Under the pieces are notes generated by a model. It saw nothing but the letters and a program-made list of their open reading frames with translations, did not search any database and was not told the DNA's origin. This document shows, piece after piece, positions 1-51,943 of a stretch of DNA of 51,943 nucleotides. This DNA comes from a virus (taxonomy: Duplodnaviria; Caudoviricetes), in the IMG/VR virus record IMGVR_UViG_3300036798_000599, positions 1-51,943 of that record; one strand, 5' to 3'. How positions within the stretch are numbered: the first letter of the stretch is position 1; each line of letters begins with the position of its first letter. A program made the translations under genes and the position numbers.

Positions 1-419
1 GCCTCACCGCCCCGGCGCCCTCGGAGCGCGACATCCACGCCAGCTGCGCCCGCGCCCTCGACCTGCTCCTGCAGCCCCCGGCGCTGTGGTGGACCTACCC
101 CGCCGGCGCCGCGCAACTCTCCCCCCAGCAGCAGGCGGCCTATTCGCGCATCGGTTTGAAGCGCGGCCTGCCCGACATCATGATCCTCCACGGCGGGCTC
201 TACGGGATCGAACTCAAACGCCGCGGCGGCCGGGTCTCCAAGACAAAGATCGTCCATACCCGGCGCGGCACGCCCCGCGAGCTCCTCGGCCAGGAGGACA
301 TGTTCCCGCGCCTCATCGCCGCCGGAATGAAAGAGATCGCCATCGCCCACAGCGTCGACGAGGTGCTCGGCCATCTCACCCGCTGGGGCGTGCCACTCCG
401 CGGGAGGGTCGCGGCATGA
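1..419 (+). CDS. VRR-NUC-family nuclease, 5'-truncated by window edge (full copy at 47030-47464)
   Basis: E..I.....GLKRGLPDIMIL...GIELKR..GRVS PD-(D/E)xK motif. Confidence 0.75.
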   Translation, partial: LTAPAPSERDIHASCARALDLLLQPPALWWTYPAGAAQLSPQQQAAYSRIGLKRGLPDIMILHGGLYGIELKRRGGRVSKTKIVHTRRGTPRELLGQEDMFPRLIAAGMKEIAIAHSVDEVLGHLTRWGVPLRGRVAA

Positions 420-1276
420 CCAAAATGCTCTGTATCTGGCACGGCAATTGTCAGGACGGGTTTGGCGCCGCCTGGGCGGTGCATCATGCCCTTGGTGAAG
501 AGGCCGTCGAGTTCTACCCCGGCGTCTACCAGAACCCGGCGCCGGATGTGACGGGACGCCATGTGCTCTTTGTCGACTTCAGCTACAAGCGGCCGGTGAT
601 CGAGGAGATGGCGAAGACCGCTCGGTCGATCACGATCTTGGACCACCACGCCAGCGCCGCCGACGACTTGGCCGGATACCCGCCGCCCGGCTTCAACTAC
701 CCGCCGTTCGGGCCCGTCGCCAAGGTCACGGCCCTCTTTGACATGGAGCGCTCGGGCGCCGGCCTCACCTGGGATTTCCTCCACCCCAACCAGCCACGCC
801 CGCTGTTGATCGACCACATCGAGGACCGCGACTTGTGGCGGTTCAAGCTGCCTTACACGCGCGAGATTTCGGCGGCGCTATTTTCCTACCCCTACGATTT
901 TGCGGTGTGGGACAGGCTGATGGACGACAGCTCGCACCTGGTCAGCGAAGGCGAAGCAATCGAGCGCAAGCAGGCGCAGGACATTCGCAACCTCCTCCCC
1001 GTCGTGCAGCGCCGCATGACGATCGGCGGGATCGACATGCCCGTCGCCAACCTGCCAATGACCCTGACCTCCGACGCCGGCCACAAGATGGCGGCGGCGG
1101 AAACCGGCGGCGTGGCCGCGTGCTACTGGGACACACCCCAAGGTCGGGTGTTCTCGCTGCGGTCGACCGAGCTCGGTCCCGATTGCCAGGCGATCGCCGT
1201 CCAATACGGCGGCGGCGGTCACCTCCACGCGGCCGGCTTCCGCATGCCGATCGGCTGGGAGGGTGAGGCGGCATGA
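416..1276 (+). CDS. DHH/DHHA1-family phosphoesterase
   Basis: Start ATG 416 (ATGA overlap). Motifs HGNCQDG, VDFS, LDHH, DRDLW, FSLRS and GGGGH..AAGF. Confidence 0.9.
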   Translation: MTKMLCIWHGNCQDGFGAAWAVHHALGEEAVEFYPGVYQNPAPDVTGRHVLFVDFSYKRPVIEEMAKTARSITILDHHASAADDLAGYPPPGFNYPPFGPVAKVTALFDMERSGAGLTWDFLHPNQPRPLLIDHIEDRDLWRFKLPYTREISAALFSYPYDFAVWDRLMDDSSHLVSEGEAIERKQAQDIRNLLPVVQRRMTIGGIDMPVANLPMTLTSDAGHKMAAAETGGVAACYWDTPQGRVFSLRSTELGPDCQAIAVQYGGGGHLHAAGFRMPIGWEGEAA

Positions 1277-1506
1277 GCATCCCCTTCCGCCGCCTCGCCG
1301 AACTCACCGAGACCCCCGAGGACTACGGCATCGTCACCGTCCTCCTGCGCGCGGTGGTGATGTACCCCGAGGTCGCCGCCGAACTGTGCGGCCGCAACAT
1401 CAAGACCTACGCCGATCGCGGCCAGGCCGTCACCGACGCCGTACGCCTGATCGACGGCGACACTTCACCCCTGACCAACGGAGCTAGCGATGCTCTCCAA
1501 GTGTGA
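1273..1506 (+). CDS. Hypothetical protein
   Basis: ATGA-coupled to the DHH gene; phage-like codon usage. Confidence 0.6.
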   Translation: MSIPFRRLAELTETPEDYGIVTVLLRAVVMYPEVAAELCGRNIKTYADRGQAVTDAVRLIDGDTSPLTNGASDALQV

Positions 1507-1671
1507 GATCGCCCGGTTCCGCGACAACCTCGCTTGCCGGTCGCCCGATTGCGATTGGCGCGAGGACGAGACGGGAGCGGTGCACTGCCGGGTCTGCGGT
1601 TCGGGCTATCGGGCAGACATGCGCGATCTCCTGCGGCGCCTTTATACGTCAACCTCTCAAGAGGCTGTCCC

Positions 1672-1827
1672 ATGTCAAGCAAATCACCCGCGCAAGCCCG
1701 GCTCATGGCCGCCAGCGCACACAACCCCGCCTTCGCCAAGAAGGCCGGCGTGCCGGTGAAGGTCGCGAAGGAGTTCAACCAAAGTGACGCCAAGACCGGC
1801 ATCCTGCGGAAGAAGAAAGGCAGGTGA
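1672..1827 (+). CDS. Small basic phage protein (MSSKSPAQARLMAASAHNPAFAKKAG...)
   Basis: GAGG RBS, ATG 1672; Lys-rich 51 aa. Confidence 0.7.
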   Translation: MSSKSPAQARLMAASAHNPAFAKKAGVPVKVAKEFNQSDAKTGILRKKKGR

Positions 1828-2060
1828 CCATGAACGTAGCCGATTGCGAAGCGCTGCGGCGCGAATTGAAGCCGATCGCCGAGAAGCTCTGGGAACTGCG
1901 CCGGCCGCCGATGGGCGGTCTTGGCGAACCCGCCGAGGCCTATGCCAACGTGACGATCGCCTACCGAAAGCTCGAGGACGCCTCGATGCGGCTCGGCAAG
2001 GCGATCCAGGCGCTCGACGGCGGAATTTCGGTCTACGACAAGACCCAGGTGACATCATGA
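1824..2060 (+). CDS. Hypothetical helical protein
   Basis: Coupled ORF within the operon. Confidence 0.6.
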   Translation: MTMNVADCEALRRELKPIAEKLWELRRPPMGGLGEPAEAYANVTIAYRKLEDASMRLGKAIQALDGGISVYDKTQVTS

Positions 2061-2197
2061 AATCAAAATCTTCCACCCGCTCCGACACCGCCCAGGACCG
2101 CGCCATCGTCACCCGCGGCGTCCACCAGCACGAAGCCAACCTACACAAGGGCAAAGCCAAAACCAAACTCAAGCTCGGCGGCAAGAAAGGTAAGTGA
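2057..2197 (+). CDS. Small basic protein (46 aa)
   Basis: ATGA overlap at 2057; Lys/His-rich. Confidence 0.6.
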   Translation: MKSKSSTRSDTAQDRAIVTRGVHQHEANLHKGKAKTKLKLGGKKGK

Positions 2198-2206
2198 CCC
2201 AGCGCC

Positions 2207-2890
2207 ATGTCCGCGCCGCTCGACCACGACCAATTGCCAGCTATCGCCAGTGCTCCGCTGCCGGCGACATACGAAGCTGCGAGGCGCGCACTAGAGCAAT
2301 GCTATCAACTCGATGAATGTCTAATGTGGGCTAACAAGGCCGAGGCGCTCGCTTCCTATGCACGGCAATCGCATGATGACGCGCTGCGGCGGATGGCCGA
2401 TCGCATCCAAGCTCGCGCGATCCGGCGATGCGGCGAACTCCTACAGCAGATCGAACCGGCGAAGACCGGACCAAAACCGGAATTAAAGGACGGGGCCGTC
2501 CCGCAATTAGGTCGTACTGAAGCCGCAGATGATGCCGGTCTATCCGAACGCCAGCGTAAGACCGCGCTTCGCGTTGCTAACATTCCGGAAGCCGAATTTG
2601 AGACTGCTATCGAAAGTGACAAACCGCCGACCGTCAGCAGCCTCGCCGAACGCGGGACCGTAAAACGTCCGGTTCCGGATTACCTGAACGGGCGCGATCC
2701 GGACGATTTCAAACGGGCGACGCATCTCATCGGTCTCGGTACTTACATCACGGGACATATTGCTGAAATCGATCTCGTCGCCGCTCGCCGCGGTCTCGAT
2801 GCCGCTGAGCGCGAGCAGGTCATTACGACGTTCGGCCAGTGCATCGACTGGCTAACCGCAGCACGGAGGTTTGTGATCGATGGCTTATAG
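2207..2890 (+). CDS. Hypothetical phage protein, possibly DNA-binding (227 aa)
   Basis: Long ORF with an HTH-like segment RTEAADDAGLSERQRKTALRVA; lower GC3 than its neighbours. Confidence 0.7.
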   Translation: MSAPLDHDQLPAIASAPLPATYEAARRALEQCYQLDECLMWANKAEALASYARQSHDDALRRMADRIQARAIRRCGELLQQIEPAKTGPKPELKDGAVPQLGRTEAADDAGLSERQRKTALRVANIPEAEFETAIESDKPPTVSSLAERGTVKRPVPDYLNGRDPDDFKRATHLIGLGTYITGHIAEIDLVAARRGLDAAEREQVITTFGQCIDWLTAARRFVIDGL

Positions 2891-3335
2891 CCCAGGTGAT
2901 CTTCGTCGCGAAATTCATCGCTGCATTGAGACGCTCCTCGTCGCCGGTCAAACGGTGAAATGGAAATGGCTCGTGACAGACGTACTCAATCGCCATCCGC
3001 TGCCACTTATTCCCGACCTTGACTTTAACGTCATATGCCGACGCCTGGCGGTGACCGACGCTGCTCGCGATGTTCTACGCGACCTGAAACTCGATGCCGA
3101 CGATCCAGCCAAGGCTTCCGGTTCGGGCACGATGCCGTTACCCGGTTTCCAACATTTGCAAGTCGCCTATCCGGTCGAACGCGACAATGAACTGGTCATC
3201 GTCCCGATCGACAAAATGACCGACGCCGAGCGGCTAGGGCGTGCTCTGCAGTATCGGGCAATGGCTCGCGGCTGCATTGCCCATGCCGAAGAACTTGAAC
3301 GCTACAGGGGCGATCTCGAGCACAAAGCAGGGTGA
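2880..3335 (+). CDS. Hypothetical phage protein (151 aa)
   Basis: GGAGG RBS; overlaps the previous gene. Confidence 0.7.
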   Translation: MAYSPGDLRREIHRCIETLLVAGQTVKWKWLVTDVLNRHPLPLIPDLDFNVICRRLAVTDAARDVLRDLKLDADDPAKASGSGTMPLPGFQHLQVAYPVERDNELVIVPIDKMTDAERLGRALQYRAMARGCIAHAEELERYRGDLEHKAG

Positions 3336-3336
3336 C

Positions 3337-4128
3337 ATGCCCGCGCCTCTCGTCCCGCCCGACACCGTCATCCCCCGCCTGCCGTGGGTCCCGGTCTATG
3401 CCGCTCGATTGTTCGAGAGTGATTTCTTCGCCGTCGCCACCGACGCCGAGTTCCGCGCCGCTATCTGCCTCTGGCTCAAGTCATGGAACCAGAAACCCCC
3501 CGGCTCCCTGCCAAACAATGATCGCGTGCTCTGCCGGCTCGCAGGGTTGGCCGACGACATCGATCAGTGGCGCAGCGTCAAGCGGGTCGCCATGCGCCAT
3601 TGGAAACGCTGCGACGACGGCCGCCTCTACCATCCCGTCGTCGCAGAGCTCGTCATGGATGCCGCAAATCGATTGTCAACCGCGCGTAACAGAACTGCGG
3701 CAGCGACCGCAGCTCGTTGGAAAACAACAAAAGATGAAATCCGTAACGGTATCCGTAACGGACGTAACCTTGACAGGGAGAGGGATAGTCCGCCTTCTAC
3801 AAAGGCGGACCCTCTCCCCCCTTACCCCCCTCCCCACGGGAAGGGGGGGTCGCTCCCGCCCTCCAGCTCGCTCAATGAGCGAGGGCGGTTCGCGACGGAT
3901 CGGCAAGCCACCGAACAGCACGAACTCTACGCCGCCATCAACCAAATGCGCTTCGACCGCGGCGACGCCTCCCGCGCCGGCAAACTCTCCGCATGGGACG
4001 CCGAATACGGCGCAAAACTCGACGCCGCCTGCAAACGGCTGGCCCAACTGCAAGACGAGGAACGCGGCCACCCCGATGAGGAAACCTTCACGCCCCTCGC
4101 CACCATCGTCGCCACTCTCCGCTCATGA
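3337..4128 (+). CDS. DUF1376/YdaU-family replication initiator-like protein
   Basis: LPWVPVY..RLFESDF....DAEFRAAICLWLKSW.Q.P.GSLPNNDRVLCRLAG N-terminus is typical of DUF1376; internal iteron-like repeats. Confidence 0.8.
   Translation: MPAPLVPPDTVIPRLPWVPVYAARLFESDFFAVATDAEFRAAICLWLKSWNQKPPGSLPNNDRVLCRLAGLADDIDQWRSVKRVAMRHWKRCDDGRLYHPVVAELVMDAANRLSTARNRTAAATAARWKTTKDEIRNGIRNGRNLDRERDSPPSTKADPLPPYPPPHGKGGSLPPSSSLNERGRFATDRQATEQHELYAAINQMRFDRGDASRAGKLSAWDAEYGAKLDAACKRLAQLQDEERGHPDEETFTPLATIVATLRS
3739..3768 (+). repeat. Iteron-like repeats (candidate replication origin)
   Basis: ATCCGTAACGG at 3739-3749 and 3751-3761, partial CGTAAC at 3763-3768, preceded by an A-rich run. Lies inside the initiator gene as in lambda O. 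Confidence 0.5.
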
Positions 4129-4448
4129 TCACCATCTCCCTCACCCTCATCGACAAAACCCGAACCAAAGAACGCCCCGACAAATGGACCGCAACCACCA
4201 CCACCGACGGCAAATCCTTCTCCGCCACCTCCCGAATGAACCCCTGCTCCGACCTCGCCAGAGCCCTCGTCGCCGCCAATATCCCAGACCAACCCGTCCA
4301 ACTCTGGAACGACAACCTCAACCACTGGGCCCTCCGTTGGAAATCCCTCCACGCCATGGCACAATGGATGATCATCGATCCCCCCTCCTCCTACCTCCAC
4401 CGCGTCAAATACAAACCCCCACCCGAAAACTGGGCCAAAACCGAATAA
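4125..4448 (+). CDS. Hypothetical protein (107 aa)
   Basis: ATGA-coupled to the initiator; strongly G-poor codons. Confidence 0.6.
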   Translation: MITISLTLIDKTRTKERPDKWTATTTTDGKSFSATSRMNPCSDLARALVAANIPDQPVQLWNDNLNHWALRWKSLHAMAQWMIIDPPSSYLHRVKYKPPPENWAKTE

Positions 4449-4918
4449 CCATCCCACCCTTTTTGCAAACACCCTACCCTCCGACCTACCCCATTACCCA
4501 CAAAACCAATCCAGCGCCAAAATACCCCCAATGCCTACCTGCAAAACAGATGCAACCTTCGGGCGAAAAAGATGAGAGCTCATAAAATTTGCGAGGGGGT
4601 AGTCGATAAGAGCGCCCACCCCCATCGGCGGCGGCCGGGTGGCACGGGTGGGCCGCGGTGATCGGAACAGCACGACCATCCCGATCCTACACCAAATGAT
4701 GGGCTGAAGTATGGGTCAGCCGATCTGCCACCATACAACACCATTGATATTGCTCGCATAATTGCGTGATGATGGCGGACACCACATCCGCCGCACTGCC
4801 GAGAACATACCGAGAATTGTGGCGGAAATGCTCGATATGCGCGTGAGTGAGAGCATCGATCGGCTCGATTGGTTTTAGTGAATACGGATCACCGGCCGGT
4901 CATGCTGCATTTTTCTGA

Positions 4919-4947
4919 TTGACACCACCACACACTGTCACTACCTT
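4919..4947 (+). promoter_or_regulatory. Sigma70-type promoter with an overlapping TGACA-N11-TGTCA palindrome
   Basis: TTGACA 4919-4924, 17-nt spacer, TACCTT 4942-4947; lies upstream of the 5001-6734 gene cluster. Confidence 0.6.
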
Positions 4948-5000
4948 ACGCATCGTTGTCGCTGGATTGGCTGGCGGACATGGTTTGAAGGAACCTGGAA

Positions 5001-5204
5001 ATGCACTTCATCGTCTCTTGTGAATTTCGTGGCGAGCGTCGGAACACGGTAGAGGTTCCGGTCACGGTCGTGCGCAAATCTGTTGATGGTGTAGAGGTAA
5101 CCCGAGCGCTTGCGGCGGAAGCTGGCGAGCGCATGGCGTCTGAGCACTTTGGCGGAACGCTTTGTGATTGGTTTGCGTGGAAGGTAATTCCCGACACTGA
5201 ATAG
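5001..5204 (+). CDS. Hypothetical protein
   Basis: AAGGA RBS, ATG 5001. Confidence 0.6.
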   Translation: MHFIVSCEFRGERRNTVEVPVTVVRKSVDGVEVTRALAAEAGERMASEHFGGTLCDWFAWKVIPDTE

Positions 5205-5227
5205 TGCATAGCACATACGTCCCCATC

Positions 5228-5257
5228 GCCCCGTACGGTTCGGCCGTCGGGGCTTTT
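5228..5257 (+). terminator. Hairpin/intrinsic terminator
   Basis: GCCCCG.ACGG-TTCGG-CCGT.CGGGGC followed by TTTT. Confidence 0.5.
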
Positions 5258-5306
5258 GGGGTGCCGGGTCCGGATTGGCTGGACCCAGAGATTTTGGATC
5301 TTTGGC

Positions 5307-6020
5307 ATGTCAAACGGAGTCGTGTTGTATCGTGGACCATCGATGCTCGATGGCGCGCCGATCATTGTGGTGGCAACGGGTCTGAACAAAGGCTCAATCA
5401 ATAGCAAAACCGGCGCTCTCATACAGACATGGATATTGAGAGAAGATATCAAGCCGACGCTGGCGGTAAAGAACGGCGCGGCAAAATCGGTCTGCGGCGA
5501 TTGTCCGCACATTGGCGATACGTGCTATGTGAACATCTTTCAAGCGCCGCTGAACGTCTATAACAGCTATCACCGCGGCATTTACAAAACCGATTGGACT
5601 AGCGCCACGTTCGCCGGCCGCAAAATCCGGATTGGCTCATACGGAGACCCCGCCGCCGTTCCTTATTATATCTGGGAACGCGTGCTGGCTGAGACCGTCG
5701 GGCATACGGGCTACACGCACCAATGGCGCAACTACCCTGAGCTCGCCGCAATCGTCATGGCGTCATGCGATACGCCGCAGGATCGGCTACAAGCAAAATT
5801 CCTAGGTTTCCGCACGTTCCGCGTTCGGCTCGCGACAGAGCCGAAGCTAGACCATGAATTTCTCTGCCCGGCCTCAAAAGAGGCGGGCGTAAAGACCAAT
5901 TGCGCAGCCTGCCTGGCGTGTGGCGGCACGACCGCGAAGGCCAAAGCGGACCCCGTCATTATCGCGCATGGCGCGGCGAGCAAGGTGAACGCGTTCACGC
6001 GCTGGCGGGCGGCGGCCTAG
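5307..6020 (+). CDS. Cys-rich conserved phage protein, possibly Fe-S/metal-binding
   Basis: NSKTG, CGDCPH..CYV, RIGSYGDP, TGYTHQW, CPAS....C..C..C motifs. Confidence 0.7.
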   Translation: MSNGVVLYRGPSMLDGAPIIVVATGLNKGSINSKTGALIQTWILREDIKPTLAVKNGAAKSVCGDCPHIGDTCYVNIFQAPLNVYNSYHRGIYKTDWTSATFAGRKIRIGSYGDPAAVPYYIWERVLAETVGHTGYTHQWRNYPELAAIVMASCDTPQDRLQAKFLGFRTFRVRLATEPKLDHEFLCPASKEAGVKTNCAACLACGGTTAKAKADPVIIAHGAASKVNAFTRWRAAA

Positions 6021-6174
6021 AAACGGGGCAAAACCGGCGCCGATCGCATAATTCCAACATCGGCGCCGGGAATGATGGTCGCACCGCATGTCCGGGAAAC
6101 CATTTTTCGGATAATGTGGCAACCGATAGGGCGCGGGTGGTCCGCGCCTAGGGTCAAGGAAAGGAACCTGAGAA

Positions 6175-6465
6175 ATGAACTACGGCAAAAAGCTTATCGA
6201 CATCATGCGCGCGCATGACCTCGGCGCGCTAATCGAAAGCGACGGGCCTATCGGGGGTGCGTATGAAGCAACGCTTGATGTGTTGAGTGATGCCGAACTG
6301 AACGATATCACCGATGAGGAAGCCGAGAGGCTCGGTGATGCACTCGACGATCTGGGTGCCTGTTACGACGAAGACAGCGGCTACGCCATCGATGCATCAG
6401 CCGCACACGCCCACACTAATGCTGTTATTGATTGCCTGCATCACATCATTCGGGTTCGGTCATGA
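6175..6465 (+). CDS. Acidic hypothetical protein
   Basis: AAGGAACCTG RBS (same as before 5001); Asp/Glu-rich. Confidence 0.65.
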   Translation: MNYGKKLIDIMRAHDLGALIESDGPIGGAYEATLDVLSDAELNDITDEEAERLGDALDDLGACYDEDSGYAIDASAAHAHTNAVIDCLHHIIRVRS

Positions 6466-6734
6466 GCGAGATAGACCCGCGGCGCACCGGCATTGCGGGC
6501 GATGGTGCGTTGATCGAGCAAGCTGGCCGCGCCTTGTATGGGGAGAACTGGCACACCGGCCTCGCGCGCGATCTTGAGGTGTCGGGCGGGGCGATCCGCA
6601 ACTGGCATTACGAGCGCAACAAAGTACCGCCGGGTGTGTGGCGCAACATTGCCGAGCTCGTGGCGGAGCGGCGAGACGAGCTCGCGGGGATGGCGCAACA
6701 GGTATCGGCAAGGATGAAGAACGATGATGAATAA
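6462..6734 (+). CDS. HTH DNA-binding protein
   Basis: GRALYGENWHTGLARDLEVSGGAIRNW HTH pattern. Confidence 0.7.
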   Translation: MSEIDPRRTGIAGDGALIEQAGRALYGENWHTGLARDLEVSGGAIRNWHYERNKVPPGVWRNIAELVAERRDELAGMAQQVSARMKNDDE

Positions 6735-8597
6735 TCAAGCAGCCTTTGCCTCGAGCGCCGCGACCCGTGCGCTGAGTTCCTTCACCGCGTTAATCAGTGG
6801 CCAGATGAGGGCGGTTGGCTGCAGGGTGGCGATAGCGACGGTCTCGCCGTCGATCACCCCTTCGCGCGTTCCGGTGGCTTCGGGCAGGATGGCGGCGACG
6901 GCATCGGCGAGCAGGCCGTAGTGCCGCACGCCGTCGTCGGCGTAGTGCTCGACCTCGCCGTTCCATTGCCAGCTGACGGGGTCGAGTAACTCAACCTCGG
7001 CCAAGCCGGCTGTGTAGGGCTGGACATCGCGCTTTAGCCGGCTGTCGGATATATCGGCAAACCAGGCAAAGTCGCCGACATAGGTACTATCGATATAACC
7101 CGAGACGTGGCTGGCGCGCCGGTTGTTCCACGACATACCGATAGCGTTGGTTGAACCGAGCGCGGTGTACTGGACGCCGCTGCCGGCGATGGAGGCATTG
7201 CCGACAACACTCAGGTTATTCTGCCCCGGATCAGCGCCGGTGCCGATGATGACACCTTGCCTGATCTGCATCCGGGTGCCGGTCGTCGTCGACCCTGGCG
7301 TCGTTGTCACGACGTTGATGAGAGTGCCTTGCGCGGTATCGCTCCAAGCCTCGGCGGCGGCCACCAAGAGGGCCGTAGCCGCCGCGCCGTAGGTCGTGGC
7401 GCCGCGCCCGATGGTCTGCAGGGCGGCGATGACATCGCCTGACAGCAGGGCGCTGGGCGACGCCGGCGTGCCGCGCGACTTGCGGCCGATGAGGTTGGCA
7501 AAGGGTGCTGTGCCGTAGGCGTCGATCAGACAGACCGCGTTGGCACTGTCGGCGGCGAGCCACAGTTGCGGCGTGACGCTGACGGCCTGCGGTGTGGTCG
7601 CCGCGGCGTTGACCACCAAACTGTTCGCCGGCGGCGCGGTGACGGCGGTGCCGATGACCTGGTTGGTCGAGACCCTGAGCGTGGTGCCGTTGTCGCTGGT
7701 GATGGCAGACGAGGTGATCGCACTGGTGCCGTTGCCGACGAGCACAGCGTTGGCGGTGAGGGTCGTCTGCCCGGTGCCGCCGTTGGCGGTGAGCACCGGA
7801 ACCGAGAGCGCCATCGTGCCGGTCGTGGTGATGGTGCCGCCCGTGAGGCCCGTCCCGGCGACAAGGCTCGTCACGCCACTGCTCGTCACATAGCCTTGAT
7901 TGACGGCGGCGGTGACCAAGCCTTTAGCGTTGACGGTGATCCCCTGGAAGGTGCCGACATTGGCGTTGACGGTTGCCAGGGTTGTGGCGAGGCCAACACT
8001 GGTAACGTCTCCGGTGTGGTTGCCGACGCTGTTCGCCGTGACCAGCCCCTTGGCATTGGTGGTCAAGCTGGCATGGGCTGTGGCCCCCGGTGAGGCGTTG
8101 ACGGTTGGCAGGGTCGTGGTGATTGCCGTGGTGCCGGAACCGCTGACATCCCCGGACAGGGTGATGGTCTGGTTCCCGGTCAGATAGCTTTGGTTGACAG
8201 CGGCGGTGGCTTGGCCCTGAGCGTTGAAGGTGATGCCCTGGTAGGTGCCCGCGACGACGGCGGTGTTGGCGAGCGCAATGGTGCCCGTCGTCGTGATCGT
8301 GCCGCCGGAGAGGCCCGTCCCGGCGGTGATGCTGGTAACGCCGCCGCCGCCGCCCGTGCCGTAGCCCTGCGCCTTGACCCAAGCCGTCGTCGCGATCGCC
8401 GTTGAGTTGTCGGCGGTCGCCGGGGTGGTCGCGGTGGACCCGTCGAGCGCGGTGGTGCCGGCGACGGTCAATCCTCCGGTAATGGTGAGGTTGCCGTGAA
8501 TGGTGCCGCCGCTGGTGGAGAGGGTGCTGTCGTGGAGGAGGCCGATGCGGCGGTAGTTGCCGGCGGCGAGGCCCCAGTTTGAGTTGGTGTCGGGCAT
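6735..8597 (-). CDS. Tail fibre with C-terminal intramolecular chaperone (peptidase S74)
   Basis: Thr/Gly-rich repeats (VTSITAGTGLSGGTITTTGT x2); C-terminal SDSRLKRDV...GLLAD...LINAVKELSARVAALE. Confidence 0.88.
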   Translation of the reverse strand: MPDTNSNWGLAAGNYRRIGLLHDSTLSTSGGTIHGNLTITGGLTVAGTTALDGSTATTPATADNSTAIATTAWVKAQGYGTGGGGGVTSITAGTGLSGGTITTTGTIALANTAVVAGTYQGITFNAQGQATAAVNQSYLTGNQTITLSGDVSGSGTTAITTTLPTVNASPGATAHASLTTNAKGLVTANSVGNHTGDVTSVGLATTLATVNANVGTFQGITVNAKGLVTAAVNQGYVTSSGVTSLVAGTGLTGGTITTTGTMALSVPVLTANGGTGQTTLTANAVLVGNGTSAITSSAITSDNGTTLRVSTNQVIGTAVTAPPANSLVVNAAATTPQAVSVTPQLWLAADSANAVCLIDAYGTAPFANLIGRKSRGTPASPSALLSGDVIAALQTIGRGATTYGAAATALLVAAAEAWSDTAQGTLINVVTTTPGSTTTGTRMQIRQGVIIGTGADPGQNNLSVVGNASIAGSGVQYTALGSTNAIGMSWNNRRASHVSGYIDSTYVGDFAWFADISDSRLKRDVQPYTAGLAEVELLDPVSWQWNGEVEHYADDGVRHYGLLADAVAAILPEATGTREGVIDGETVAIATLQPTALIWPLINAVKELSARVAALEAKAA

Positions 8598-8818
8598 CAG
8601 GGGGCGACCTTTAGGGTCATTTCAAGGCAGCGATCAAACAGTTGTTTGGCCATGGCATCGCGCTGTTCCAGCTGGTCCTCGAGAAACCACATGAGGAACC
8701 CGATAAAGGCGACATTGATCAGCACCAGCAGCAGGAAGGCGGGGGGCAGCGTGGTGATCAGCGATTTGCCGAGGCTCGCGACCGCGCCGGGGATGGTGGG
8801 GTTGCCGTTGTCAGCCAT
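8597..8818 (-). CDS. Small single-TM protein (holin-like candidate)
   Basis: 73 aa with TM segment AFLLLVLINVAFIGFLMWFL. Confidence 0.5.
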   Translation of the reverse strand: MADNGNPTIPGAVASLGKSLITTLPPAFLLLVLINVAFIGFLMWFLEDQLEQRDAMAKQLFDRCLEMTLKVAP

Positions 8819-9521
8819 CCCATCGGTCGTCGCGGTTGGTGGCGCGCACCGCGCGCAGGGTCTCGCGGAAGGACGCCGCGTCGCGGCGGTAGCCCTCGGC
8901 GATCGCGGATGGCGGCCAGGACCACATCCCGGGCCAGTCGGGCGGCCAGGCAAACACATCGGCCGTATCGAGCCACCAGCGCGAAGCACACGGCCATGCG
9001 CCGCGCGCGACCAGCACCACGCGCCGTTCGGTATTGACTAAATCCACCAGCATCGCCCGTTTCATCCCCAGCTGTTCGCCGGCGTTGCGGATTTGGGCGC
9101 GGGCGTTCTCGACTTGAGCGATGGCCTTCAACGCCCGAAATTCGAGCGCTTCGGAGACGGTCGGTTCGGCGATGACGACGTTGAGGAACTGGTAGGAGCT
9201 GGCGGCGACGGTGTCGGGGTCGGTGCCGGCCAGCGCCCCGGGGGCGAGTTCGTAGCCGAGGATGATTTCGGCGGCATCGAGGCGGCGGAAGAGCGGGGCG
9301 TCGTTGTCGGCCATGATGCTGCGCAAGCGGCGGAGCGAGGCGGATCCGGTCGCGGGGGCCTCGACTTGGGCGGCGAGCCGGTCGGCTTCGATCCGGTCCC
9401 AATTGGCTTTGGTGCGGTTATTGGCGTTGTTCGGGTTTTCGTGCCACGCCTTTGATTTCGCCGCGCGGCGTTCGAGGGTTGCTTTTGACGGCGTTACATT
9501 TCTGACCGGAAGAATGGGCAT
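8811..9521 (-). CDS. Hypothetical helical-repeat protein, possible small-terminase-like; candidate target family of the pentamer arrays
   Basis: Two related helical segments (LRSIMADNDAPLFRRLDAAEIIL / FLNVVIAEPTVSEALEFRALKAI) and a Trp/Pro-rich C-terminus; divergent from terL. Confidence 0.55.
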   Translation of the reverse strand: MPILPVRNVTPSKATLERRAAKSKAWHENPNNANNRTKANWDRIEADRLAAQVEAPATGSASLRRLRSIMADNDAPLFRRLDAAEIILGYELAPGALAGTDPDTVAASSYQFLNVVIAEPTVSEALEFRALKAIAQVENARAQIRNAGEQLGMKRAMLVDLVNTERRVVLVARGAWPCASRWWLDTADVFAWPPDWPGMWSWPPSAIAEGYRRDAASFRETLRAVRATNRDDRWDG

Positions 9522-9730
9522 TGCCAACCCATTGATAGTAAACGCCTGATACTACATCTATTGCGCACTCTACCATATCTTGTGCGTATTATGCGCCCAT
9601 CTTCTAACCGGGATGGGGGTAATCATGGGTCCGGATCCGCAACCGGAGACGCCAGGCACATCGGAACCGGCGCCGGAAAGCGACGACGCGCCGGCCGACG
9701 ATGGCACCACCGACACCGAGGGCGACGAGG

Positions 9731-9958
9731 ATGCGGCCTGACCGCGTCCTCGGCCAAGAACGCCTCTATGAGGGCGAGTCGTTCCGCAATCTGACCGAGG
9801 CGCTCAAGGTCGCCGAGAGCTGCGCGCGGCAATTAGCCTTACAGCGTGACGCGCAGTGGTGGATCCTGGTGGCGGCGACGCTCGAGGGGATGCGCGGCCG
9901 GGCGACCAAGCTGATGACGGCGCGGGCGCAGACCCTGATTCATCCGTGGGTGCAGTGA
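9731..9958 (+). CDS. Hypothetical protein upstream of terL
   Basis: ATG 9731; 75 aa helical ORF. Confidence 0.55.
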   Translation: MRPDRVLGQERLYEGESFRNLTEALKVAESCARQLALQRDAQWWILVAATLEGMRGRATKLMTARAQTLIHPWVQ

Positions 9959-9962
9959 ACCC

Positions 9963-11444
9963 GTGAGCGCGCCCGACGACATGGTCGGCTATCTGGCGTC
10001 GTTTAGCCGCGACCCGCTGGGGTTTGTGATGGCGCTCTTCCCGTGGGGCACGGGCGAGCTTGCCGACCGCTACGGTCCCGAGCCGTGGCAGCAGCAGCTG
10101 CTCGACCGCATCGGTAAAGGTCTCAACCCCAAGACCGCCATCCTCGAGGCGATCGCCTCGGGGCACGGGGTCGGGAAGAGCGCCTTGGTCGCCTGGGTGA
10201 TCCTGTGGGCGACGACGACGGCGGTCGACACCAGAGGCGTGGTGACGGCCAACACCGAAACCCAACTCAAAACCAAGACCTGGGCCGAACTCGCCAAGTG
10301 GTTCCGGCTCTTCCTCTACCATGATCTGTTCAAACTGGAGGCGACCTGCCTCTTTGCCCTCGAGGCGAGCCGGCAGAAGACCTGGCGGGTCGACATGGTG
10401 GCGTGGTCGGAGCGCAACCCGGAGGCCTTTGCCGGTCTGCACAACCAGGGTCGCCGGGTCTTTATGATCTACGACGAAGCCTCGGCCATCCCCGACCTGA
10501 TTTTTGAGACGTCGGAAGGGTTCCTCACCGACGAGGACACCGAGCGGCTGTGGCTGATCTGCGGCAACCCGACCCGGGCCTCCGGGCGGTTTCGCGAGGC
10601 GTTTGACAGCCAGCGCTGGCATGTGACGCAGGTCGACGCGCGCGAGGTGAGCTTTACCAACAAGGACCAGATCAAATCCTGGGCCGAGGCCTATGGCGAC
10701 GACAGCGACTTCTTCCGGGTGCGGGTCAAGGGCGTCTTCCCGCGGGTCGGCAGCCAGGAATTTATCCCCTCCTACCTGGTCAACGAGGCCCGGGGTCGCC
10801 CGGCCGAGGCACACGCCTTTGATGCCTGTGTGATGGGCTGCGACATCGCCCGGTTTGGCGACGACGAGACGGTGATCGTGATCCGCAAGGGCCGCGACGC
10901 GCGCTCGATCCCGGCGACCCGGCTGCGCGGCGCCGACACGATGACGGTGGCGGCGCGGATCGTCGAGGTGGCGCAGGCCTACCGCTGCGACGCGGTGTTT
11001 ATCGACGGCACCGGGGTCGGCGGTGGGGTGGTCGACCGCTGCCGGCAGCTGCGCCTCGATGTCATCGATGTGAATTTCGGGAGCCGGCCAAGCGTCATCG
11101 ACCCGCTCGCCCGGGCCGAGAAATACGCCAACAAGCGGGCCGAGATGTGGGGCGCGCTGCGGGCGTGGCTGGCGGTCGGGGCGATCGAGGACGTGCCCGA
11201 ACTGGGGGCGCAGCTGGTGGGCCCGACCTATGGCTACAACGCGCAGGACGCGATCCAGCTGGAGCGCAAGGACGACATGCGGCGGCGCGGGGTGGCGAGC
11301 CCGGACTGGGCCGACGCGCTGGCGCTGACCTTTGCCTGGCCGGTGGCGCCGAACGCCTTTGCTGGTGGCGAGGGTCCGCAGCGCAGCACCATCGAAACTG
11401 ACTACGACCCGTTCGACCCGAAGAACTGGGGCATTGCCGCCTGA
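9963..11444 (+). CDS. terL: Terminase large subunit
   Basis: Walker A SGHGVGKS, Walker B IYDEAS, GNP motif, nuclease motifs GCDIARFGDD, FIDGTGVG and SPDWADALALTF. Confidence 0.95.
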   Translation: MSAPDDMVGYLASFSRDPLGFVMALFPWGTGELADRYGPEPWQQQLLDRIGKGLNPKTAILEAIASGHGVGKSALVAWVILWATTTAVDTRGVVTANTETQLKTKTWAELAKWFRLFLYHDLFKLEATCLFALEASRQKTWRVDMVAWSERNPEAFAGLHNQGRRVFMIYDEASAIPDLIFETSEGFLTDEDTERLWLICGNPTRASGRFREAFDSQRWHVTQVDAREVSFTNKDQIKSWAEAYGDDSDFFRVRVKGVFPRVGSQEFIPSYLVNEARGRPAEAHAFDACVMGCDIARFGDDETVIVIRKGRDARSIPATRLRGADTMTVAARIVEVAQAYRCDAVFIDGTGVGGGVVDRCRQLRLDVIDVNFGSRPSVIDPLARAEKYANKRAEMWGALRAWLAVGAIEDVPELGAQLVGPTYGYNAQDAIQLERKDDMRRRGVASPDWADALALTFAWPVAPNAFAGGEGPQRSTIETDYDPFDPKNWGIAA

Positions 11445-11455
11445 AGGAGCGCTGG

Positions 11456-11677
11456 ATGGCGAAGACCTATTACGGCCAGACCTCGGGCGGATCGCATCCC
11501 CCGACCGAGGCGACCAAGCTGACGACGCCACCGGCCTCCGGGCCGGTGATGTGTTTGGTCTTTATGGGGCACAGCCGCGGCAACGAGTGGCAGTACTCGG
11601 GCGCGGTGAACGGCACGACGACGTTCTACGTGGTCGACAACGGGCCGAGCCTCGGGCGGCAGCGGAGTGCCAGCTGA
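11456..11677 (+). CDS. Hypothetical protein
   Basis: AAGGAG RBS. Confidence 0.6.
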   Translation: MAKTYYGQTSGGSHPPTEATKLTTPPASGPVMCLVFMGHSRGNEWQYSGAVNGTTTFYVVDNGPSLGRQRSAS

Positions 11678-11838
11678 TGGCGAAGTCGCATCCCGGATTC
11701 AAGGCCGCGGCGAGCTCGATCGCCAAGCGTCAGGAGGTCTCGAAGGACCGCGCCGGGGCGATCCTCGCGGCCGGGGCGCGCAACGCCGGCGCGGCGGCGA
11801 AGAAGGCCAACCCGCGCCTGAAGAGGGTCAAGGGATGA
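11677..11838 (+). CDS. Small basic protein (MAKSHPGFKAAASSIAKRQ...)
   Basis: TGATG coupling; 53 aa, Ala/Lys-rich. Confidence 0.65.
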   Translation: MAKSHPGFKAAASSIAKRQEVSKDRAGAILAAGARNAGAAAKKANPRLKRVKG

Positions 11839-12296
11839 GAGCACTGTTCCTGGCGACGAGTTGGGCGATTGCCCTGCTGCTGAACGCCGGCGGCCTCGCC
11901 TGGGGCCAGGGCTTCAATGCCGTCGTCGTCGGGCCGTCCTCGCCCAACGGTCCCGCGGTCGGGCTGGTGCCACAGACCGGGATCGGGGCCGCCGCCGACA
12001 CGCTGCTCGCGCAGCCCGGCAATGTGTACGGCGTCTATGCGGCCAACCGCACCGCCACCGCGGGCTTCCTCATCCTCTACAACGCCACGGTGGCCCCGGC
12101 GCCGGGCACGCTCACCGCCAATCTTGTGCTGGGTTGCGCGGCGCTCCCGGCCTCCGGGACCGGCTACCTCAATTTTGCCCCCGGTCCACCGCTGCGGGCG
12201 TCGATCGGCGCCGTTGCCCTGGTGTCGTCGGGCGCCAACTGCGTCACCTACACCACCGGCACGATCACCGCCGACATCTTTGGTTCAGCGCTATGA
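11835..12296 (+). CDS. Hypothetical beta-rich protein with signal-peptide-like N-terminus
   Basis: MRALFLATSWAIALLLNAGGLAWG-Q. Confidence 0.6.
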   Translation: MRALFLATSWAIALLLNAGGLAWGQGFNAVVVGPSSPNGPAVGLVPQTGIGAAADTLLAQPGNVYGVYAANRTATAGFLILYNATVAPAPGTLTANLVLGCAALPASGTGYLNFAPGPPLRASIGAVALVSSGANCVTYTTGTITADIFGSAL

Positions 12297-12306
12297 GGAG
12301 AATCCG

Positions 12307-12582
12307 ATGAAAGGTCATGTGGGTGAACTGAACAAGCACTCGAAGCAGTTCGGCGGGTCGAAGACTGACGGCGGTCAGGTCCGCATCCACCATACCGTGG
12401 AGGGCGACCGGCGCAACGGGGTCAATGACCGGCGCGATTACAAGTCGCCGCTCGGCAACACCGACGAGGGCTACTCGACCGGCAACGAAATCGTCCAGGA
12501 GGCGCGCAACCGGGCGCAGACCCCGATCAGCCGATCGGGGGTGCTCGACCGCTTCCACAACGGCGGCAAGGGTCCGATCTGA
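12307..12582 (+). CDS. Hypothetical protein
   Basis: GAGGAG RBS, ATG 12307. Confidence 0.6.
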   Translation: MKGHVGELNKHSKQFGGSKTDGGQVRIHHTVEGDRRNGVNDRRDYKSPLGNTDEGYSTGNEIVQEARNRAQTPISRSGVLDRFHNGGKGPI

Positions 12583-12791
12583 TGTTCGGAGGGGGTTCGG
12601 CGCCCGCCCCGCCACCACCACCACCACCGCCGCCCAACCCGCCGACCTATGCGAGCGCGGCGTTCAACCCGCCCTCAACGACGGGCCAGGCGCCGGCCGG
12701 TCTGTTCCAGTCCTCCATCCTGAATGTCGGCGGCGCCATGGGTGCGCCGTCGGCGGGCGCGACCCAACGCAAGCAACTCTTTGGAGCGTGA
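12582..12791 (+). CDS. Pro-rich small virion-associated protein (pre-portal)
   Basis: MFGGGSAPAPPPPPPPP...KQLFGA, a pattern common upstream of podovirus portals. Confidence 0.6.
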   Translation: MFGGGSAPAPPPPPPPPPNPPTYASAAFNPPSTTGQAPAGLFQSSILNVGGAMGAPSAGATQRKQLFGA

Positions 12792-12795
12792 CGCG

Positions 12796-13437
12796 ATGTT
12801 TGGCGGGTGTCTCGAGGTGCATGCCGGGCGCGGGCGGATCACCTGGCGCGAGGTGCCGGCCGAGTACGTGCTGGTCTTCGCGATGGCGACGCTCGGCACC
12901 CGCTATGTCGACCCGCTCCTGGATATCAATCTCCAGGGGCTCGCCGAGACCGGCCGCTGGCTGATCCCGTTTCACGTGGTGACCGCCGAACCCGCCGGGC
13001 TGCAGTGCGAACACTTTGCCAAGACCGTCGGGTTGCGCACCAGGGGGCCGACCATGGTCGCCTGGGAACCGGCCTTTGGCGCCGCCGACCCGGCGCCGCC
13101 GCCGGTGATCGAGGACGTCATCCACTGGCTGGAGACCGCGACCGGGCGGTTGCCGATCGTGCGCGCCGTGCGGGTGCCGGAGACCGCGCTGATGCGCGAC
13201 TGCCCGCGCATGGTGTCGCCCTCGCCCGACCACCCAAAGGGACCGTGGTGGTTCTGGCAGCAACCCCGCACCGACGTGATGCCGGGCATCACCGGCGGGC
13301 GGGCCGATCATGTGTGGTGGAACGGGACTCAAGATGAACTGGAACCCTTTTACCGCTCGGGCCAGCTACCTCGCGGTGGCGCTGGTGCTGCTGCTGATCC
13401 TGGCGGCGGTGCTGATATGGCTGATCCTGTGAGTTAA
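12796..13437 (+). CDS. Divergent GH25 lysozyme-like protein
   Basis: Motif order matches GH25 (ITW, AT.G..YVDP, FH, WE, TGRLPI, WWFWQ, PGI.G.AD..WNG) but with atypical catalytic residues. Confidence 0.6.
   Translation: MFGGCLEVHAGRGRITWREVPAEYVLVFAMATLGTRYVDPLLDINLQGLAETGRWLIPFHVVTAEPAGLQCEHFAKTVGLRTRGPTMVAWEPAFGAADPAPPPVIEDVIHWLETATGRLPIVRAVRVPETALMRDCPRMVSPSPDHPKGPWWFWQQPRTDVMPGITGGRADHVWWNGTQDELEPFYRSGQLPRGGAGAAADPGGGADMADPVS
13334..13432 (+). CDS. Nested 32-aa single-TM ORF (holin/lysis accessory candidate)
   Basis: MNWNPFTARASYLAVALVLLLILAAVLIWLIL in an alternative frame of the GH25-like 3' end. Confidence 0.4.
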   Translation: MNWNPFTARASYLAVALVLLLILAAVLIWLIL

Positions 13438-13440
13438 GAC

Positions 13441-15129
13441 GTGGCATCGATCGACGACTATAGGACCTACCTCGATTCGAAGCTCGCGGGCATGCGGATC
13501 CGCCGCTATTCGTGGTGGTTGCACTGGCGCGAGCTCGCCGACTTTATCCTGCCGCGGCGCTACCGCTGGCTGGTGATCACCAACCAGTGGAACCGCGGGT
13601 CGCCGATCAACCAGAACATCGTCGACAGCACGGGGACGCTGGCGGCCCGGGTGCTGGCCTCGGGGATGATGGCGGGGATCACCAGTCCGACCCGCCCGTG
13701 GTTCAAGTTCAGCATCCAGAACATGGAGGACGATCTCACCGTCGCCGCCTGGCTCTCAGAGTGCGAGCGGCGGATGATGGCGGTGTTCCAGGAGTCGAAC
13801 TTCTATTCGGCGATGGGGGTGATGTATTTCGACCTCGTGGTCTTCGGCACCGCGGCGGTGATCATCTACGATGACTTTGAGAACGTCATCCAGCTATACA
13901 ATCCCTGCGCTGGCGAGTACTTCCTCGAGCAGGACGAACGCTTCACGATAAACAACCTGGCGCGCGAGTTCACTTTGACCCACCGCCAGATCGCCGACAT
14001 GTTCGGGATCGACAACGTCACCGACGACGTCAAGCAGTCGGTCAATTCGACCAAAAACCCGGGCATGAGCGGGCAGCAGAGCCACGAGAAGCTGGTGATG
14101 CACCTGATCGAGCCCAACACCGGCTTTCCCGGTCTGGTGCCGAAGCGCTTCCCGTTTCGCGAGGCCTATTGGGAGTGGGGCAGCCCGCGCGACAAGCTCT
14201 TACGGGTCAAGGGGTTCTACGAGTGGCCGGGGATGTGCCCGCGCTGGGACGTGACGGCGAACGACCCCTACGGCCGTAGCCCGGGAATGGACGCGCTCGG
14301 CGATATCAAGCAGCTGCAGCAGGAGACCCGGCGCAAGGCGCAGGCGATCGACAAGATGGTCAACCCGCCGATGATCGCGGATGTCCAGCTGAAGAACCAG
14401 CCGGCCTCGACGATCCCGGGCGGCTGGACCTATGTCGCCGGGCTCGACAACCAGCGGGTCGGGGCGAAGCCGCTCTACACGGTGATGCCGCCGATCGCCG
14501 AGATGAAGCAGGACATCGCCGAGGTTCAGTCGCGCATCAAGATCACCTTCCACAATGATCTCTTCACCGGGATCAGCGACCTCACCACGGTGCGCACCGC
14601 GACCGAGATCGACGCCCGGCGCGAGGAGAAGCTGGTGCTGCTCGGCCCCGTCCTCGAGCGCATCCTCGGTGAGGGGCTCGGCAAGGCGATCGACCGCACC
14701 TGGGGGATCATGGAACGCGGCCGGCTGCTGCCGCCGCCGCCGCCGCAGCTGCGCAACATGCCGACCCATGTCCAGGTCGACTACATCTCGATGCTGGCGC
14801 TGGCGCAGCGCGGCATCGCGACAGCGGGGATCGAAAAATTGTGGGGGTTTGCCGGCAGCCTCGCTGCGGTGAAACCCGGCGTGCTCGACAATCTCGACGA
14901 GGACGCGACGATCGACGAATACGCCGAGGCGCTGGGGGTGAGCCCCAAGCTGCTGCGCGACCCCAAGGTGGTGGCGCAGATGCGGCAGCGGCAGGCGCAG
15001 GCGGCACAACAGCAGCAGGGCGCACAGCTCGGCACCGCTGCGGTGCAGGGCGCGCAGACGCTGAGCCAAACCGATGTCGGCGGCGGCCAGAACGCGCTGC
15101 AGCTGATGCTCGGCCGGGAGGCGGCGTGA
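13441..15129 (+). CDS. Portal (head-tail connector), BPP-1/T7-like
   Basis: LASGMMAGITSPTRPWF, FGTA, YGRSPGMDAL, RTATEIDARREEK..LGPVLER. Confidence 0.93.
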   Translation: MASIDDYRTYLDSKLAGMRIRRYSWWLHWRELADFILPRRYRWLVITNQWNRGSPINQNIVDSTGTLAARVLASGMMAGITSPTRPWFKFSIQNMEDDLTVAAWLSECERRMMAVFQESNFYSAMGVMYFDLVVFGTAAVIIYDDFENVIQLYNPCAGEYFLEQDERFTINNLAREFTLTHRQIADMFGIDNVTDDVKQSVNSTKNPGMSGQQSHEKLVMHLIEPNTGFPGLVPKRFPFREAYWEWGSPRDKLLRVKGFYEWPGMCPRWDVTANDPYGRSPGMDALGDIKQLQQETRRKAQAIDKMVNPPMIADVQLKNQPASTIPGGWTYVAGLDNQRVGAKPLYTVMPPIAEMKQDIAEVQSRIKITFHNDLFTGISDLTTVRTATEIDARREEKLVLLGPVLERILGEGLGKAIDRTWGIMERGRLLPPPPPQLRNMPTHVQVDYISMLALAQRGIATAGIEKLWGFAGSLAAVKPGVLDNLDEDATIDEYAEALGVSPKLLRDPKVVAQMRQRQAQAAQQQQGAQLGTAAVQGAQTLSQTDVGGGQNALQLMLGREAA

Positions 15130-15130
15130 C

Positions 15131-15511
15131 ATGGCGCGCTCGGCAAGAAACCAGAACGAGCAGAAGGAAGCCCGGATGCGGGCCCAACGTGAATTTCTGG
15201 CTCGAACGCTCTCCGATCCGGTCGGCCGCGACTTCTTCTACAATTTTATCTTCCTGTTTTGCGGCATTCACCAGAGCTACCTGTCTGGCGATCTCGTTCA
15301 GATGGCGCATCAGGAAGGCATTCGATACGTCGGCGCCTCGCTTGCTGACCAATTTCGCGAAGCCTCCCCCGACCTCTTTTTGCAGATGCTGAAGGAAGCC
15401 ACCCATGGCCGCCAATCCCTCACCCGAACCGACACCTGGAGCGTCGGCAACGGACACGACACCGCCGCCAGTGACACCGACGACGGAGCCGACGCCAGCG
15501 CCAACTGCTGA
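15131..15511 (+). CDS. Small post-portal protein (Bbp19-like)
   Basis: LSDPVGRDFF...MAHQEGIRYVG motif; position after the portal. Confidence 0.7.
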   Translation: MARSARNQNEQKEARMRAQREFLARTLSDPVGRDFFYNFIFLFCGIHQSYLSGDLVQMAHQEGIRYVGASLADQFREASPDLFLQMLKEATHGRQSLTRTDTWSVGNGHDTAASDTDDGADASANC

Positions 15512-16079
15512 CGGCGCGCCGGGTTCGGTCCTCGGCGACGCGCCACCGGTCGTCGATGCGTTCGAGCCTGAGAAGCTCACCATGCCGGAGGGCTTCGACG
15601 CCACCGGCGACGGGTTCGAGGAGTTCAAAACACTGATGAAGGATTCTGGCTACAGCCAGAAGAGTGCTCAGGGTCTGGTCGATCTCTACGCGAAGAGCCT
15701 CAATGCCGCGCTCAAGTCCCAGTTTGATGGCTGGCACAAGCAGCAAGGCGACTGGCAGCGCGAGATCGAGGCCGACCCTGAGTTGGGGGGAAGCAATCTC
15801 GCCGGTGTCAAGCAGACGGTCTCCCGGGTGCTCGACAACCCCGAATTGTCGGATCCCAAGTTCCGTGAAGCGCTCGTCTTCACCGGCGCCGGCAACAACC
15901 CCGCCGTCGTGCGCACCCTCTACCGCTGGGCCAAGGGCCTCAGCGAGGGCGGCGCCATCGCGGGTGGCCCGGCGGCCCGGAACCGGGACGGGTCGGTGAA
16001 CGGGGAACGCCCGTCGATCGCCCAGGCGATGTACGGGCCCGACGGTCCGATTTCCGGGACTCCCAACTTGAGAGGCTGA
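15405..16079 (+). CDS. Capsid scaffolding/assembly protein
   Basis: Pro/Thr-rich N-terminus, ADPELGG, GAGNNPAVVR; directly before the capsid gene. Confidence 0.8.
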   Translation: MAANPSPEPTPGASATDTTPPPVTPTTEPTPAPTADGAPGSVLGDAPPVVDAFEPEKLTMPEGFDATGDGFEEFKTLMKDSGYSQKSAQGLVDLYAKSLNAALKSQFDGWHKQQGDWQREIEADPELGGSNLAGVKQTVSRVLDNPELSDPKFREALVFTGAGNNPAVVRTLYRWAKGLSEGGAIAGGPAARNRDGSVNGERPSIAQAMYGPDGPISGTPNLRG

Positions 16080-16080
16080 C

Positions 16081-17124
16081 ATGGCTACACTTGGCACCAC
16101 CGCCCTCACCTATGCCGACTGGGCAAAGCGGCTGGATGACGGCGGCAAAGTCGACGGCATCATCGAACTGCTCTCGCAAACCAACGAGATCCTGCTCGAC
16201 ATGCTGGTCGAAGAAGGCAATCTGCCCACCGGTCACAAGACCACCGTGCGCAACGGCCTGCCGCAAGCGGCCTGGCGCATGCTCAATTATGGCGTTCCCA
16301 ACGCCAAGTCGCAGACCTCCCAGGTCGTCGACACCTGCGGCAACCTCGAGAGTTATGCCGTCATCGACAAGGACATCGCCGACCTCAACGGCAACACGGC
16401 GTCGTTCCGCATGTCCGAGGCGATGGGTTTTCTCGAGGGTATGAACCAGCAGATGGCGACCACCGTCTGGTACGGGAACACCATCACCAACCCCGAGCGG
16501 TTTGGCGGGTTCAGCCCGCGCTACCCCTCGGTGCTAACGACGACGTCGCAGACCGCGGCCAATGTCATCGACGGCGGCGGCACGGCCGGCAGCAACACCT
16601 CGCTCTGGGTGGTGACGTGGGGGCCAAACACCTGCCACGGCATCTTCCCTAAGGGCAAGATCAGTGGGCTGCAGCACCGCGACATGGGTGAATGGCCGGT
16701 CTCCGATATCAACGGCAATACCTACCAGGCCTACCGCGATCACTTCAAATGGGAGCTTGGCCTGTCGGTGCGGGATTGGCGCTACACCGCCCGCCTCTGC
16801 AACATCGACGTGACCCTGCTCTCGGGCGTCAATGCGGCCAACCTGATCAACTCGATTGTGCGGCTGCTCTACCGCATGCCGACCACCGCACCGATGGCGA
16901 CCGGAGTGCAGACCTCCGACGCGCCGACGGTCCAGGGCTCGATGGGCCGCACGGTCATCTACTGCAACCGTGTGGTCCGCACCTATCTCGACCTGCAGGC
17001 GATGAACAAGACCAACGTCCTGCTCGAGCTGCGCCAGTTCGACGGCGAGGTGGTCACCACCTTTCGCGGCATCCCGGTGAGGACGTCTGACGCGCTCCTC
17101 AACACCGAAGCCCGTCTTGTCTAA
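16081..17124 (+). CDS. Major capsid protein (epsilon15/BPP-1 type)
   Basis: LTYADWAKRLD..IIELLSQTNEIL..GN.PTGHKTTVR.GLP; RDWRY..R..NID; FRGIPVR.SDALLNTEARL. Confidence 0.95.
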   Translation: MATLGTTALTYADWAKRLDDGGKVDGIIELLSQTNEILLDMLVEEGNLPTGHKTTVRNGLPQAAWRMLNYGVPNAKSQTSQVVDTCGNLESYAVIDKDIADLNGNTASFRMSEAMGFLEGMNQQMATTVWYGNTITNPERFGGFSPRYPSVLTTTSQTAANVIDGGGTAGSNTSLWVVTWGPNTCHGIFPKGKISGLQHRDMGEWPVSDINGNTYQAYRDHFKWELGLSVRDWRYTARLCNIDVTLLSGVNAANLINSIVRLLYRMPTTAPMATGVQTSDAPTVQGSMGRTVIYCNRVVRTYLDLQAMNKTNVLLELRQFDGEVVTTFRGIPVRTSDALLNTEARLV

Positions 17125-17135
17125 GGAGACCTCAG

Positions 17136-17636
17136 ATGATCCTTGATGGAGCCCTTCAATTCACCGGCACCGCAGGCAACACCGCGGCTATGGTGGACAG
17201 CCCGACCACCGGCACCCAGCAGTCGACCAATGTCATCGACCTCGTGTCCGCGCGTGACATGGGGATCGGCGACGACCCGGCGATCAAGCTGCTGGTGCAA
17301 ATCATGACCGCCCTGACTGGCGGCACCTCGATCGATGTGCAGCTGCAGGGAGCGCCCGATAACGGCTCGGGTCTCCCCGGCACCTACACGACGATGTGGG
17401 ACTCGGGGGTGATCCTCGAGGCCGACCTGTTGGCCGGCCGCTACATCGCCAATGTCGACCTGCCGCGGATCTGGCTGCCGTCGCCGTACCAACCCGGCAA
17501 GCAGGTGCTGCCGCGCTTCTTGCGGCTGCAGTACGTCAATGCCGGGACGCACGGCGCGGGGACCCTGTTCGGCGCGCTCGTGCTCGACCGGCAGGACCAG
17601 ATCTCCTATCCGCCCGGCGTCGTCATCGCCAACTAG
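17136..17636 (+). CDS. Capsid cement protein (Bbp16-like)
   Basis: MILD..LQF, STNVIDL..RDMG.G, RFLRLQY; follows the capsid gene. Confidence 0.85.
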   Translation: MILDGALQFTGTAGNTAAMVDSPTTGTQQSTNVIDLVSARDMGIGDDPAIKLLVQIMTALTGGTSIDVQLQGAPDNGSGLPGTYTTMWDSGVILEADLLAGRYIANVDLPRIWLPSPYQPGKQVLPRFLRLQYVNAGTHGAGTLFGALVLDRQDQISYPPGVVIAN

Positions 17637-17647
17637 GGAGGTTCTCC

Positions 17648-18142
17648 ATGGCAACGACATCAAGCCCGCCCAGCGACCAGGCCCCCAAGCCGACGGCACC
17701 ACCGGCTGCCACGCCGGCTGCGCCACCGGCCGACAGCGGCAAGTACCGGCTGCTCGCGCCGCATATCATCGACGGTGCGTGGCTGCCGATGGGCACCGAG
17801 GTCGGCACCGGCACGCCCTACCGCTACCCCGGGCAACCCACCACGCAAATGATGGGCCTCGACGACCAGGGAAAGGCGGCAGTCGACAAGCTGTTCCAGG
17901 ATCACTATGGCATGAAGGCGCCGTGGGACGACCCGACGGTGTCGCCCTTCGACCAGATGGTCGCCGACCCGAAGCTGGTAGACGCCGAGCAGAAGAGCGA
18001 TCCCGTGTCCTACCAGCAGGCGCTGGAGAAAGGGGCGAAGGACTACGCCGGGAAGCCGGTGACGGGCCCTTTGCCACCACCCTCGCCGACGCCGCTAAGC
18101 GGTGATCATTCGATCTATGTCGGCACGGCGCGGATGGCCTGA
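17648..18142 (+). CDS. Hypothetical virion-module protein (paralog of 18247-18702)
   Basis: GGAGG RBS; shares KYRL..H....WLP..GT.VG.GTPY....PT..M..LDD..K. Confidence 0.65.
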   Translation: MATTSSPPSDQAPKPTAPPAATPAAPPADSGKYRLLAPHIIDGAWLPMGTEVGTGTPYRYPGQPTTQMMGLDDQGKAAVDKLFQDHYGMKAPWDDPTVSPFDQMVADPKLVDAEQKSDPVSYQQALEKGAKDYAGKPVTGPLPPPSPTPLSGDHSIYVGTARMA

Positions 18143-18182
18143 GTTGGGGGACGACCCGCGTTCATAGCGCGGATCGTACTGA

Positions 18183-18232
18183 GCCGGAGGGGCGCCGCGA
18201 TGATCCCCTCCCCCGCCCCTCCGGCGCTTTTT
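18183..18232 (+). terminator. Intrinsic-terminator-like hairpin
   Basis: GCCGGAGGGGCG pairs with CGCCCCTCCGGC, followed by GCTTTTT; a second hairpin lies at 18151-18177. Confidence 0.55.
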
Positions 18233-18246
18233 GAAGGTGAACGACG

Positions 18247-18702
18247 ATGGCGAAGTATCGGTTGCGCATCGATCACGAGCTCGAGACCACGGACGGCCAG
18301 CGGTTGTGGCTGCCGGGCGACACGACCAACGAGCCCCTCAACAGGGAAGGCACGATCGTCGGCGACGGCACACCGTACAAGGTGGGCTGGCCAACGCTGC
18401 ACATGATTCCGCTCGATGACGAAGCCAAGACGATTATTGCCCTGGAAGAAAAGCGGCTGCTGGATGACGGCGGCGCGATCGACCCGGTCAACACGCTGCC
18501 GATCCACGCTGACGATTTCGAGGAACGCTACATCCCCGGCATGGACGGCATGCAGCGGCGACCGCCGCTGCCCGATGGCGCGTCAGTGCGAACAGGAAAA
18601 GTCCCCGTTCTGACCCCAACCGACGCCGCACCGCCGCCGCCTCCGGTGCAGCTGGTAGCGCCCAAGGCGCCCCTGCCGCCGCTGCCGAGGGCGCCACGAT
18701 GA
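18247..18702 (+). CDS. Hypothetical virion-module protein (paralog of 17648-18142)
   Basis: Shared motif with the upstream gene. Confidence 0.65.
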   Translation: MAKYRLRIDHELETTDGQRLWLPGDTTNEPLNREGTIVGDGTPYKVGWPTLHMIPLDDEAKTIIALEEKRLLDDGGAIDPVNTLPIHADDFEERYIPGMDGMQRRPPLPDGASVRTGKVPVLTPTDAAPPPPPVQLVAPKAPLPPLPRAPR

Positions 18703-20105
18703 GGCGCCTGCTGGCCGCGCTCACCGTTGCGCTGATCCCCTCCCTCGCCTTGGCGCAATCGGCGGTGCGGCAGTCCGGCGCGGTCAGTCCCAACGACGCG
18801 ACCAAGTGGGATCAGACCGGCATCATCAAAGACGCTGGCGGGGTGAACGGCGACAACACCGGCCACGGCGTCAATCCGTTCGCGATCTCCGATGGCGGCG
18901 CGCTCGGTCTGTGCTTTCACAATGGCCAGCCACTCTCCGGCACCGATCACCCGATCTGCATCGGTCATGATGGCAGTGGCAACACGCTCATTACCATCAA
19001 CGGCACGCCGTATCCGTTTCCCGGCGCTGGCAACGGCAATGTGAGCGGCCCGACCAGTCCGTTTCCCACCACCGGCGATTTTGTCAAGTGGAACGGATCG
19101 ACGGCGGTCGCCGACAGTGCCTGCGGGTTCCTGCCGTCGCCGGTCGTGTTTACCTGTAACGGCCCTGGCACCGGCGTGCCGCGCACGGTGAGCGGCTACA
19201 ACTACCTGCTGCGCGGCAACGCGACCAGCCTGCCAAGTGATTTCGTTATCAACAACAACTTTGATAATCTCGTCAGTATTGTCACCGCCACTGCTGGCAC
19301 TACTTCAAATATTTTAAACACGACGGCGATGGCCGCTTATATCGACAATAACAATGCGACCTATAATGCTGGCGCAGCGCAGAACGCCGTGGCTTATTTC
19401 GGCATCGCCCGGTCCAAAGTCTCAAACGCGTACTCTTGGGGCATCAACACGATCGTCACCGACAGCAATGGGATCACCGGCGCGGTTATCAATAACGAGT
19501 TCGATCTCAACGTCTATAGCGCCAGCACCAGTGCCTACGGGCTGGTACTCGTCGGTGCCAGCACCCAGACGCCAGCCGAAAGCGCCGGCTTTGTCGTCGG
19601 CACCCTGAGCAATCAGTCGCCGGGGACGATCAAGTGGGGACAATCCATCTGGTCGCAGGATGGGGCCAGCGATATCGGTATTCTGCTCGGGGCGACCAGC
19701 CTGCCGGGCACCAGCGTGCCCGGCCAGCAGATCAGGCTGAATTATTACGATAGTTCGGGGGGCATTCAGGCCATCTCGCTGCGGGCGCTGTCGACCGGGC
19801 CGCTCGAGGTCGTCAACGCGATCCCCGGCTTACAAGCCGGCGTCGCCGTCTACAACAATACCTCCATCGTCAACAACACCGGCGCGAGCTTTAGTGGTGC
19901 TACCTCAAGCGGCGTCGCCTCGTTCTCCCAGATCGAGAACGGCAGCGGGGTGGCCACCCTCGTCATCGCGGAAAGCAGCACCGGCGGGATCCAGTTTCAG
20001 CCGGGGAGCGGGGCGGTCTCGATGGCTGGAGTGCCCGGGGTCACTTGCAGCGGGACGCCAACGTCCTCGTTCGCGACAGCAAAGGGGCTCGTGACGCATT
20101 GCTGA
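18699..20105 (+). CDS. Tail spike/fibre-like protein with signal-peptide-like N-terminus
   Basis: Gly/Ser/Asn/Thr-rich beta sequence; ends KGLVTHC; starts MRRLLAALTVALIPSLALA-Q. Confidence 0.6.
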   Translation: MRRLLAALTVALIPSLALAQSAVRQSGAVSPNDATKWDQTGIIKDAGGVNGDNTGHGVNPFAISDGGALGLCFHNGQPLSGTDHPICIGHDGSGNTLITINGTPYPFPGAGNGNVSGPTSPFPTTGDFVKWNGSTAVADSACGFLPSPVVFTCNGPGTGVPRTVSGYNYLLRGNATSLPSDFVINNNFDNLVSIVTATAGTTSNILNTTAMAAYIDNNNATYNAGAAQNAVAYFGIARSKVSNAYSWGINTIVTDSNGITGAVINNEFDLNVYSASTSAYGLVLVGASTQTPAESAGFVVGTLSNQSPGTIKWGQSIWSQDGASDIGILLGATSLPGTSVPGQQIRLNYYDSSGGIQAISLRALSTGPLEVVNAIPGLQAGVAVYNNTSIVNNTGASFSGATSSGVASFSQIENGSGVATLVIAESSTGGIQFQPGSGAVSMAGVPGVTCSGTPTSSFATAKGLVTHC

Positions 20106-20365
20106 GGTTCTTGATAGCGGCGCTGCTGCTGCCGGGGGTGGCCCTGGCGCAGACCGGGCATTCGGTGATGAACGGCGTCGACAGCCGGGTGCCGCCGCTG
20201 GAGATGCAATACATGGCGCAGCAGATCGCCACCCTCAGTCAACAGCTGGCTCTGATGGGAGCGACGCTGACGGTGGCGAAGGATGATGCGACCGAGGTGC
20301 AAAAACAACTCGATGCCGTCACCGCGTATTGGAAAGCGTGGTGTGGCGAGCGGCCGGGGTGCTAG
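20099..20365 (+). CDS. Small signal-peptide plus coiled-coil protein (fibre chaperone or spanin-like)
   Basis: LRFLIAALLLPGVALA-Q followed by a heptad-rich helix. Confidence 0.5.
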   Translation: MLRFLIAALLLPGVALAQTGHSVMNGVDSRVPPLEMQYMAQQIATLSQQLALMGATLTVAKDDATEVQKQLDAVTAYWKAWCGERPGC

Positions 20366-20896
20366 ATGACGACTCAACTCGATCTCTGCAACAGGGCGCT
20401 GGCGATGGCCGGCACGCGCTCGCAGATCACCGATCTCGTGAGTTCGCCGGAGGGTCTCTATTGCGGTCTGCTCTACGACGAGTTCCGCGATTTTATGCTG
20501 CGTCAGGGCGACTATGATTTCGCCGCGGCCTATCATGCGGTGAGCGGCGAAAGCGGGGGACCGCCGCCGTGGGCGTGGGTTTATGCCCTGCCCGCCGACT
20601 GCGTCCGCATTCGCCAACTCGTCCCCTATACGATCGATGACTTTGACCCGCAGCCGATGGCGTGGAACATCGAGGGCAGCACGTCCCTGATCTTTGCGAC
20701 GGCGCGGGCGAGTTTCCTGTTTTACACCACAAACCTGGTGCTGGAGACGAACTGGGACTCGATGTTCACCGACTCGTTTGTGCGGCTGCTGTCGAGCGGG
20801 CTGTTCATGGCCCTGGAGAACCGCATCGAGGCGCACAAGCTGTCGATCGACGAGGCGCTGCAGTTTGCCGGCGCCGCGAATGTGCGTGACCCATGA
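20366..20896 (+). CDS. Head-tail adaptor / tail tubular protein A paralog 1
   Basis: DLCNRAL..G, Y.LP.DC.R, WD..F...L. Confidence 0.75.
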   Translation: MTTQLDLCNRALAMAGTRSQITDLVSSPEGLYCGLLYDEFRDFMLRQGDYDFAAAYHAVSGESGGPPPWAWVYALPADCVRIRQLVPYTIDDFDPQPMAWNIEGSTSLIFATARASFLFYTTNLVLETNWDSMFTDSFVRLLSSGLFMALENRIEAHKLSIDEALQFAGAANVRDP

Positions 20897-21471
20897 GTAC
20901 CCTCTCCGTCGAGAACCTGTGCAACCAGGCCCTGGATATGATCGGCTTTAAAGGCCGGCGGATCGGCTCGATCTACGACGGCACGCTCGCCGCACGGGTC
21001 GCCCTCGAGACCTATGCCTTTACCCGCGACCAGCTGCTGACGATCGAGATGCCGTATTGGGCGCAGCGCATGGTCGCGCTGACGCTGATGATGACGGCAC
21101 CCGATGATTTCGCAGACGGTCAATGGACCCCGGCGATCCCGCCGCTCGACTACAAATACTCCTACGTCTTCCCCGGTGATTGTGTCCAGCCGCTCTACAT
21201 CATGGTGACACCGGTGTTCCGGCCGATCTGGAAGCCTAAGTACATCCCGTTCGACGTCTACAGCCCGTCGCCGACGACACGCTTTCTCGTGACCAACGCG
21301 CCGGACGCCCTGTTGGTCTACACCGGCCAGGTCAACGACCCCAATCTGTGGCAGGAAGACTTCACCCTCAAGGTCGTCACCGCCTTAGCGCAGAAGTTTC
21401 ACGTGAAACTGGGAGCCGCCGTTGAGCACAACCCCGACAATCCCAACGGACGTGGTCAACCAGGCGCTTGA
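20893..21471 (+). CDS. Head-tail adaptor / tail tubular protein A paralog 2
   Basis: NLCNQAL..IG, Y.FP.DC, LVYT..V.DP..W...F......LA. Confidence 0.75.
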   Translation: MSTLSVENLCNQALDMIGFKGRRIGSIYDGTLAARVALETYAFTRDQLLTIEMPYWAQRMVALTLMMTAPDDFADGQWTPAIPPLDYKYSYVFPGDCVQPLYIMVTPVFRPIWKPKYIPFDVYSPSPTTRFLVTNAPDALLVYTGQVNDPNLWQEDFTLKVVTALAQKFHVKLGAAVEHNPDNPNGRGQPGA

Positions 21472-22228
21472 CGAGATCGGCGTCGCGCCCATTGGCTCAC
21501 TGACCGACGGTACGACCGCCGCCACGGCGGCGACCCGGATCTACTGGCTGACGCTGCGGTCTGTGCTCTCCGCCGCCCCGTGGAACTTCGCCCGCAAAGA
21601 GATCCCGATGACCCTGTTGGGATCGAGCATCCCGCCATCGACCGACCCCAATGCCCCGTCGGGTTTTGGCAACCCGGTGCCCAACCCGTGGATCTACATG
21701 TACGAGTGGCCGGTCGACTGCGTGCATTTCCGCTATGTCCCGGCGGGCGACGAGTTTGGGTATCGCCGCTGGTGGGGCCCGGCGCCGTTTCTCGTCCACT
21801 CCTACCAGCTGCCCAATCCACTGGACGGCGGATGGGACGACATTGAGGGTCACGATCCCGACTCGACCAAGGTCGTCCTCGCCAATGTCGCCAACGCGCA
21901 CGGGGTCTATACCGGCCTGATGCAGTATCCCGACGCTTGGGATGCGCTCTTCCAGAAAGCTTTCTCTCTCACCCTGGCGGCGCAGCTGTGCCTGCCGTGC
22001 ATCAAGGACAAGAAGGACGCGGTGCTGCTGCGGCGCGAGTGTCGGGCGATGGCCGTCGAGGCGCTCAACAACGCCCGGATCCGCGACGGCAACGAGGGGT
22101 GGACGGTGCATGACCACACGCCCGACTGGATCCGCGTGCGCGACAGCGGGTATCTCGGCTGGGGCCCCAGCGGCTGGCAGGGGTGGAACCCCCTGCCGTG
22201 GGCCGAGGATGCGGGGGGCGTCTACTAG
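21422..22228 (+). CDS. Head-tail adaptor / tail tubular protein A paralog 3
   Basis: DVVNQAL..IG, PWNFA, Y.WP.DC, WDALF..A....LAA, A...D.NEG. Confidence 0.8.
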   Translation: MSTTPTIPTDVVNQALDEIGVAPIGSLTDGTTAATAATRIYWLTLRSVLSAAPWNFARKEIPMTLLGSSIPPSTDPNAPSGFGNPVPNPWIYMYEWPVDCVHFRYVPAGDEFGYRRWWGPAPFLVHSYQLPNPLDGGWDDIEGHDPDSTKVVLANVANAHGVYTGLMQYPDAWDALFQKAFSLTLAAQLCLPCIKDKKDAVLLRRECRAMAVEALNNARIRDGNEGWTVHDHTPDWIRVRDSGYLGWGPSGWQGWNPLPWAEDAGGVY

Positions 22229-24913
22229 ATGCCCGACCAGCTAGCGCCTGCCAGCTTTATCTTTAATTCGCTCGCCTCGGGCGAGGTCTCGCCGGCGCTC
22301 TATGGCCGCACCGACCTGGCCAAGTTCCATTCCGGCGCCTTCACCATGCGCAATTTCTTTGTCGATTACAAAGGCGGCGCCAAGACCCGGCCCGGCACGC
22401 AGTTTATCGGGTTCGCCAGCAACCCCGGCTATGTGCGGCTCTACCCGTTCAAGTTCTCGGCGGCGGTCGGCCAGACCTACATGCTGGTGTTTACCGATCA
22501 CCTGGTCGAGTTTATCAAGAACCCGGGCGGACCGGCTTATCCCAACAGCAGCAATGCCGGGTTCATCTTCATCAGCCCCGGCACGCGTTACGCGGTGACC
22601 ACACCCTATGCGGTGGCCGATCTGCCGGCGCTCAAATTCTCGCAGCTGGCCGACATCCTGACCATCGTCCATCCCAGCTACCCGCGCTATCAGCTGAACC
22701 GGCTCAGCGATACCAACTGGACGCTGAACCCCGAAATGGACACGGTGCCGATTGTCGCCTCGGGCATCGGCAGCATCACCATCAGCGGATTGCCGGCGGG
22801 ATCGACCGATCCCCAGAACACCTACTACGCCTACGCTGTTGCGGCGGTCGACGCGCTGGGCAACGAAAGCGCCCCTTGCCGGACGGCGATCAGCGGCGCT
22901 GGGATCGACATCGGCGCAACGATGGGGTCGGTCAGCGTCTTCTGGTCCCCCGTCGCCGGCGCGGCCTACTACAAGATCTATAAGGGTCTGCCGTCATCCG
23001 GCAACATTCCGCCCTTCTCCACCCCGCTCGGTTTTGCCGGCTTTGTCTACGGCACCAATTTTGTCGATGCCAATGTCGTGCCCGATTTCACCAAGACGCC
23101 GCTCTTGCACAATGATCCGTTTTCGACCGGGCAGATCAGCGGTTACACGATCACCAGCCCGGGGAGCGGCTGGCCGGTCGGGCTGACCCTGATGAACGTT
23201 ACGACCTTCGCCGGCGATCCGGCACCGACCACCACCGCAATCATCTATCCCGTCCTCGACACCTCGACCCCGGGCGCGACCGGCGGCATCGTCGGGCTCG
23301 ATATCGTCGATCCGGGGCAAGGCTATCTGCACCCGCCGACGCTCTCGCCCTATGTGCTCAGCGGCTCGCCCGGCAGCGGGTTTGCCGGAACCGTGACGCT
23401 CGGCCCCTCGAGCGGCGTCTACCCCGGGGTCGCCGGGCTCTTTCAGCAGCGCGCGATCTACGCCGACAGCAACAACCAGCCCAACACGCTGTGGGGTTCG
23501 CGCGACGGCACCGCCAATGATTTCCGCGTGTCGAACCCGGTGGTCGACAGCGACAGCTTTGAGTTCACCATCGCCAGCCCGCAGGTCAACCGCATTCTCT
23601 GGCTGCAGTCGATGCCCGGCGGGATGCTCATCGGTACCGATAGCGGCATCGTCCAGCTGAGCGGCGGTGGCGTGTCGCCGGCCAACCCGCTGGCGGTGAC
23701 GCCGACATCGGGCGTCATCGTGCCGCAGAGCTATTTCGGCTCGGCCGACGTGCCGCCGATCGTGGTCAATTACAATGTCCTCTATGTGCAGTCGGAGGGC
23801 GCGATCGTCCGCGACCTGCAATATATGTTCTACTTCAACATCTACACCGGCACCGACATCACCCAGCTGTCGACCCACCTGTTTTACCCGCAGACGATCA
23901 ATGCCTGGGCTTACCAGGACACGCCCAACAAGGTGGTGTGGACGATCCGCAGCGACGGCGCCCTCCTCTCGCTCACCTATCTCAAGGAACAGGAGATCGC
24001 CGGCTGGGCGCAGCACAGCACGCAAGGTCTCTACGAGTCGATCGCGGTGGTGCAGGAAGGTGCGATGGACGCCGTCTACGTCTCGGTCAACCGCAATGGC
24101 CAACGCTATATCGAGCGCTTTGCCGATCAGGTCTACTACACGGTCGAGGACGCCTGGTGCCTCGACGCGGCGCTAAGCACGGCGTCGACCTATCCGGCCG
24201 CCAGCATCACCTATTCGGGGTCGAGCGGGACCATCACGGTCACCGCGAGCGCTGCGGTGTTCTCCACCGCCAATGTCGGCAGCGTGATCCGGGCGTGGAC
24301 GGTGAAGATGGTGATCACCGGTTATGTCAGCCCGACCCAGGTCACCGCGAATGTAGTGCCGGGATACGAGACCGGCGGTGTGGCGGGCACCGGCCAGGGG
24401 GTGTGGCGGATGGACCCCGTGGTCAGTACGGTGAGCGGCCTCGCGCACCTCAACGGCTATAGCGTGATGGCGCTGGCGGATGGGCAGGTGCAGGGCCCTT
24501 TTACCGTCTCGGGTGGCGCGATCACCCTGACCACGCCCGCGAGCCAGGTCGTCGTCGGTCTATCGTTCGTGGCGCAGGTGCAACCGGTCTATGCCGATCT
24601 GGGCCAGGAGGCGGGGACCATCCAGGGACGGCGCAAGAAGGCCGCGGCGGCGACGATCCGGGTCAAGGACACCGCGCGGATCAAGTTCGGCACCGACTTC
24701 GCGAACCTGCGCGAGTGGGAATTTGGCACCGCCGGCACCGACGCCGTCGACCCGCTGCCCTATATCCGGCCCGGGCTTTACACCGGCGACCAGCGGATGA
24801 CGCTCAACCAGGTGTTCAACAGGCTCGGCACCGTCGCGATCCAGCAGGACTACCCGCTGCCGGCGACTGTGCTGGCCGTCATACCGGAGCTCGCCCAAGG
24901 TGACACGCGCTGA
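22229..24913 (+). CDS. Tail nozzle / tail tubular protein B (T7 gp12 / P22 gp10-like)
   Basis: SGEVSPALYGRTDL, N......GG...RPGT, YP.....FQQR, LTY..EQE..GW..H.T.G. Confidence 0.9.
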   Translation: MPDQLAPASFIFNSLASGEVSPALYGRTDLAKFHSGAFTMRNFFVDYKGGAKTRPGTQFIGFASNPGYVRLYPFKFSAAVGQTYMLVFTDHLVEFIKNPGGPAYPNSSNAGFIFISPGTRYAVTTPYAVADLPALKFSQLADILTIVHPSYPRYQLNRLSDTNWTLNPEMDTVPIVASGIGSITISGLPAGSTDPQNTYYAYAVAAVDALGNESAPCRTAISGAGIDIGATMGSVSVFWSPVAGAAYYKIYKGLPSSGNIPPFSTPLGFAGFVYGTNFVDANVVPDFTKTPLLHNDPFSTGQISGYTITSPGSGWPVGLTLMNVTTFAGDPAPTTTAIIYPVLDTSTPGATGGIVGLDIVDPGQGYLHPPTLSPYVLSGSPGSGFAGTVTLGPSSGVYPGVAGLFQQRAIYADSNNQPNTLWGSRDGTANDFRVSNPVVDSDSFEFTIASPQVNRILWLQSMPGGMLIGTDSGIVQLSGGGVSPANPLAVTPTSGVIVPQSYFGSADVPPIVVNYNVLYVQSEGAIVRDLQYMFYFNIYTGTDITQLSTHLFYPQTINAWAYQDTPNKVVWTIRSDGALLSLTYLKEQEIAGWAQHSTQGLYESIAVVQEGAMDAVYVSVNRNGQRYIERFADQVYYTVEDAWCLDAALSTASTYPAASITYSGSSGTITVTASAAVFSTANVGSVIRAWTVKMVITGYVSPTQVTANVVPGYETGGVAGTGQGVWRMDPVVSTVSGLAHLNGYSVMALADGQVQGPFTVSGGAITLTTPASQVVVGLSFVAQVQPVYADLGQEAGTIQGRRKKAAAATIRVKDTARIKFGTDFANLREWEFGTAGTDAVDPLPYIRPGLYTGDQRMTLNQVFNRLGTVAIQQDYPLPATVLAVIPELAQGDTR

Positions 24914-25388
24914 AGTCGTCCCCGTCGACCCGTTGCACATCCGCGAGATCTGCGCGTCGATGCGCATGGAGGAAGCGAGCGAGATCGCCCGGCTCGGCTG
25001 CGACCCGCAGGCGATGATCGAGTACGAGCTCGCCACCAGCCTCGCGACCTATGCCGGGGTGGTCGACGGCGAGACGGTGGTACTGGGCGGGGTCAAGGTT
25101 CGCGACATCCTCTCGGACGAGGCCTATGTGTGGATCATCTGCTCTGACCGGGTGAACGAGGTGCCGATCGGCTTTGTCCGCACCGTGCTGCGGTGCTTTG
25201 ACGAGGTGCGCCCGAAGTTCGCCTCGATCTGGGGGTTGCTGGTGACCGACTTCGAGCGCTCGGTGCGCTGGGTCAAGTGGCTCGGCTTTACCGTCGAGCA
25301 GCCAGTCAACGGGGTCTCGCTCTTCTGGTACGGTCGCCGCCCCAATGTCGACCTCGCGCATTACACGGAGGTCAGCCGTGGGCATTGA
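24900..25388 (+). CDS. GNAT-like / T7 gp13-like tail assembly protein
   Basis: SVRWVKWLGF motif; position after the nozzle. Confidence 0.7.
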   Translation: MTRAEVVPVDPLHIREICASMRMEEASEIARLGCDPQAMIEYELATSLATYAGVVDGETVVLGGVKVRDILSDEAYVWIICSDRVNEVPIGFVRTVLRCFDEVRPKFASIWGLLVTDFERSVRWVKWLGFTVEQPVNGVSLFWYGRRPNVDLAHYTEVSRGH

Positions 25389-25920
25389 GACCCTCGCTAT
25401 TGCCTCGCTCGCGGGTTCGGCGCTCTCGGCCGGGGTCGGCTTTATCGGCGCCCAGCAGCAAGCCTCCGCCCAGGCCGCCTCGGCCAATTACCAGGCCCAG
25501 GTGGCCCGCAACAATGCCGTCATCCAGCAGCAGAACGCGGCGCGCGCGGCGCAGACCGGGCGGGCGCAGGCGCAGCAGCAGGACCTCAAGAACGCCGCGA
25601 CATATAGCCAGGTCCTCGCCGCTGAGGGGGCGAGCGGGATCGACCTTTCCACCGGCTCGCCGCGCCAGGTGCAGAGTAGCGCGCAGCAGATCGGCCGCCT
25701 CGACACCCTCAACATTGCCGACCGGGCGGCGCAGCAGGTGCGCGGCTACCAGATCAACGCGCTGTCGGACACCGCGCAAGCGCAGCTCGACACCATGCAG
25801 GCGCAGAACGCGCAGACCGCCGGTACGATCTCCGGCATCTCCTCGATCATTGGCGGCGCCTCCTCCTTCGCCGATAAGTGGATGCGCTTCCAGACCACCG
25901 GCGTCCCAGGGTTCGCCTGA
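25378..25920 (+). CDS. Small internal virion (ejection) protein
   Basis: GTG start after GGAGG; Ala/Gln-rich with GASGIDLSTGS. Confidence 0.75.
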   Translation: MGIETLAIASLAGSALSAGVGFIGAQQQASAQAASANYQAQVARNNAVIQQQNAARAAQTGRAQAQQQDLKNAATYSQVLAAEGASGIDLSTGSPRQVQSSAQQIGRLDTLNIADRAAQQVRGYQINALSDTAQAQLDTMQAQNAQTAGTISGISSIIGGASSFADKWMRFQTTGVPGFA

Positions 25921-28900
25921 TGCCGACCGTCTCCGCCGCCAACCCGCCCTACACCGGCGTCCCGACGGTCGAGCCGACGTCCGACCCGGGTGTCCGGTCT
26001 GAGCAATTCAGGATCAACGTCGACCCGGAGCAATTTGGCGCCGGGGTCGGGCGGGCGTTGTCGGGGCTTGGCCAGACGATCGGTCAAGGCGCCAAGGAGT
26101 TCGCGGACAACGCTATCGCCAAGCAGGAGTTGTTCAATCAGGTCACGTCCGATAACGCCACCAACCAGTACCTGGAGGGCGAGAACAAGATCCTCTACGG
26201 CGACCCGAAGGACCCCAACGATCACGGCTTTATGGGGCTCTCTGGTGAGGGCGCCATGCGCGCGGCGCCCGGGGTCTACCAGCAGCTGACGGATCTTCGC
26301 AAAAGCATCCACGACGGACTACAGAACCAACGGCAGCAGCTTTCATTCGACAGCGAAACCCGGCGTTGGCAAGCGAACTCTTTTCGCACCATCGGCGGAC
26401 ATTACGACCAGCAGTTCAAGGTTCATACGGAGGCGGTCAATAAGGCGACAGAAACCAACGCCATGCTGAAGGTCGCCACGTCAGCACAGGATCAGGCGAC
26501 GGTCGATGCCGCCACCGCAGACGCGATCAACGCCGGCTATAAACAGCTGCAGCTAGCCAACGGCGGAGTAGAACCGAGTGACCAGCAAGTCTGGGCGATG
26601 GAGTCGACCGTGCGGGCCAACGCCGCCACCCAGCAGATCGCTGCCCTCGCCGGAGACGGAACCGACCAAGGACTGGCGCGGGCAAAGCAAGTCCTTGCCA
26701 CTGCGAGGGCCAACGGCGTCCCTTTCACCGGGCCACACATCGAGCATATCCAGGCGTCGCTCGACGCCGCCCAGGCGCGCAAGGACCGCGCCGACGAGAA
26801 GGCCAACATCGCCGCGGAAACCGCGCGAATCATGGGAGGAAAACCGCCGGCGGGTGCGACGCCGCCGAAAGCCGTTGGCCCTGCCGCGGCTCTTTCCGGC
26901 GACCGGAAGACCGTCGCCGACAACATCCACCAGGTTGCCCTCAAGGAGAATGTCGATCCGGAACTGGCGCTGACGACGGCGGCGATCGAATCCGACATGG
27001 GCCAGAACATGGGGTCGGAGGCGAAGAGCCAGTATGGCGGCAACATCTTTCAGCTGGGTCACGACGAATGGGCCTCGATGGGTGGCGGTACCAGGGGCGA
27101 CCGCGCCACTGATATCGATCACGGCGTCAGGCTACTGGCGCAGCGTAAGCAGCAGTTGGCCGACAGCCTGGGGCGCGAGCCAACCAACGCCGAGGTGTAT
27201 CTCGCGCATCAGCAGGGCGTCGCCGGTGCGACGGCGCTGATCAACAACCCGAACACACCGGCAGGGCAACTTGTCCCGCGGACCAACATTGAGAGTAATG
27301 GCGGCAATCCCGACGCGCCCGCCTCGGCGTTTGTGAATAAGTTTCAGCAACGCTATGACGACCTACGTGCCAAAGTAGTGGGACCATCCGGCGCCACCGC
27401 GCCGCAGGCACAGGCACAACCAGCGTCGGCGCCGGGCGGCACGGCACCAAAACTCGAGGTGTGGGGCGACAGCCTCGGCGTCGGGCTCAACACCCAGCTG
27501 AAGACCGCCGGCACCACCCATGGCGGCGACAGTCCGCAGACGATCCTCGACAACATTCAAAAACAACCAAAGGAGTATTGGCAGGGCAAGACCATCACTT
27601 TGTCATCGGGGAGCAACGGCAACCAGATGCCGGTGGTCGAGGACACCATCAAGTATCTGCAGGGGAACGGCGCGAATGTGATGGTCGTCGGCTACGGGCC
27701 GAAATTCCCCGAGAAGAACGCCCAGCTGAGCGAGATGGCGGGGCGGCTCAATGTACCGGTGATCGCCGCCGAAGGCGTCGGGGCCACAGAGGGGGTGCAT
27801 CCCGGCCCGCAGGGCTACGCCAGCATGGCGGGCAAGATCAAGGCACAGGCGGCGCAGCAGCAGGCCCCGGTCATCCAGGAAGGCCCGGCGGCGACGACAC
27901 CCGGGGGCGCCGGCCAGAAAACGGCAGCCACCGGCCCCGCGCCACCCGTCAATCCGATCATCGAGGAGGGCCCAGCAGCAACAACCACACCGCCGGCAGG
28001 CGTAACACCAATCCCACCGCCGCAGACACCGGCCGAAGCGCTCCGGCCGGATTTTGAAGGGTTTCTCTCGAAGGCCTACGAGATCGACAACGAGCGGGTG
28101 CGCAATGGCGTCATGCGCAATATCGAGATCGAGAAGAACAAGTGGATCCAGGGGCACCAGACCGACATCGAGAAGACCAAAACCGATGTCATCAACACCG
28201 GCAACCAGCTGGCCCGCGGCGACGATGTCCCGCCGATCGACGAGGCGCGGATCCGTCACCTGTTCCCCAAGGAAATCGCCGACGACATGGTCGCGAAGCA
28301 GAGCGACGCCCAGCTAATCGGCAACGCGCTCAACGGCATCAAGGGCAAGAGCCTCAAGGAAATCAGCGACGACATGACGGCGATGCAGGAGGGCCGCGGC
28401 CTGCCCGGGATCCACGACGTCACCTTACGCGAACGCGGCATTGCCGCTTATCAGACCGCCGCCACCCACTGGGCACAGACGATCATCGGCACCAAGGACA
28501 CCCCCGGCGACCCGGCGATGGCCTTCGCCTCGACCCCCGGGTTACAGGAGCAGGCGCAGTCGCTGGCCGCCATGCCCCAGCCAAAGACGGCAGCGGACAT
28601 GCCGGCCTACACCACCGCGCACGAGACCTACGCGCAGGCGCTGATCGGCCGGCAGAACGCCTTTGGCCTGGCACCGGAGCAGAGCCATGTCTTGTCGGCG
28701 GATCAGGCGAAGGGTTACGCTGCGGCGCTGTACAAGGACCCAGCGAACGCCCGCGGCGAGCTAAACAACCTGCAGCAGACCTGGGGTTCGGCGTGGCCGC
28801 AGGTGTGGCGGGACATCACCCAGTTTGGCAAGCTGCCGACCGAGTACCAGGCGCTCGGCGTGCTGGATGAAAACAATGCGATGCGTCTGGCGCAGGGTCT

Positions 28901-29534
28901 GAATGAAGAGCGCGGCGGCGAGCCGGGCGACAAGAAGGGCAACCAGGTATGGACCGAGCGCTTTGGCGCCGACAAGGTCACCGGCCCAACGGGTGTCCTA
29001 GAAAATGTACGCGTCAACGACTTGGTCAAGGATTTCATCAACTCGATCCCGCCCTCGTCGACCCGGGCTCAGCAGGCCAACTCGGTGATGCACTCGGTCA
29101 GTACCCTGGCCTTTTCGCTGATGTCGGAAGAAGGTCTCGACCAAGCAACCGCGGTCGACAAGGCGGTCCACGCCTTTACCGACCTCTACAAGTTTATGCC
29201 GCAAGGCGGGGCGCGGGTACCGACGGCGCAATACGACGCGGTCGACCAGTCGGCCCAAGCGGTCATCAGTAGTCTCGACAAGAGCAAGATCATGGTACCC
29301 CGAGGCATCGGCGATTACCCCGGCGCACCGACCGCGGATGACTATGTCGCTGCGATCAAGGCCCACCCGACCTGGATCAACGGACATGACGGGATCGAAC
29401 TGATCGACCCGAGCAACGCGCGCCGGGTGGTGAACCAGGAAGGTTACCCGATCACCATCCCCTTTAACGTCCACGCGATGCCGCCGCCACCATCGGCGCA
29501 GCCACCGACCGCACCCCTGACAGCGCCACAATAA
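25920..29534 (+). CDS. Large internal virion protein with lytic-transglycosylase-like and SGNH-hydrolase-like domains
   Basis: AAIES..G...FQL...YLAHQQG..GA (~26900-27380); VWGDS...G..N...EGVHP..GY (~27450-27850). Confidence 0.75.
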   Translation: MPTVSAANPPYTGVPTVEPTSDPGVRSEQFRINVDPEQFGAGVGRALSGLGQTIGQGAKEFADNAIAKQELFNQVTSDNATNQYLEGENKILYGDPKDPNDHGFMGLSGEGAMRAAPGVYQQLTDLRKSIHDGLQNQRQQLSFDSETRRWQANSFRTIGGHYDQQFKVHTEAVNKATETNAMLKVATSAQDQATVDAATADAINAGYKQLQLANGGVEPSDQQVWAMESTVRANAATQQIAALAGDGTDQGLARAKQVLATARANGVPFTGPHIEHIQASLDAAQARKDRADEKANIAAETARIMGGKPPAGATPPKAVGPAAALSGDRKTVADNIHQVALKENVDPELALTTAAIESDMGQNMGSEAKSQYGGNIFQLGHDEWASMGGGTRGDRATDIDHGVRLLAQRKQQLADSLGREPTNAEVYLAHQQGVAGATALINNPNTPAGQLVPRTNIESNGGNPDAPASAFVNKFQQRYDDLRAKVVGPSGATAPQAQAQPASAPGGTAPKLEVWGDSLGVGLNTQLKTAGTTHGGDSPQTILDNIQKQPKEYWQGKTITLSSGSNGNQMPVVEDTIKYLQGNGANVMVVGYGPKFPEKNAQLSEMAGRLNVPVIAAEGVGATEGVHPGPQGYASMAGKIKAQAAQQQAPVIQEGPAATTPGGAGQKTAATGPAPPVNPIIEEGPAATTTPPAGVTPIPPPQTPAEALRPDFEGFLSKAYEIDNERVRNGVMRNIEIEKNKWIQGHQTDIEKTKTDVINTGNQLARGDDVPPIDEARIRHLFPKEIADDMVAKQSDAQLIGNALNGIKGKSLKEISDDMTAMQEGRGLPGIHDVTLRERGIAAYQTAATHWAQTIIGTKDTPGDPAMAFASTPGLQEQAQSLAAMPQPKTAADMPAYTTAHETYAQALIGRQNAFGLAPEQSHVLSADQAKGYAAALYKDPANARGELNNLQQTWGSAWPQVWRDITQFGKLPTEYQALGVLDENNAMRLAQGLNEERGGEPGDKKGNQVWTERFGADKVTGPTGVLENVRVNDLVKDFINSIPPSSTRAQQANSVMHSVSTLAFSLMSEEGLDQATAVDKAVHAFTDLYKFMPQGGARVPTAQYDAVDQSAQAVISSLDKSKIMVPRGIGDYPGAPTADDYVAAIKAHPTWINGHDGIELIDPSNARRVVNQEGYPITIPFNVHAMPPPPSAQPPTAPLTAPQ

Positions 29535-31477
29535 TGGATTTCCTCTTCGACCCCTTCCAAGAGGAGAATGAAACCGGCGCGGCCCAGGCATACGCCAATC
29601 TGCCGCCGGCGCCGGGCGCGGGACTGGCCGCACTGATCCGCAAGGAGCCGACACAAAACCTGCTGCTGGGCGCAGCCGAGGAGGCATCGCAGGATCCGAG
29701 CGCGGGCCTCTTCCGCAGCTACCTGGCCGGTAACGCGGCAGCCTACGGGGCGCCCCTCACCGCGGACGATCTGCGCGCGCCGCCGACACCGACAATCTCG
29801 CCGGAGGAGACCAAGCAATATTCGGCCGACGGCAAGACCGCGCTGTCCGACAAGCCGATCCCGCAAGGTCTGGCCGAGGTGCTCGGCCGCGAGCAGCGAG
29901 AGCGGATTGAAGCCGACAGCGCGATCCGCCGGTTTGAGGCCAACACCTCCTGGTTGCCGCGCACCCTCACCGGGATGGTCGCCGACGCCACCGATCCCTT
30001 GAAGCTCAGCACGCTCTTCGTGCCCGGCTTGGGCGAGGAGGCGGTCGCCGCCCGGCTAGGGCTCGGTGCGACGTTTCTCGGCCGCACCGCCGCCCGGGGG
30101 ATTTCCGGGGTCACCTTTGGCGCCGCGGCGCAGGCGCCGATCTCGGCCGTCCAGCTGGCGCTCGACCCCGACTACCACATGCGCGATTTTCTCTACGACA
30201 CCGCGGTGCAGGCGCCGTTCAATGCGGCGCTCGCGGTCATCGGCGCCGGCGCGCTGCGGGAGAGCTATCGCTATCTGACCGGGTTGCCACCGCTCAATTA
30301 CGCCTCGGCCGAAGCGCGTCCGGTGCTCAGCGCCGGGCCACAGGCCCAACACGATGCGCTCGGCGGCGCCGTATCGCAGATCGTCGAAGGCAAGCCGATC
30401 GATGTCACTGGGTTCTTTTACCGTCCGCCGGTCGCTGACACCGCGATCGGGCGGTTTATGGAGAACCGCAATGTCGGCGCTTTGCCGGAGCACATTGGCG
30501 GGACGCTCGATGTCGACCGCATCGCGCGGCAGACCGACCCGGCGACCTTCCGGGTCTTTGACACGCTCACCGCGCAAAAGCAGGACCTCACCGAAGTCGT
30601 CAACAAACCCGGTGCCGGCAGTTCATTCGAATACACCGAAGGGCTCCGAGATCAGGTCGCCCGGCTCCGGCAGCGGGCGGAGAACCCGCGGCTCAGCGCC
30701 CGCGAGCGCACCGCGATCGGCGAGCAACTCGGCCAACTCGAGGAATCGCTGTCGGCCATCGAGAACAAGCCCGAGGCGCTCGATGTCGGCGCGGCGAGGC
30801 AGCAGATCCAGCAGATCGAAGCGCAGATGCGTGACCTCGCGCCAAAGGTGACCGCGGCCTATGACGAGGCGCGGGGCCGCGCGGCAATGCTCGGCGCCGG
30901 TCTCGCCGCGCAACAGCAGATCGAGCTCGAAGCGTGGCGCGCCGCCTTTAACCGGCCGATCCTCAGCGACGATTCCAAGCGGCTCCTCGGCTGGCGCCCG
31001 CCCGACGTGGCCGGGGTCGCTGACCGGGCGCGCGGGCTCGCCACCAACGGCTGGGCACCGGGTATCGAGCTCGGCCGGCTCGAGGCAGCCACCAAGGAAG
31101 TCTTTGACCGGCCCGCAGCCGCTGCCGCAGCAGCCAAACCAGAGGCTGTGGAGAAGCCGCCACCGGGGTGGCTGAAGCCCGCCGAGGAGGCAAAGCCGCC
31201 AGCAGAACCAGGCGCGAAACCACCAGAAGCCGCCGCACCGGCTGCACCAGCGGCACCCGGCGAAGCAGCGGCCCCGGTTCTCCCCAAGCTGTCGCCGGAA
31301 GTCGAGACTGCGGTGGCGAATGCAGAACACGCCTTCGCTGCGATCGACCATACCAACCTGCTGCCCGAAGAACTCGAGGCCATTCGCGCGGCGGAGGAGG
31401 ACGTCCGCTGGGCCGACGACGAGGGTGCCAAAGCCGTCATGGAAGCCGCATCGTGCATCACTGAGGCAGGTGGCTGA
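29534..31477 (+). CDS. Internal virion (ejection) protein
   Basis: Long Ala-rich helical ORF coupled within the ejectosome cluster. Confidence 0.7.
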   Translation: MDFLFDPFQEENETGAAQAYANLPPAPGAGLAALIRKEPTQNLLLGAAEEASQDPSAGLFRSYLAGNAAAYGAPLTADDLRAPPTPTISPEETKQYSADGKTALSDKPIPQGLAEVLGREQRERIEADSAIRRFEANTSWLPRTLTGMVADATDPLKLSTLFVPGLGEEAVAARLGLGATFLGRTAARGISGVTFGAAAQAPISAVQLALDPDYHMRDFLYDTAVQAPFNAALAVIGAGALRESYRYLTGLPPLNYASAEARPVLSAGPQAQHDALGGAVSQIVEGKPIDVTGFFYRPPVADTAIGRFMENRNVGALPEHIGGTLDVDRIARQTDPATFRVFDTLTAQKQDLTEVVNKPGAGSSFEYTEGLRDQVARLRQRAENPRLSARERTAIGEQLGQLEESLSAIENKPEALDVGAARQQIQQIEAQMRDLAPKVTAAYDEARGRAAMLGAGLAAQQQIELEAWRAAFNRPILSDDSKRLLGWRPPDVAGVADRARGLATNGWAPGIELGRLEAATKEVFDRPAAAAAAAKPEAVEKPPPGWLKPAEEAKPPAEPGAKPPEAAAPAAPAAPGEAAAPVLPKLSPEVETAVANAEHAFAAIDHTNLLPEELEAIRAAEEDVRWADDEGAKAVMEAASCITEAGG

Positions 31478-34122
31478 TGGCGATTACGATCAACGAAGGC
31501 AACATCGACCGCTGCGTCGCCCGCATCGCCGCGCGCGGCTCGATCGGCAAGGAAGAAGCCAGGGCGCTGCTTGAGAAGGTAGCCGAAGACGCCGACGAGA
31601 TGCGGCGCACCGGGGTCGAATCGCCGGTCGTCAGCGCTGCTTGGGGTCTCACGCAAAAGCTACGGCAAGACGCGGCGAAGAACCGCGCCGCCGCGATGTG
31701 GAATGCGACAATCCGACAGACGCGGATCAGCGAAGCCTTTGACTACGCCCTCGCCCATAACGGCAGCGCCCAATCGGTGCGCTCCCGGATGTACTGGACG
31801 ACCGGCACCGATCCGGTCGGCAACGCCTCTTCGCTCGGCGCGTCGATCGTCGAAGAGTGGACATCGGTACTGTTCAGCGAACTGAAGAAAGAAGGCCTGC
31901 TCAAGACCGCCGCCAGTCCCGAGGCCTTTGGCGAGATTGCCAAGGCGGTCGCCGAGTTGCGCGGCATCCCCGGAGCCGCCGCCAGCGCCGACATCTACCG
32001 CAAGATCGCCAAGGTGATCGTCCCGTTGGACAATGCCGCCCGCGATCGTCTGAACACCGAGATGGGGGGCCCCTACATCGCCAACGCCACCGATCGCATC
32101 GCCCACACCTCGCATGACGGCTATCTGGTGCGCCGCGGTGGACGCAACGCAGCGCCGATCAAGGACTACGAACCGGCCTTCAACGCCTGGCGGCAGAAGG
32201 CCGAGCAAGCCTTTGAACCCTACGACGCGGTCGTCCCGAAGGCAGGTGAAACCCAGGCTGAGGCCGATACCCGATTCTGGAAATCGACCTTTGACGCGAT
32301 CTCGACCGGCATCCACATGCGCACCGGCGAGACGACCCTGACGCCGACCGGTCACCTGCCGGCCGGCAGCGCCGCCCGCTTTGAGATCCCCGGCCGCAAC
32401 CTCGCCCGGTCGTTCGCCGAAAACCGGGTGCTCAAGCCCAGGAGTCCCGAAGCGTGGGCCGCTTACATGCAGGACTACGGCGCCCACAGCAACTGGTACT
32501 CGCTGATGGAGTCGCACCTCAAACGCTCCGGTGAGGGCGCCGGGTTGATGCATTTCTTTGGTCACAATCCCGGGCAGAACCTGTCGCTGATCGAGCGCAG
32601 TACCGCCGAGCGGCTGCGTAAGGAAAATCCGGACCTGGCGGTCAAATTCCAGAACGACCTCAAAGGCAGACCCCTTACGCAGCCGGGTGTCGAGAATGTG
32701 ATGCGGTATCTCGACGGCAGCGCCAACGCGCCGCAGAACGAGATGTTCGCGACGATCAACCGGACGATCCGCGCGTTCTACGACATCGTCTATCTCGGCG
32801 GGGTGCAGCTGACCCACGCCGCCTCGCTGATCTCGACCTTCCCCTCGGAAGCGCGGATGCACGGGATGGGCACCCTCTCCGCGCTTGGCAACATGGCGAA
32901 GGCGATGATCCCGGTGGGGTTGTCAGGAACCGAACGCGCCGAGCGGCTCGCCGAGTTGCGAGCCTATTCCGAGGGTTCATCGCGCTATGCCCACGACCCG
33001 TTCAACCACGGTCGCAATCTCCCCGGCTATGTCGCGGCAACGCATGACCGCTTTATGCAGGTCGGCGGCTTGCCGTACATCTTTGACCATGCGCGTGCGG
33101 GGATGCGCGAGATGCTCGCCAACAACCTCGCCCGGCAGGCTCGCGCCGGCAGAGACTTCGCCGCGCTGAACCCGCGGCTCCAGGCGGTGCTGCGGCGTTA
33201 CGGCATCAACGAGGGCGAATGGGATCTGCTGCGCGCCGCCGGCCCCGATCTCAAATCGCCCAGCGGGCTCGAGTATCTGACGCCCTCGGCGGGCCTCGCG
33301 GCGTCGGCCGACCCGCAGGTCGCCCGCGCGCTCAGCGACAGCCTGGCGATGTACTATCACGACGCCGCCAATCACGCGACGGTGACCGCCGGGGTGCGCG
33401 AGCGCGCCCTGCTCGGCGGCATGCCCGGCACTTGGCAAGGCGAGTTGCAGGCGCATCTGCTGCAGTTCAAGACCTGGCCACTGGCGGCGCTGCACCAGGT
33501 GCTGGGCCGCGAGATCTACAACAACCTGACCTTGGGCAAGAAAGCCTGGGGTGTCGGCGTGGTCGCCGCGCTGTCGATGCTCGGCGGCTATCTGCGTCTC
33601 GCCGGGAGCGACATCGCCTCAGGCCGCGAGCCACGGACCCCGAAGAATATGGGCGATGGGGTCAAGATCGCGATGCACAGCCTGGCGCAGGGTGGTGGAC
33701 TCGGTCTCTTTGGCGATTTTCTCTTTGGCGAGGCCGACCGTCATGGCGGGTCGTTTGGCGAGGCCATCGGGGGTCCGGTGATCGGCGATGTCGCCAAGTT
33801 CACCGGCATCTGGAACCGCTGGCTCAACAGCATCGGCACCGACAAGGCGTTTAATCCCTGGCCGGAAATCGTGCGCTGGGGCGCCGGGCATATTCCCTTT
33901 GCCAACCTGATCTATATCAAGGGCGCGTTTGACTACATGGCGCTGTTCCACGTCCTCAACGCGGTCGACCCAAAATGGTGGAACCGGATGAACCGGGAGA
34001 TGGAGAAGGGCCAGGGTCGCACGATGATGGGGTACACCCCGGGCGCGCCGCCGCCTTATGGAGTGCCGGGCGTCTATCTCGGTGGACCGCGACCGAGCGG
34101 GATCCTGGCACCGGCGCGCTGA
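31477..34122 (+). CDS. Large internal virion (ejection) protein
   Basis: GTWQGEL...LQFKTWP and QGGGLGLFGDFL motifs typical of terminal ejection proteins in this phage group. Confidence 0.78.
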   Translation: MAITINEGNIDRCVARIAARGSIGKEEARALLEKVAEDADEMRRTGVESPVVSAAWGLTQKLRQDAAKNRAAAMWNATIRQTRISEAFDYALAHNGSAQSVRSRMYWTTGTDPVGNASSLGASIVEEWTSVLFSELKKEGLLKTAASPEAFGEIAKAVAELRGIPGAAASADIYRKIAKVIVPLDNAARDRLNTEMGGPYIANATDRIAHTSHDGYLVRRGGRNAAPIKDYEPAFNAWRQKAEQAFEPYDAVVPKAGETQAEADTRFWKSTFDAISTGIHMRTGETTLTPTGHLPAGSAARFEIPGRNLARSFAENRVLKPRSPEAWAAYMQDYGAHSNWYSLMESHLKRSGEGAGLMHFFGHNPGQNLSLIERSTAERLRKENPDLAVKFQNDLKGRPLTQPGVENVMRYLDGSANAPQNEMFATINRTIRAFYDIVYLGGVQLTHAASLISTFPSEARMHGMGTLSALGNMAKAMIPVGLSGTERAERLAELRAYSEGSSRYAHDPFNHGRNLPGYVAATHDRFMQVGGLPYIFDHARAGMREMLANNLARQARAGRDFAALNPRLQAVLRRYGINEGEWDLLRAAGPDLKSPSGLEYLTPSAGLAASADPQVARALSDSLAMYYHDAANHATVTAGVRERALLGGMPGTWQGELQAHLLQFKTWPLAALHQVLGREIYNNLTLGKKAWGVGVVAALSMLGGYLRLAGSDIASGREPRTPKNMGDGVKIAMHSLAQGGGLGLFGDFLFGEADRHGGSFGEAIGGPVIGDVAKFTGIWNRWLNSIGTDKAFNPWPEIVRWGAGHIPFANLIYIKGAFDYMALFHVLNAVDPKWWNRMNREMEKGQGRTMMGYTPGAPPPYGVPGVYLGGPRPSGILAPAR

Positions 34123-34123
34123 T

Positions 34124-34363
34124 TCAGCGCCGAGGCTGATTCCTCATCATCTGTTGGTAGGCTTCTAGGTCGTTATGCAAGCGTCTCGTAAATTCCGGCG
34201 ACGGATAAGTTGGCCGCTCTGAACGCTCAAGTTTGCTTTCCAGGCCATCAATGCGTGACTGCAGATTATCAAGTTCCGCCCGTAACTCTGCCTCATCCGC
34301 CCGCGCCACGCCGGGCAGCAGCAGGGCGGCCAGCCCGGCCGCCGTCAACAAGGTGCTTTTCAT
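34124..34363 (-). CDS. Secreted coiled-coil protein (moron-like)
   Basis: MKSTLLTAAGLAALLLPGVARA signal peptide followed by heptad repeats. Confidence 0.6.
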   Translation of the reverse strand: MKSTLLTAAGLAALLLPGVARADEAELRAELDNLQSRIDGLESKLERSERPTYPSPEFTRRLHNDLEAYQQMMRNQPRR

Positions 34364-34389
34364 CGTTTTTCTCGCTTTAGATACATTGG

Positions 34390-34614
34390 TCATAGCGCAC
34401 CGACCTTGCTGGCGACGCGCACCAGCACCCAGAGCATCCCGAGGGTAATGGCGATATGGGTGCCGACCATCCACGTCAGCACCGCGAGGCGCGTCTCGAC
34501 TGCGGCAAGGCGGTTCTCGTAACTCGCGACCTCCTCGGCGGCCTTGTCCGCCTTAGCGGTCTCAGCACCAGCGCTCAGTAGGGCATCGCGGAGCGCGCCA
34601 AGCTGCAGGGCCAT
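34390..34614 (-). CDS. Coiled-coil protein with C-terminal TM helix (DUF1640-like)
   Basis: ALRDALLSAGA....A..AAEE...RL.VLTWMVG + TM. Confidence 0.65.
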   Translation of the reverse strand: MALQLGALRDALLSAGAETAKADKAAEEVASYENRLAAVETRLAVLTWMVGTHIAITLGMLWVLVRVASKVGAL

Positions 34615-34659
34615 CACCCCTTCACCAGCTTGGTGAACGCAGCGCCGGCGGCAAAGCCC

Positions 34660-34848
34660 CTAGCCATCCTGTTTCTCCTCGGGCCATGGGAAATGCTTGT
34701 TGTTGGCACGCTTGGCGGCAGCCGGGTCGCCGGCACAGATGAGGCATTCCGGTCCCTCGCAGCACGTCGACAGGATCGCGCCCGTCGGCCCGCGCTGGTC
34801 GTGGATGTAGCCGGCGAAGATGCGCGGCTCTCTTTCTCTCCTAGCCAT
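34660..34848 (-). CDS. Small Cys-containing hypothetical protein
   Basis: AGGAG RBS; CC...C..C. Confidence 0.5.
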   Translation of the reverse strand: MARREREPRIFAGYIHDQRGPTGAILSTCCEGPECLICAGDPAAAKRANNKHFPWPEEKQDG

Positions 34849-34955
34849 GTTTTAACTCCTTCTGCACCGCCTGCCGGATGCGATCGTGTTGCACCAGCAT
34901 CAGGTCGATATGTGCGAGCTTCTCGCGCAGGTCCAGATTTGGGATAGAATTGCTG

Positions 34956-35432
34956 TCAGCCATGTGATGCCTCTCCTTTCCAGGTGAGGCCGTAAATCAC
35001 ATCATAAATAGCAGTTTCGCTGACCTCGAATTCTCTGGCCAATGCCGCCTTAGAAGCGCCTCTCATATGAGCTTCGCGAATAAGCTTGCTTTTTTCCAAG
35101 GTAAGTTTTGCGTTTTTGTTTTTACGGCTCTGTGTGGCCGGGGTTGCCCATCGAATGTTTTCAGGTTCGTAATCGCCGTCGTTATCGATGCGGTCAAGGC
35201 TATACCCCGGGCTAGGGCGATCACCAACATCGGAAATAAAATTAGTAAATGAGTTCAGCCACCTCGAACACACTTTGATGCCGCGGCCTCCGTAAAGATG
35301 GTAATAGGGGCATCCGCTGTAATAGCAGCGTTTTTTCATGCTTGCCCAGGTCCAATAAAGCGGATGACGACGGCCAACCCTGGCGTGGCCGTGAAGTTCG
35401 CGGATTTTGCTGGTATGCTGCTCTTCAACCAT
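34956..35432 (-). CDS. HNH-type (homing) endonuclease with C-terminal HTH
   Basis: W.SMKKRC....Y..YGGRGIKVC.RW..SF..F..D.G.RP..SLDRIDNDGDYEPEN.RWAT; AT-richer than flanks. Confidence 0.85.
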   Translation of the reverse strand: MVEEQHTSKIRELHGHARVGRRHPLYWTWASMKKRCYYSGCPYYHLYGGRGIKVCSRWLNSFTNFISDVGDRPSPGYSLDRIDNDGDYEPENIRWATPATQSRKNKNAKLTLEKSKLIREAHMRGASKAALAREFEVSETAIYDVIYGLTWKGEASHG

Positions 35433-35529
35433 TGGCGCGGTCCTTCGCGTCGGCGGCCAGGGGCCGGGGTTGTGGTTTGTCCCCACACCCCGGCTCCGCT
35501 TATATAGCGTGTGATTCCTTAAAAAGCCA

Positions 35530-35763
35530 TCAACCTTCCTGCCGCGCCGCCGTCACGCTGAGCATCATTCGCTTCGCCCGCCACGCGGCCCATTCGTTCG
35601 GCAGGGCCAGGGTCACCGGCTCTCCGTCATGACAGGGGCAGCGGCGCACGACGTACCAGCCAGGCTGAAACCGATCGCTCGACCAAGATTGCCGCCCTGG
35701 GCGCTTCTCGAAGTAGGCGATCTCGAGCCATCGCCCGTCGTTGTGATCCTCGACCGGCTTCAC
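35530..35763 (-). CDS. Hypothetical protein
   Basis: Coupled to the recT stop. Confidence 0.5.
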   Translation of the reverse strand: MKPVEDHNDGRWLEIAYFEKRPGRQSWSSDRFQPGWYVVRRCPCHDGEPVTLALPNEWAAWRAKRMMLSVTAARQEG

Positions 35764-36893
35764 GCGGTTTCCTTCTCCATCTCGGCAATCTCGTCCCAGC
35801 GTTGGGTGATCAGCGCCTCGAGTTCGCGCAAATCGCCGGCGGCGAGATGGCGCTTGGCGGTGGCGAGCTCGGCCTCGTTGTCGCCGCAGAGCAGCGCCAG
35901 ATCGGCCGACGAGGTCATCTGTCGCACCTGCGGCAGGAACAGCCCAAAGGCCCAGGCGCGATAATCGGGCTTACCGCTGGGGAGTTGCGGGACGGCAATG
36001 CCGCGGCTCTCGGATGAGGGTTGGTCGCCCGGGAGGGGTATGTCGCTGGCTTCCATGGGTTCAGGCGGCGGCGTTGGATCCTCGCGCACCGGTTCCATCT
36101 CCATCGGTTCGAGGCGCTCAAAGTCGCCAGGCTCGGGGAGGATCGGCGGTTCGTCGGCACGGCTGAGGAGTTCCTCGAGTTCGGCGGTCTGCGGCGCGGC
36201 CTTGGCGCAGCGGCGCAGCACCGTCTTGCGCGCCGCCTCGCCATAGAACTTTGTCCACATCGGGCCGTCCTTGGCGCGGCTGACGCTGCGTGTGGTCTCG
36301 ATGTCCTTGACGCTCATCACGTCGCGCAGCACCTCGCCGTTCTTCAATTTGATGATCGCGTAGGCACCGACCACCTTGCCGCGGTCCTGGCCGAGCGGCG
36401 GCGGTTCGTGTTCGATCCTGGCGTGGTCACCCAGCACGTATTTGAAATGGTCCTTCTCGTGGACGACCTGGGCATCGGCCGAGGTGACCTCGCCGGTGCG
36501 CCGCATGCGCTCACGGATCCCCGAAACCATCGGCATGTACTGGACGGCGTCGATCCGGAAGCGCTGATCGAGCCCGGTCGCAGGGTCGCGGTGCTTGACC
36601 TCGGTGTTGTAGATGACCAGCGCGCACTCGCGGCCATCGGGCATCAGCCCGTCCGCAGCAGCTTTGGACAGCGCGAGAAAGAGGGTGCGGCGATCGGCGC
36701 GCAGCAGGTCGGGGTTAAGGGCCGTCGCGGTGAGCGCGACCCGCTTGAACTTTTCGAGGGTGACACCGTGGGGCAGCGCCTGCGCCAGGTTGCCGCCGTA
36801 CTCGTTCAGCTGGTTCTGAAAGTCCCGGGTGCGCTCCACCACGCTGCGCTGCGCCGTGGCGGCAAGCGCGGTTTGCTGGCTTCTCGACATCAT
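35760..36893 (-). CDS. recT: RecT/Redbeta-family single-strand annealing protein
   Basis: LP......F.RVALTA...NPDL, AA.DGL.PDG.E..LV, QYMPM..G, W...Y.E.ARKTVLRR..K..P. Confidence 0.92.
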   Translation of the reverse strand: MMSRSQQTALAATAQRSVVERTRDFQNQLNEYGGNLAQALPHGVTLEKFKRVALTATALNPDLLRADRRTLFLALSKAAADGLMPDGRECALVIYNTEVKHRDPATGLDQRFRIDAVQYMPMVSGIRERMRRTGEVTSADAQVVHEKDHFKYVLGDHARIEHEPPPLGQDRGKVVGAYAIIKLKNGEVLRDVMSVKDIETTRSVSRAKDGPMWTKFYGEAARKTVLRRCAKAAPQTAELEELLSRADEPPILPEPGDFERLEPMEMEPVREDPTPPPEPMEASDIPLPGDQPSSESRGIAVPQLPSGKPDYRAWAFGLFLPQVRQMTSSADLALLCGDNEAELATAKRHLAAGDLRELEALITQRWDEIAEMEKETA

Positions 36894-37255
36894 TTCGGCC
36901 CTCTCTGTTCGAGGAAGTCGGCGGCCGTCTCTCGATAAAGAGCAGCGATGGCGGCGCGGACGCGGGCGGGCACCATTTCGCAGCCGCAGCCCTGCTTGTA
37001 GTGACACGGCACGTAACCGCTTACGGTCGGCCAGGCTTCACACGCAGCGACGATGGCATCCGCCTCACTCGGCGAGCCGCGTAGTGTGCGTCCTTCGGCG
37101 ATCGCCTCAGCGACAGTCAGTCGGAAGGCATTCTTGCGCTCTTCGGTGAACTCGTTGAAGGCGGCCAGCTTGCGGAGCGCACGATCGGCCAAGTCCCAAT
37201 CGTGGGTGGGCGCCTCACTCGGCGAGCCGGGAGGCTGGATACGCGGGCCATTCAT
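36890..37255 (-). CDS. Hypothetical protein with internal 19-bp direct repeat
   Basis: Coupled ORF; GSPSEA occurs twice. Confidence 0.55.
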   Translation of the reverse strand: MNGPRIQPPGSPSEAPTHDWDLADRALRKLAAFNEFTEERKNAFRLTVAEAIAEGRTLRGSPSEADAIVAACEAWPTVSGYVPCHYKQGCGCEMVPARVRAAIAALYRETAADFLEQRGPK

Positions 37256-37887
37256 GACCGCACCTGCGTCGTGTGCTCGATGCGGACATCGAGCCCGGGG
37301 ATCCGCCCGGCGCCGCCTTGCTCCACCGCCTTGACCCCGAGGCTGCGCAGGTGGCGATCGACGAGGGTGCTGACCGCCTGCTCGAGCGGGGTGCGCAGAT
37401 CGCCGCGCAGCATCCAGCCGATGAGGAGCCGCAGGTCGAGGATCTTGAAGGTGATGTTGCGCCGCGTGCCGACCGTGCCAAGGTCCGAGCGGATCGGGTC
37501 CATCGCGCCCGCCGCTCGGGGCTCGGCTTCCTTCTGCCGCCGCCAGCCGTCGAGCAGTTTCAGCACGCCGCCGGTACGCGCCGCGGTGACCGGCTGCTTG
37601 ACCGCCCCGAAATTATTCTCGATCAATCTGCACGCCGCGAGATAGGGCGCTTTGATCTCATCCTTGACCGCGTCGATATCGCGCTCGAAGCTCCGCATGA
37701 TGACCACCAGGTCGGTGGCCGCCTGCGCATCGACGTCATTCTCGATCCGCGCGGCTGCAGCACTGCCGATGATCTCGGCCTGGCGCAGCGCCAGCGGCGC
37801 AAGGGCATCGGCGATCTGCTCGCTGAGACTAGGTCTGTTGTGGCCGATCCCCGGCGTCATCTCGTCGAGCAGCTGGTTGGTGCTCAT
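37252..37887 (-). CDS. Coiled-coil phage protein, often found near recT
   Basis: GIGHN.P, KAPYL.A.R.I...F, IPGLDV motifs. Confidence 0.7.
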   Translation of the reverse strand: MSTNQLLDEMTPGIGHNRPSLSEQIADALAPLALRQAEIIGSAAAARIENDVDAQAATDLVVIMRSFERDIDAVKDEIKAPYLAACRLIENNFGAVKQPVTAARTGGVLKLLDGWRRQKEAEPRAAGAMDPIRSDLGTVGTRRNITFKILDLRLLIGWMLRGDLRTPLEQAVSTLVDRHLRSLGVKAVEQGGAGRIPGLDVRIEHTTQVRS

Positions 37888-37899
37888 GGTGAGAAACTC

Positions 37900-38136
37900 C
37901 TACGATCGTCCGGCAATCTTCATGCCCTCAAGCGCTTTCGGGCCGAGCGCAACCTGCATTTCCCAGTTGGCTGCAACCATTTCACCGGCCTCGAGATATG
38001 ATAAGTGTTTGATCTGGCAAGCGATGATGAAAGCGTGCGTCAGATCGCGGATATCAGCCTCGGTCAGATTAGGCTCACCTGACTCTTGCATAAGAGAGTG
38101 GAGGATTTTCCAGGCGCGTCGGCTCACTTTTGCCAT
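37900..38136 (-). CDS. Hypothetical protein
   Basis: GGAGG RBS, ATG 38136. Confidence 0.55.
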   Translation of the reverse strand: MAKVSRRAWKILHSLMQESGEPNLTEADIRDLTHAFIIACQIKHLSYLEAGEMVAANWEMQVALGPKALEGMKIAGRS

Positions 38137-38492
38137 GATCCTCCTCCGAATAGCGGCAGGCGGGCGGTGCGCGGGTCGATGCGGCGGCGCGGGCGCAGTG
38201 CGGGATGCGCGGGGTCGTTCGCCTCGGCCCAGCGCAGGTGGTTCAGCCGGTAGGTGTATTCGTGCTTGGTGATCGGCTGAGCAAATTTCCAATGTCCGCT
38301 CTTCCAGAAGAACCGCTCGGTGAGCTCCTCCGGCGGCACCACCTCACCGGCGATGTCGACGACGATCGTGGTCGGCGGCCAGCGGTCGCGCTTGTTCGAT
38401 GGCTCGCCGAACTCGTGGTCAATCTCCTGCAGCCGGGCCGGGACCAGCGGCCCGCCGCGGTGGAGGCGCAGGAGGTAGTAGCGGACGGTCAT
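38124..38492 (-). CDS. Hypothetical phage protein
   Basis: RL.RGGPLVPARL...PI...EY.......WA....P.HP...PR..ID motif. Confidence 0.65.
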   Translation of the reverse strand: MTVRYYLLRLHRGGPLVPARLQEIDHEFGEPSNKRDRWPPTTIVVDIAGEVVPPEELTERFFWKSGHWKFAQPITKHEYTYRLNHLRWAEANDPAHPALRPRRRIDPRTARLPLFGGGSWQK

Positions 38493-38806
38493 GACCAGAT
38501 GTCCTCGACCTCGCAGCCGAGCGCCCGGCAGATGTCGCGCAACTTCTCTGGCCTGGGATCGCGAACGCATCCCGCTTCCAATTCACCGATGTGACCGGCT
38601 GAATACCCCGCCTTTTCGGCCAGAACCTTTTGTGTCCATCCCTTGCTCTTGCGCAGCACCCGCAGACGCTCACCGCCTCTTTGTCGAAGATTTGCCCTCA
38701 CAGGCGGGGCGCCGGGCACATACCCTTGCATGATCATCTCAAGGTCCTGGCGGAAGTTCAGGCGGATCGAGCGCCACGGCTCGGGGACATCCGCCAGGTC
38801 GCTCAT
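38489..38806 (-). CDS. XRE-family HTH regulator
   Basis: LRVLRKSKGWTQKVLAEKAGYSAGHIGELEAG..DP..EKL..I..AL. Confidence 0.88.
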   Translation of the reverse strand: MSDLADVPEPWRSIRLNFRQDLEMIMQGYVPGAPPVRANLRQRGGERLRVLRKSKGWTQKVLAEKAGYSAGHIGELEAGCVRDPRPEKLRDICRALGCEVEDIWS

Positions 38807-39051
38807 GGCTTCCCCACCAGTTGCTCGAGCTTGTTGATCGCGCGCTCAAAGCGGCGGCAGGCGCGCTGGTGGCGTTTCGCGTCGGTCGGCTTCTGGCCGA
38901 CGATGGCGATGCGCTCGGCGGCGACAATGGTTTCGCGCGCCGCCGCGATCAGCTCGTCGCCGAGTTTGCGGCTGATCGACTCGGTCGCCGCGGCGGCATG
39001 GATCGCCTCTCGGATGAAAGCGAGTTCCATGGCGGCCGAGACGGGCACCAT
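38803..39051 (-). CDS. Hypothetical protein
   Basis: Coupled helical ORF. Confidence 0.55.
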   Translation of the reverse strand: MVPVSAAMELAFIREAIHAAAATESISRKLGDELIAAARETIVAAERIAIVGQKPTDAKRHQRACRRFERAINKLEQLVGKP

Positions 39052-39052
39052 C

Positions 39053-39358
39053 CTACTCCAACGGCTTTGGCAACAGTGCGAGCGCCTTTTCGGCGACCTT
39101 CAGGATACGCGGCAGCTCGCGAGCCTGACCGCCTTCGGCCAACAGGACGATCATTTCCAGCGCCATTCGCAGCGACTCAACACTTGGCAGAAGCCCGAGG
39201 ACCTGACGCTCGTATTCGCGCGCCTGCATCAGCGCTGTCGTCAGGTCTTTGGTTCGCGCGCTACGGCGGACGCGGACTGATTTTCCGTCCTTGTTGACCG
39301 TACCGCTGATCTGTAAATTCCCCTTTCCGTCGCTTCGGGGAATGATTTTCAACACCAT
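39053..39358 (-). CDS. Stand-alone integrase arm-binding-domain-like protein
   Basis: GGAG RBS; LKIIPR..K..LQISGTV...K.VRVRRSARTKD...A resembles tyrosine-integrase N-terminal three-stranded domains. Confidence 0.5.
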   Translation of the reverse strand: MVLKIIPRSDGKGNLQISGTVNKDGKSVRVRRSARTKDLTTALMQAREYERQVLGLLPSVESLRMALEMIVLLAEGGQARELPRILKVAEKALALLPKPLE

Positions 39359-39444
39359 GTTTCGTTCTCCGAAATGTGAATCCGGCGATTTACCATGCAA
39401 ATTGTGTATTGGAGAACAAACCCTGACCGCAAGGGTGCGAACAC

Positions 39445-39673
39445 TGTGGCATTTTCTGTGGCACTTTCTTCTGAAAAGTTCCACATTGTTCCCGATTCGG
39501 GCCTCTTACGGAGGTTCGGAAACAGGGCGTAAGCCCTTGATATCACAGGTTTCGGGGCGTGGCGCAGTCCGGTAGCGCACCTGCTTTGGGAACCCCCGGC
39601 CTGCATCGCCAACCTCCTTGATATCCTTGGCCTTTTTCGCCTCACCCCAAAAAATGTGGCAGTTTTTGTGGCA
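39445..39673. other. attP: attP region: tRNA-Pro 5'-half core with arm-type repeats and an IHF-like site
   Basis: TGTGGCA pairs at 39445/39457 and 39655/39667 (12-bp spacing). TAAGCCCTTGATA 39530-39542 fits the reverse IHF consensus YAANNNNTTGATW. Core at 39553-39591. Confidence 0.85.
39553..39591 (+). tRNA. 5' fragment of tRNA-Pro(TGG) (att core, not a complete tRNA)
   Basis: CGGGGCGTGGCGCAGTCCGGTAGCGCACCTGCTTTGGGA = acceptor 5' strand, D arm and anticodon loop; no T-arm or CCA follows. Confidence 0.85.
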
Positions 39674-39680
39674 TTCGCTC

Positions 39681-39896
39681 TCAGCGAAACCCCTCGACGA
39701 TCCGCCGCGCAGTCTCGATGTGCGGCTCGACCATATACAGCATCGCCATCGCTGCCAGCAGGTGGCCCTGTGACCAATCGGGGTGCTTCGCCAAGTCCGA
39801 CATAATCGAAGTCACCGCGTTCGCATGATCGCCGCGATCCAGATACTCGCGAGCCCGCGCCTTGGCCCATTCCAGATGCTCGTCATGGTCCCTCAT
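39681..39896 (-). CDS. Hypothetical phage protein
   Basis: GAGG RBS; EHLEWAK.RA.EYLD.GD...A..S..SDL.KHP. Confidence 0.65.
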   Translation of the reverse strand: MRDHDEHLEWAKARAREYLDRGDHANAVTSIMSDLAKHPDWSQGHLLAAMAMLYMVEPHIETARRIVEGFR

Positions 39897-39912
39897 GCCA
39901 GCAGCCTCCTCA

Positions 39913-40116
39913 TCAGGGGGGAATGCCACAATCCCAGTCATAGGTGTTGGGGCCGTCCTCGCCCACCTTGGCGTCAGTGATGATCGCCGCATAACGATCA
40001 CCCGCCAAAAGACGGATCATCTGATCGATCACCCAGTTCTTGTGGTGATCGCCATCGATCTGCCCGTAGCGAACCGCGAGCTCGATGGCCTGGTCGATCC
40101 GCTCGCGGTCAGTCAT
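39913..40116 (-). CDS. Hypothetical phage protein
   Basis: YGQIDGDHHK.WVIDQM.R.L...WD.GI.P. Confidence 0.65.
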   Translation of the reverse strand: MTDRERIDQAIELAVRYGQIDGDHHKNWVIDQMIRLLAGDRYAAIITDAKVGEDGPNTYDWDCGIPP

Positions 40117-40139
40117 GCCACCACCCTCGCCGACTTCGC

Positions 40140-40259
40140 TCATTTGAATAACCAAACAAACACGACCACACCCCCTAATAAAGCCGCTGCACCAACGGCG
40201 GGAACTCCAATCCACACCATGAGGTTCCATAAGACCTCGTGATCTTCAATCCAACTCAT
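40140..40259 (-). CDS. Small TM protein flanked by 19-bp direct repeats
   Basis: 39 aa hydrophobic ORF with ATGA overlap to the integrase stop. Confidence 0.5.
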   Translation of the reverse strand: MSWIEDHEVLWNLMVWIGVPAVGAAALLGGVVVFVWLFK

Positions 40260-41389
40260 GCCACCACCCTCGCCTTGCGCCCGACCCGCGCCGCCGCGGT
40301 CTTCTCCATCGCCGCGCGGACATCGGCCACCTCGACCGCGGTGTAGCGCATCGTCGTCGCGATATCGGCGTGTCCGAGGAGTCGCTGCACGGTCTTGAGG
40401 TTGCCCACCGCCACCAGCGTCCGGGTCGCCGCGGTGTGGCGCAGGTCGTGGAACCGCAGGCCCGGCAACCCGGCTTCGCACCGGGCGCGGTCCCACTCCC
40501 GCCGCCAGCCATCGTGGCTAAAGGGGTAGCGCTCGCCCTTCTGCTGCACGATCCCCGTATGCGGGTCGTGGCGGTTGCGGGCGCAGACATAGGTAAAGAC
40601 CATCTCCGGATGGTTGCCGCGCTCGCGGGCGAGGACGGCGCGCACCGCATCGGTCAGCGGCACGACATGCAACGCACCCCCCGGTTTCTTTGACTTGGTG
40701 CGAAAGGTGATCCGCCCCTCATCCTCGTCCCAGTCGATCTGCCGCCACTCGAGGCCGAGGACGTTTTCGAGGCGCACCCCGGTCAACAGGGCGAACTCGA
40801 CGATCGGCCAGAAATCGGGGCGCAGGCATTGAAAGAAGCGTTCCTCATCGGCGTCGGAGAGGATCAGCTGCACCTTGTCGGGTTCGGGCAGCCACAGTGT
40901 CTTCCAGTGGATCTCGGGGATCCGCGCACCCCAACTCCGCGCCGCCAGCAGCACCGTACGCAGATGCGAGACTTCGCGGTTGACCGTGGCATTGGCGCGC
41001 TGGCGGGTCAGCACCTTGCCATAGCGCCTGGTCTTCACCTGGCGGCGGCGGGCGACAAAGCTCGAGAGATCGCGCGTTGTCAGGTCGCTGATAATGGTCC
41101 GCTCGCCGAGCTCCTTCAGCAATGTCGCTGAGTGCTGCGCGATCATCGCCGCCGATGCCACCGCCGAGCCGCGATCCTCCCAGTACTTGCCCAGCGCATC
41201 CGACAGCGACCACTCGGACCGCCGGGCGCCGTGCCTCAGCTTTTCTTCGGTGTAGACGCGCAGCGCGATCTCTTCCGCCTTGGCACGGGATTCTTCCTTA
41301 GTGCTGTCGCGAAATCGACGACCGTTGACCTGGAAGTCAAGAAACCAGTACGGCGACCCGGCGCGCCGGATGACGAGTGACTTGCGCAT
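40256..41389 (-). CDS. int: Tyrosine integrase
   Basis: TGVR, KSK, FHDLRHTAAT, LLGH and TMRY catalytic set; N-terminal arm-binding domain. Confidence 0.95.
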   Translation of the reverse strand: MRKSLVIRRAGSPYWFLDFQVNGRRFRDSTKEESRAKAEEIALRVYTEEKLRHGARRSEWSLSDALGKYWEDRGSAVASAAMIAQHSATLLKELGERTIISDLTTRDLSSFVARRRQVKTRRYGKVLTRQRANATVNREVSHLRTVLLAARSWGARIPEIHWKTLWLPEPDKVQLILSDADEERFFQCLRPDFWPIVEFALLTGVRLENVLGLEWRQIDWDEDEGRITFRTKSKKPGGALHVVPLTDAVRAVLARERGNHPEMVFTYVCARNRHDPHTGIVQQKGERYPFSHDGWRREWDRARCEAGLPGLRFHDLRHTAATRTLVAVGNLKTVQRLLGHADIATTMRYTAVEVADVRAAMEKTAAARVGRKARVVA

Positions 41390-41607
41390 GAGCGCTCCTG
41401 TCGCTGGATGTATTCAACAAGGTCGGCCGGGCGGTAGCGCCGGCGCGTCCCGATCAAGACGTATTTGAGGCGGCCTTCGTCGCGCTCGCGGCGCAGCACC
41501 GCCTTGGTCACACCGAGCAGGCGCTGCGTCTCCGACTCGTGGATCAGCAGACGCCCGTGGGCGACTTCCTTCAGCCGCTCAGCGGTCAGTTCGTCGATCG
41601 CGGTCAT
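41236..41607 (-). CDS. xis: Excisionase-like HTH protein
   Basis: ET..LLGV....LRR....G.L.YV.IG.RRRY...DL..YI; overlaps the int start. Confidence 0.75.
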   Translation of the reverse strand: MTAIDELTAERLKEVAHGRLLIHESETQRLLGVTKAVLRRERDEGRLKYVLIGTRRRYRPADLVEYIQRQERSCASHSSSGAPGRRTGFLTSRSTVVDFATALRKNPVPRRKRSRCASTPKKS

Positions 41608-41968
41608 GGGGGATGTCCGAAAGGAGAAGCTTCAACTCGACCAGCGCTGCGGCGTGACCCGCCAAGGCCTCGGCCCGCGTCGCATACCGCTGCCCATTCC
41701 AATCTGTCTCGAGCGAGCCGTAGTCACCGAAGACCATCGTCTCGTAGAGGATCGGCGGGCCTTCGCCGAACATGCTGGCAAAGCCGTGGTCGAGGGCGAG
41801 AAAGACGGTTGAGACCCAATGCCCGTCATCAAGGCGATCGAGGGCAACGTGGCGCTCAGCGGTCTGATACCAGCGCGCCCACCGATAGAGGTCCGGTTCC
41901 GGCACCGGGTTGCCCGCAGCGTCGAGAATGTATCTCCCCAGGACATTCTCTGGATCCGGGTTTTTCAT
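41579..41968 (-). CDS. Hypothetical phage protein flanked by ~37-bp direct repeats
   Basis: VSTVFL.LDH...P.LYETMVFG...RY.T..EA..GH motif. Confidence 0.7.
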   Translation of the reverse strand: MKNPDPENVLGRYILDAAGNPVPEPDLYRWARWYQTAERHVALDRLDDGHWVSTVFLALDHGFASMFGEGPPILYETMVFGDYGSLETDWNGQRYATRAEALAGHAAALVELKLLLSDIPHDRDRRTDR

Positions 41969-42183
41969 CGCTCAAGCCTCCCGCTGCGGTCAGTTCGTCG
42001 ATCGCGGTCATGGGGGGTGTCCTGCAATCGCGCGCGCAATCGCTCACGCAGAATCCATATTTCACGGCTGATGTGCTCAAAATCCGGGCCGAGATCCGCA
42101 TCGACGACGACGGCCGCGAAGCCCATGGCGGTCAATGCCCAGGTGAGGTTGGTGGCGGCCACAGTGATATCATTCCTGGTCAT
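41965..42183 (-). CDS. Hypothetical protein
   Basis: Coupled ORF, GGAG RBS. Confidence 0.5.
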   Translation of the reverse strand: MTRNDITVAATNLTWALTAMGFAAVVVDADLGPDFEHISREIWILRERLRARLQDTPHDRDRRTDRSGRLER

Positions 42184-42416
42184 GCCGTCTCCCTTTCCGG
42201 GAACACCACGCCCTTGCCGAATACCCACATGAAGCAGGTGTTGTCGTCGGCGTCGACGATGATCACCCGCCGCGTCGTGCCCATCCGCGCCCCGAGGCTC
42301 TCGGTCAGCCGCTTCGCCGCGTTCACCGCCGTCTCGGCATCGACGTGGTCGAGGTCGAGCATCGAGGTCTCGTCGGGGAAGAAGGCGTAGACCGAGAAGA
42401 GTTCATCGTCAGCCAT
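42180..42416 (-). CDS. Hypothetical phage protein
   Basis: FSVY.FFPD...RVII.D.DD.T.F.W..GKG..FP. Confidence 0.65.
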   Translation of the reverse strand: MADDELFSVYAFFPDETSMLDLDHVDAETAVNAAKRLTESLGARMGTTRRVIIVDADDNTCFMWVFGKGVVFPERETA

Positions 42417-42601
42417 CAGTCGTCGCCAAACAGAAGGGGTTCCCCAACGTGGGTCTTGAACCAACGCACCAGGTCATGCCCCGCGCGGTCGACCTCCATT
42501 GCTTTGCGAAAAGCTTCCTGCGCGAGCGCGCTCCAATTGAGGTCCTTGCGCCGTTGCATCGCCTCAAACAGATCTGGCGGCACATAAATACTGATCCTCA
42601 T
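42416..42601 (-). CDS. Ribbon-helix-helix protein (CcdA/MetJ-Arc-like)
   Basis: MRISIYVPPDL......LNWSALAQEAFRKA. Confidence 0.7.
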   Translation of the reverse strand: MRISIYVPPDLFEAMQRRKDLNWSALAQEAFRKAMEVDRAGHDLVRWFKTHVGEPLLFGDD

Positions 42602-42618
42602 CTGGATGCCCTGTTGAG

Positions 42619-42987
42619 ACGTTGCGCTGCGGGGCGGAGCCGGGAGCGGCGATGCGGTGCGAGGCGGAGCGAAGCGGGGAGCAGCGAAGCGATGCGATAC
42701 GTAGCGATGCGATGCGGAGGAAATAGAAGAGAAGGAGAGAAACGTTGCGTTGCGACGAGGAGTGCTGCGGGGAGCCGAGGGGCGAGGCGGCGCGGCGCGG
42801 GGCGGCGAGGAGCGCCGCGGAGCGGAGACGTTGCGTTGCGTTGCGAGGAGGCGTGGAGCGGAGAGTTGCGGGACAGCGCGATGCGAGGTGCTGCGCTGAG
42901 TTGCGTTGCGAAACGAGGCGTTGCGCGGCGCTGTGCTGAGGCGCGAAGAGGTGCGGAGCGAAGCGCGGCGCGGAGGCGCGGAGCGGT
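42619..42987 (-). ncRNA. Pentamer array block A (tracts A1 42619-42718, A2 42742-42826, A3 42828-42987); putative guide RNAs
   Basis: 20, 17 and 32 in-phase (G[CAT]G-NN) pentamers on +; each starts with ACGTTGCG. RNA status is inferred. Confidence 0.7.
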
Positions 42988-42990
42988 GAA

Positions 42991-43512
42991 CTAGGCATTT
43001 TTATTCCGCCGCGGGCTTAGGGTGATCATCCATTCGACGGCATTGAAAGAGGGCAGATCGTTCGAGGTGCCGCGAGCCACTTTCTCGATACGCCGGGTTG
43101 TTGCTTTGCTGAGGGCATCGCGGGCCAGTTCGCGAATAATCGAACTGACCGCGAATTTGGCCTGCTGCCGGATGTCCAACAGATCGAGATCGACGACGTC
43201 CGCCTGCCTGGCCCCATTGCGCAATTTGTTTGTCGCGCCGAGCAGATACCAATTCCTTTGCCGATCGGCGATTTCGGGATCATTCAACCGGACAACCCCG
43301 ACCTTCGGCTGGATACAACTCCATACGGCGTTGTGGTCGCGCTCGAGGATCTTGCGAGCGTAATGCAAGATATGACTTTCACTGGTGATGCGCGCGCTGA
43401 CGGCGTCCGACAGTTCCTTGTAAGTAAGGCGCGTGCCCTTATCGAAGGCCGCGAGATACCGGACCAGTGAAGCTGTCAGTTCCGAGCGTTCGAACTTCGG
43501 CATTTGGGTCAT
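42991..43512 (-). CDS. Winged-helix-like accessory protein embedded between arrays
   Basis: GTRLTYKELSDAV...HILHYARKILERDH...GVVRL wHTH-like N-terminus; helical C-terminus. Confidence 0.6.
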   Translation of the reverse strand: MTQMPKFERSELTASLVRYLAAFDKGTRLTYKELSDAVSARITSESHILHYARKILERDHNAVWSCIQPKVGVVRLNDPEIADRQRNWYLLGATNKLRNGARQADVVDLDLLDIRQQAKFAVSSIIRELARDALSKATTRRIEKVARGTSNDLPSFNAVEWMITLSPRRNKNA

Positions 43513-43526
43513 GTCCCCTGATCAAG

Positions 43527-43727
43527 ACGTTGCGTTGCGGCGAGGAGCGGTGCGCGGCGTGACGCTGCGACGGGATGCGGCGAGGAGCGGCGAGATGCGA
43601 GGAGCTGTGCCGCGAAGTGTCGCGTGGTGCTGCGGCGCGAGGCGACGCGTGGCGCCGAGCCGACGTTGCGTTGCGAGGAGTTGTGCGGTGATGAGACGCG
43701 CGGCGGTGTGGGGCGATGCGTAGTGTT
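43527..43727 (-). ncRNA. Pentamer array block B (B1 43527-43661, B2 43663-43727); putative guide RNAs
   Basis: 27 and 13 in-phase pentamers with the ACGTTGCGTTGCG boundary motif. Confidence 0.7.
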
Positions 43728-43731
43728 GTCT

Positions 43732-44319
43732 TCACAAGGTGAGGTCCGTCCATTCAAATTTCGTCGCGCGGAACCGGCCGTTCTTACCGCCTTTTTCGGC
43801 GCGGTAGCGACCGACGCCGACGATCATCCCGGCGGCCTTCACGTGGTCCTCGAAGATCTCCGGCGTGATGATGTCGTCGACGATCGTGAACTCCGCGACC
43901 CCGGCCCATTTTGCGAACTCCGGGAACCGCCGTTTCACGCGCTTGCCGGAACCGCGAACGCCATCGGCATTCGCATTGATCGCAATTATCTTGGAGTCTT
44001 CTTTGGTCAAAGCCTTGCCGTTCGCGATCGGCATATCCTCGTTGCAGAAGAACCCGGACGCGAAAAAGTTCTTGTACGTTGCGCCGCGACGGTTCGGCAC
44101 TTTCATGCCGAGTTTATAGGCTGCGGTGTCGATGCACTGCTTGAGTCCCATTGCCGGGATGCACACCTGCCCCTCCTCGTTCGTCGTGCATTTTTCCCGG
44201 CACGTCCGAATATCGTAATCGTCATGGCCTTCGCGATCGAGCATCGCCGTCTCGTGTTGGGCAGACTGGCTGTAGGGCGATCCTGGAATGCTCTCAAGAT
44301 GAACGCGGCATAGACGCAT
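43732..44319 (-). CDS. RAMP/Cas7-like RNA-binding protein
   Basis: N-terminal strand + SP; GQVCIPAMGLKQCI (cf. RAMP IPGSSLKG helix); C-terminal Gly-rich loop GVGRYRAEKGGKNGRF; GGAGG RBS; no other cas genes. Confidence 0.72.
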   Translation of the reverse strand: MRLCRVHLESIPGSPYSQSAQHETAMLDREGHDDYDIRTCREKCTTNEEGQVCIPAMGLKQCIDTAAYKLGMKVPNRRGATYKNFFASGFFCNEDMPIANGKALTKEDSKIIAINANADGVRGSGKRVKRRFPEFAKWAGVAEFTIVDDIITPEIFEDHVKAAGMIVGVGRYRAEKGGKNGRFRATKFEWTDLTL

Positions 44320-44342
44320 GGGCTTACCCTCCCTTCAATGAA

Positions 44343-44538
44343 ACGTTGCGTTGCGTAGAGCGGAGACGCGGGGCAATGCGACGCGCGGCGTCGAGCCGCG
44401 TTGCGTGGCGAAGCGATGAGTAGAGAGGCGACGCGCGGCGGGGTGCGGCGGCGTGAAGCGATGCGGGACGACGAGATGACGTTGCGTTGCGTTGTGTTGC
44501 GGTGCGGTGCGGAGCGCTGTGTTGTGCTGCGGCGCGAG
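44343..44538 (-). ncRNA. Pentamer array block C (C1 44343-44477, C2 44479-44538); putative guide RNAs
   Basis: 27 and 12 in-phase pentamers with the ACGTTGCGTTGCG boundary motif. Confidence 0.7.
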
Positions 44539-44556
44539 GCAGAATCTCGATGATCA

Positions 44557-44760
44557 TCAGTCGTCCTCCCCGCGTCGCCGATTGGCGTGCATTTTTATGA
44601 CCTGCGCCCCCATCCGCTCCAATTGCCGCAGCACCTCCTCGGCGACGCGGTGGGCGATATAGCTGGGGTCGAGGGGCCGGTTGTCCTGGCCCACCCGGCG
44701 CAAGGCCTCGGCCACCTCCTCCTCGATCAGCCGGCGCAACAGGTCGGTCTCGTCGGTCAT
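44557..44760 (-). CDS. Hypothetical protein
   Basis: Coupled helical ORF immediately upstream of array C. Confidence 0.6.
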   Translation of the reverse strand: MTDETDLLRRLIEEEVAEALRRVGQDNRPLDPSYIAHRVAEEVLRQLERMGAQVIKMHANRRRGEDD

Positions 44761-44981
44761 GCTTCCTCGTCATCCTCGAGAAAATCGCTGACGTCGCGAA
44801 ACAGCTTCATCGCCCCCATCGCGAGCCCGCCCAACGCCTCGTTGCTCCAGGTCGTGTGCCACCGATCATCAATGCGGACGACGCACATGACAGCCTCGAC
44901 ACCCTCGCGCTCAAGGATCCGGTGCAGCACCACACGCCACGGCAGCTTGTCCGGGTCGAGCAGCAGGATCTTCTCAGCCAT
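44757..44981 (-). CDS. Hypothetical protein
   Basis: Coupled ORF. Confidence 0.55.
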   Translation of the reverse strand: MAEKILLLDPDKLPWRVVLHRILEREGVEAVMCVVRIDDRWHTTWSNEALGGLAMGAMKLFRDVSDFLEDDEEA

Positions 44982-45152
44982 CCTACTCGGCCGCCAGCCG
45001 GGGCCGCCGCGGTCCGCGTTGGCGCGGCTCCTTGTAGAGGACAGCGAGCGCCCGCCGCATTGCCTCGAGCCAGACCTCGCGCTCCTTCTCGGACCACGAC
45101 GTCCCGGGCTTGGGCAGCCGCCCGACCAGCGCCTCGATGACCGGGTTCTCTG

Positions 45153-45362
45153 TCATTTCTGTCCTTTCGCTGGCCAGGGATCGGGCATGGCGATCTCGTG
45201 AACACGTCCCTCGGGCAAATAGCGGTTGGCACGCGCCATGATGTCCAGGGCTTCCCCTTTATCGTAGCGACCGGCGGCCAGTAGGCTGGTGACGTAGCCC
45301 TGCCATCCCGGGCCCCACCACGCGCCGGGTCCCTCGCTCCAGACGACCCACTTCTCGCTCAT
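45153..45362 (-). CDS. Hypothetical phage protein
   Basis: VWS...AWW.P...GY......AGRY...EA..I. Confidence 0.6.
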   Translation of the reverse strand: MSEKWVVWSEGPGAWWGPGWQGYVTSLLAAGRYDKGEALDIMARANRYLPEGRVHEIAMPDPWPAKGQK

Positions 45363-45547
45363 CGCCGCCCCTTCTTCGCCGGCACCACCTTCTCGCCCTT
45401 GTGCAGCTTGTAGGTGCCCGTCTTCGGCACGCGACCGCCCTTCTTAAAGCTGCCGATCGCGCCCGCCGTATCCGCCGGGACTCCCTGGCTCTCCATAAAG
45501 GCCTGCTGGGCGGATTTGGCGGGTACGGTTTTCTTGCGGGTAGCCAT
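45359..45547 (-). CDS. Small basic protein with FKKGG.V...LHKGE.V motif
   Basis: 62 aa, Lys-rich. Confidence 0.6.
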   Translation of the reverse strand: MATRKKTVPAKSAQQAFMESQGVPADTAGAIGSFKKGGRVPKTGTYKLHKGEKVVPAKKGRR

Positions 45548-45550
45548 CAG

Positions 45551-45796
45551 TCACTTCTCCAATTGCTCGAGGATCATCCGCTCGTTGACGGGGATCAGCG
45601 CTCTGACCGTCTCAAGCCAGAGCGACAACTCGGCCTCGCGATAGTCGGCGGGTTGATGCCCGGCCAGCCACATCGCCACGAGATCGGCGAGGATCCCGCC
45701 CTGGATATCCGGCCCCAGACCGGCCAGCAGGGGCCGGATCTGCGCAGCCCGTTCGACAATCTCGACGGCCTTGGCGCCGGCGCTGCGGGTGGCCAT
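45551..45796 (-). CDS. Hypothetical protein
   Basis: GGAG RBS; I.PLLAG..P.IQG..LADL.A.WLAGH. Confidence 0.6.
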   Translation of the reverse strand: MATRSAGAKAVEIVERAAQIRPLLAGLGPDIQGGILADLVAMWLAGHQPADYREAELSLWLETVRALIPVNERMILEQLEK

Positions 45797-45933
45797 CAGT
45801 GTTTCTCCGGGAGCAGGGCCTGAATCATCCCGCCGGGCGGGCGATGGCGGTAACGCTCGTAGAGCACGGCGATGGCAATGCCGATGACGAGGCCGATCAC
45901 CGTGCCGAGGAAGAAGGACGCGACCTCGATCAC
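45796..45933 (-). CDS. Small TM protein
   Basis: GTG start overlapping the upstream stop; FFLGTVIGLVIGIAIAVLY. Confidence 0.45.
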   Translation of the reverse strand: MIEVASFFLGTVIGLVIGIAIAVLYERYRHRPPGGMIQALLPEKH

Positions 45934-46067
45934 AGCACACCCGCCAGGAAGAGCGCGCCGAGCAGCAGCAGCATCCACAGCACCAGCGACAACGGGGCGC
46001 CGCGGCACATCCCGGCAAAGAAGGATTTCCGGAGGGTCAGGTCGTCGTTTCCGGCTGCTTCGGCCAT
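45930..46067 (-). CDS. Small TM protein, first gene of the leftward early operon
   Basis: GGAG RBS; hydrophobic C-terminal half. Confidence 0.5.
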   Translation of the reverse strand: MAEAAGNDDLTLRKSFFAGMCRGAPLSLVLWMLLLLGALFLAGVL

Positions 46068-46095
46068 GGCGGCTCTCCGCCGAGGGGGAGAGCTG

Positions 46096-46147
46096 ACGAT
46101 GCTGGACATCCCGTCCACTGTCAAAACAAAAAATGGACAGGCCGTCC
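46096..46147 (-). promoter_or_regulatory. PL-like promoter with two GGAC-N5-GTCC operators
   Basis: Minus-strand TTGACA (46124-46119), 17 nt, CATCGT (46101-46096); operators at 46104-46116 and 46135-46147. Confidence 0.75.
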
Positions 46148-46249
46148 GGTGACGCGTAAAAATTGCAATCCCCAATTTGTTTCTGCGACAGTGTGCCGCT
46201 TATCGCCGAGCAACGCGCCGATCCTTCGGAACCCCCACCGGAGAAGCAG

Positions 46250-46441
46250 ATGCCCCAAAAACCGCATCAGTTAATGACGCGCATGCAATACATCGAGGCC
46301 CTTGTGGGCGAGGCGCTGGCTTTTAATCGGGGGGTTGGCAAAACCCGGAAGGTCCGGGCGGCGTTGCTGGTGTCGGCGCTCCGCGAACTTCAGCAGGGAG
46401 AGCGGGAGGTGGCAGAAATCAGTCAGGACCGACGAGAATAA
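46250..46441 (+). CDS. Small protein convergent with the repressor
   Basis: GGAG RBS, ATG 46250; 3' overlap with the repressor gene. Confidence 0.45.
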   Translation: MPQKPHQLMTRMQYIEALVGEALAFNRGVGKTRKVRAALLVSALRELQQGEREVAEISQDRRE

Positions 46442-46643
46442 ACTCGATCGATTTGTTCACCAGCTTGGAAAATTTTGGCAGATACTCGGGGGGCAGCTTG
46501 CCGCGCTGCTCCCATTTTTGATAGCGGGTCAGGGCCACATCCAAGAGTTCCGCCATCACGCGCTGTGACCAGCCTCGTTCCTTGCGCAACTCCTTTATTC
46601 GCATCGAGACGCCCTTGTTAGGTGGCGAGACCTTACTGGCCAC
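46419..46643 (-). CDS. CI-like XRE repressor (HTH only; start uncertain)
   Basis: RIKELRKERGWSQRVMAELLDV...YQKWEQRG; divergent from the cro-like gene. Confidence 0.8.
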   Translation of the reverse strand: MASKVSPPNKGVSMRIKELRKERGWSQRVMAELLDVALTRYQKWEQRGKLPPEYLPKFSKLVNKSIEFILVGPD

Positions 46644-46690
46644 AGGCCTGACCTCTGAGAGACCGATCACATAACATTGATTATCAAACC

Positions 46691-46766
46691 GGACAATATG
46701 TCCGCACAAGCAGACGCTCCGTCCATCCGCCTTGTCCTTGACTGAGATGGACGCTCTGTCCATAGT
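46691..46766 (+). promoter_or_regulatory. OR-like region: three operators and a PR-like promoter
   Basis: GGACAATATGTCC 46691-46703, AGACGCTCCGTCC 46712-46724, GGACGCTCTGTCC 46749-46761; TTGACT 46738-46743, 17 nt, CATAGT 46761-46766. Confidence 0.8.
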
Positions 46767-46773
46767 TTTGGGC

Positions 46774-46977
46774 ATGCAGGCACAGAGCTGGGAAACGATC
46801 GAACGGATCGCCCTGAGCTTGGGAATCGGCCAGGAGGCGGTCCGCAAGTGGCGCACGCGCGGGGTGCCACGGGCCTGGCGGCTCGATCTTTTGCGCGCCG
46901 ATACGCGCCGCGAAATCAACGAGGACGATTTCGACCACCCGCCGGGGCCACGCCGCCAATGTCGGGCCGCCGAGTGA
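46774..46977 (+). CDS. Cro-like HTH protein
   Basis: IA.SLGI..EAVRKWR.RGVP..WR..L; nearly leaderless after the PR-like promoter. Confidence 0.75.
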   Translation: MQAQSWETIERIALSLGIGQEAVRKWRTRGVPRAWRLDLLRADTRREINEDDFDHPPGPRRQCRAAE

Positions 46978-47029
46978 TCTGAGCCGGAGGGCGCCGCGAC
47001 ACGGGGATAAGCCGGATGGACGGGGACCA

Positions 47030-47464
47030 ATGACCGCGCGTTTCCGCCTCACCGCCCCGGCGCCCTCGGAGCGCGACATCCACGCCAGCTGCGCCCGCGC
47101 CCTCGACCTGCTCCTGCAGCCCCCGGCGCTGTGGTGGACCTACCCCGCCGGCGCCGCGCAACTCTCCCCCCAGCAGCAGGCGGCCTATTCGCGCATCGGT
47201 TTGAAGCGCGGCCTGCCCGACATCATGATCCTCCACGGCGGGCTCTACGGGATCGAACTCAAACGCCGCGGCGGCCGGGTCTCCAAGACAAAGATCGTCC
47301 ATACCCGGCGCGGCACGCCCCGCGAGCTCCTCGGCCAGGAGGACATGTTCCCGCGCCTCATCGCCGCCGGAATGAAAGAGATCGCCATCGCCCACAGCGT
47401 CGACGAGGTGCTCGGCCATCTCACCCGCTGGGGCGTGCCACTCCGCGGGAGGGTCGCGGCATGA
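47030..47464 (+). CDS. VRR-NUC-family nuclease (Holliday junction resolvase-like)
   Basis: SERDIH...GLKRGLPDI...IELKRRGGRVS...Q motif. Confidence 0.8.
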   Translation: MTARFRLTAPAPSERDIHASCARALDLLLQPPALWWTYPAGAAQLSPQQQAAYSRIGLKRGLPDIMILHGGLYGIELKRRGGRVSKTKIVHTRRGTPRELLGQEDMFPRLIAAGMKEIAIAHSVDEVLGHLTRWGVPLRGRVAA

Positions 47465-48321
47465 CCAAAATGCTCTGTATCTGGCACGGCAATTGTCAGG
47501 ACGGGTTTGGCGCCGCCTGGGCGGTGCATCATGCCCTTGGTGAAGAGGCCGTCGAGTTCTACCCCGGCGTCTACCAGAACCCGGCGCCGGATGTGACGGG
47601 ACGCCATGTGCTCTTTGTCGACTTCAGCTACAAGCGGCCGGTGATCGAGGAGATGGCGAAGACCGCTCGGTCGATCACGATCTTGGACCACCACGCCAGC
47701 GCCGCCGACGACTTGGCCGGATACCCGCCGCCCGGCTTCAACTACCCGCCGTTCGGGCCCGTCGCCAAGGTCACGGCCCTCTTTGACATGGAGCGCTCGG
47801 GCGCCGGCCTCACCTGGGATTTCCTCCACCCCAACCAGCCACGCCCGCTGTTGATCGACCACATCGAGGACCGCGACTTGTGGCGGTTCAAGCTGCCTTA
47901 CACGCGCGAGATTTCGGCGGCGCTATTTTCCTACCCCTACGATTTTGCGGTGTGGGACAGGCTGATGGACGACAGCTCGCACCTGGTCAGCGAAGGCGAA
48001 GCAATCGAGCGCAAGCAGGCGCAGGACATTCGCAACCTCCTCCCCGTCGTGCAGCGCCGCATGACGATCGGCGGGATCGACATGCCCGTCGCCAACCTGC
48101 CAATGACCCTGACCTCCGACGCCGGCCACAAGATGGCGGCGGCGGAAACCGGCGGCGTGGCCGCGTGCTACTGGGACACACCCCAAGGTCGGGTGTTCTC
48201 GCTGCGGTCGACCGAGCTCGGTCCCGATTGCCAGGCGATCGCCGTCCAATACGGCGGCGGCGGTCACCTCCACGCGGCCGGCTTCCGCATGCCGATCGGC
48301 TGGGAGGGTGAGGCGGCATGA
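47461..48321 (+). CDS. DHH/DHHA1 phosphoesterase (repeat copy)
   Basis: Identical translation to 416-1276. Confidence 0.9.
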   Translation: MTKMLCIWHGNCQDGFGAAWAVHHALGEEAVEFYPGVYQNPAPDVTGRHVLFVDFSYKRPVIEEMAKTARSITILDHHASAADDLAGYPPPGFNYPPFGPVAKVTALFDMERSGAGLTWDFLHPNQPRPLLIDHIEDRDLWRFKLPYTREISAALFSYPYDFAVWDRLMDDSSHLVSEGEAIERKQAQDIRNLLPVVQRRMTIGGIDMPVANLPMTLTSDAGHKMAAAETGGVAACYWDTPQGRVFSLRSTELGPDCQAIAVQYGGGGHLHAAGFRMPIGWEGEAA

Positions 48322-49251
48322 GCATCCCCTTCCGCCGCCTCGCCGAACTCACCGAGACCCCCGAGGACTACGGCATCGTCACCGTCCTCCTGCGCGCGGT
48401 GGTGATGTACCCCGAGGTCGCCGCCGAACTGTGCGGCCGCAACATCAAGACCTACGCCGATCGCGGCCAGGCCGTCACCGACGCCGTACGCCTGATCGAC
48501 GGCGACACTTCACCCCTGACCAACGGAGCTAGCGATGCTCTCCAAGTGTGAGATCGCCCGGTTCCGCGACAACCTCGCTTGCCGGTCGCCCGATTGCGAT
48601 TGGCGCGAGGACGAGACGGGAGCGGTGCACTGCCGGGTCTGCGGTTCGGGCTATCGGGCAGACATGCGCGATCTCCTGCGGCGCCTTTATACGTCAACCT
48701 CTCAAGAGGCTGTCCCATGTCAAGCAAATCACCCGCGCAAGCCCGGCTCATGGCCGCCAGCGCACACAACCCCGCCTTCGCCAAGAAGGCCGGCGTGCCG
48801 GTGAAGGTCGCGAAGGAGTTCAACCAAAGTGACGCCAAGACCGGCATCCTGCGGAAGAAGAAAGGCAGGTGACCATGAACGTAGCCGATTGCGAAGCGCT
48901 GCGGCGCGAATTGAAGCCGATCGCCGAGAAGCTCTGGGAACTGCGCCGGCCGCCGATGGGCGGTCTTGGCGAACCCGCCGAGGCCTATGCCAACGTGACG
49001 ATCGCCTACCGAAAGCTCGAGGACGCCTCGATGCGGCTCGGCAAGGCGATCCAGGCGCTCGACGGCGGAATTTCGGTCTACGACAAGACCCAGGTGACAT
49101 CATGAAATCAAAATCTTCCACCCGCTCCGACACCGCCCAGGACCGCGCCATCGTCACCCGCGGCGTCCACCAGCACGAAGCCAACCTACACAAGGGCAAA
49201 GCCAAAACCAAACTCAAGCTCGGCGGCAAGAAAGGTAAGTGACCCAGCGCC

Positions 49252-49935
49252 ATGTCCGCGCCGCTCGACCACGACCAATTGCCAGCTATCGCCAGTGCTC
49301 CGCTGCCGGCGACATACGAAGCTGCGAGGCGCGCACTAGAGCAATGCTATCAACTCGATGAATGTCTAATGTGGGCTAACAAGGCCGAGGCGCTCGCTTC
49401 CTATGCACGGCAATCGCATGATGACGCGCTGCGGCGGATGGCCGATCGCATCCAAGCTCGCGCGATCCGGCGATGCGGCGAACTCCTACAGCAGATCGAA
49501 CCGGCGAAGACCGGACCAAAACCGGAATTAAAGGACGGGGCCGTCCCGCAATTAGGTCGTACTGAAGCCGCAGATGATGCCGGTCTATCCGAACGCCAGC
49601 GTAAGACCGCGCTTCGCGTTGCTAACATTCCGGAAGCCGAATTTGAGACTGCTATCGAAAGTGACAAACCGCCGACCGTCAGCAGCCTCGCCGAACGCGG
49701 GACCGTAAAACGTCCGGTTCCGGATTACCTGAACGGGCGCGATCCGGACGATTTCAAACGGGCGACGCATCTCATCGGTCTCGGTACTTACATCACGGGA
49801 CATATTGCTGAAATCGATCTCGTCGCCGCTCGCCGCGGTCTCGATGCCGCTGAGCGCGAGCAGGTCATTACGACGTTCGGCCAGTGCATCGACTGGCTAA
49901 CCGCAGCACGGAGGTTTGTGATCGATGGCTTATAG
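49252..49935 (+). CDS. Hypothetical protein (repeat copy of 2207-2890)
   Basis: Identical translation. Confidence 0.7.
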   Translation: MSAPLDHDQLPAIASAPLPATYEAARRALEQCYQLDECLMWANKAEALASYARQSHDDALRRMADRIQARAIRRCGELLQQIEPAKTGPKPELKDGAVPQLGRTEAADDAGLSERQRKTALRVANIPEAEFETAIESDKPPTVSSLAERGTVKRPVPDYLNGRDPDDFKRATHLIGLGTYITGHIAEIDLVAARRGLDAAEREQVITTFGQCIDWLTAARRFVIDGL

Positions 49936-50380
49936 CCCAGGTGATCTTCGTCGCGAAATTCATCGCTGCATTGAGACGCTCCTCGTCGCCGGTCAAACGG
50001 TGAAATGGAAATGGCTCGTGACAGACGTACTCAATCGCCATCCGCTGCCACTTATTCCCGACCTTGACTTTAACGTCATATGCCGACGCCTGGCGGTGAC
50101 CGACGCTGCTCGCGATGTTCTACGCGACCTGAAACTCGATGCCGACGATCCAGCCAAGGCTTCCGGTTCGGGCACGATGCCGTTACCCGGTTTCCAACAT
50201 TTGCAAGTCGCCTATCCGGTCGAACGCGACAATGAACTGGTCATCGTCCCGATCGACAAAATGACCGACGCCGAGCGGCTAGGGCGTGCTCTGCAGTATC
50301 GGGCAATGGCTCGCGGCTGCATTGCCCATGCCGAAGAACTTGAACGCTACAGGGGCGATCTCGAGCACAAAGCAGGGTGA
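49925..50380 (+). CDS. Hypothetical protein (repeat copy of 2880-3335)
   Basis: Identical translation. Confidence 0.7.
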   Translation: MAYSPGDLRREIHRCIETLLVAGQTVKWKWLVTDVLNRHPLPLIPDLDFNVICRRLAVTDAARDVLRDLKLDADDPAKASGSGTMPLPGFQHLQVAYPVERDNELVIVPIDKMTDAERLGRALQYRAMARGCIAHAEELERYRGDLEHKAG

Positions 50381-50381
50381 C

Positions 50382-51173
50382 ATGCCCGCGCCTCTCGTCC
50401 CGCCCGACACCGTCATCCCCCGCCTGCCGTGGGTCCCGGTCTATGCCGCTCGATTGTTCGAGAGTGATTTCTTCGCCGTCGCCACCGACGCCGAGTTCCG
50501 CGCCGCTATCTGCCTCTGGCTCAAGTCATGGAACCAGAAACCCCCCGGCTCCCTGCCAAACAATGATCGCGTGCTCTGCCGGCTCGCAGGGTTGGCCGAC
50601 GACATCGATCAGTGGCGCAGCGTCAAGCGGGTCGCCATGCGCCATTGGAAACGCTGCGACGACGGCCGCCTCTACCATCCCGTCGTCGCAGAGCTCGTCA
50701 TGGATGCCGCAAATCGATTGTCAACCGCGCGTAACAGAACTGCGGCAGCGACCGCAGCTCGTTGGAAAACAACAAAAGATGAAATCCGTAACGGTATCCG
50801 TAACGGACGTAACCTTGACAGGGAGAGGGATAGTCCGCCTTCTACAAAGGCGGACCCTCTCCCCCCTTACCCCCCTCCCCACGGGAAGGGGGGGTCGCTC
50901 CCGCCCTCCAGCTCGCTCAATGAGCGAGGGCGGTTCGCGACGGATCGGCAAGCCACCGAACAGCACGAACTCTACGCCGCCATCAACCAAATGCGCTTCG
51001 ACCGCGGCGACGCCTCCCGCGCCGGCAAACTCTCCGCATGGGACGCCGAATACGGCGCAAAACTCGACGCCGCCTGCAAACGGCTGGCCCAACTGCAAGA
51101 CGAGGAACGCGGCCACCCCGATGAGGAAACCTTCACGCCCCTCGCCACCATCGTCGCCACTCTCCGCTCATGA
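50382..51173 (+). CDS. DUF1376 replication protein (repeat copy)
   Basis: Identical translation to 3337-4128. Confidence 0.8.
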   Translation: MPAPLVPPDTVIPRLPWVPVYAARLFESDFFAVATDAEFRAAICLWLKSWNQKPPGSLPNNDRVLCRLAGLADDIDQWRSVKRVAMRHWKRCDDGRLYHPVVAELVMDAANRLSTARNRTAAATAARWKTTKDEIRNGIRNGRNLDRERDSPPSTKADPLPPYPPPHGKGGSLPPSSSLNERGRFATDRQATEQHELYAAINQMRFDRGDASRAGKLSAWDAEYGAKLDAACKRLAQLQDEERGHPDEETFTPLATIVATLRS

Positions 51174-51493
51174 TCACCATCTCCCTCACCCTCATCGACA
51201 AAACCCGAACCAAAGAACGCCCCGACAAATGGACCGCAACCACCACCACCGACGGCAAATCCTTCTCCGCCACCTCCCGAATGAACCCCTGCTCCGACCT
51301 CGCCAGAGCCCTCGTCGCCGCCAATATCCCAGACCAACCCGTCCAACTCTGGAACGACAACCTCAACCACTGGGCCCTCCGTTGGAAATCCCTCCACGCC
51401 ATGGCACAATGGATGATCATCGATCCCCCCTCCTCCTACCTCCACCGCGTCAAATACAAACCCCCACCCGAAAACTGGGCCAAAACCGAATAA
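51170..51493 (+). CDS. Hypothetical protein (repeat copy of 4125-4448)
   Basis: Identical translation. Confidence 0.6.
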   Translation: MITISLTLIDKTRTKERPDKWTATTTTDGKSFSATSRMNPCSDLARALVAANIPDQPVQLWNDNLNHWALRWKSLHAMAQWMIIDPPSSYLHRVKYKPPPENWAKTE

Positions 51494-51943
51494 CCATCCC
51501 ACCCTTTTTGCAAACACCCTACCCTCCGACCTACCCCATTACCCACAAAACCAATCCAGCGCCAAAATACCCCCAATGCCTACCTGCAAAACAGATGCAA
51601 CCTTCGGGCGAAAAAGATGAGAGCTCATAAAATTTGCGAGGGGCTAGTCGATGAGAACGACCACCCCCATCGGCGGCGGCCGGGGTGGCAGGGGTGGGCC
51701 GTGGCGATCGGAGATGAAGGAGGGTCGCGAACAGCTCGATCAGTCACTGAATGATGGGTACAAGTATGGGACAGCCGATCTGCCACCACCAATACCATTG
51801 ATATTGCTTGTACAATCAGCTGAGTTAGGCGGATACCACATCCGCCGCACTGCCGAGAACATACCGAGAATTGTGGCGGAAATGCTCGATATGCGCGTGA
51901 GTGAGAGCATCGATCGGCTCGATTGGTTTTAGTGAATACGGAT

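What the first reader, a model, noticed from the sequence alone, without database searches (positions are those of the whole stretch)
42619..44491. Conserved tract-end motif with a 1-nt phase slip defines individual guide units
Seen: every tract begins on + with ACGTTGCGTTGCG (42742, 42828, 43527, 43663, 44343, 44479; one mismatch at 42619). In the transcript each therefore ends ...CGC-AA-CGC-AA-CGU. Where tracts abut, a single extra G (42827, 43662, 44478) breaks the phase. Blocks B and C share a layout of a short tract (13/12) followed by a 27-mer tract in transcript order. A GAGTT GCGTT step at 42898 may mark a cryptic eighth unit. Each block ends within ~25 nt of the next gene's start codon. 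Inference: this motif is a 3' handle, processing site or recombination anchor for guide acquisition and exchange in a polycistronic early transcript.
Basis: partly seen in the sequence, partly recalled or inferred. Interest (0 to 1): 0.75.

Follow-up and report, generated by a model that had tools for sequence, protein, structure and literature searches.

The report
Phage VIPR guide-RNA arrays, CGC type
The repeats are most likely the guide RNAs of a phage VIPR system, a CRISPR-related silencing system first described in 2026, built here on CGC units instead of the usual GGY units.

Summary
The 13-nt motif sits at all seven stated places (8 hits within one mismatch, 0.18 expected). It closes seven tracts of strict 5-nt periodicity in three intergenic blocks.

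The blocks flank a 195-aa gene (43732-44319, minus strand). Its family profile matches the solved SUSP1 Vipr protein (E 7e-8). Its model has a Cas7-like RAMP fold. So this is a VIPR locus, as described in 2026 preprints: Vipr filaments bind RNAs made of pentamers with three fixed and two variable bases plus an invariant 3' tail.

The same tail and periodicity recur in 76 IMG/VR stretches; 48 of them also carry a vipr homologue.

Not shown: RNA ends and any target. A local gapped search found no target. My idea that an Asp-to-Arg change explains G1-to-C1 was refuted.

Verdict: a new member of a known kind, with a non-canonical repeat. "Recombination anchor" has no support.

The parts
44479..44536 (-). 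vrRNA-like tract C1: 12 units (9 variable, then CGCAA x2, then CGU)
   Evidence: Unit walk from the tail; variable and tail count; periodic block.
44343..44475 (-). vrRNA-like tract C2: 27 units. Its tail ends 23 nt before the vipr ATG.
43732..44319 (-). vipr gene: 195-aa RAMP (Cas7-like) protein, the predicted binder of the pentamer repeats
   Evidence: ORF. No Pfam family; phrog_4652 of unknown function. Profile A1 hits PDB 36pp_D 'SUSP1 Vipr protein' at E 7.2e-8. hhalign 98.5% to the Vipr of Pseudomonas phage LESphi2. AF2 pLDDT 94.2. Top Foldseek matches are type VII Cas7 and Csm3, E about 6e-7.
43663..43725 (-). vrRNA-like tract B1: 13 units
43527..43659 (-). vrRNA-like tract B2: 27 units. 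Its tail ends 14 nt before the ATG of the 173-aa gene.
42991..43512 (-). Probable vap (vipr-accessory) gene: 173 aa with an N-terminal winged-helix-like topology and long helices
   Evidence: ORF. Homologue beside vipr in 20 of 78 loci, 10 of them at 53-67% identity. AF2 pLDDT 81.8 with an H-E-H-H-E-E N-terminus. Only weak Foldseek matches (E 0.01 or worse), all to MarR/GntR-type regulators. Weak profile match to the MGMT winged helix, E 0.05.
42828..42985 (-). vrRNA-like tract A3: 32 units with a 3-copy CGCAA tail. It has an internal in-phase CGCAA CGCAA at 42898-42910 and may be two guides.
42742..42824 (-). vrRNA-like tract A2: 17 units
42719..42741 (-). Pyrimidine-only spacer between the A2 tail and tract A1
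42619..42716 (-). vrRNA-like tract A1: 20 units. Its tail has one mismatch and ends 17 nt before the ATG of the 61-aa gene.

Best explanation
The region 42619-44536 is a VIPR (Viral Interference Programmable Repeat) locus of a temperate phage of about 47 kb.

Proposed parts. The minus strand carries seven, perhaps eight, vrRNAs. Each is a run of pentamers C-G-Y-N-N: three constant bases and two hypervariable bases.

Proposed mechanism, by analogy with the solved SUSP1 system. One Vipr protomer (43732-44319) binds each pentamer and hides the constant triplet. It presents the NN pairs, which together read a double-stranded DNA target in an NN-skip-NN-skip register. The filament then silences transcription of a competing phage, prophage or satellite. 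The 173-aa winged-helix-like protein would be the accessory Vap.

Shown here: the sequence anatomy, the Vipr homology and fold, the recurrence of tail plus periodicity next to vipr in many viral contigs, and strand evidence from relatives.

Inferred: transcription, processing at the tail, Vipr binding to CGY units, the 1-nt-skip code, and the nature of the targets.
For: Protein. The A1 profile hits the SUSP1 Vipr chain at E 7.2e-8. It aligns at 98.5% probability over 170 columns with the Vipr-like ORF of phage LESphi2. That ORF is itself preceded by GGC/NN repeats on its own strand. The model is confident and Cas7-like.

RNA anatomy matches what the discovery preprint 10.64898/2026.04.26.720920 describes (Results and Methods sections read). 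It describes tandem pentamers with a fixed triplet and variable NN, an invariant 3' tail, long intergenic arrays flanking vipr, a vap gene, phage context, and staggered arrays with 1-nt offsets.

Unit statistics. In 254 tracts (4829 units) from the window plus 78 loci, position 2 is G 78%, A 10%, T 9% and C 3%. Positions 4 and 5 are near uniform. Positions 1 and 3 were the selection criterion.

Association. A DNA pattern alone fetched 76 IMG/VR stretches, and 48 of them encode a Vipr homologue. 136 of 170 tail matches have a periodic upstream context.

Strand.
- On the vipr-sense strand the consensus triplet is CGC in 53 of the 55 loci with Arg at the G-loop position, the window among them; the other two read CAC and CGA.
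- In the LESphi2 clade, which was fetched by protein, the sense strand reads GGC or GGT in 36 of 53 loci.
- In L025 a three-hairpin element follows each tail. All 15 one-sided changes are G-U on the vipr-sense strand with 0 pairs broken, whereas the other strand shows C-A or A-C breaks.
- In close GGC-type relatives the AA-unit tail also lies at the 3' end next to the next gene's RBS.

Turnover. Ten syntenic loci keep the vipr-vap order, but 0 guide pairs share 70% or more of their NN positions.

Phage context. Integrase PF00589, HTH_17 and HTH_3 are nearby.
Against: No RNA evidence: the only holders are soil-metagenome DNA runs.

No target found. The 7 window guides and 208 unique guides from all loci gave no match above shuffled or reversed guides under skip 0, 1 or 2, in 0.75 Mb of window plus loci. 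NN composition does not discriminate codon registers.

The constant triplet is CGY, not the GGY for which binding and structure were shown.

The tail is a 13-18 nt repeat-like string, without the roughly 40-nt structured tail or pseudoknot of the SUSP1 clade.

Two guides have 24 variable units, against the published 9-16.

The Vap assignment rests on weak fold matches.

The window itself holds no strand evidence beyond co-orientation. A consensus scan found no promoter or terminator inside the blocks.
Confidence: 0.85

Rival explanations
1. It is a VIPR locus, but the functional RNAs come from the plus strand (units G-C-G-N-N), antisense to vipr, with the 13-nt motif as a 5' handle.
For: The unit is strand-symmetric (CGC/GCG), so the sequence of the window alone cannot decide. 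The plus strand is G-rich like canonical vrRNAs.
Against: The tracts are co-oriented with vipr in every locus checked, as in the canonical clade. In L025 G-U pairs occur only on the vipr-sense strand. This reading would put a purine in the Y3 pocket that the cryo-EM preprint says excludes purines, and it would change two constant positions instead of one. In GGC-type relatives the AA tail is 3' of the tract.
Confidence: 0.05
2. The VIPR machinery is the same but the purpose differs. The guides regulate the phage's own or the host's genes (for example the lysis-lysogeny switch), or act as decoys against a rival's VIPR, rather than silencing competing elements.
For: The locus lies between the immunity region and the integrase. 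The October 2026 preprint reports decoy-directing and VIPR-targeting vrRNAs (abstract only seen). No external target was found here.
Against: No self-match above shuffles was found in the 51.9-kb contig under skip 0-2. The published clades gave no self-targeting hits.
Confidence: 0.15
3. These are not guides. The tracts are C-rich unstructured spacers such as Rho-loading sites, or DNA-level repeats such as iterons or recombination hot spots, that merely sit next to a RAMP-like gene.
For: The RNA would be C-rich and G-poor: plus-strand GC skew reaches +0.40 in block A. The tracts lie between genes of one operon.
Against: The 5-nt register is strict, with two free positions. The tail is invariant. 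The tracts recur next to vipr homologues of only 32-73% identity while the NN content turns over completely. Close relatives have the canonical GGY/NN form in the same layout.
Confidence: 0.03

Closest known systems
Type II VIPR systems (Escherichia phage SUSP1, Pseudomonas fulva prophage); a like locus was seen here in Pseudomonas phage LESphi2 (OQ594955.1)
   Same: A small RAMP protein of about 190 aa. Arrays of tandem pentamers with 3 fixed and 2 variable bases on the vipr strand, before and after vipr. An invariant 3' tail. An adjacent small accessory gene. A temperate-phage early region near the repressor.
   Different: The unit is CGY/NN, not GGY/NN. The tail is (CGCAA)2-3 CGU, itself made of repeat-like units with NN = AA, with no predicted hairpin or pseudoknot. 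The guides have up to 24 variable units against 9-16. Protein identity is too low for tblastn to find SUSP1. The match to SUSP1 Vipr covers only profile positions 96-182.
Non-canonical VIPR arrays reported in the COMPASS preprint (10.64898/2026.10.21.760802) and the 'related consensus' types of the discovery preprint
   Same: 5-nt periodic arrays with a fixed triplet other than GGY next to Vipr-like folds. GAC/NN, CAC/NN, WGT/NN and TGH/NN are named (passages read). I saw GAC/NN arrays myself in L252 and L253 and one CAC-dominated locus, L051.
   Different: 'CGC' and 'CGY' occur nowhere in the searchable text of either preprint. The logos are in figures (S17, S10) and data files I could not see, so this unit may or may not be listed already.
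Class 1 CRISPR backbone (Cas7/Csm3 on crRNA)
   Same: The fold: the best Foldseek matches are type VII Cas7 and Csm3. One protomer per fixed step of the guide. A glycine-rich loop.
   Different: There is no repeat-spacer array, no cas genes and no adaptation genes in the window. The step is 5 nt with 2 read bases, not 6 nt with 5.

Membership tests
VIPR system | A Vipr protein: a minimal RAMP with an RRM core, a G-loop and a thumb | tested here: met
   Profile hit to the solved SUSP1 Vipr at E 7.2e-8. hhalign 98.5% to the LESphi2 Vipr-like ORF. Confident Cas7-like model. A conserved G-x-G-R-[FYW]-R...G-R-F loop.
VIPR system | Tandem pentanucleotide repeats with a fixed triplet and hypervariable NN, flanking vipr on its strand | tested here: met
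   Seven tracts with 148 units. Positions 4 and 5 are near uniform and position 2 is G 78%. The fixed triplet is CGY, not the canonical GGY.
VIPR system | An invariant 3' tail after the repeat tract | tested here: met
   A 13-nt tail at 7 of 7 tracts. 136 tails with periodic context in relatives. The tail is short and unstructured in the window. L025 and L043 add hairpins after it.
VIPR system | An accessory vap gene with a predicted DNA-interaction domain | tested here: inconclusive
   The 173-aa neighbour is conserved in 20 of 78 loci. It has winged-helix-like topology but only weak matches.
VIPR system | Discrete vrRNAs are expressed and co-purify with Vipr | not testable with these tools
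   No RNA run holds the stretch.
VIPR system | DNA targets matching the NN string with a 1-nt skip | tested here: inconclusive
   Nothing above shuffled guides in 0.75 Mb. The public collections were not searched with gapped patterns.
Hammerhead-interspersed VIPR arrays | Hammerhead ribozymes between guides | tested here: not met
   No Rfam match in window 40000-47500 at E up to 1, in L025 1200-4100 at E up to 1 apart from chance miRNA rows, or in 14 loci at gathering score.
CRISPR array | Direct repeats of 23-50 nt alternating with unique spacers; cas genes nearby | tested here: not met
   TRF and the pentamer layout show only 5-nt and derived periods. The neighbours have no Cas families in Pfam.

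The most novel reading that the evidence does not exclude
The CGY/NN arrays mark a distinct specificity class of VIPR that is common in phages of soil Alphaproteobacteria. Vipr would read C instead of G at constant position 1. The filament would be ended by a run of fixed AA units rather than by a folded cap. Close relatives with identical G-loops use GGC, GGT, GAC or CGC units. So the fixed triplet is an evolvable, possibly orthogonal 'address' that keeps co-resident VIPR systems from loading each other's guides, and its determinant lies outside the G-loop residue implicated in SUSP1.
Probability: 0.35. Interest if true: 0.6.

Novelty: new member of a known kind. Interest (0 to 1): 0.4.

Why it matters
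VIPR is a months-old class of RNA-guided DNA recognition, so each well-described natural variant helps define what the protein tolerates.

This locus, and the roughly 50 related loci gathered here, give three things:
- a clade whose fixed triplet differs at one position from the characterised one;
- a minimal tail made of repeat units;
- guides up to 24 variable units long.

They also include close relatives that use other triplets. Together these are ready material for testing how Vipr chooses its RNA, whether systems are orthogonal, and how guides are delimited. For annotation, the tail plus the periodicity is a cheap DNA signature that finds such loci without a protein search.

Tried and rejected
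1. Rfam: no family matched in the window region or in relatives. No tRNA was found in L025.

2. blastn of 42400-44800 against 50,697 phage records: no match. tblastn with Vipr gave only weak partial hits, one of which led to LESphi2.

3. Target search with skip 0-3: only the self-locus at skip 3, which served as a sanity check. Otherwise nothing was above shuffled or reversed guides. The high k=1 scores all fell on one low-complexity spot of L060, and the controls hit it equally.

4. NN dinucleotide usage against codon positions: KL 0.066 for positions 1-2 on both strands, against 0.072 for a uniform model. Inconclusive.

5. 'Asp-to-Arg explains G1-to-C1'.
- Across two clades the association looked perfect: 53 of 55 Arg loci read CGC, and 36 of 53 Asp loci read GGC or GGT.
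- Nine loci fetched with a third relative broke it. Of the 7 with Arg, 4 read GGC, 1 GGT, 1 nGC and 1 CGC. The 2 with Phe read GAC.
- Rejected as a rule.

6. Genome contigs.
- The protein-pattern scan found nothing.
- Five others are plain (CGTTG)n-type microsatellites, and the rest are single matches without tracts.

7. No RNA holder is listed among public runs. Laying soil DNA contigs added nothing on RNA ends.

8. Two relatives with other G-loop residues (P0137, P0241) gave no viral locus.

10. The first periodicity script over the loci hit its time limit, after printing all 78 loci.

11. The guide-length script missed most tails with three or more CGCAA copies. For its 93 unique guides the median was 13 variable units, with a 10-90% range of 7-28.

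Full report
**What is there.** The window is a single 51.9-kb viral contig. Between 42602 and 44556 lie three intergenic blocks of 389, 219 and 237 bp. They separate small genes that all run on the minus strand. On the plus strand the blocks are the only places in the window where G recurs at one 5-nt phase in at least 90% of units. Laid out in fives they read N-N-G-C-G.

That is 8 hits within one mismatch against 0.18 expected by chance.

Read on the minus strand, each of seven tracts is a run of C-G-Y-N-N units ending in CGCAA CGCAA (CGCAA) CGT. The unit counts are 12, 27, 13, 27, 32, 17 and 20 in transcript order. The last tail of each block stops 23, 14 and 17 nt before the next start codon.

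**What it is.** The gene between blocks C and B (43732-44319, 195 aa) has no Pfam family and only a PHROG of unknown function.

A pattern made of the motif plus two periodic units fetched 76 stretches from IMG/VR. Most of them carry several period-5 tracts. 48 of the 76 encode a homologue of this protein at 32-73% identity. A homologue of the next gene (42991-43512, 173 aa) is present in 20 of the 78 loci held at that point.

A profile of 31 of these proteins matches one solved chain, 36pp_D 'SUSP1 Vipr protein', at E 7.2e-8. The AlphaFold model is confident, with pLDDT 94.2. Its best structural matches are type VII Cas7 and Csm3.

This led to the preprints on VIPR systems:
- 10.64898/2026.04.26.720920: Results, Discussion, the type-classification Methods section and the figure legends were read.
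- 10.64898/2026.04.26.720927: sections 5 and 6 were read.
- 10.64898/2026.10.15.759431: only the abstract and outline were seen.

They describe phage-borne loci with a small ancestral RAMP (Vipr) and an accessory vap gene. The flanking intergenic arrays encode vrRNAs of tandem pentamers. GGY is held by the protein and NN is hypervariable. An invariant 3' tail follows the tract. The NN pairs read double-stranded DNA with one base skipped per unit, and binding silences transcription. The anatomy of the window fits this description point for point, apart from the fixed triplet and the form of the tail.

**Which strand.** The unit CGC/GCG is strand-symmetric, so relatives were needed. Four lines agree on the vipr-sense strand.
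- In Pseudomonas phage LESphi2 (reached through) a Vipr-like ORF aligns with our profile at 98.5% probability. It is preceded by GGC/NN tracts with structured tails on its own strand.
- In 52 further loci fetched with that protein, the vipr-sense strand reads GGC or GGT. Counting L079, that is 36 of 53 loci; 9 had no array by my criterion and the rest were ambiguous in register.
- In L025 each tail is followed by a three-hairpin element. On the vipr-sense strand all 15 one-sided changes give G-U and no pair is broken. On the other strand the same changes give C-A or A-C.
- In L255, a closer relative with canonical GGC/NN units, the tracts end in a run of units with NN = AA just before the RBS of the next gene. 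This is the same layout as here.

On that strand the window's unit differs from GGY/NN at position 1 only.

**How it most likely works.** By homology, Vipr protomers would bind one per CGY/NN unit and present 9 to 24 NN pairs per guide. These would direct the filament to DNA of a competing element. None of this was tested directly.
- There is no RNA run for this DNA.
- A search of the window and all loci (0.75 Mb) with the NN strings under skip 0-3 recovered only the guides' own loci at skip 3. Everything else was at the level of shuffled or reversed guides.
- NN composition does not tell codon registers apart.
- Syntenic loci keep vipr and the vap-like gene, but none of 21 guides is shared. 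That is the turnover expected of guides.

**An idea that failed.** In SUSP1 the first G is read by H17 and D177. In our family the residue aligned with D177 is an invariant Arg. Across the two clades Arg went with CGC and Asp with GGY.

I then fetched loci of a third relative. Five of its seven Arg-type loci use GGC or GGT, one uses nGC and one CGC. The two Phe-type loci use GAC. G-loops of CGC-type and GGC-type proteins can be identical. So the residue is not the determinant, and the fixed triplet changes among close relatives.

**Spread of the family.** The profile finds 3335 cluster representatives at E up to 0.001 and 598 at E up to 1e-30. Among the best 150, the position aligned with D177 is Arg in 89 and Gln, Ser, Val or other residues in 30. 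My pattern did not place it in the other 31, some of which visibly carry Arg.

**Comparison and novelty.** VIPR as a kind is known. Non-canonical triplets are also reported: 21 of 99 period-5 clusters, with GAC, CAC, WGT and TGH named (10.64898/2026.10.21.760802, passages read). The discovery preprint mentions 'related consensus' repeats and staggered arrays with 1-nt offsets.

Neither text contains 'CGC' or 'CGY'. But the logos are in figures and data files I could not see. I therefore file this as a new member of a known kind.

Its particular features are:
- the CGY unit;
- a short tail built of AA units without a fold;
- long guides;
- arrays in three successive intergenic regions.

Named hosts of related genomic loci are Rhizorhabdus, Beijerinckiaceae, Rhodospirillales and Nevskia. 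Database names of close proteins point to Xanthobacteraceae and Acetobacteraceae MAGs. The DNA occurs in soil metagenomes.

**Verdict.** The 'recombination anchor' part has no support.

Noticed in passing
window 1-4898 and 47046-51943: The two ends of the contig repeat each other at an offset of 47,045 bases, but only 4718 of 4898 positions are identical (96.3%). This is not an exact terminal redundancy. It may be a circular genome of about 47 kb assembled across two strains, or a true diverged long repeat.
   Followed up: partly
L025 1370-3960 (also L043): Here the guides alternate with a conserved three-hairpin element of about 75 nt that follows each tail. There are 12 copies, with compensatory and G-U changes on the vipr-sense strand. 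It has no Rfam match and is not a hammerhead by Rfam. It may be a cap or a processing module.
   Followed up: partly
L252, L253; L254-L259; L051: Close relatives of this Vipr use other fixed triplets on the sense strand: GAC/NN (G-loop Phe), GGC/NN and GGT/NN (G-loop Arg), nGC/NN, and CAC/NN in L051. The GGC-type tails contain a CGCAA unit among GGCAA units.
   Followed up: partly
L016 5831-6415 (-): The vipr homologue (73% identity) has one in-frame stop at the position of a conserved Tyr. It is either a pseudogene or a sequencing error.
   Followed up: no
window 44488-44537: One low-depth soil contig of run X2 'goes back 50', that is, it carries a 50-nt (10-unit) tandem duplication inside tract C1. 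It is a single contig at depth 3, so only a weak hint of change in unit number by slippage.
   Followed up: no
L094, L097, L110, L129, L165: The search pattern also hits plain (CGTTG)n-like microsatellites in Rodentibacter, Haemophilus and Metamycoplasmataceae records. These are periodic on both strands and have no vipr nearby. They are unrelated to VIPR.
   Followed up: partly
window 40256-41607 and 46419-46604: The VIPR locus lies inside a leftward gene run bounded by a Cro/CI-type HTH_3 gene on one side and by an HTH_17 excisionase-like gene plus a tyrosine integrase on the other. LESphi2 is similar, with its array just downstream of the CI repressor.
   Followed up: partly
L060 about 6990-7010: A low-complexity spot attracts the best skip-1 scores of many unrelated guides and of their shuffled versions. 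It is a trap for gapped target searches.
   Followed up: no

What the first reader, a model, noticed from the sequence alone, without database searches (positions are those of the whole stretch)
42742..43661. Variable dinucleotides decode, as codon positions 1-2, to peptides resembling one gene in this genome (8811-9521)
Seen by hand, taking the + strand NN series as NNx codons. A2 (GA CT GG CC GG AG GC GC GG GC GA CC GA) is compatible with ELGPGSAAGADPD vs ELAPGALAGTDPD at 9251-9213 (9/13 dinucleotides exact). The distal part of A3 (TT CG CT CT GC AA GT GA AA CG CG GC GA GT) gives LRLLAKVENRRAEV vs LKAIAQVENARAQI at 9131-9090 (7/14 exact). B1 gives ADVRWLTIADAISLPNSWLAR-TWPP vs ASRWWLDTADVFAWPPDWPGMWSWPP at 8987-8910 (10/25 exact with one codon gap; all three rare TG units land on Trp). 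Proximal A3 is weaker (SAEELGAMRLL vs AGEQLGMKRAM). Inference: the guides read targets 2 nt on, 1 nt skipped, so they ignore wobble positions. They would be directed at diverged homologs of this gene in competing relatives, with mismatches sparing self. No single match is significant alone, and ambiguous codons were resolved favourably. The signal is that several tracts converge on the same gene, strand and frame.
Basis: partly seen in the sequence, partly recalled or inferred. Interest (0 to 1): 0.93.

Follow-up and report, generated by a model that had tools for sequence, protein, structure and literature searches.

The report
Phage VIPR guide arrays targeting rivals
The five-base repeats are the guide-RNA arrays of a recently described phage weapon (VIPR), and three of the guides spell out, two bases on and one off, a gene carried by rival phages that resembles one of this phage's own genes.

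Summary
The window is a ~47 kb temperate phage. Three intergenic arrays (42622-42990, 43530-43725, 44346-44536) consist of strict 5-nt units, NN + GCG on the + strand (CGC+NN in the sense of the flanking genes). They flank a 195-aa protein that is a RAMP/Cas7-like fold and a sequence relative of the solved SUSP1 Vipr protein. This is a VIPR system, described in 2026 preprints: vrRNA dinucleotides pair with DNA two bases on, one skipped.

Within this genome they are not significant: 49% of shuffled guide sets converge as well. Against 13 homologs of the 8811-9527 protein the signal is strong:
- A2 decodes to 12/13 residues of one homolog.
- B1 decodes to 16/25 without a gap.
- Distal A3 decodes to 10/14.
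- Shuffles and a 2.5-million-residue decoy never reach these values.

At DNA level A2 matches 11/13 units in three metagenome contigs, and only with a 1-nt skip. Self matches stay below the published 0.8 threshold.

Verdict: observation confirmed and interpretation supported. The system is a member of a known, very recent kind, with a non-canonical CGC/NN unit. Expression and the true rival target remain unshown.

The parts
44482..44536 (-). vrRNA tract C2: 11 five-nt units (sense strand CNC+NN), ending in CGCAA repeats
   Evidence: Register parse. No target found.
44346..44480 (-). vrRNA tract C1: 27 units, ends with CGCAACGCAACG 26 nt before the vipr start codon
   Evidence: No target found.
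43732..44319 (-). vipr: 195-aa RAMP (Cas7-like) protein, the filament-forming guide-RNA binder
   Evidence: A profile of 86 homologs hits PDB 36pp_D 'SUSP1 Vipr protein' at E=2e-12. The AF2 model has pLDDT 97.5. Top Foldseek hits are type VII Cas7 and Csm3, E about 5e-7, prob 1.00. Of 63 array loci found by DNA pattern alone, 52 encode a homolog.
43666..43725 (-). vrRNA tract B2: 12 units
   Evidence: No target found.
43530..43664 (-). vrRNA tract B1: 27 units. Units 3-27 decode to ADVRWLTIADAISLPNSWLARTWPP-like codon positions 1-2
   Evidence: It matches 16/25 with P0280 and P0281 ungapped and 13/25 with P0282. None of 200 shuffles reach its score. The decoy maximum is 11/25 in 2.48 M residues.
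42991..43512 (-). vap-like accessory gene: 173 aa, N-terminal winged-helix-like domain (weak evidence)
   Evidence: Homologs lie between arrays in 13 IMG/VR loci. In the AF2 model residues 10-80 have pLDDT 83-93 with an H-E-H-H-E-E order. Foldseek hits are only weak (E >= 0.012) and are mostly MarR/GntR-type regulators.
It has its own TTGCG TTGCG cap, so it is probably a separate guide
   Evidence: Units 19-32 match 10/14 with P0282 by my count from the alignment; one search scores the core at 9/12. The decoy maximum is 9/14. The whole-tract shuffle test alone gives p=0.24.
42831..42900 (-). vrRNA tract A3-proximal: 14 units
   Evidence: No significant match.
42745..42829 (-). vrRNA tract A2: 17 units. 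Units 4-16 decode to [DE]LGPG[RS]AAGA[DE]P[DE]
   Evidence: It matches 12/13 with P0282 and 11/13 with P0286. At DNA level it matches 11/13 units in L140, L141 and L145, with base identity 24/30 = 0.80 over 15 units. Only skip 1 beats the shuffles, 0 of 100.
42622..42741 (-). vrRNA tract A1: 24 units, purine-rich and degenerate at its + strand 3' end
   Evidence: No target found.
42416..42601 (-). 61-aa ORF directly downstream of array A. I read it by eye as ribbon-helix-helix-like; no family hit
   Evidence: No homolog in 135 array loci, so it is probably not part of the system.
8811..9527 (-). The phage's own member of the targeted gene family (238 aa, function unknown). The 'shadow' sites are 9213-9251 (A2), 9090-9131 (A3-distal) and 8910-8987 (B1)
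   Evidence: Self matches are 9/13, 7/14 and 8/25 ungapped. For guides of 10 or more units the best base identity anywhere in the self genome is 0.70 or less.
6735..8597 (-). 620-aa tail-fibre-like gene, downstream of the family gene on the same strand with a 74-aa ORF between. It is the likely polar victim when the homologous operon of a rival is silenced (inference)
   Evidence: Peptidase_S74 chaperone domain, E=4.9e-14. ORF layout.

Best explanation
The region is a VIPR (Viral Interference Programmable Repeat) locus of a temperate soil phage.

Components:
- A Vipr RAMP protein at 43732-44319(-).
- A winged-helix-like accessory gene at 42991-43512(-).
- About eight guide tracts in three intergenic arrays.

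How it most likely works:
- The arrays are most likely transcribed with the genes, so the RNA units read C-G-C-N-N (inferred).
- Vipr protomers bind one unit each. They sequester the constant triplet and present the NN pairs (published for SUSP1; inferred here by homology).
- The NN series then pairs with DNA in an NNx register, so it reads codon positions 1-2 and ignores the wobble base.
- Guides A2, A3-distal and B1 are written against three separate conserved stretches of one gene family. The phage's own copy of that family is 8811-9527.
- The best matches are to a diverged subfamily (P0280-P0282, 50-56% identical to self). The intended target is therefore that gene in rival phages.
- Binding would block transcription of that gene and, by polarity, of the tail-fibre gene behind it (inferred).
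- The phage's own copy differs at enough guide-contacted codons, including a one-codon indel in the B1 site, to stay below the published 0.8 match threshold.
For: Shown here:
- The arrays have a strict 5-nt register in 7 tracts by the parse. A3 holds an internal TTGCG TTGCG cap, which makes about eight guides.
- Over 6002 units in 104 arrays from related phages, the constant positions are G 91%, C 80%, G 90%, and the NN positions are near-uniform.
- There is no codon-phase signal in the NN positions (summed chi-square p=0.60).
- Of 134 arrays near vipr homologs, 133 read CGCNN in the gene's sense.
- Of 63 array loci found by DNA pattern alone, 52 encode a Vipr homolog.
- The Vipr profile hits SUSP1 Vipr, PDB 36pp, at E=2e-12. 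The AF2 model has pLDDT 97.5 and a Cas7/Csm3 fold.
- In the G-loop alignment, SUSP1 D177-W178-R179 corresponds here to R-Y-R. The contact to the first G is replaced, while the aromatic and Arg contacts to G2 and Y3 are kept. This fits a C-G-C unit on the sense strand (with residue roles from 10.64898/2026.04.26.720927, Results read).

Targeting:
- A2 matches 12/13 on P0282. B1 matches 14/19 on P0280 and 16/25 on P0280 and P0281. None of 200 shuffles reach either score: the shuffle maximum is 6 against 11 and 9.
- A decoy set of 269 Vipr-family proteins gives only chance scores.
- A six-frame decoy of 2.48 M residues gives at most 11/25 for B1 and 9/14 for A3-distal. For A2 it gives 9/13, and that is the self site, apart from the two loci fetched with the A2 pattern itself.
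- At DNA level A2 matches 11/13 units in L140, L141 and L145. Skip 1 scores 9 against a shuffle maximum of 7 (0/100), while skips 0, 2 and 3 are at chance.
- A2 base identity is 0.80 on target against 0.70 for the best self site.

Published rule and biology.
Against: - No RNA data exist for this phage, so transcription, strand and processing of the tracts are inferred (one search listed no RNA holder).
- No sampled sequence matches a whole guide at 80% or more of units. A2 is 11/15 units without its cap (0.80 only at base level), B1 is 64% and A3-distal is 71%, the last two at amino-acid level only.
- I could not fetch DNA for P0280-P0282. Leu, Ser and Arg codon families are therefore unresolved in those matches.
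- Exact gapped-pattern scans of IMG/VR for B1 and A2 found nothing.
- The A2 pattern gave only two hits in 596 Gb of genomes, both outside the family and apparently chance.
- The gene family was chosen because it held the best self hits. That selection inflates the A2 result; B1 is less affected, because its self match was unremarkable.
- Four or five tracts (A1, A3-proximal, B2, C1, C2) have no identified target.
- The constant triplet is not the canonical GGY, and there is no long conserved 3' tail.
Confidence: 0.8

Rival explanations
1. The locus is a VIPR system, but the resemblance of A2, A3 and B1 to the 8811-9527 family is chance plus post-hoc selection. The real targets lie elsewhere.
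For: Within the genome, shuffled guides converge equally well (49% reach the observed value). No full-length match at 80% or more of units was found. Exact pattern scans were empty or gave chance hits.
Against: B1 reaches 16/25 ungapped in two homologs, against a maximum of 11/25 in 2.48 M decoy residues. A2 reaches 12/13, with none of 200 shuffles above score 6 against 11 observed. Three guides hit three different conserved blocks of the same proteins, in the same frame and strand. The DNA-level signal appears only at skip 1. The decoy family is at chance.
Confidence: 0.06
2. The guides act on the phage's own gene 8811-9527. On this reading VIPR autoregulates the tail-fibre operon through partial complementarity and is not a weapon.
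For: The best genome-wide hit of A2 and the second-best hit of distal A3 lie in that gene. It heads a run of ORFs ending in a tail-fibre-like gene.
Against: Self identity (69%, 50% and 32-40% of units) is lower than identity to diverged homologs and lies below the published functional threshold of 0.8. The B1 site needs a codon gap, which the rigid filament register described in the preprints does not allow. The published surveys found no self-targeting at 80% or more.
Confidence: 0.06
3. The period-5 arrays are not guides. They would be a structural or regulatory repeat: a binding platform for a ring or filament protein such as TRAP, a recombination zone for cassette exchange, or a cryptic coding repeat.
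For: I entertained these before the Vipr homology was found. The sense strand cannot contain stop codons, and the arrays flank gene cassettes.
Against: The associated protein is a Vipr homolog. There is no codon-phase signal. The NN content carries gene-specific information in NNx register, which a purely structural repeat would not carry.
Confidence: 0.03

Closest known systems
Type II VIPR of Escherichia phage SUSP1 and the Pseudomonas fulva prophage (bioRxiv 10.64898/2026.04.26.720920, .720927 and 10.64898/2026.10.15.759431; main-text sections read, supplements closed)
   Same: - A small RAMP protein (about 20 kDa) with a G-loop, flanked by pentanucleotide arrays with three constant and two hypervariable bases.
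- A second small gene with a predicted DNA-binding fold.
- Carried by a phage.
- Targets read in NNx register, with the skipped base on the wobble position.
- Targets lie in rival mobile elements.
- Self scores are lower than rival scores.
   Different: - The constant triplet is CGC (sense) rather than GGY.
- In the G-loop, Asp177 is replaced by Arg.
- Tracts are longer: median about 27 units between termini in relatives, and 11-27 per tract here, against 9-16 in SUSP1.
- Arrays in relatives reach 195 units.
- There is no conserved ~40-nt pseudoknot tail, only a CGCAACGCAACG cap.
- Tracts abut with a 1-nt register shift.
- The target is a homolog of one of the phage's own genes rather than a satellite recombinase or a cI/cro-type regulator.
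Other published VIPR variants: 'YNNNG/NNNNG' repeats and staggered arrays (720920, Methods and the legend of fig. S18), and non-canonical units GAC/NN, CAC/NN, WGT/NN, TGH/NN (bioRxiv 10.64898/2026.10.21.760802, passages read)
   Same: The scaffold triplet is non-GGY and a Vipr-like fold lies nearby. Read in the sense strand, the unit C-N-N-C-G fits the 'YNNNG' description. The abutting tracts with a 1-nt offset resemble the legend's 'staggered arrays'.
   Different: CGC/NN is not named in any text I could read: a search for 'CGC' and 'GCG' in 760802 gave 0 occurrences. Type logos and tables are in figures and supplements I could not see, so I cannot say whether this clade is already catalogued or which of types I-VII it belongs to.
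Class 1 CRISPR Cas7/Csm3 backbone filaments
   Same: The fold is shared (Foldseek E about 5e-7), with one protomer per repeat of guide and periodic interruption of the guide-target duplex.
   Different: There are no CRISPR repeats or spacers and no cas1/cas2. The period is 5 nt with 2 paired bases, not 6 nt with 5 paired. The system is carried by a phage.

Membership tests
VIPR system | Vipr protein: a minimal RAMP (RRM core, G-loop, thumb) related to characterised Vipr | tested here: met
   Profile against PDB 36pp_D SUSP1 Vipr, E=2e-12 over residues 23-183. AF2 pLDDT 97.5. Foldseek top hits are Cas7 and Csm3.
VIPR system | Tandem pentanucleotide repeats flanking vipr, with three conserved and two hypervariable positions | tested here: met
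   (6002 units: G 0.91, C 0.80, G 0.90; NN near-uniform). Arrays abut the gene, with a median gap of 11 nt downstream and 28 nt upstream.
VIPR system | Canonical GGY constant triplet | tested here: not met
   The triplet is CGC in the sense strand and GCG in the antisense strand. The preprints allow 'a related consensus' and list YNNNG/NNNNG and other triplets, so this bears on subtype, not on membership.
VIPR system | Targets obey the 1-nt skip rule, with the skip on the wobble base and 80% or more identity, and no such hit in self | tested here: met
   Met for A2 only. It matches 11/13 core units, with 24/30 = 0.80 informative bases over 15 units, in L140, L141 and L145, in the codon frame. 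Skips 0, 2 and 3 are at chance. The self maximum is 0.70 for guides of 10 or more units. B1 and A3-distal reach only 64% and 71%, at amino-acid level.
VIPR system | Two-gene locus with a vap accessory gene predicted to interact with DNA | tested here: inconclusive
   The 173-aa neighbour has a confident N-terminal H-E-H-H-E-E domain, but only weak fold matches to winged-helix regulators (E >= 0.012). It is present in 16 of 63 pattern-derived array loci.
VIPR system | vrRNAs are expressed, processed to discrete RNAs and bound by Vipr | not testable with these tools
   No run on record as RNA holds the locus. The predicted-complex tool does not take RNA.
VIPR type II (SUSP1 clade) | Conserved ~40-nt 3' tail with a pseudoknot after 9-16 repeats | tested here: not met
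   At 106 distinct tract termini nothing is conserved beyond CGCAACGCAACG. There is no Rfam match.
CRISPR-Cas | Array of 25-40-nt direct repeats with spacers, plus cas1/cas2 or an effector module | tested here: not met
   The repeat finders show only period-5 arrays. There are no PADLOC or NCBIfam hits for the neighbours.

The most novel reading that the evidence does not exclude
This clade may be a distinct, uncatalogued VIPR type.
- It has a CGC/NN scaffold, read by a G-loop in which the Asp that holds the first G in SUSP1 is replaced by Arg.
- It has cap-only, tail-less guides of about 25 units, with footprints of about 75 bp, packed head-to-tail with a 1-nt stagger into arrays of up to about 1 kb.
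- It is used for kin discrimination. The phage silences the tail-fibre operon of sibling phages by aiming at conserved codons of a gene it also carries. Its own copy has escaped through non-synonymous changes and a codon indel.
- One sibling that lacks VIPR shares a 93%-identical integrase region.
Probability: 0.3. Interest if true: 0.6.

Novelty: new member of a known kind. Interest (0 to 1): 0.5.

Why it matters
VIPR was described only in 2026, and experimentally only in enterobacterial and Pseudomonas phages. This locus matters in four ways:
- It shows the same two-on, one-off code at work in soil alphaproteobacterial phages with a different RNA scaffold (CGC instead of GGY). That gives a natural test of how the protein's G-loop sets scaffold specificity.
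- It gives a concrete case of self/non-self discrimination between homologous genes of sibling phages.
- It points to long, tail-less, abutting guides, whose processing is unknown.
- On method: partial self matches can be the shadow of real targeting of relatives. They become significant only when homologs are examined.

Tried and rejected
Alternative readings:
- I considered a TRAP-like or potexvirus-like 5-nt-per-subunit platform, Rho or standby sites, and switch-region-like recombination zones. I dropped them once the Vipr homology appeared.
- A coding repeat was rejected because there is no codon-phase bias.
- The Rfam scan of 41500-46500 gave 0 matches.
- The promoter and terminator scan found nothing beyond shuffle expectation.

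Annotation:
- Pfam, PHROGs, PADLOC and NCBIfam gave nothing for the neighbours or the target protein, except phrog_4652 (unknown function) for Vipr.
- The ESM Atlas gave only unnamed viral clusters.

Searches for relatives and targets:
- Cultured-phage collection: no DNA match and no tblastn match to Vipr.
- Guides against 1.1 Mb of related array loci: chance level (one search timed out).
- Guides against sibling contigs G001-G003 and L140, L141, L145: only A2 stands out.
- Guides against 269 Vipr proteins: chance.
- Exact gapped patterns: B1 core in IMG/VR, 0 hits. A2 core in IMG/VR, 0 hits. A2 core in genome contigs, 2 hits, neither in the family.
- Target family in genome contigs: none.
- Target family in IMG/VR: 1 and then 3 loci.
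- The Vipr search in contigs G001-G003 found nothing. L141 and L145 are not held, so they were not searched.

Closed or unavailable:
- No RNA holder was listed for the locus.

Full report
What is there. The assembly is the window itself: one contig of 51,943 nt whose first ~4.9 kb repeats at 47,046 onward. It is therefore a ~47 kb phage genome. It carries a large terminase (phrog_2, E=7e-40), an integrase (PF00589, E=6e-26) and a tail-fibre-like protein with a Peptidase_S74 chaperone domain. A period-5 scan finds only three strong regions: 42597-42997, 43500-43779 and 44304-44553.

Array anatomy. Parsed in register, the three regions give seven tracts (A1, A2, A3, B1, B2, C1, C2) of 11-32 units. 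On the + strand each unit is NN followed by G-[C>A,T]-G. Each tract opens with ACG TTGCG TTGCG, and successive tracts abut with a 1-nt register shift. A3 contains an internal TTGCG TTGCG cap and is probably two guides. All arrays sit between minus-strand genes: a 67-aa ORF, array C, a 195-aa gene, array B, a 173-aa gene, array A, and a 61-aa ORF.

The arrays recur and go with one protein.
- All 13 IMG/VR loci that encode a homolog of the 173-aa protein have period-5 arrays beside it, up to 124 units long.
- Of those 120, 63 have arrays of at least 20 units with NN entropy of at least 3 bits. Of those 63, 52 encode a homolog of the 195-aa protein within the fetched stretch, and 16 encode the 173-aa protein.
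- Of 134 arrays near that gene, 133 read CGCNN in the gene's sense.
- Over 6002 units the constant positions are G 0.91, C 0.80, G 0.90. The two N positions are close to uniform and less GC-rich than the genome.
- The N positions carry no codon-phase signal (122 tests, summed chi-square p=0.60), so the arrays are not coding.

Identity.
- The 195-aa protein has 879 relatives at E<=0.001 among 50%-identity cluster representatives, and no Pfam family.
- A profile of 86 of them hits one solved structure, 36pp chain D, 'SUSP1 Vipr protein', at E=2e-12.
- Its AlphaFold model (pLDDT 97.5) matches Cas7 and Csm3 backbone subunits (Foldseek E about 5e-7).

Published context (three preprints, main text read, supplements closed).
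- VIPR consists of a phage-borne minimal RAMP plus vrRNAs made of alternating GGY/NN pentamers.
- One protomer binds each repeat and hides the GGY.
- The NN pairs bind DNA with every third target base skipped, usually the wobble base.
- Natural targets are called at 80% or more match.
- No self hit reaches that threshold.
- Targets are rival phages and satellites.

How this locus differs.
- The constant triplet is CGC in the sense strand.
- I favour the sense strand as the RNA for three reasons. The orientation is consistent in 133 of 134 arrays. C-N-N-C-G fits the preprint's alternative 'YNNNG' class, whereas the antisense unit fits none of the listed classes. In the alignment to SUSP1 Vipr the G-loop D177-W178-R179 corresponds to R-Y-R here. 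According to the structure preprint, D177 contacts G1, W178 stacks on G2 and R179 holds Y3. So only the G1 contact is changed, as a C-G-C unit would predict. This is inference; no RNA data exist.
- The tracts lack a long conserved tail. At 106 termini nothing is conserved beyond CGCAACGCAACG.
- The tracts are longer than the 9-16 repeats of SUSP1.
- The 173-aa neighbour has a confident N-terminal H-E-H-H-E-E domain, with only weak fold matches to winged-helix regulators. That is compatible with a vap gene but not proven.

The numbers are right. The A2 hit at 9214-9251 is the best in the genome, and the distal-A3 hit is the second best. Even so, 300 shuffled guide sets give an equally good same-frame multi-tract convergence 49% of the time. 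On this genome alone I would have called it chance.

Homologs change the verdict. The 8811-9527 protein has 13 homologs in the large protein collection (alignment). I decoded each NN to the amino acids its codon family allows.
- A2 units 4-16 match P0282 at 12/13 (ELGPGAAAGADPE) and P0286 at 11/13.
- None of 200 shuffles exceeds score 6, against 11 for A2 and 9 for B1.
- Distal A3 matches P0282 at 10/14 by my count from the alignment (9/12 core). Its whole-tract shuffle test alone is not significant (p=0.24).
- Controls: 269 Vipr-family proteins give chance scores for all guides. In 2.48 million six-frame decoy residues the maxima are 11/25 for B1 and 9/14 for distal A3. For A2 the maximum is 9/13, which is the self site, apart from the two loci that were fetched with the A2 pattern itself.

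DNA-level evidence.
- A2 matches 11/13 units in the codon frame in three near-identical metagenome loci (L140, L141, L145) and 10/13 in a sibling phage (L137), against 9/13 in self.
- Across 13 family loci only the 1-nt skip beats the shuffles (score 9 against a maximum of 7, 0/100). Skips 0, 2 and 3 do not.
- By the base-level score of the October preprint, A2 reaches 0.80 on L140 and 0.70 at best in self. No guide of 10 or more units exceeds 0.70 in self.

Biology inferred.
- Three guides address three conserved blocks of one gene, all in codon register. They fit best a subfamily that is 50-56% identical to the phage's own copy.
- That gene heads a minus-strand run ending in the tail-fibre-like gene. 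A bound filament would plausibly block that operon in a rival.
- A sibling phage (G001) shares 18.6 kb with the window, including a 93%-identical integrase region. It shows no Vipr in its 38 kb, which is estimated 85% complete.
- Self is spared by non-synonymous differences and, at the B1 site, by a one-codon indel.
- The October preprint reports the same logic for SUSP1-family guides, with lower self scores than rival scores.

Limits.
- No expression data exist.
- DNA for P0280-P0282 could not be fetched.
- No whole-guide match at 80% or more of units was found.
- Exact pattern scans of IMG/VR were empty. The two genome hits to the A2 pattern are outside the family.
- Five tracts have no target.
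- The family was picked because of the self hits.
- The type (I-VII) cannot be assigned, because the defining figures and tables are not visible. CGC/NN is not named in the texts I read, but it may be in those figures.

Verdict. The thing is a member of a known, very new kind, with variant features.

Noticed in passing
window 1-4898 and 47046-51943: The two ends of the window are the same sequence: exact for 4598 nt, and the overlap region is 4898 nt. The record is a circularly permuted or over-assembled ~47 kb phage genome.
   Followed up: partly
L150+L151 (virus record G001, 38214 nt): This is a sibling phage: 18.6 kb aligns to the window at 77-93% identity, including the integrase region at 93%. 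It has no Vipr match. The stretch between its integrase and the window-start homology differs from the window's VIPR region.
   Followed up: partly
L003 2360-3824 (same contig as L019): In this relative the tracts are separated by a repeated AT-rich spacer (GAAATGCC-AT-AAATGAATCG on the GCG strand) instead of abutting directly. It could be a processing signal or an internal promoter.
   Followed up: no
L023, L035, L055, L061, L091, L094, L108, L123, L125, L131, L133: Eleven of 63 high-entropy array loci show no Vipr homolog in the fetched stretch. They may be contig truncations, or 'solo' vrRNA arrays of the kind reported for SUSP1-like phages.
   Followed up: no
window 42416-42601 (-): A 61-aa ORF lies directly after array A. 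It looks ribbon-helix-helix-like by eye, has no family hit, and is absent from the 135 related array loci.
   Followed up: partly
homolog list: Many contigs carrying Vipr homologs are only 1-2 kb long, and some gene calls are extended to 239-307 aa. The stop-free, repetitive arrays seem to break assemblies and to mislead gene callers.
   Followed up: no
L016, L029, L050, L060, L065, L066, L084, L127: The nine-unit GCGNN pattern also picked up low-entropy simple repeats (one or two NN types). These are not VIPR-like arrays.
   Followed up: no
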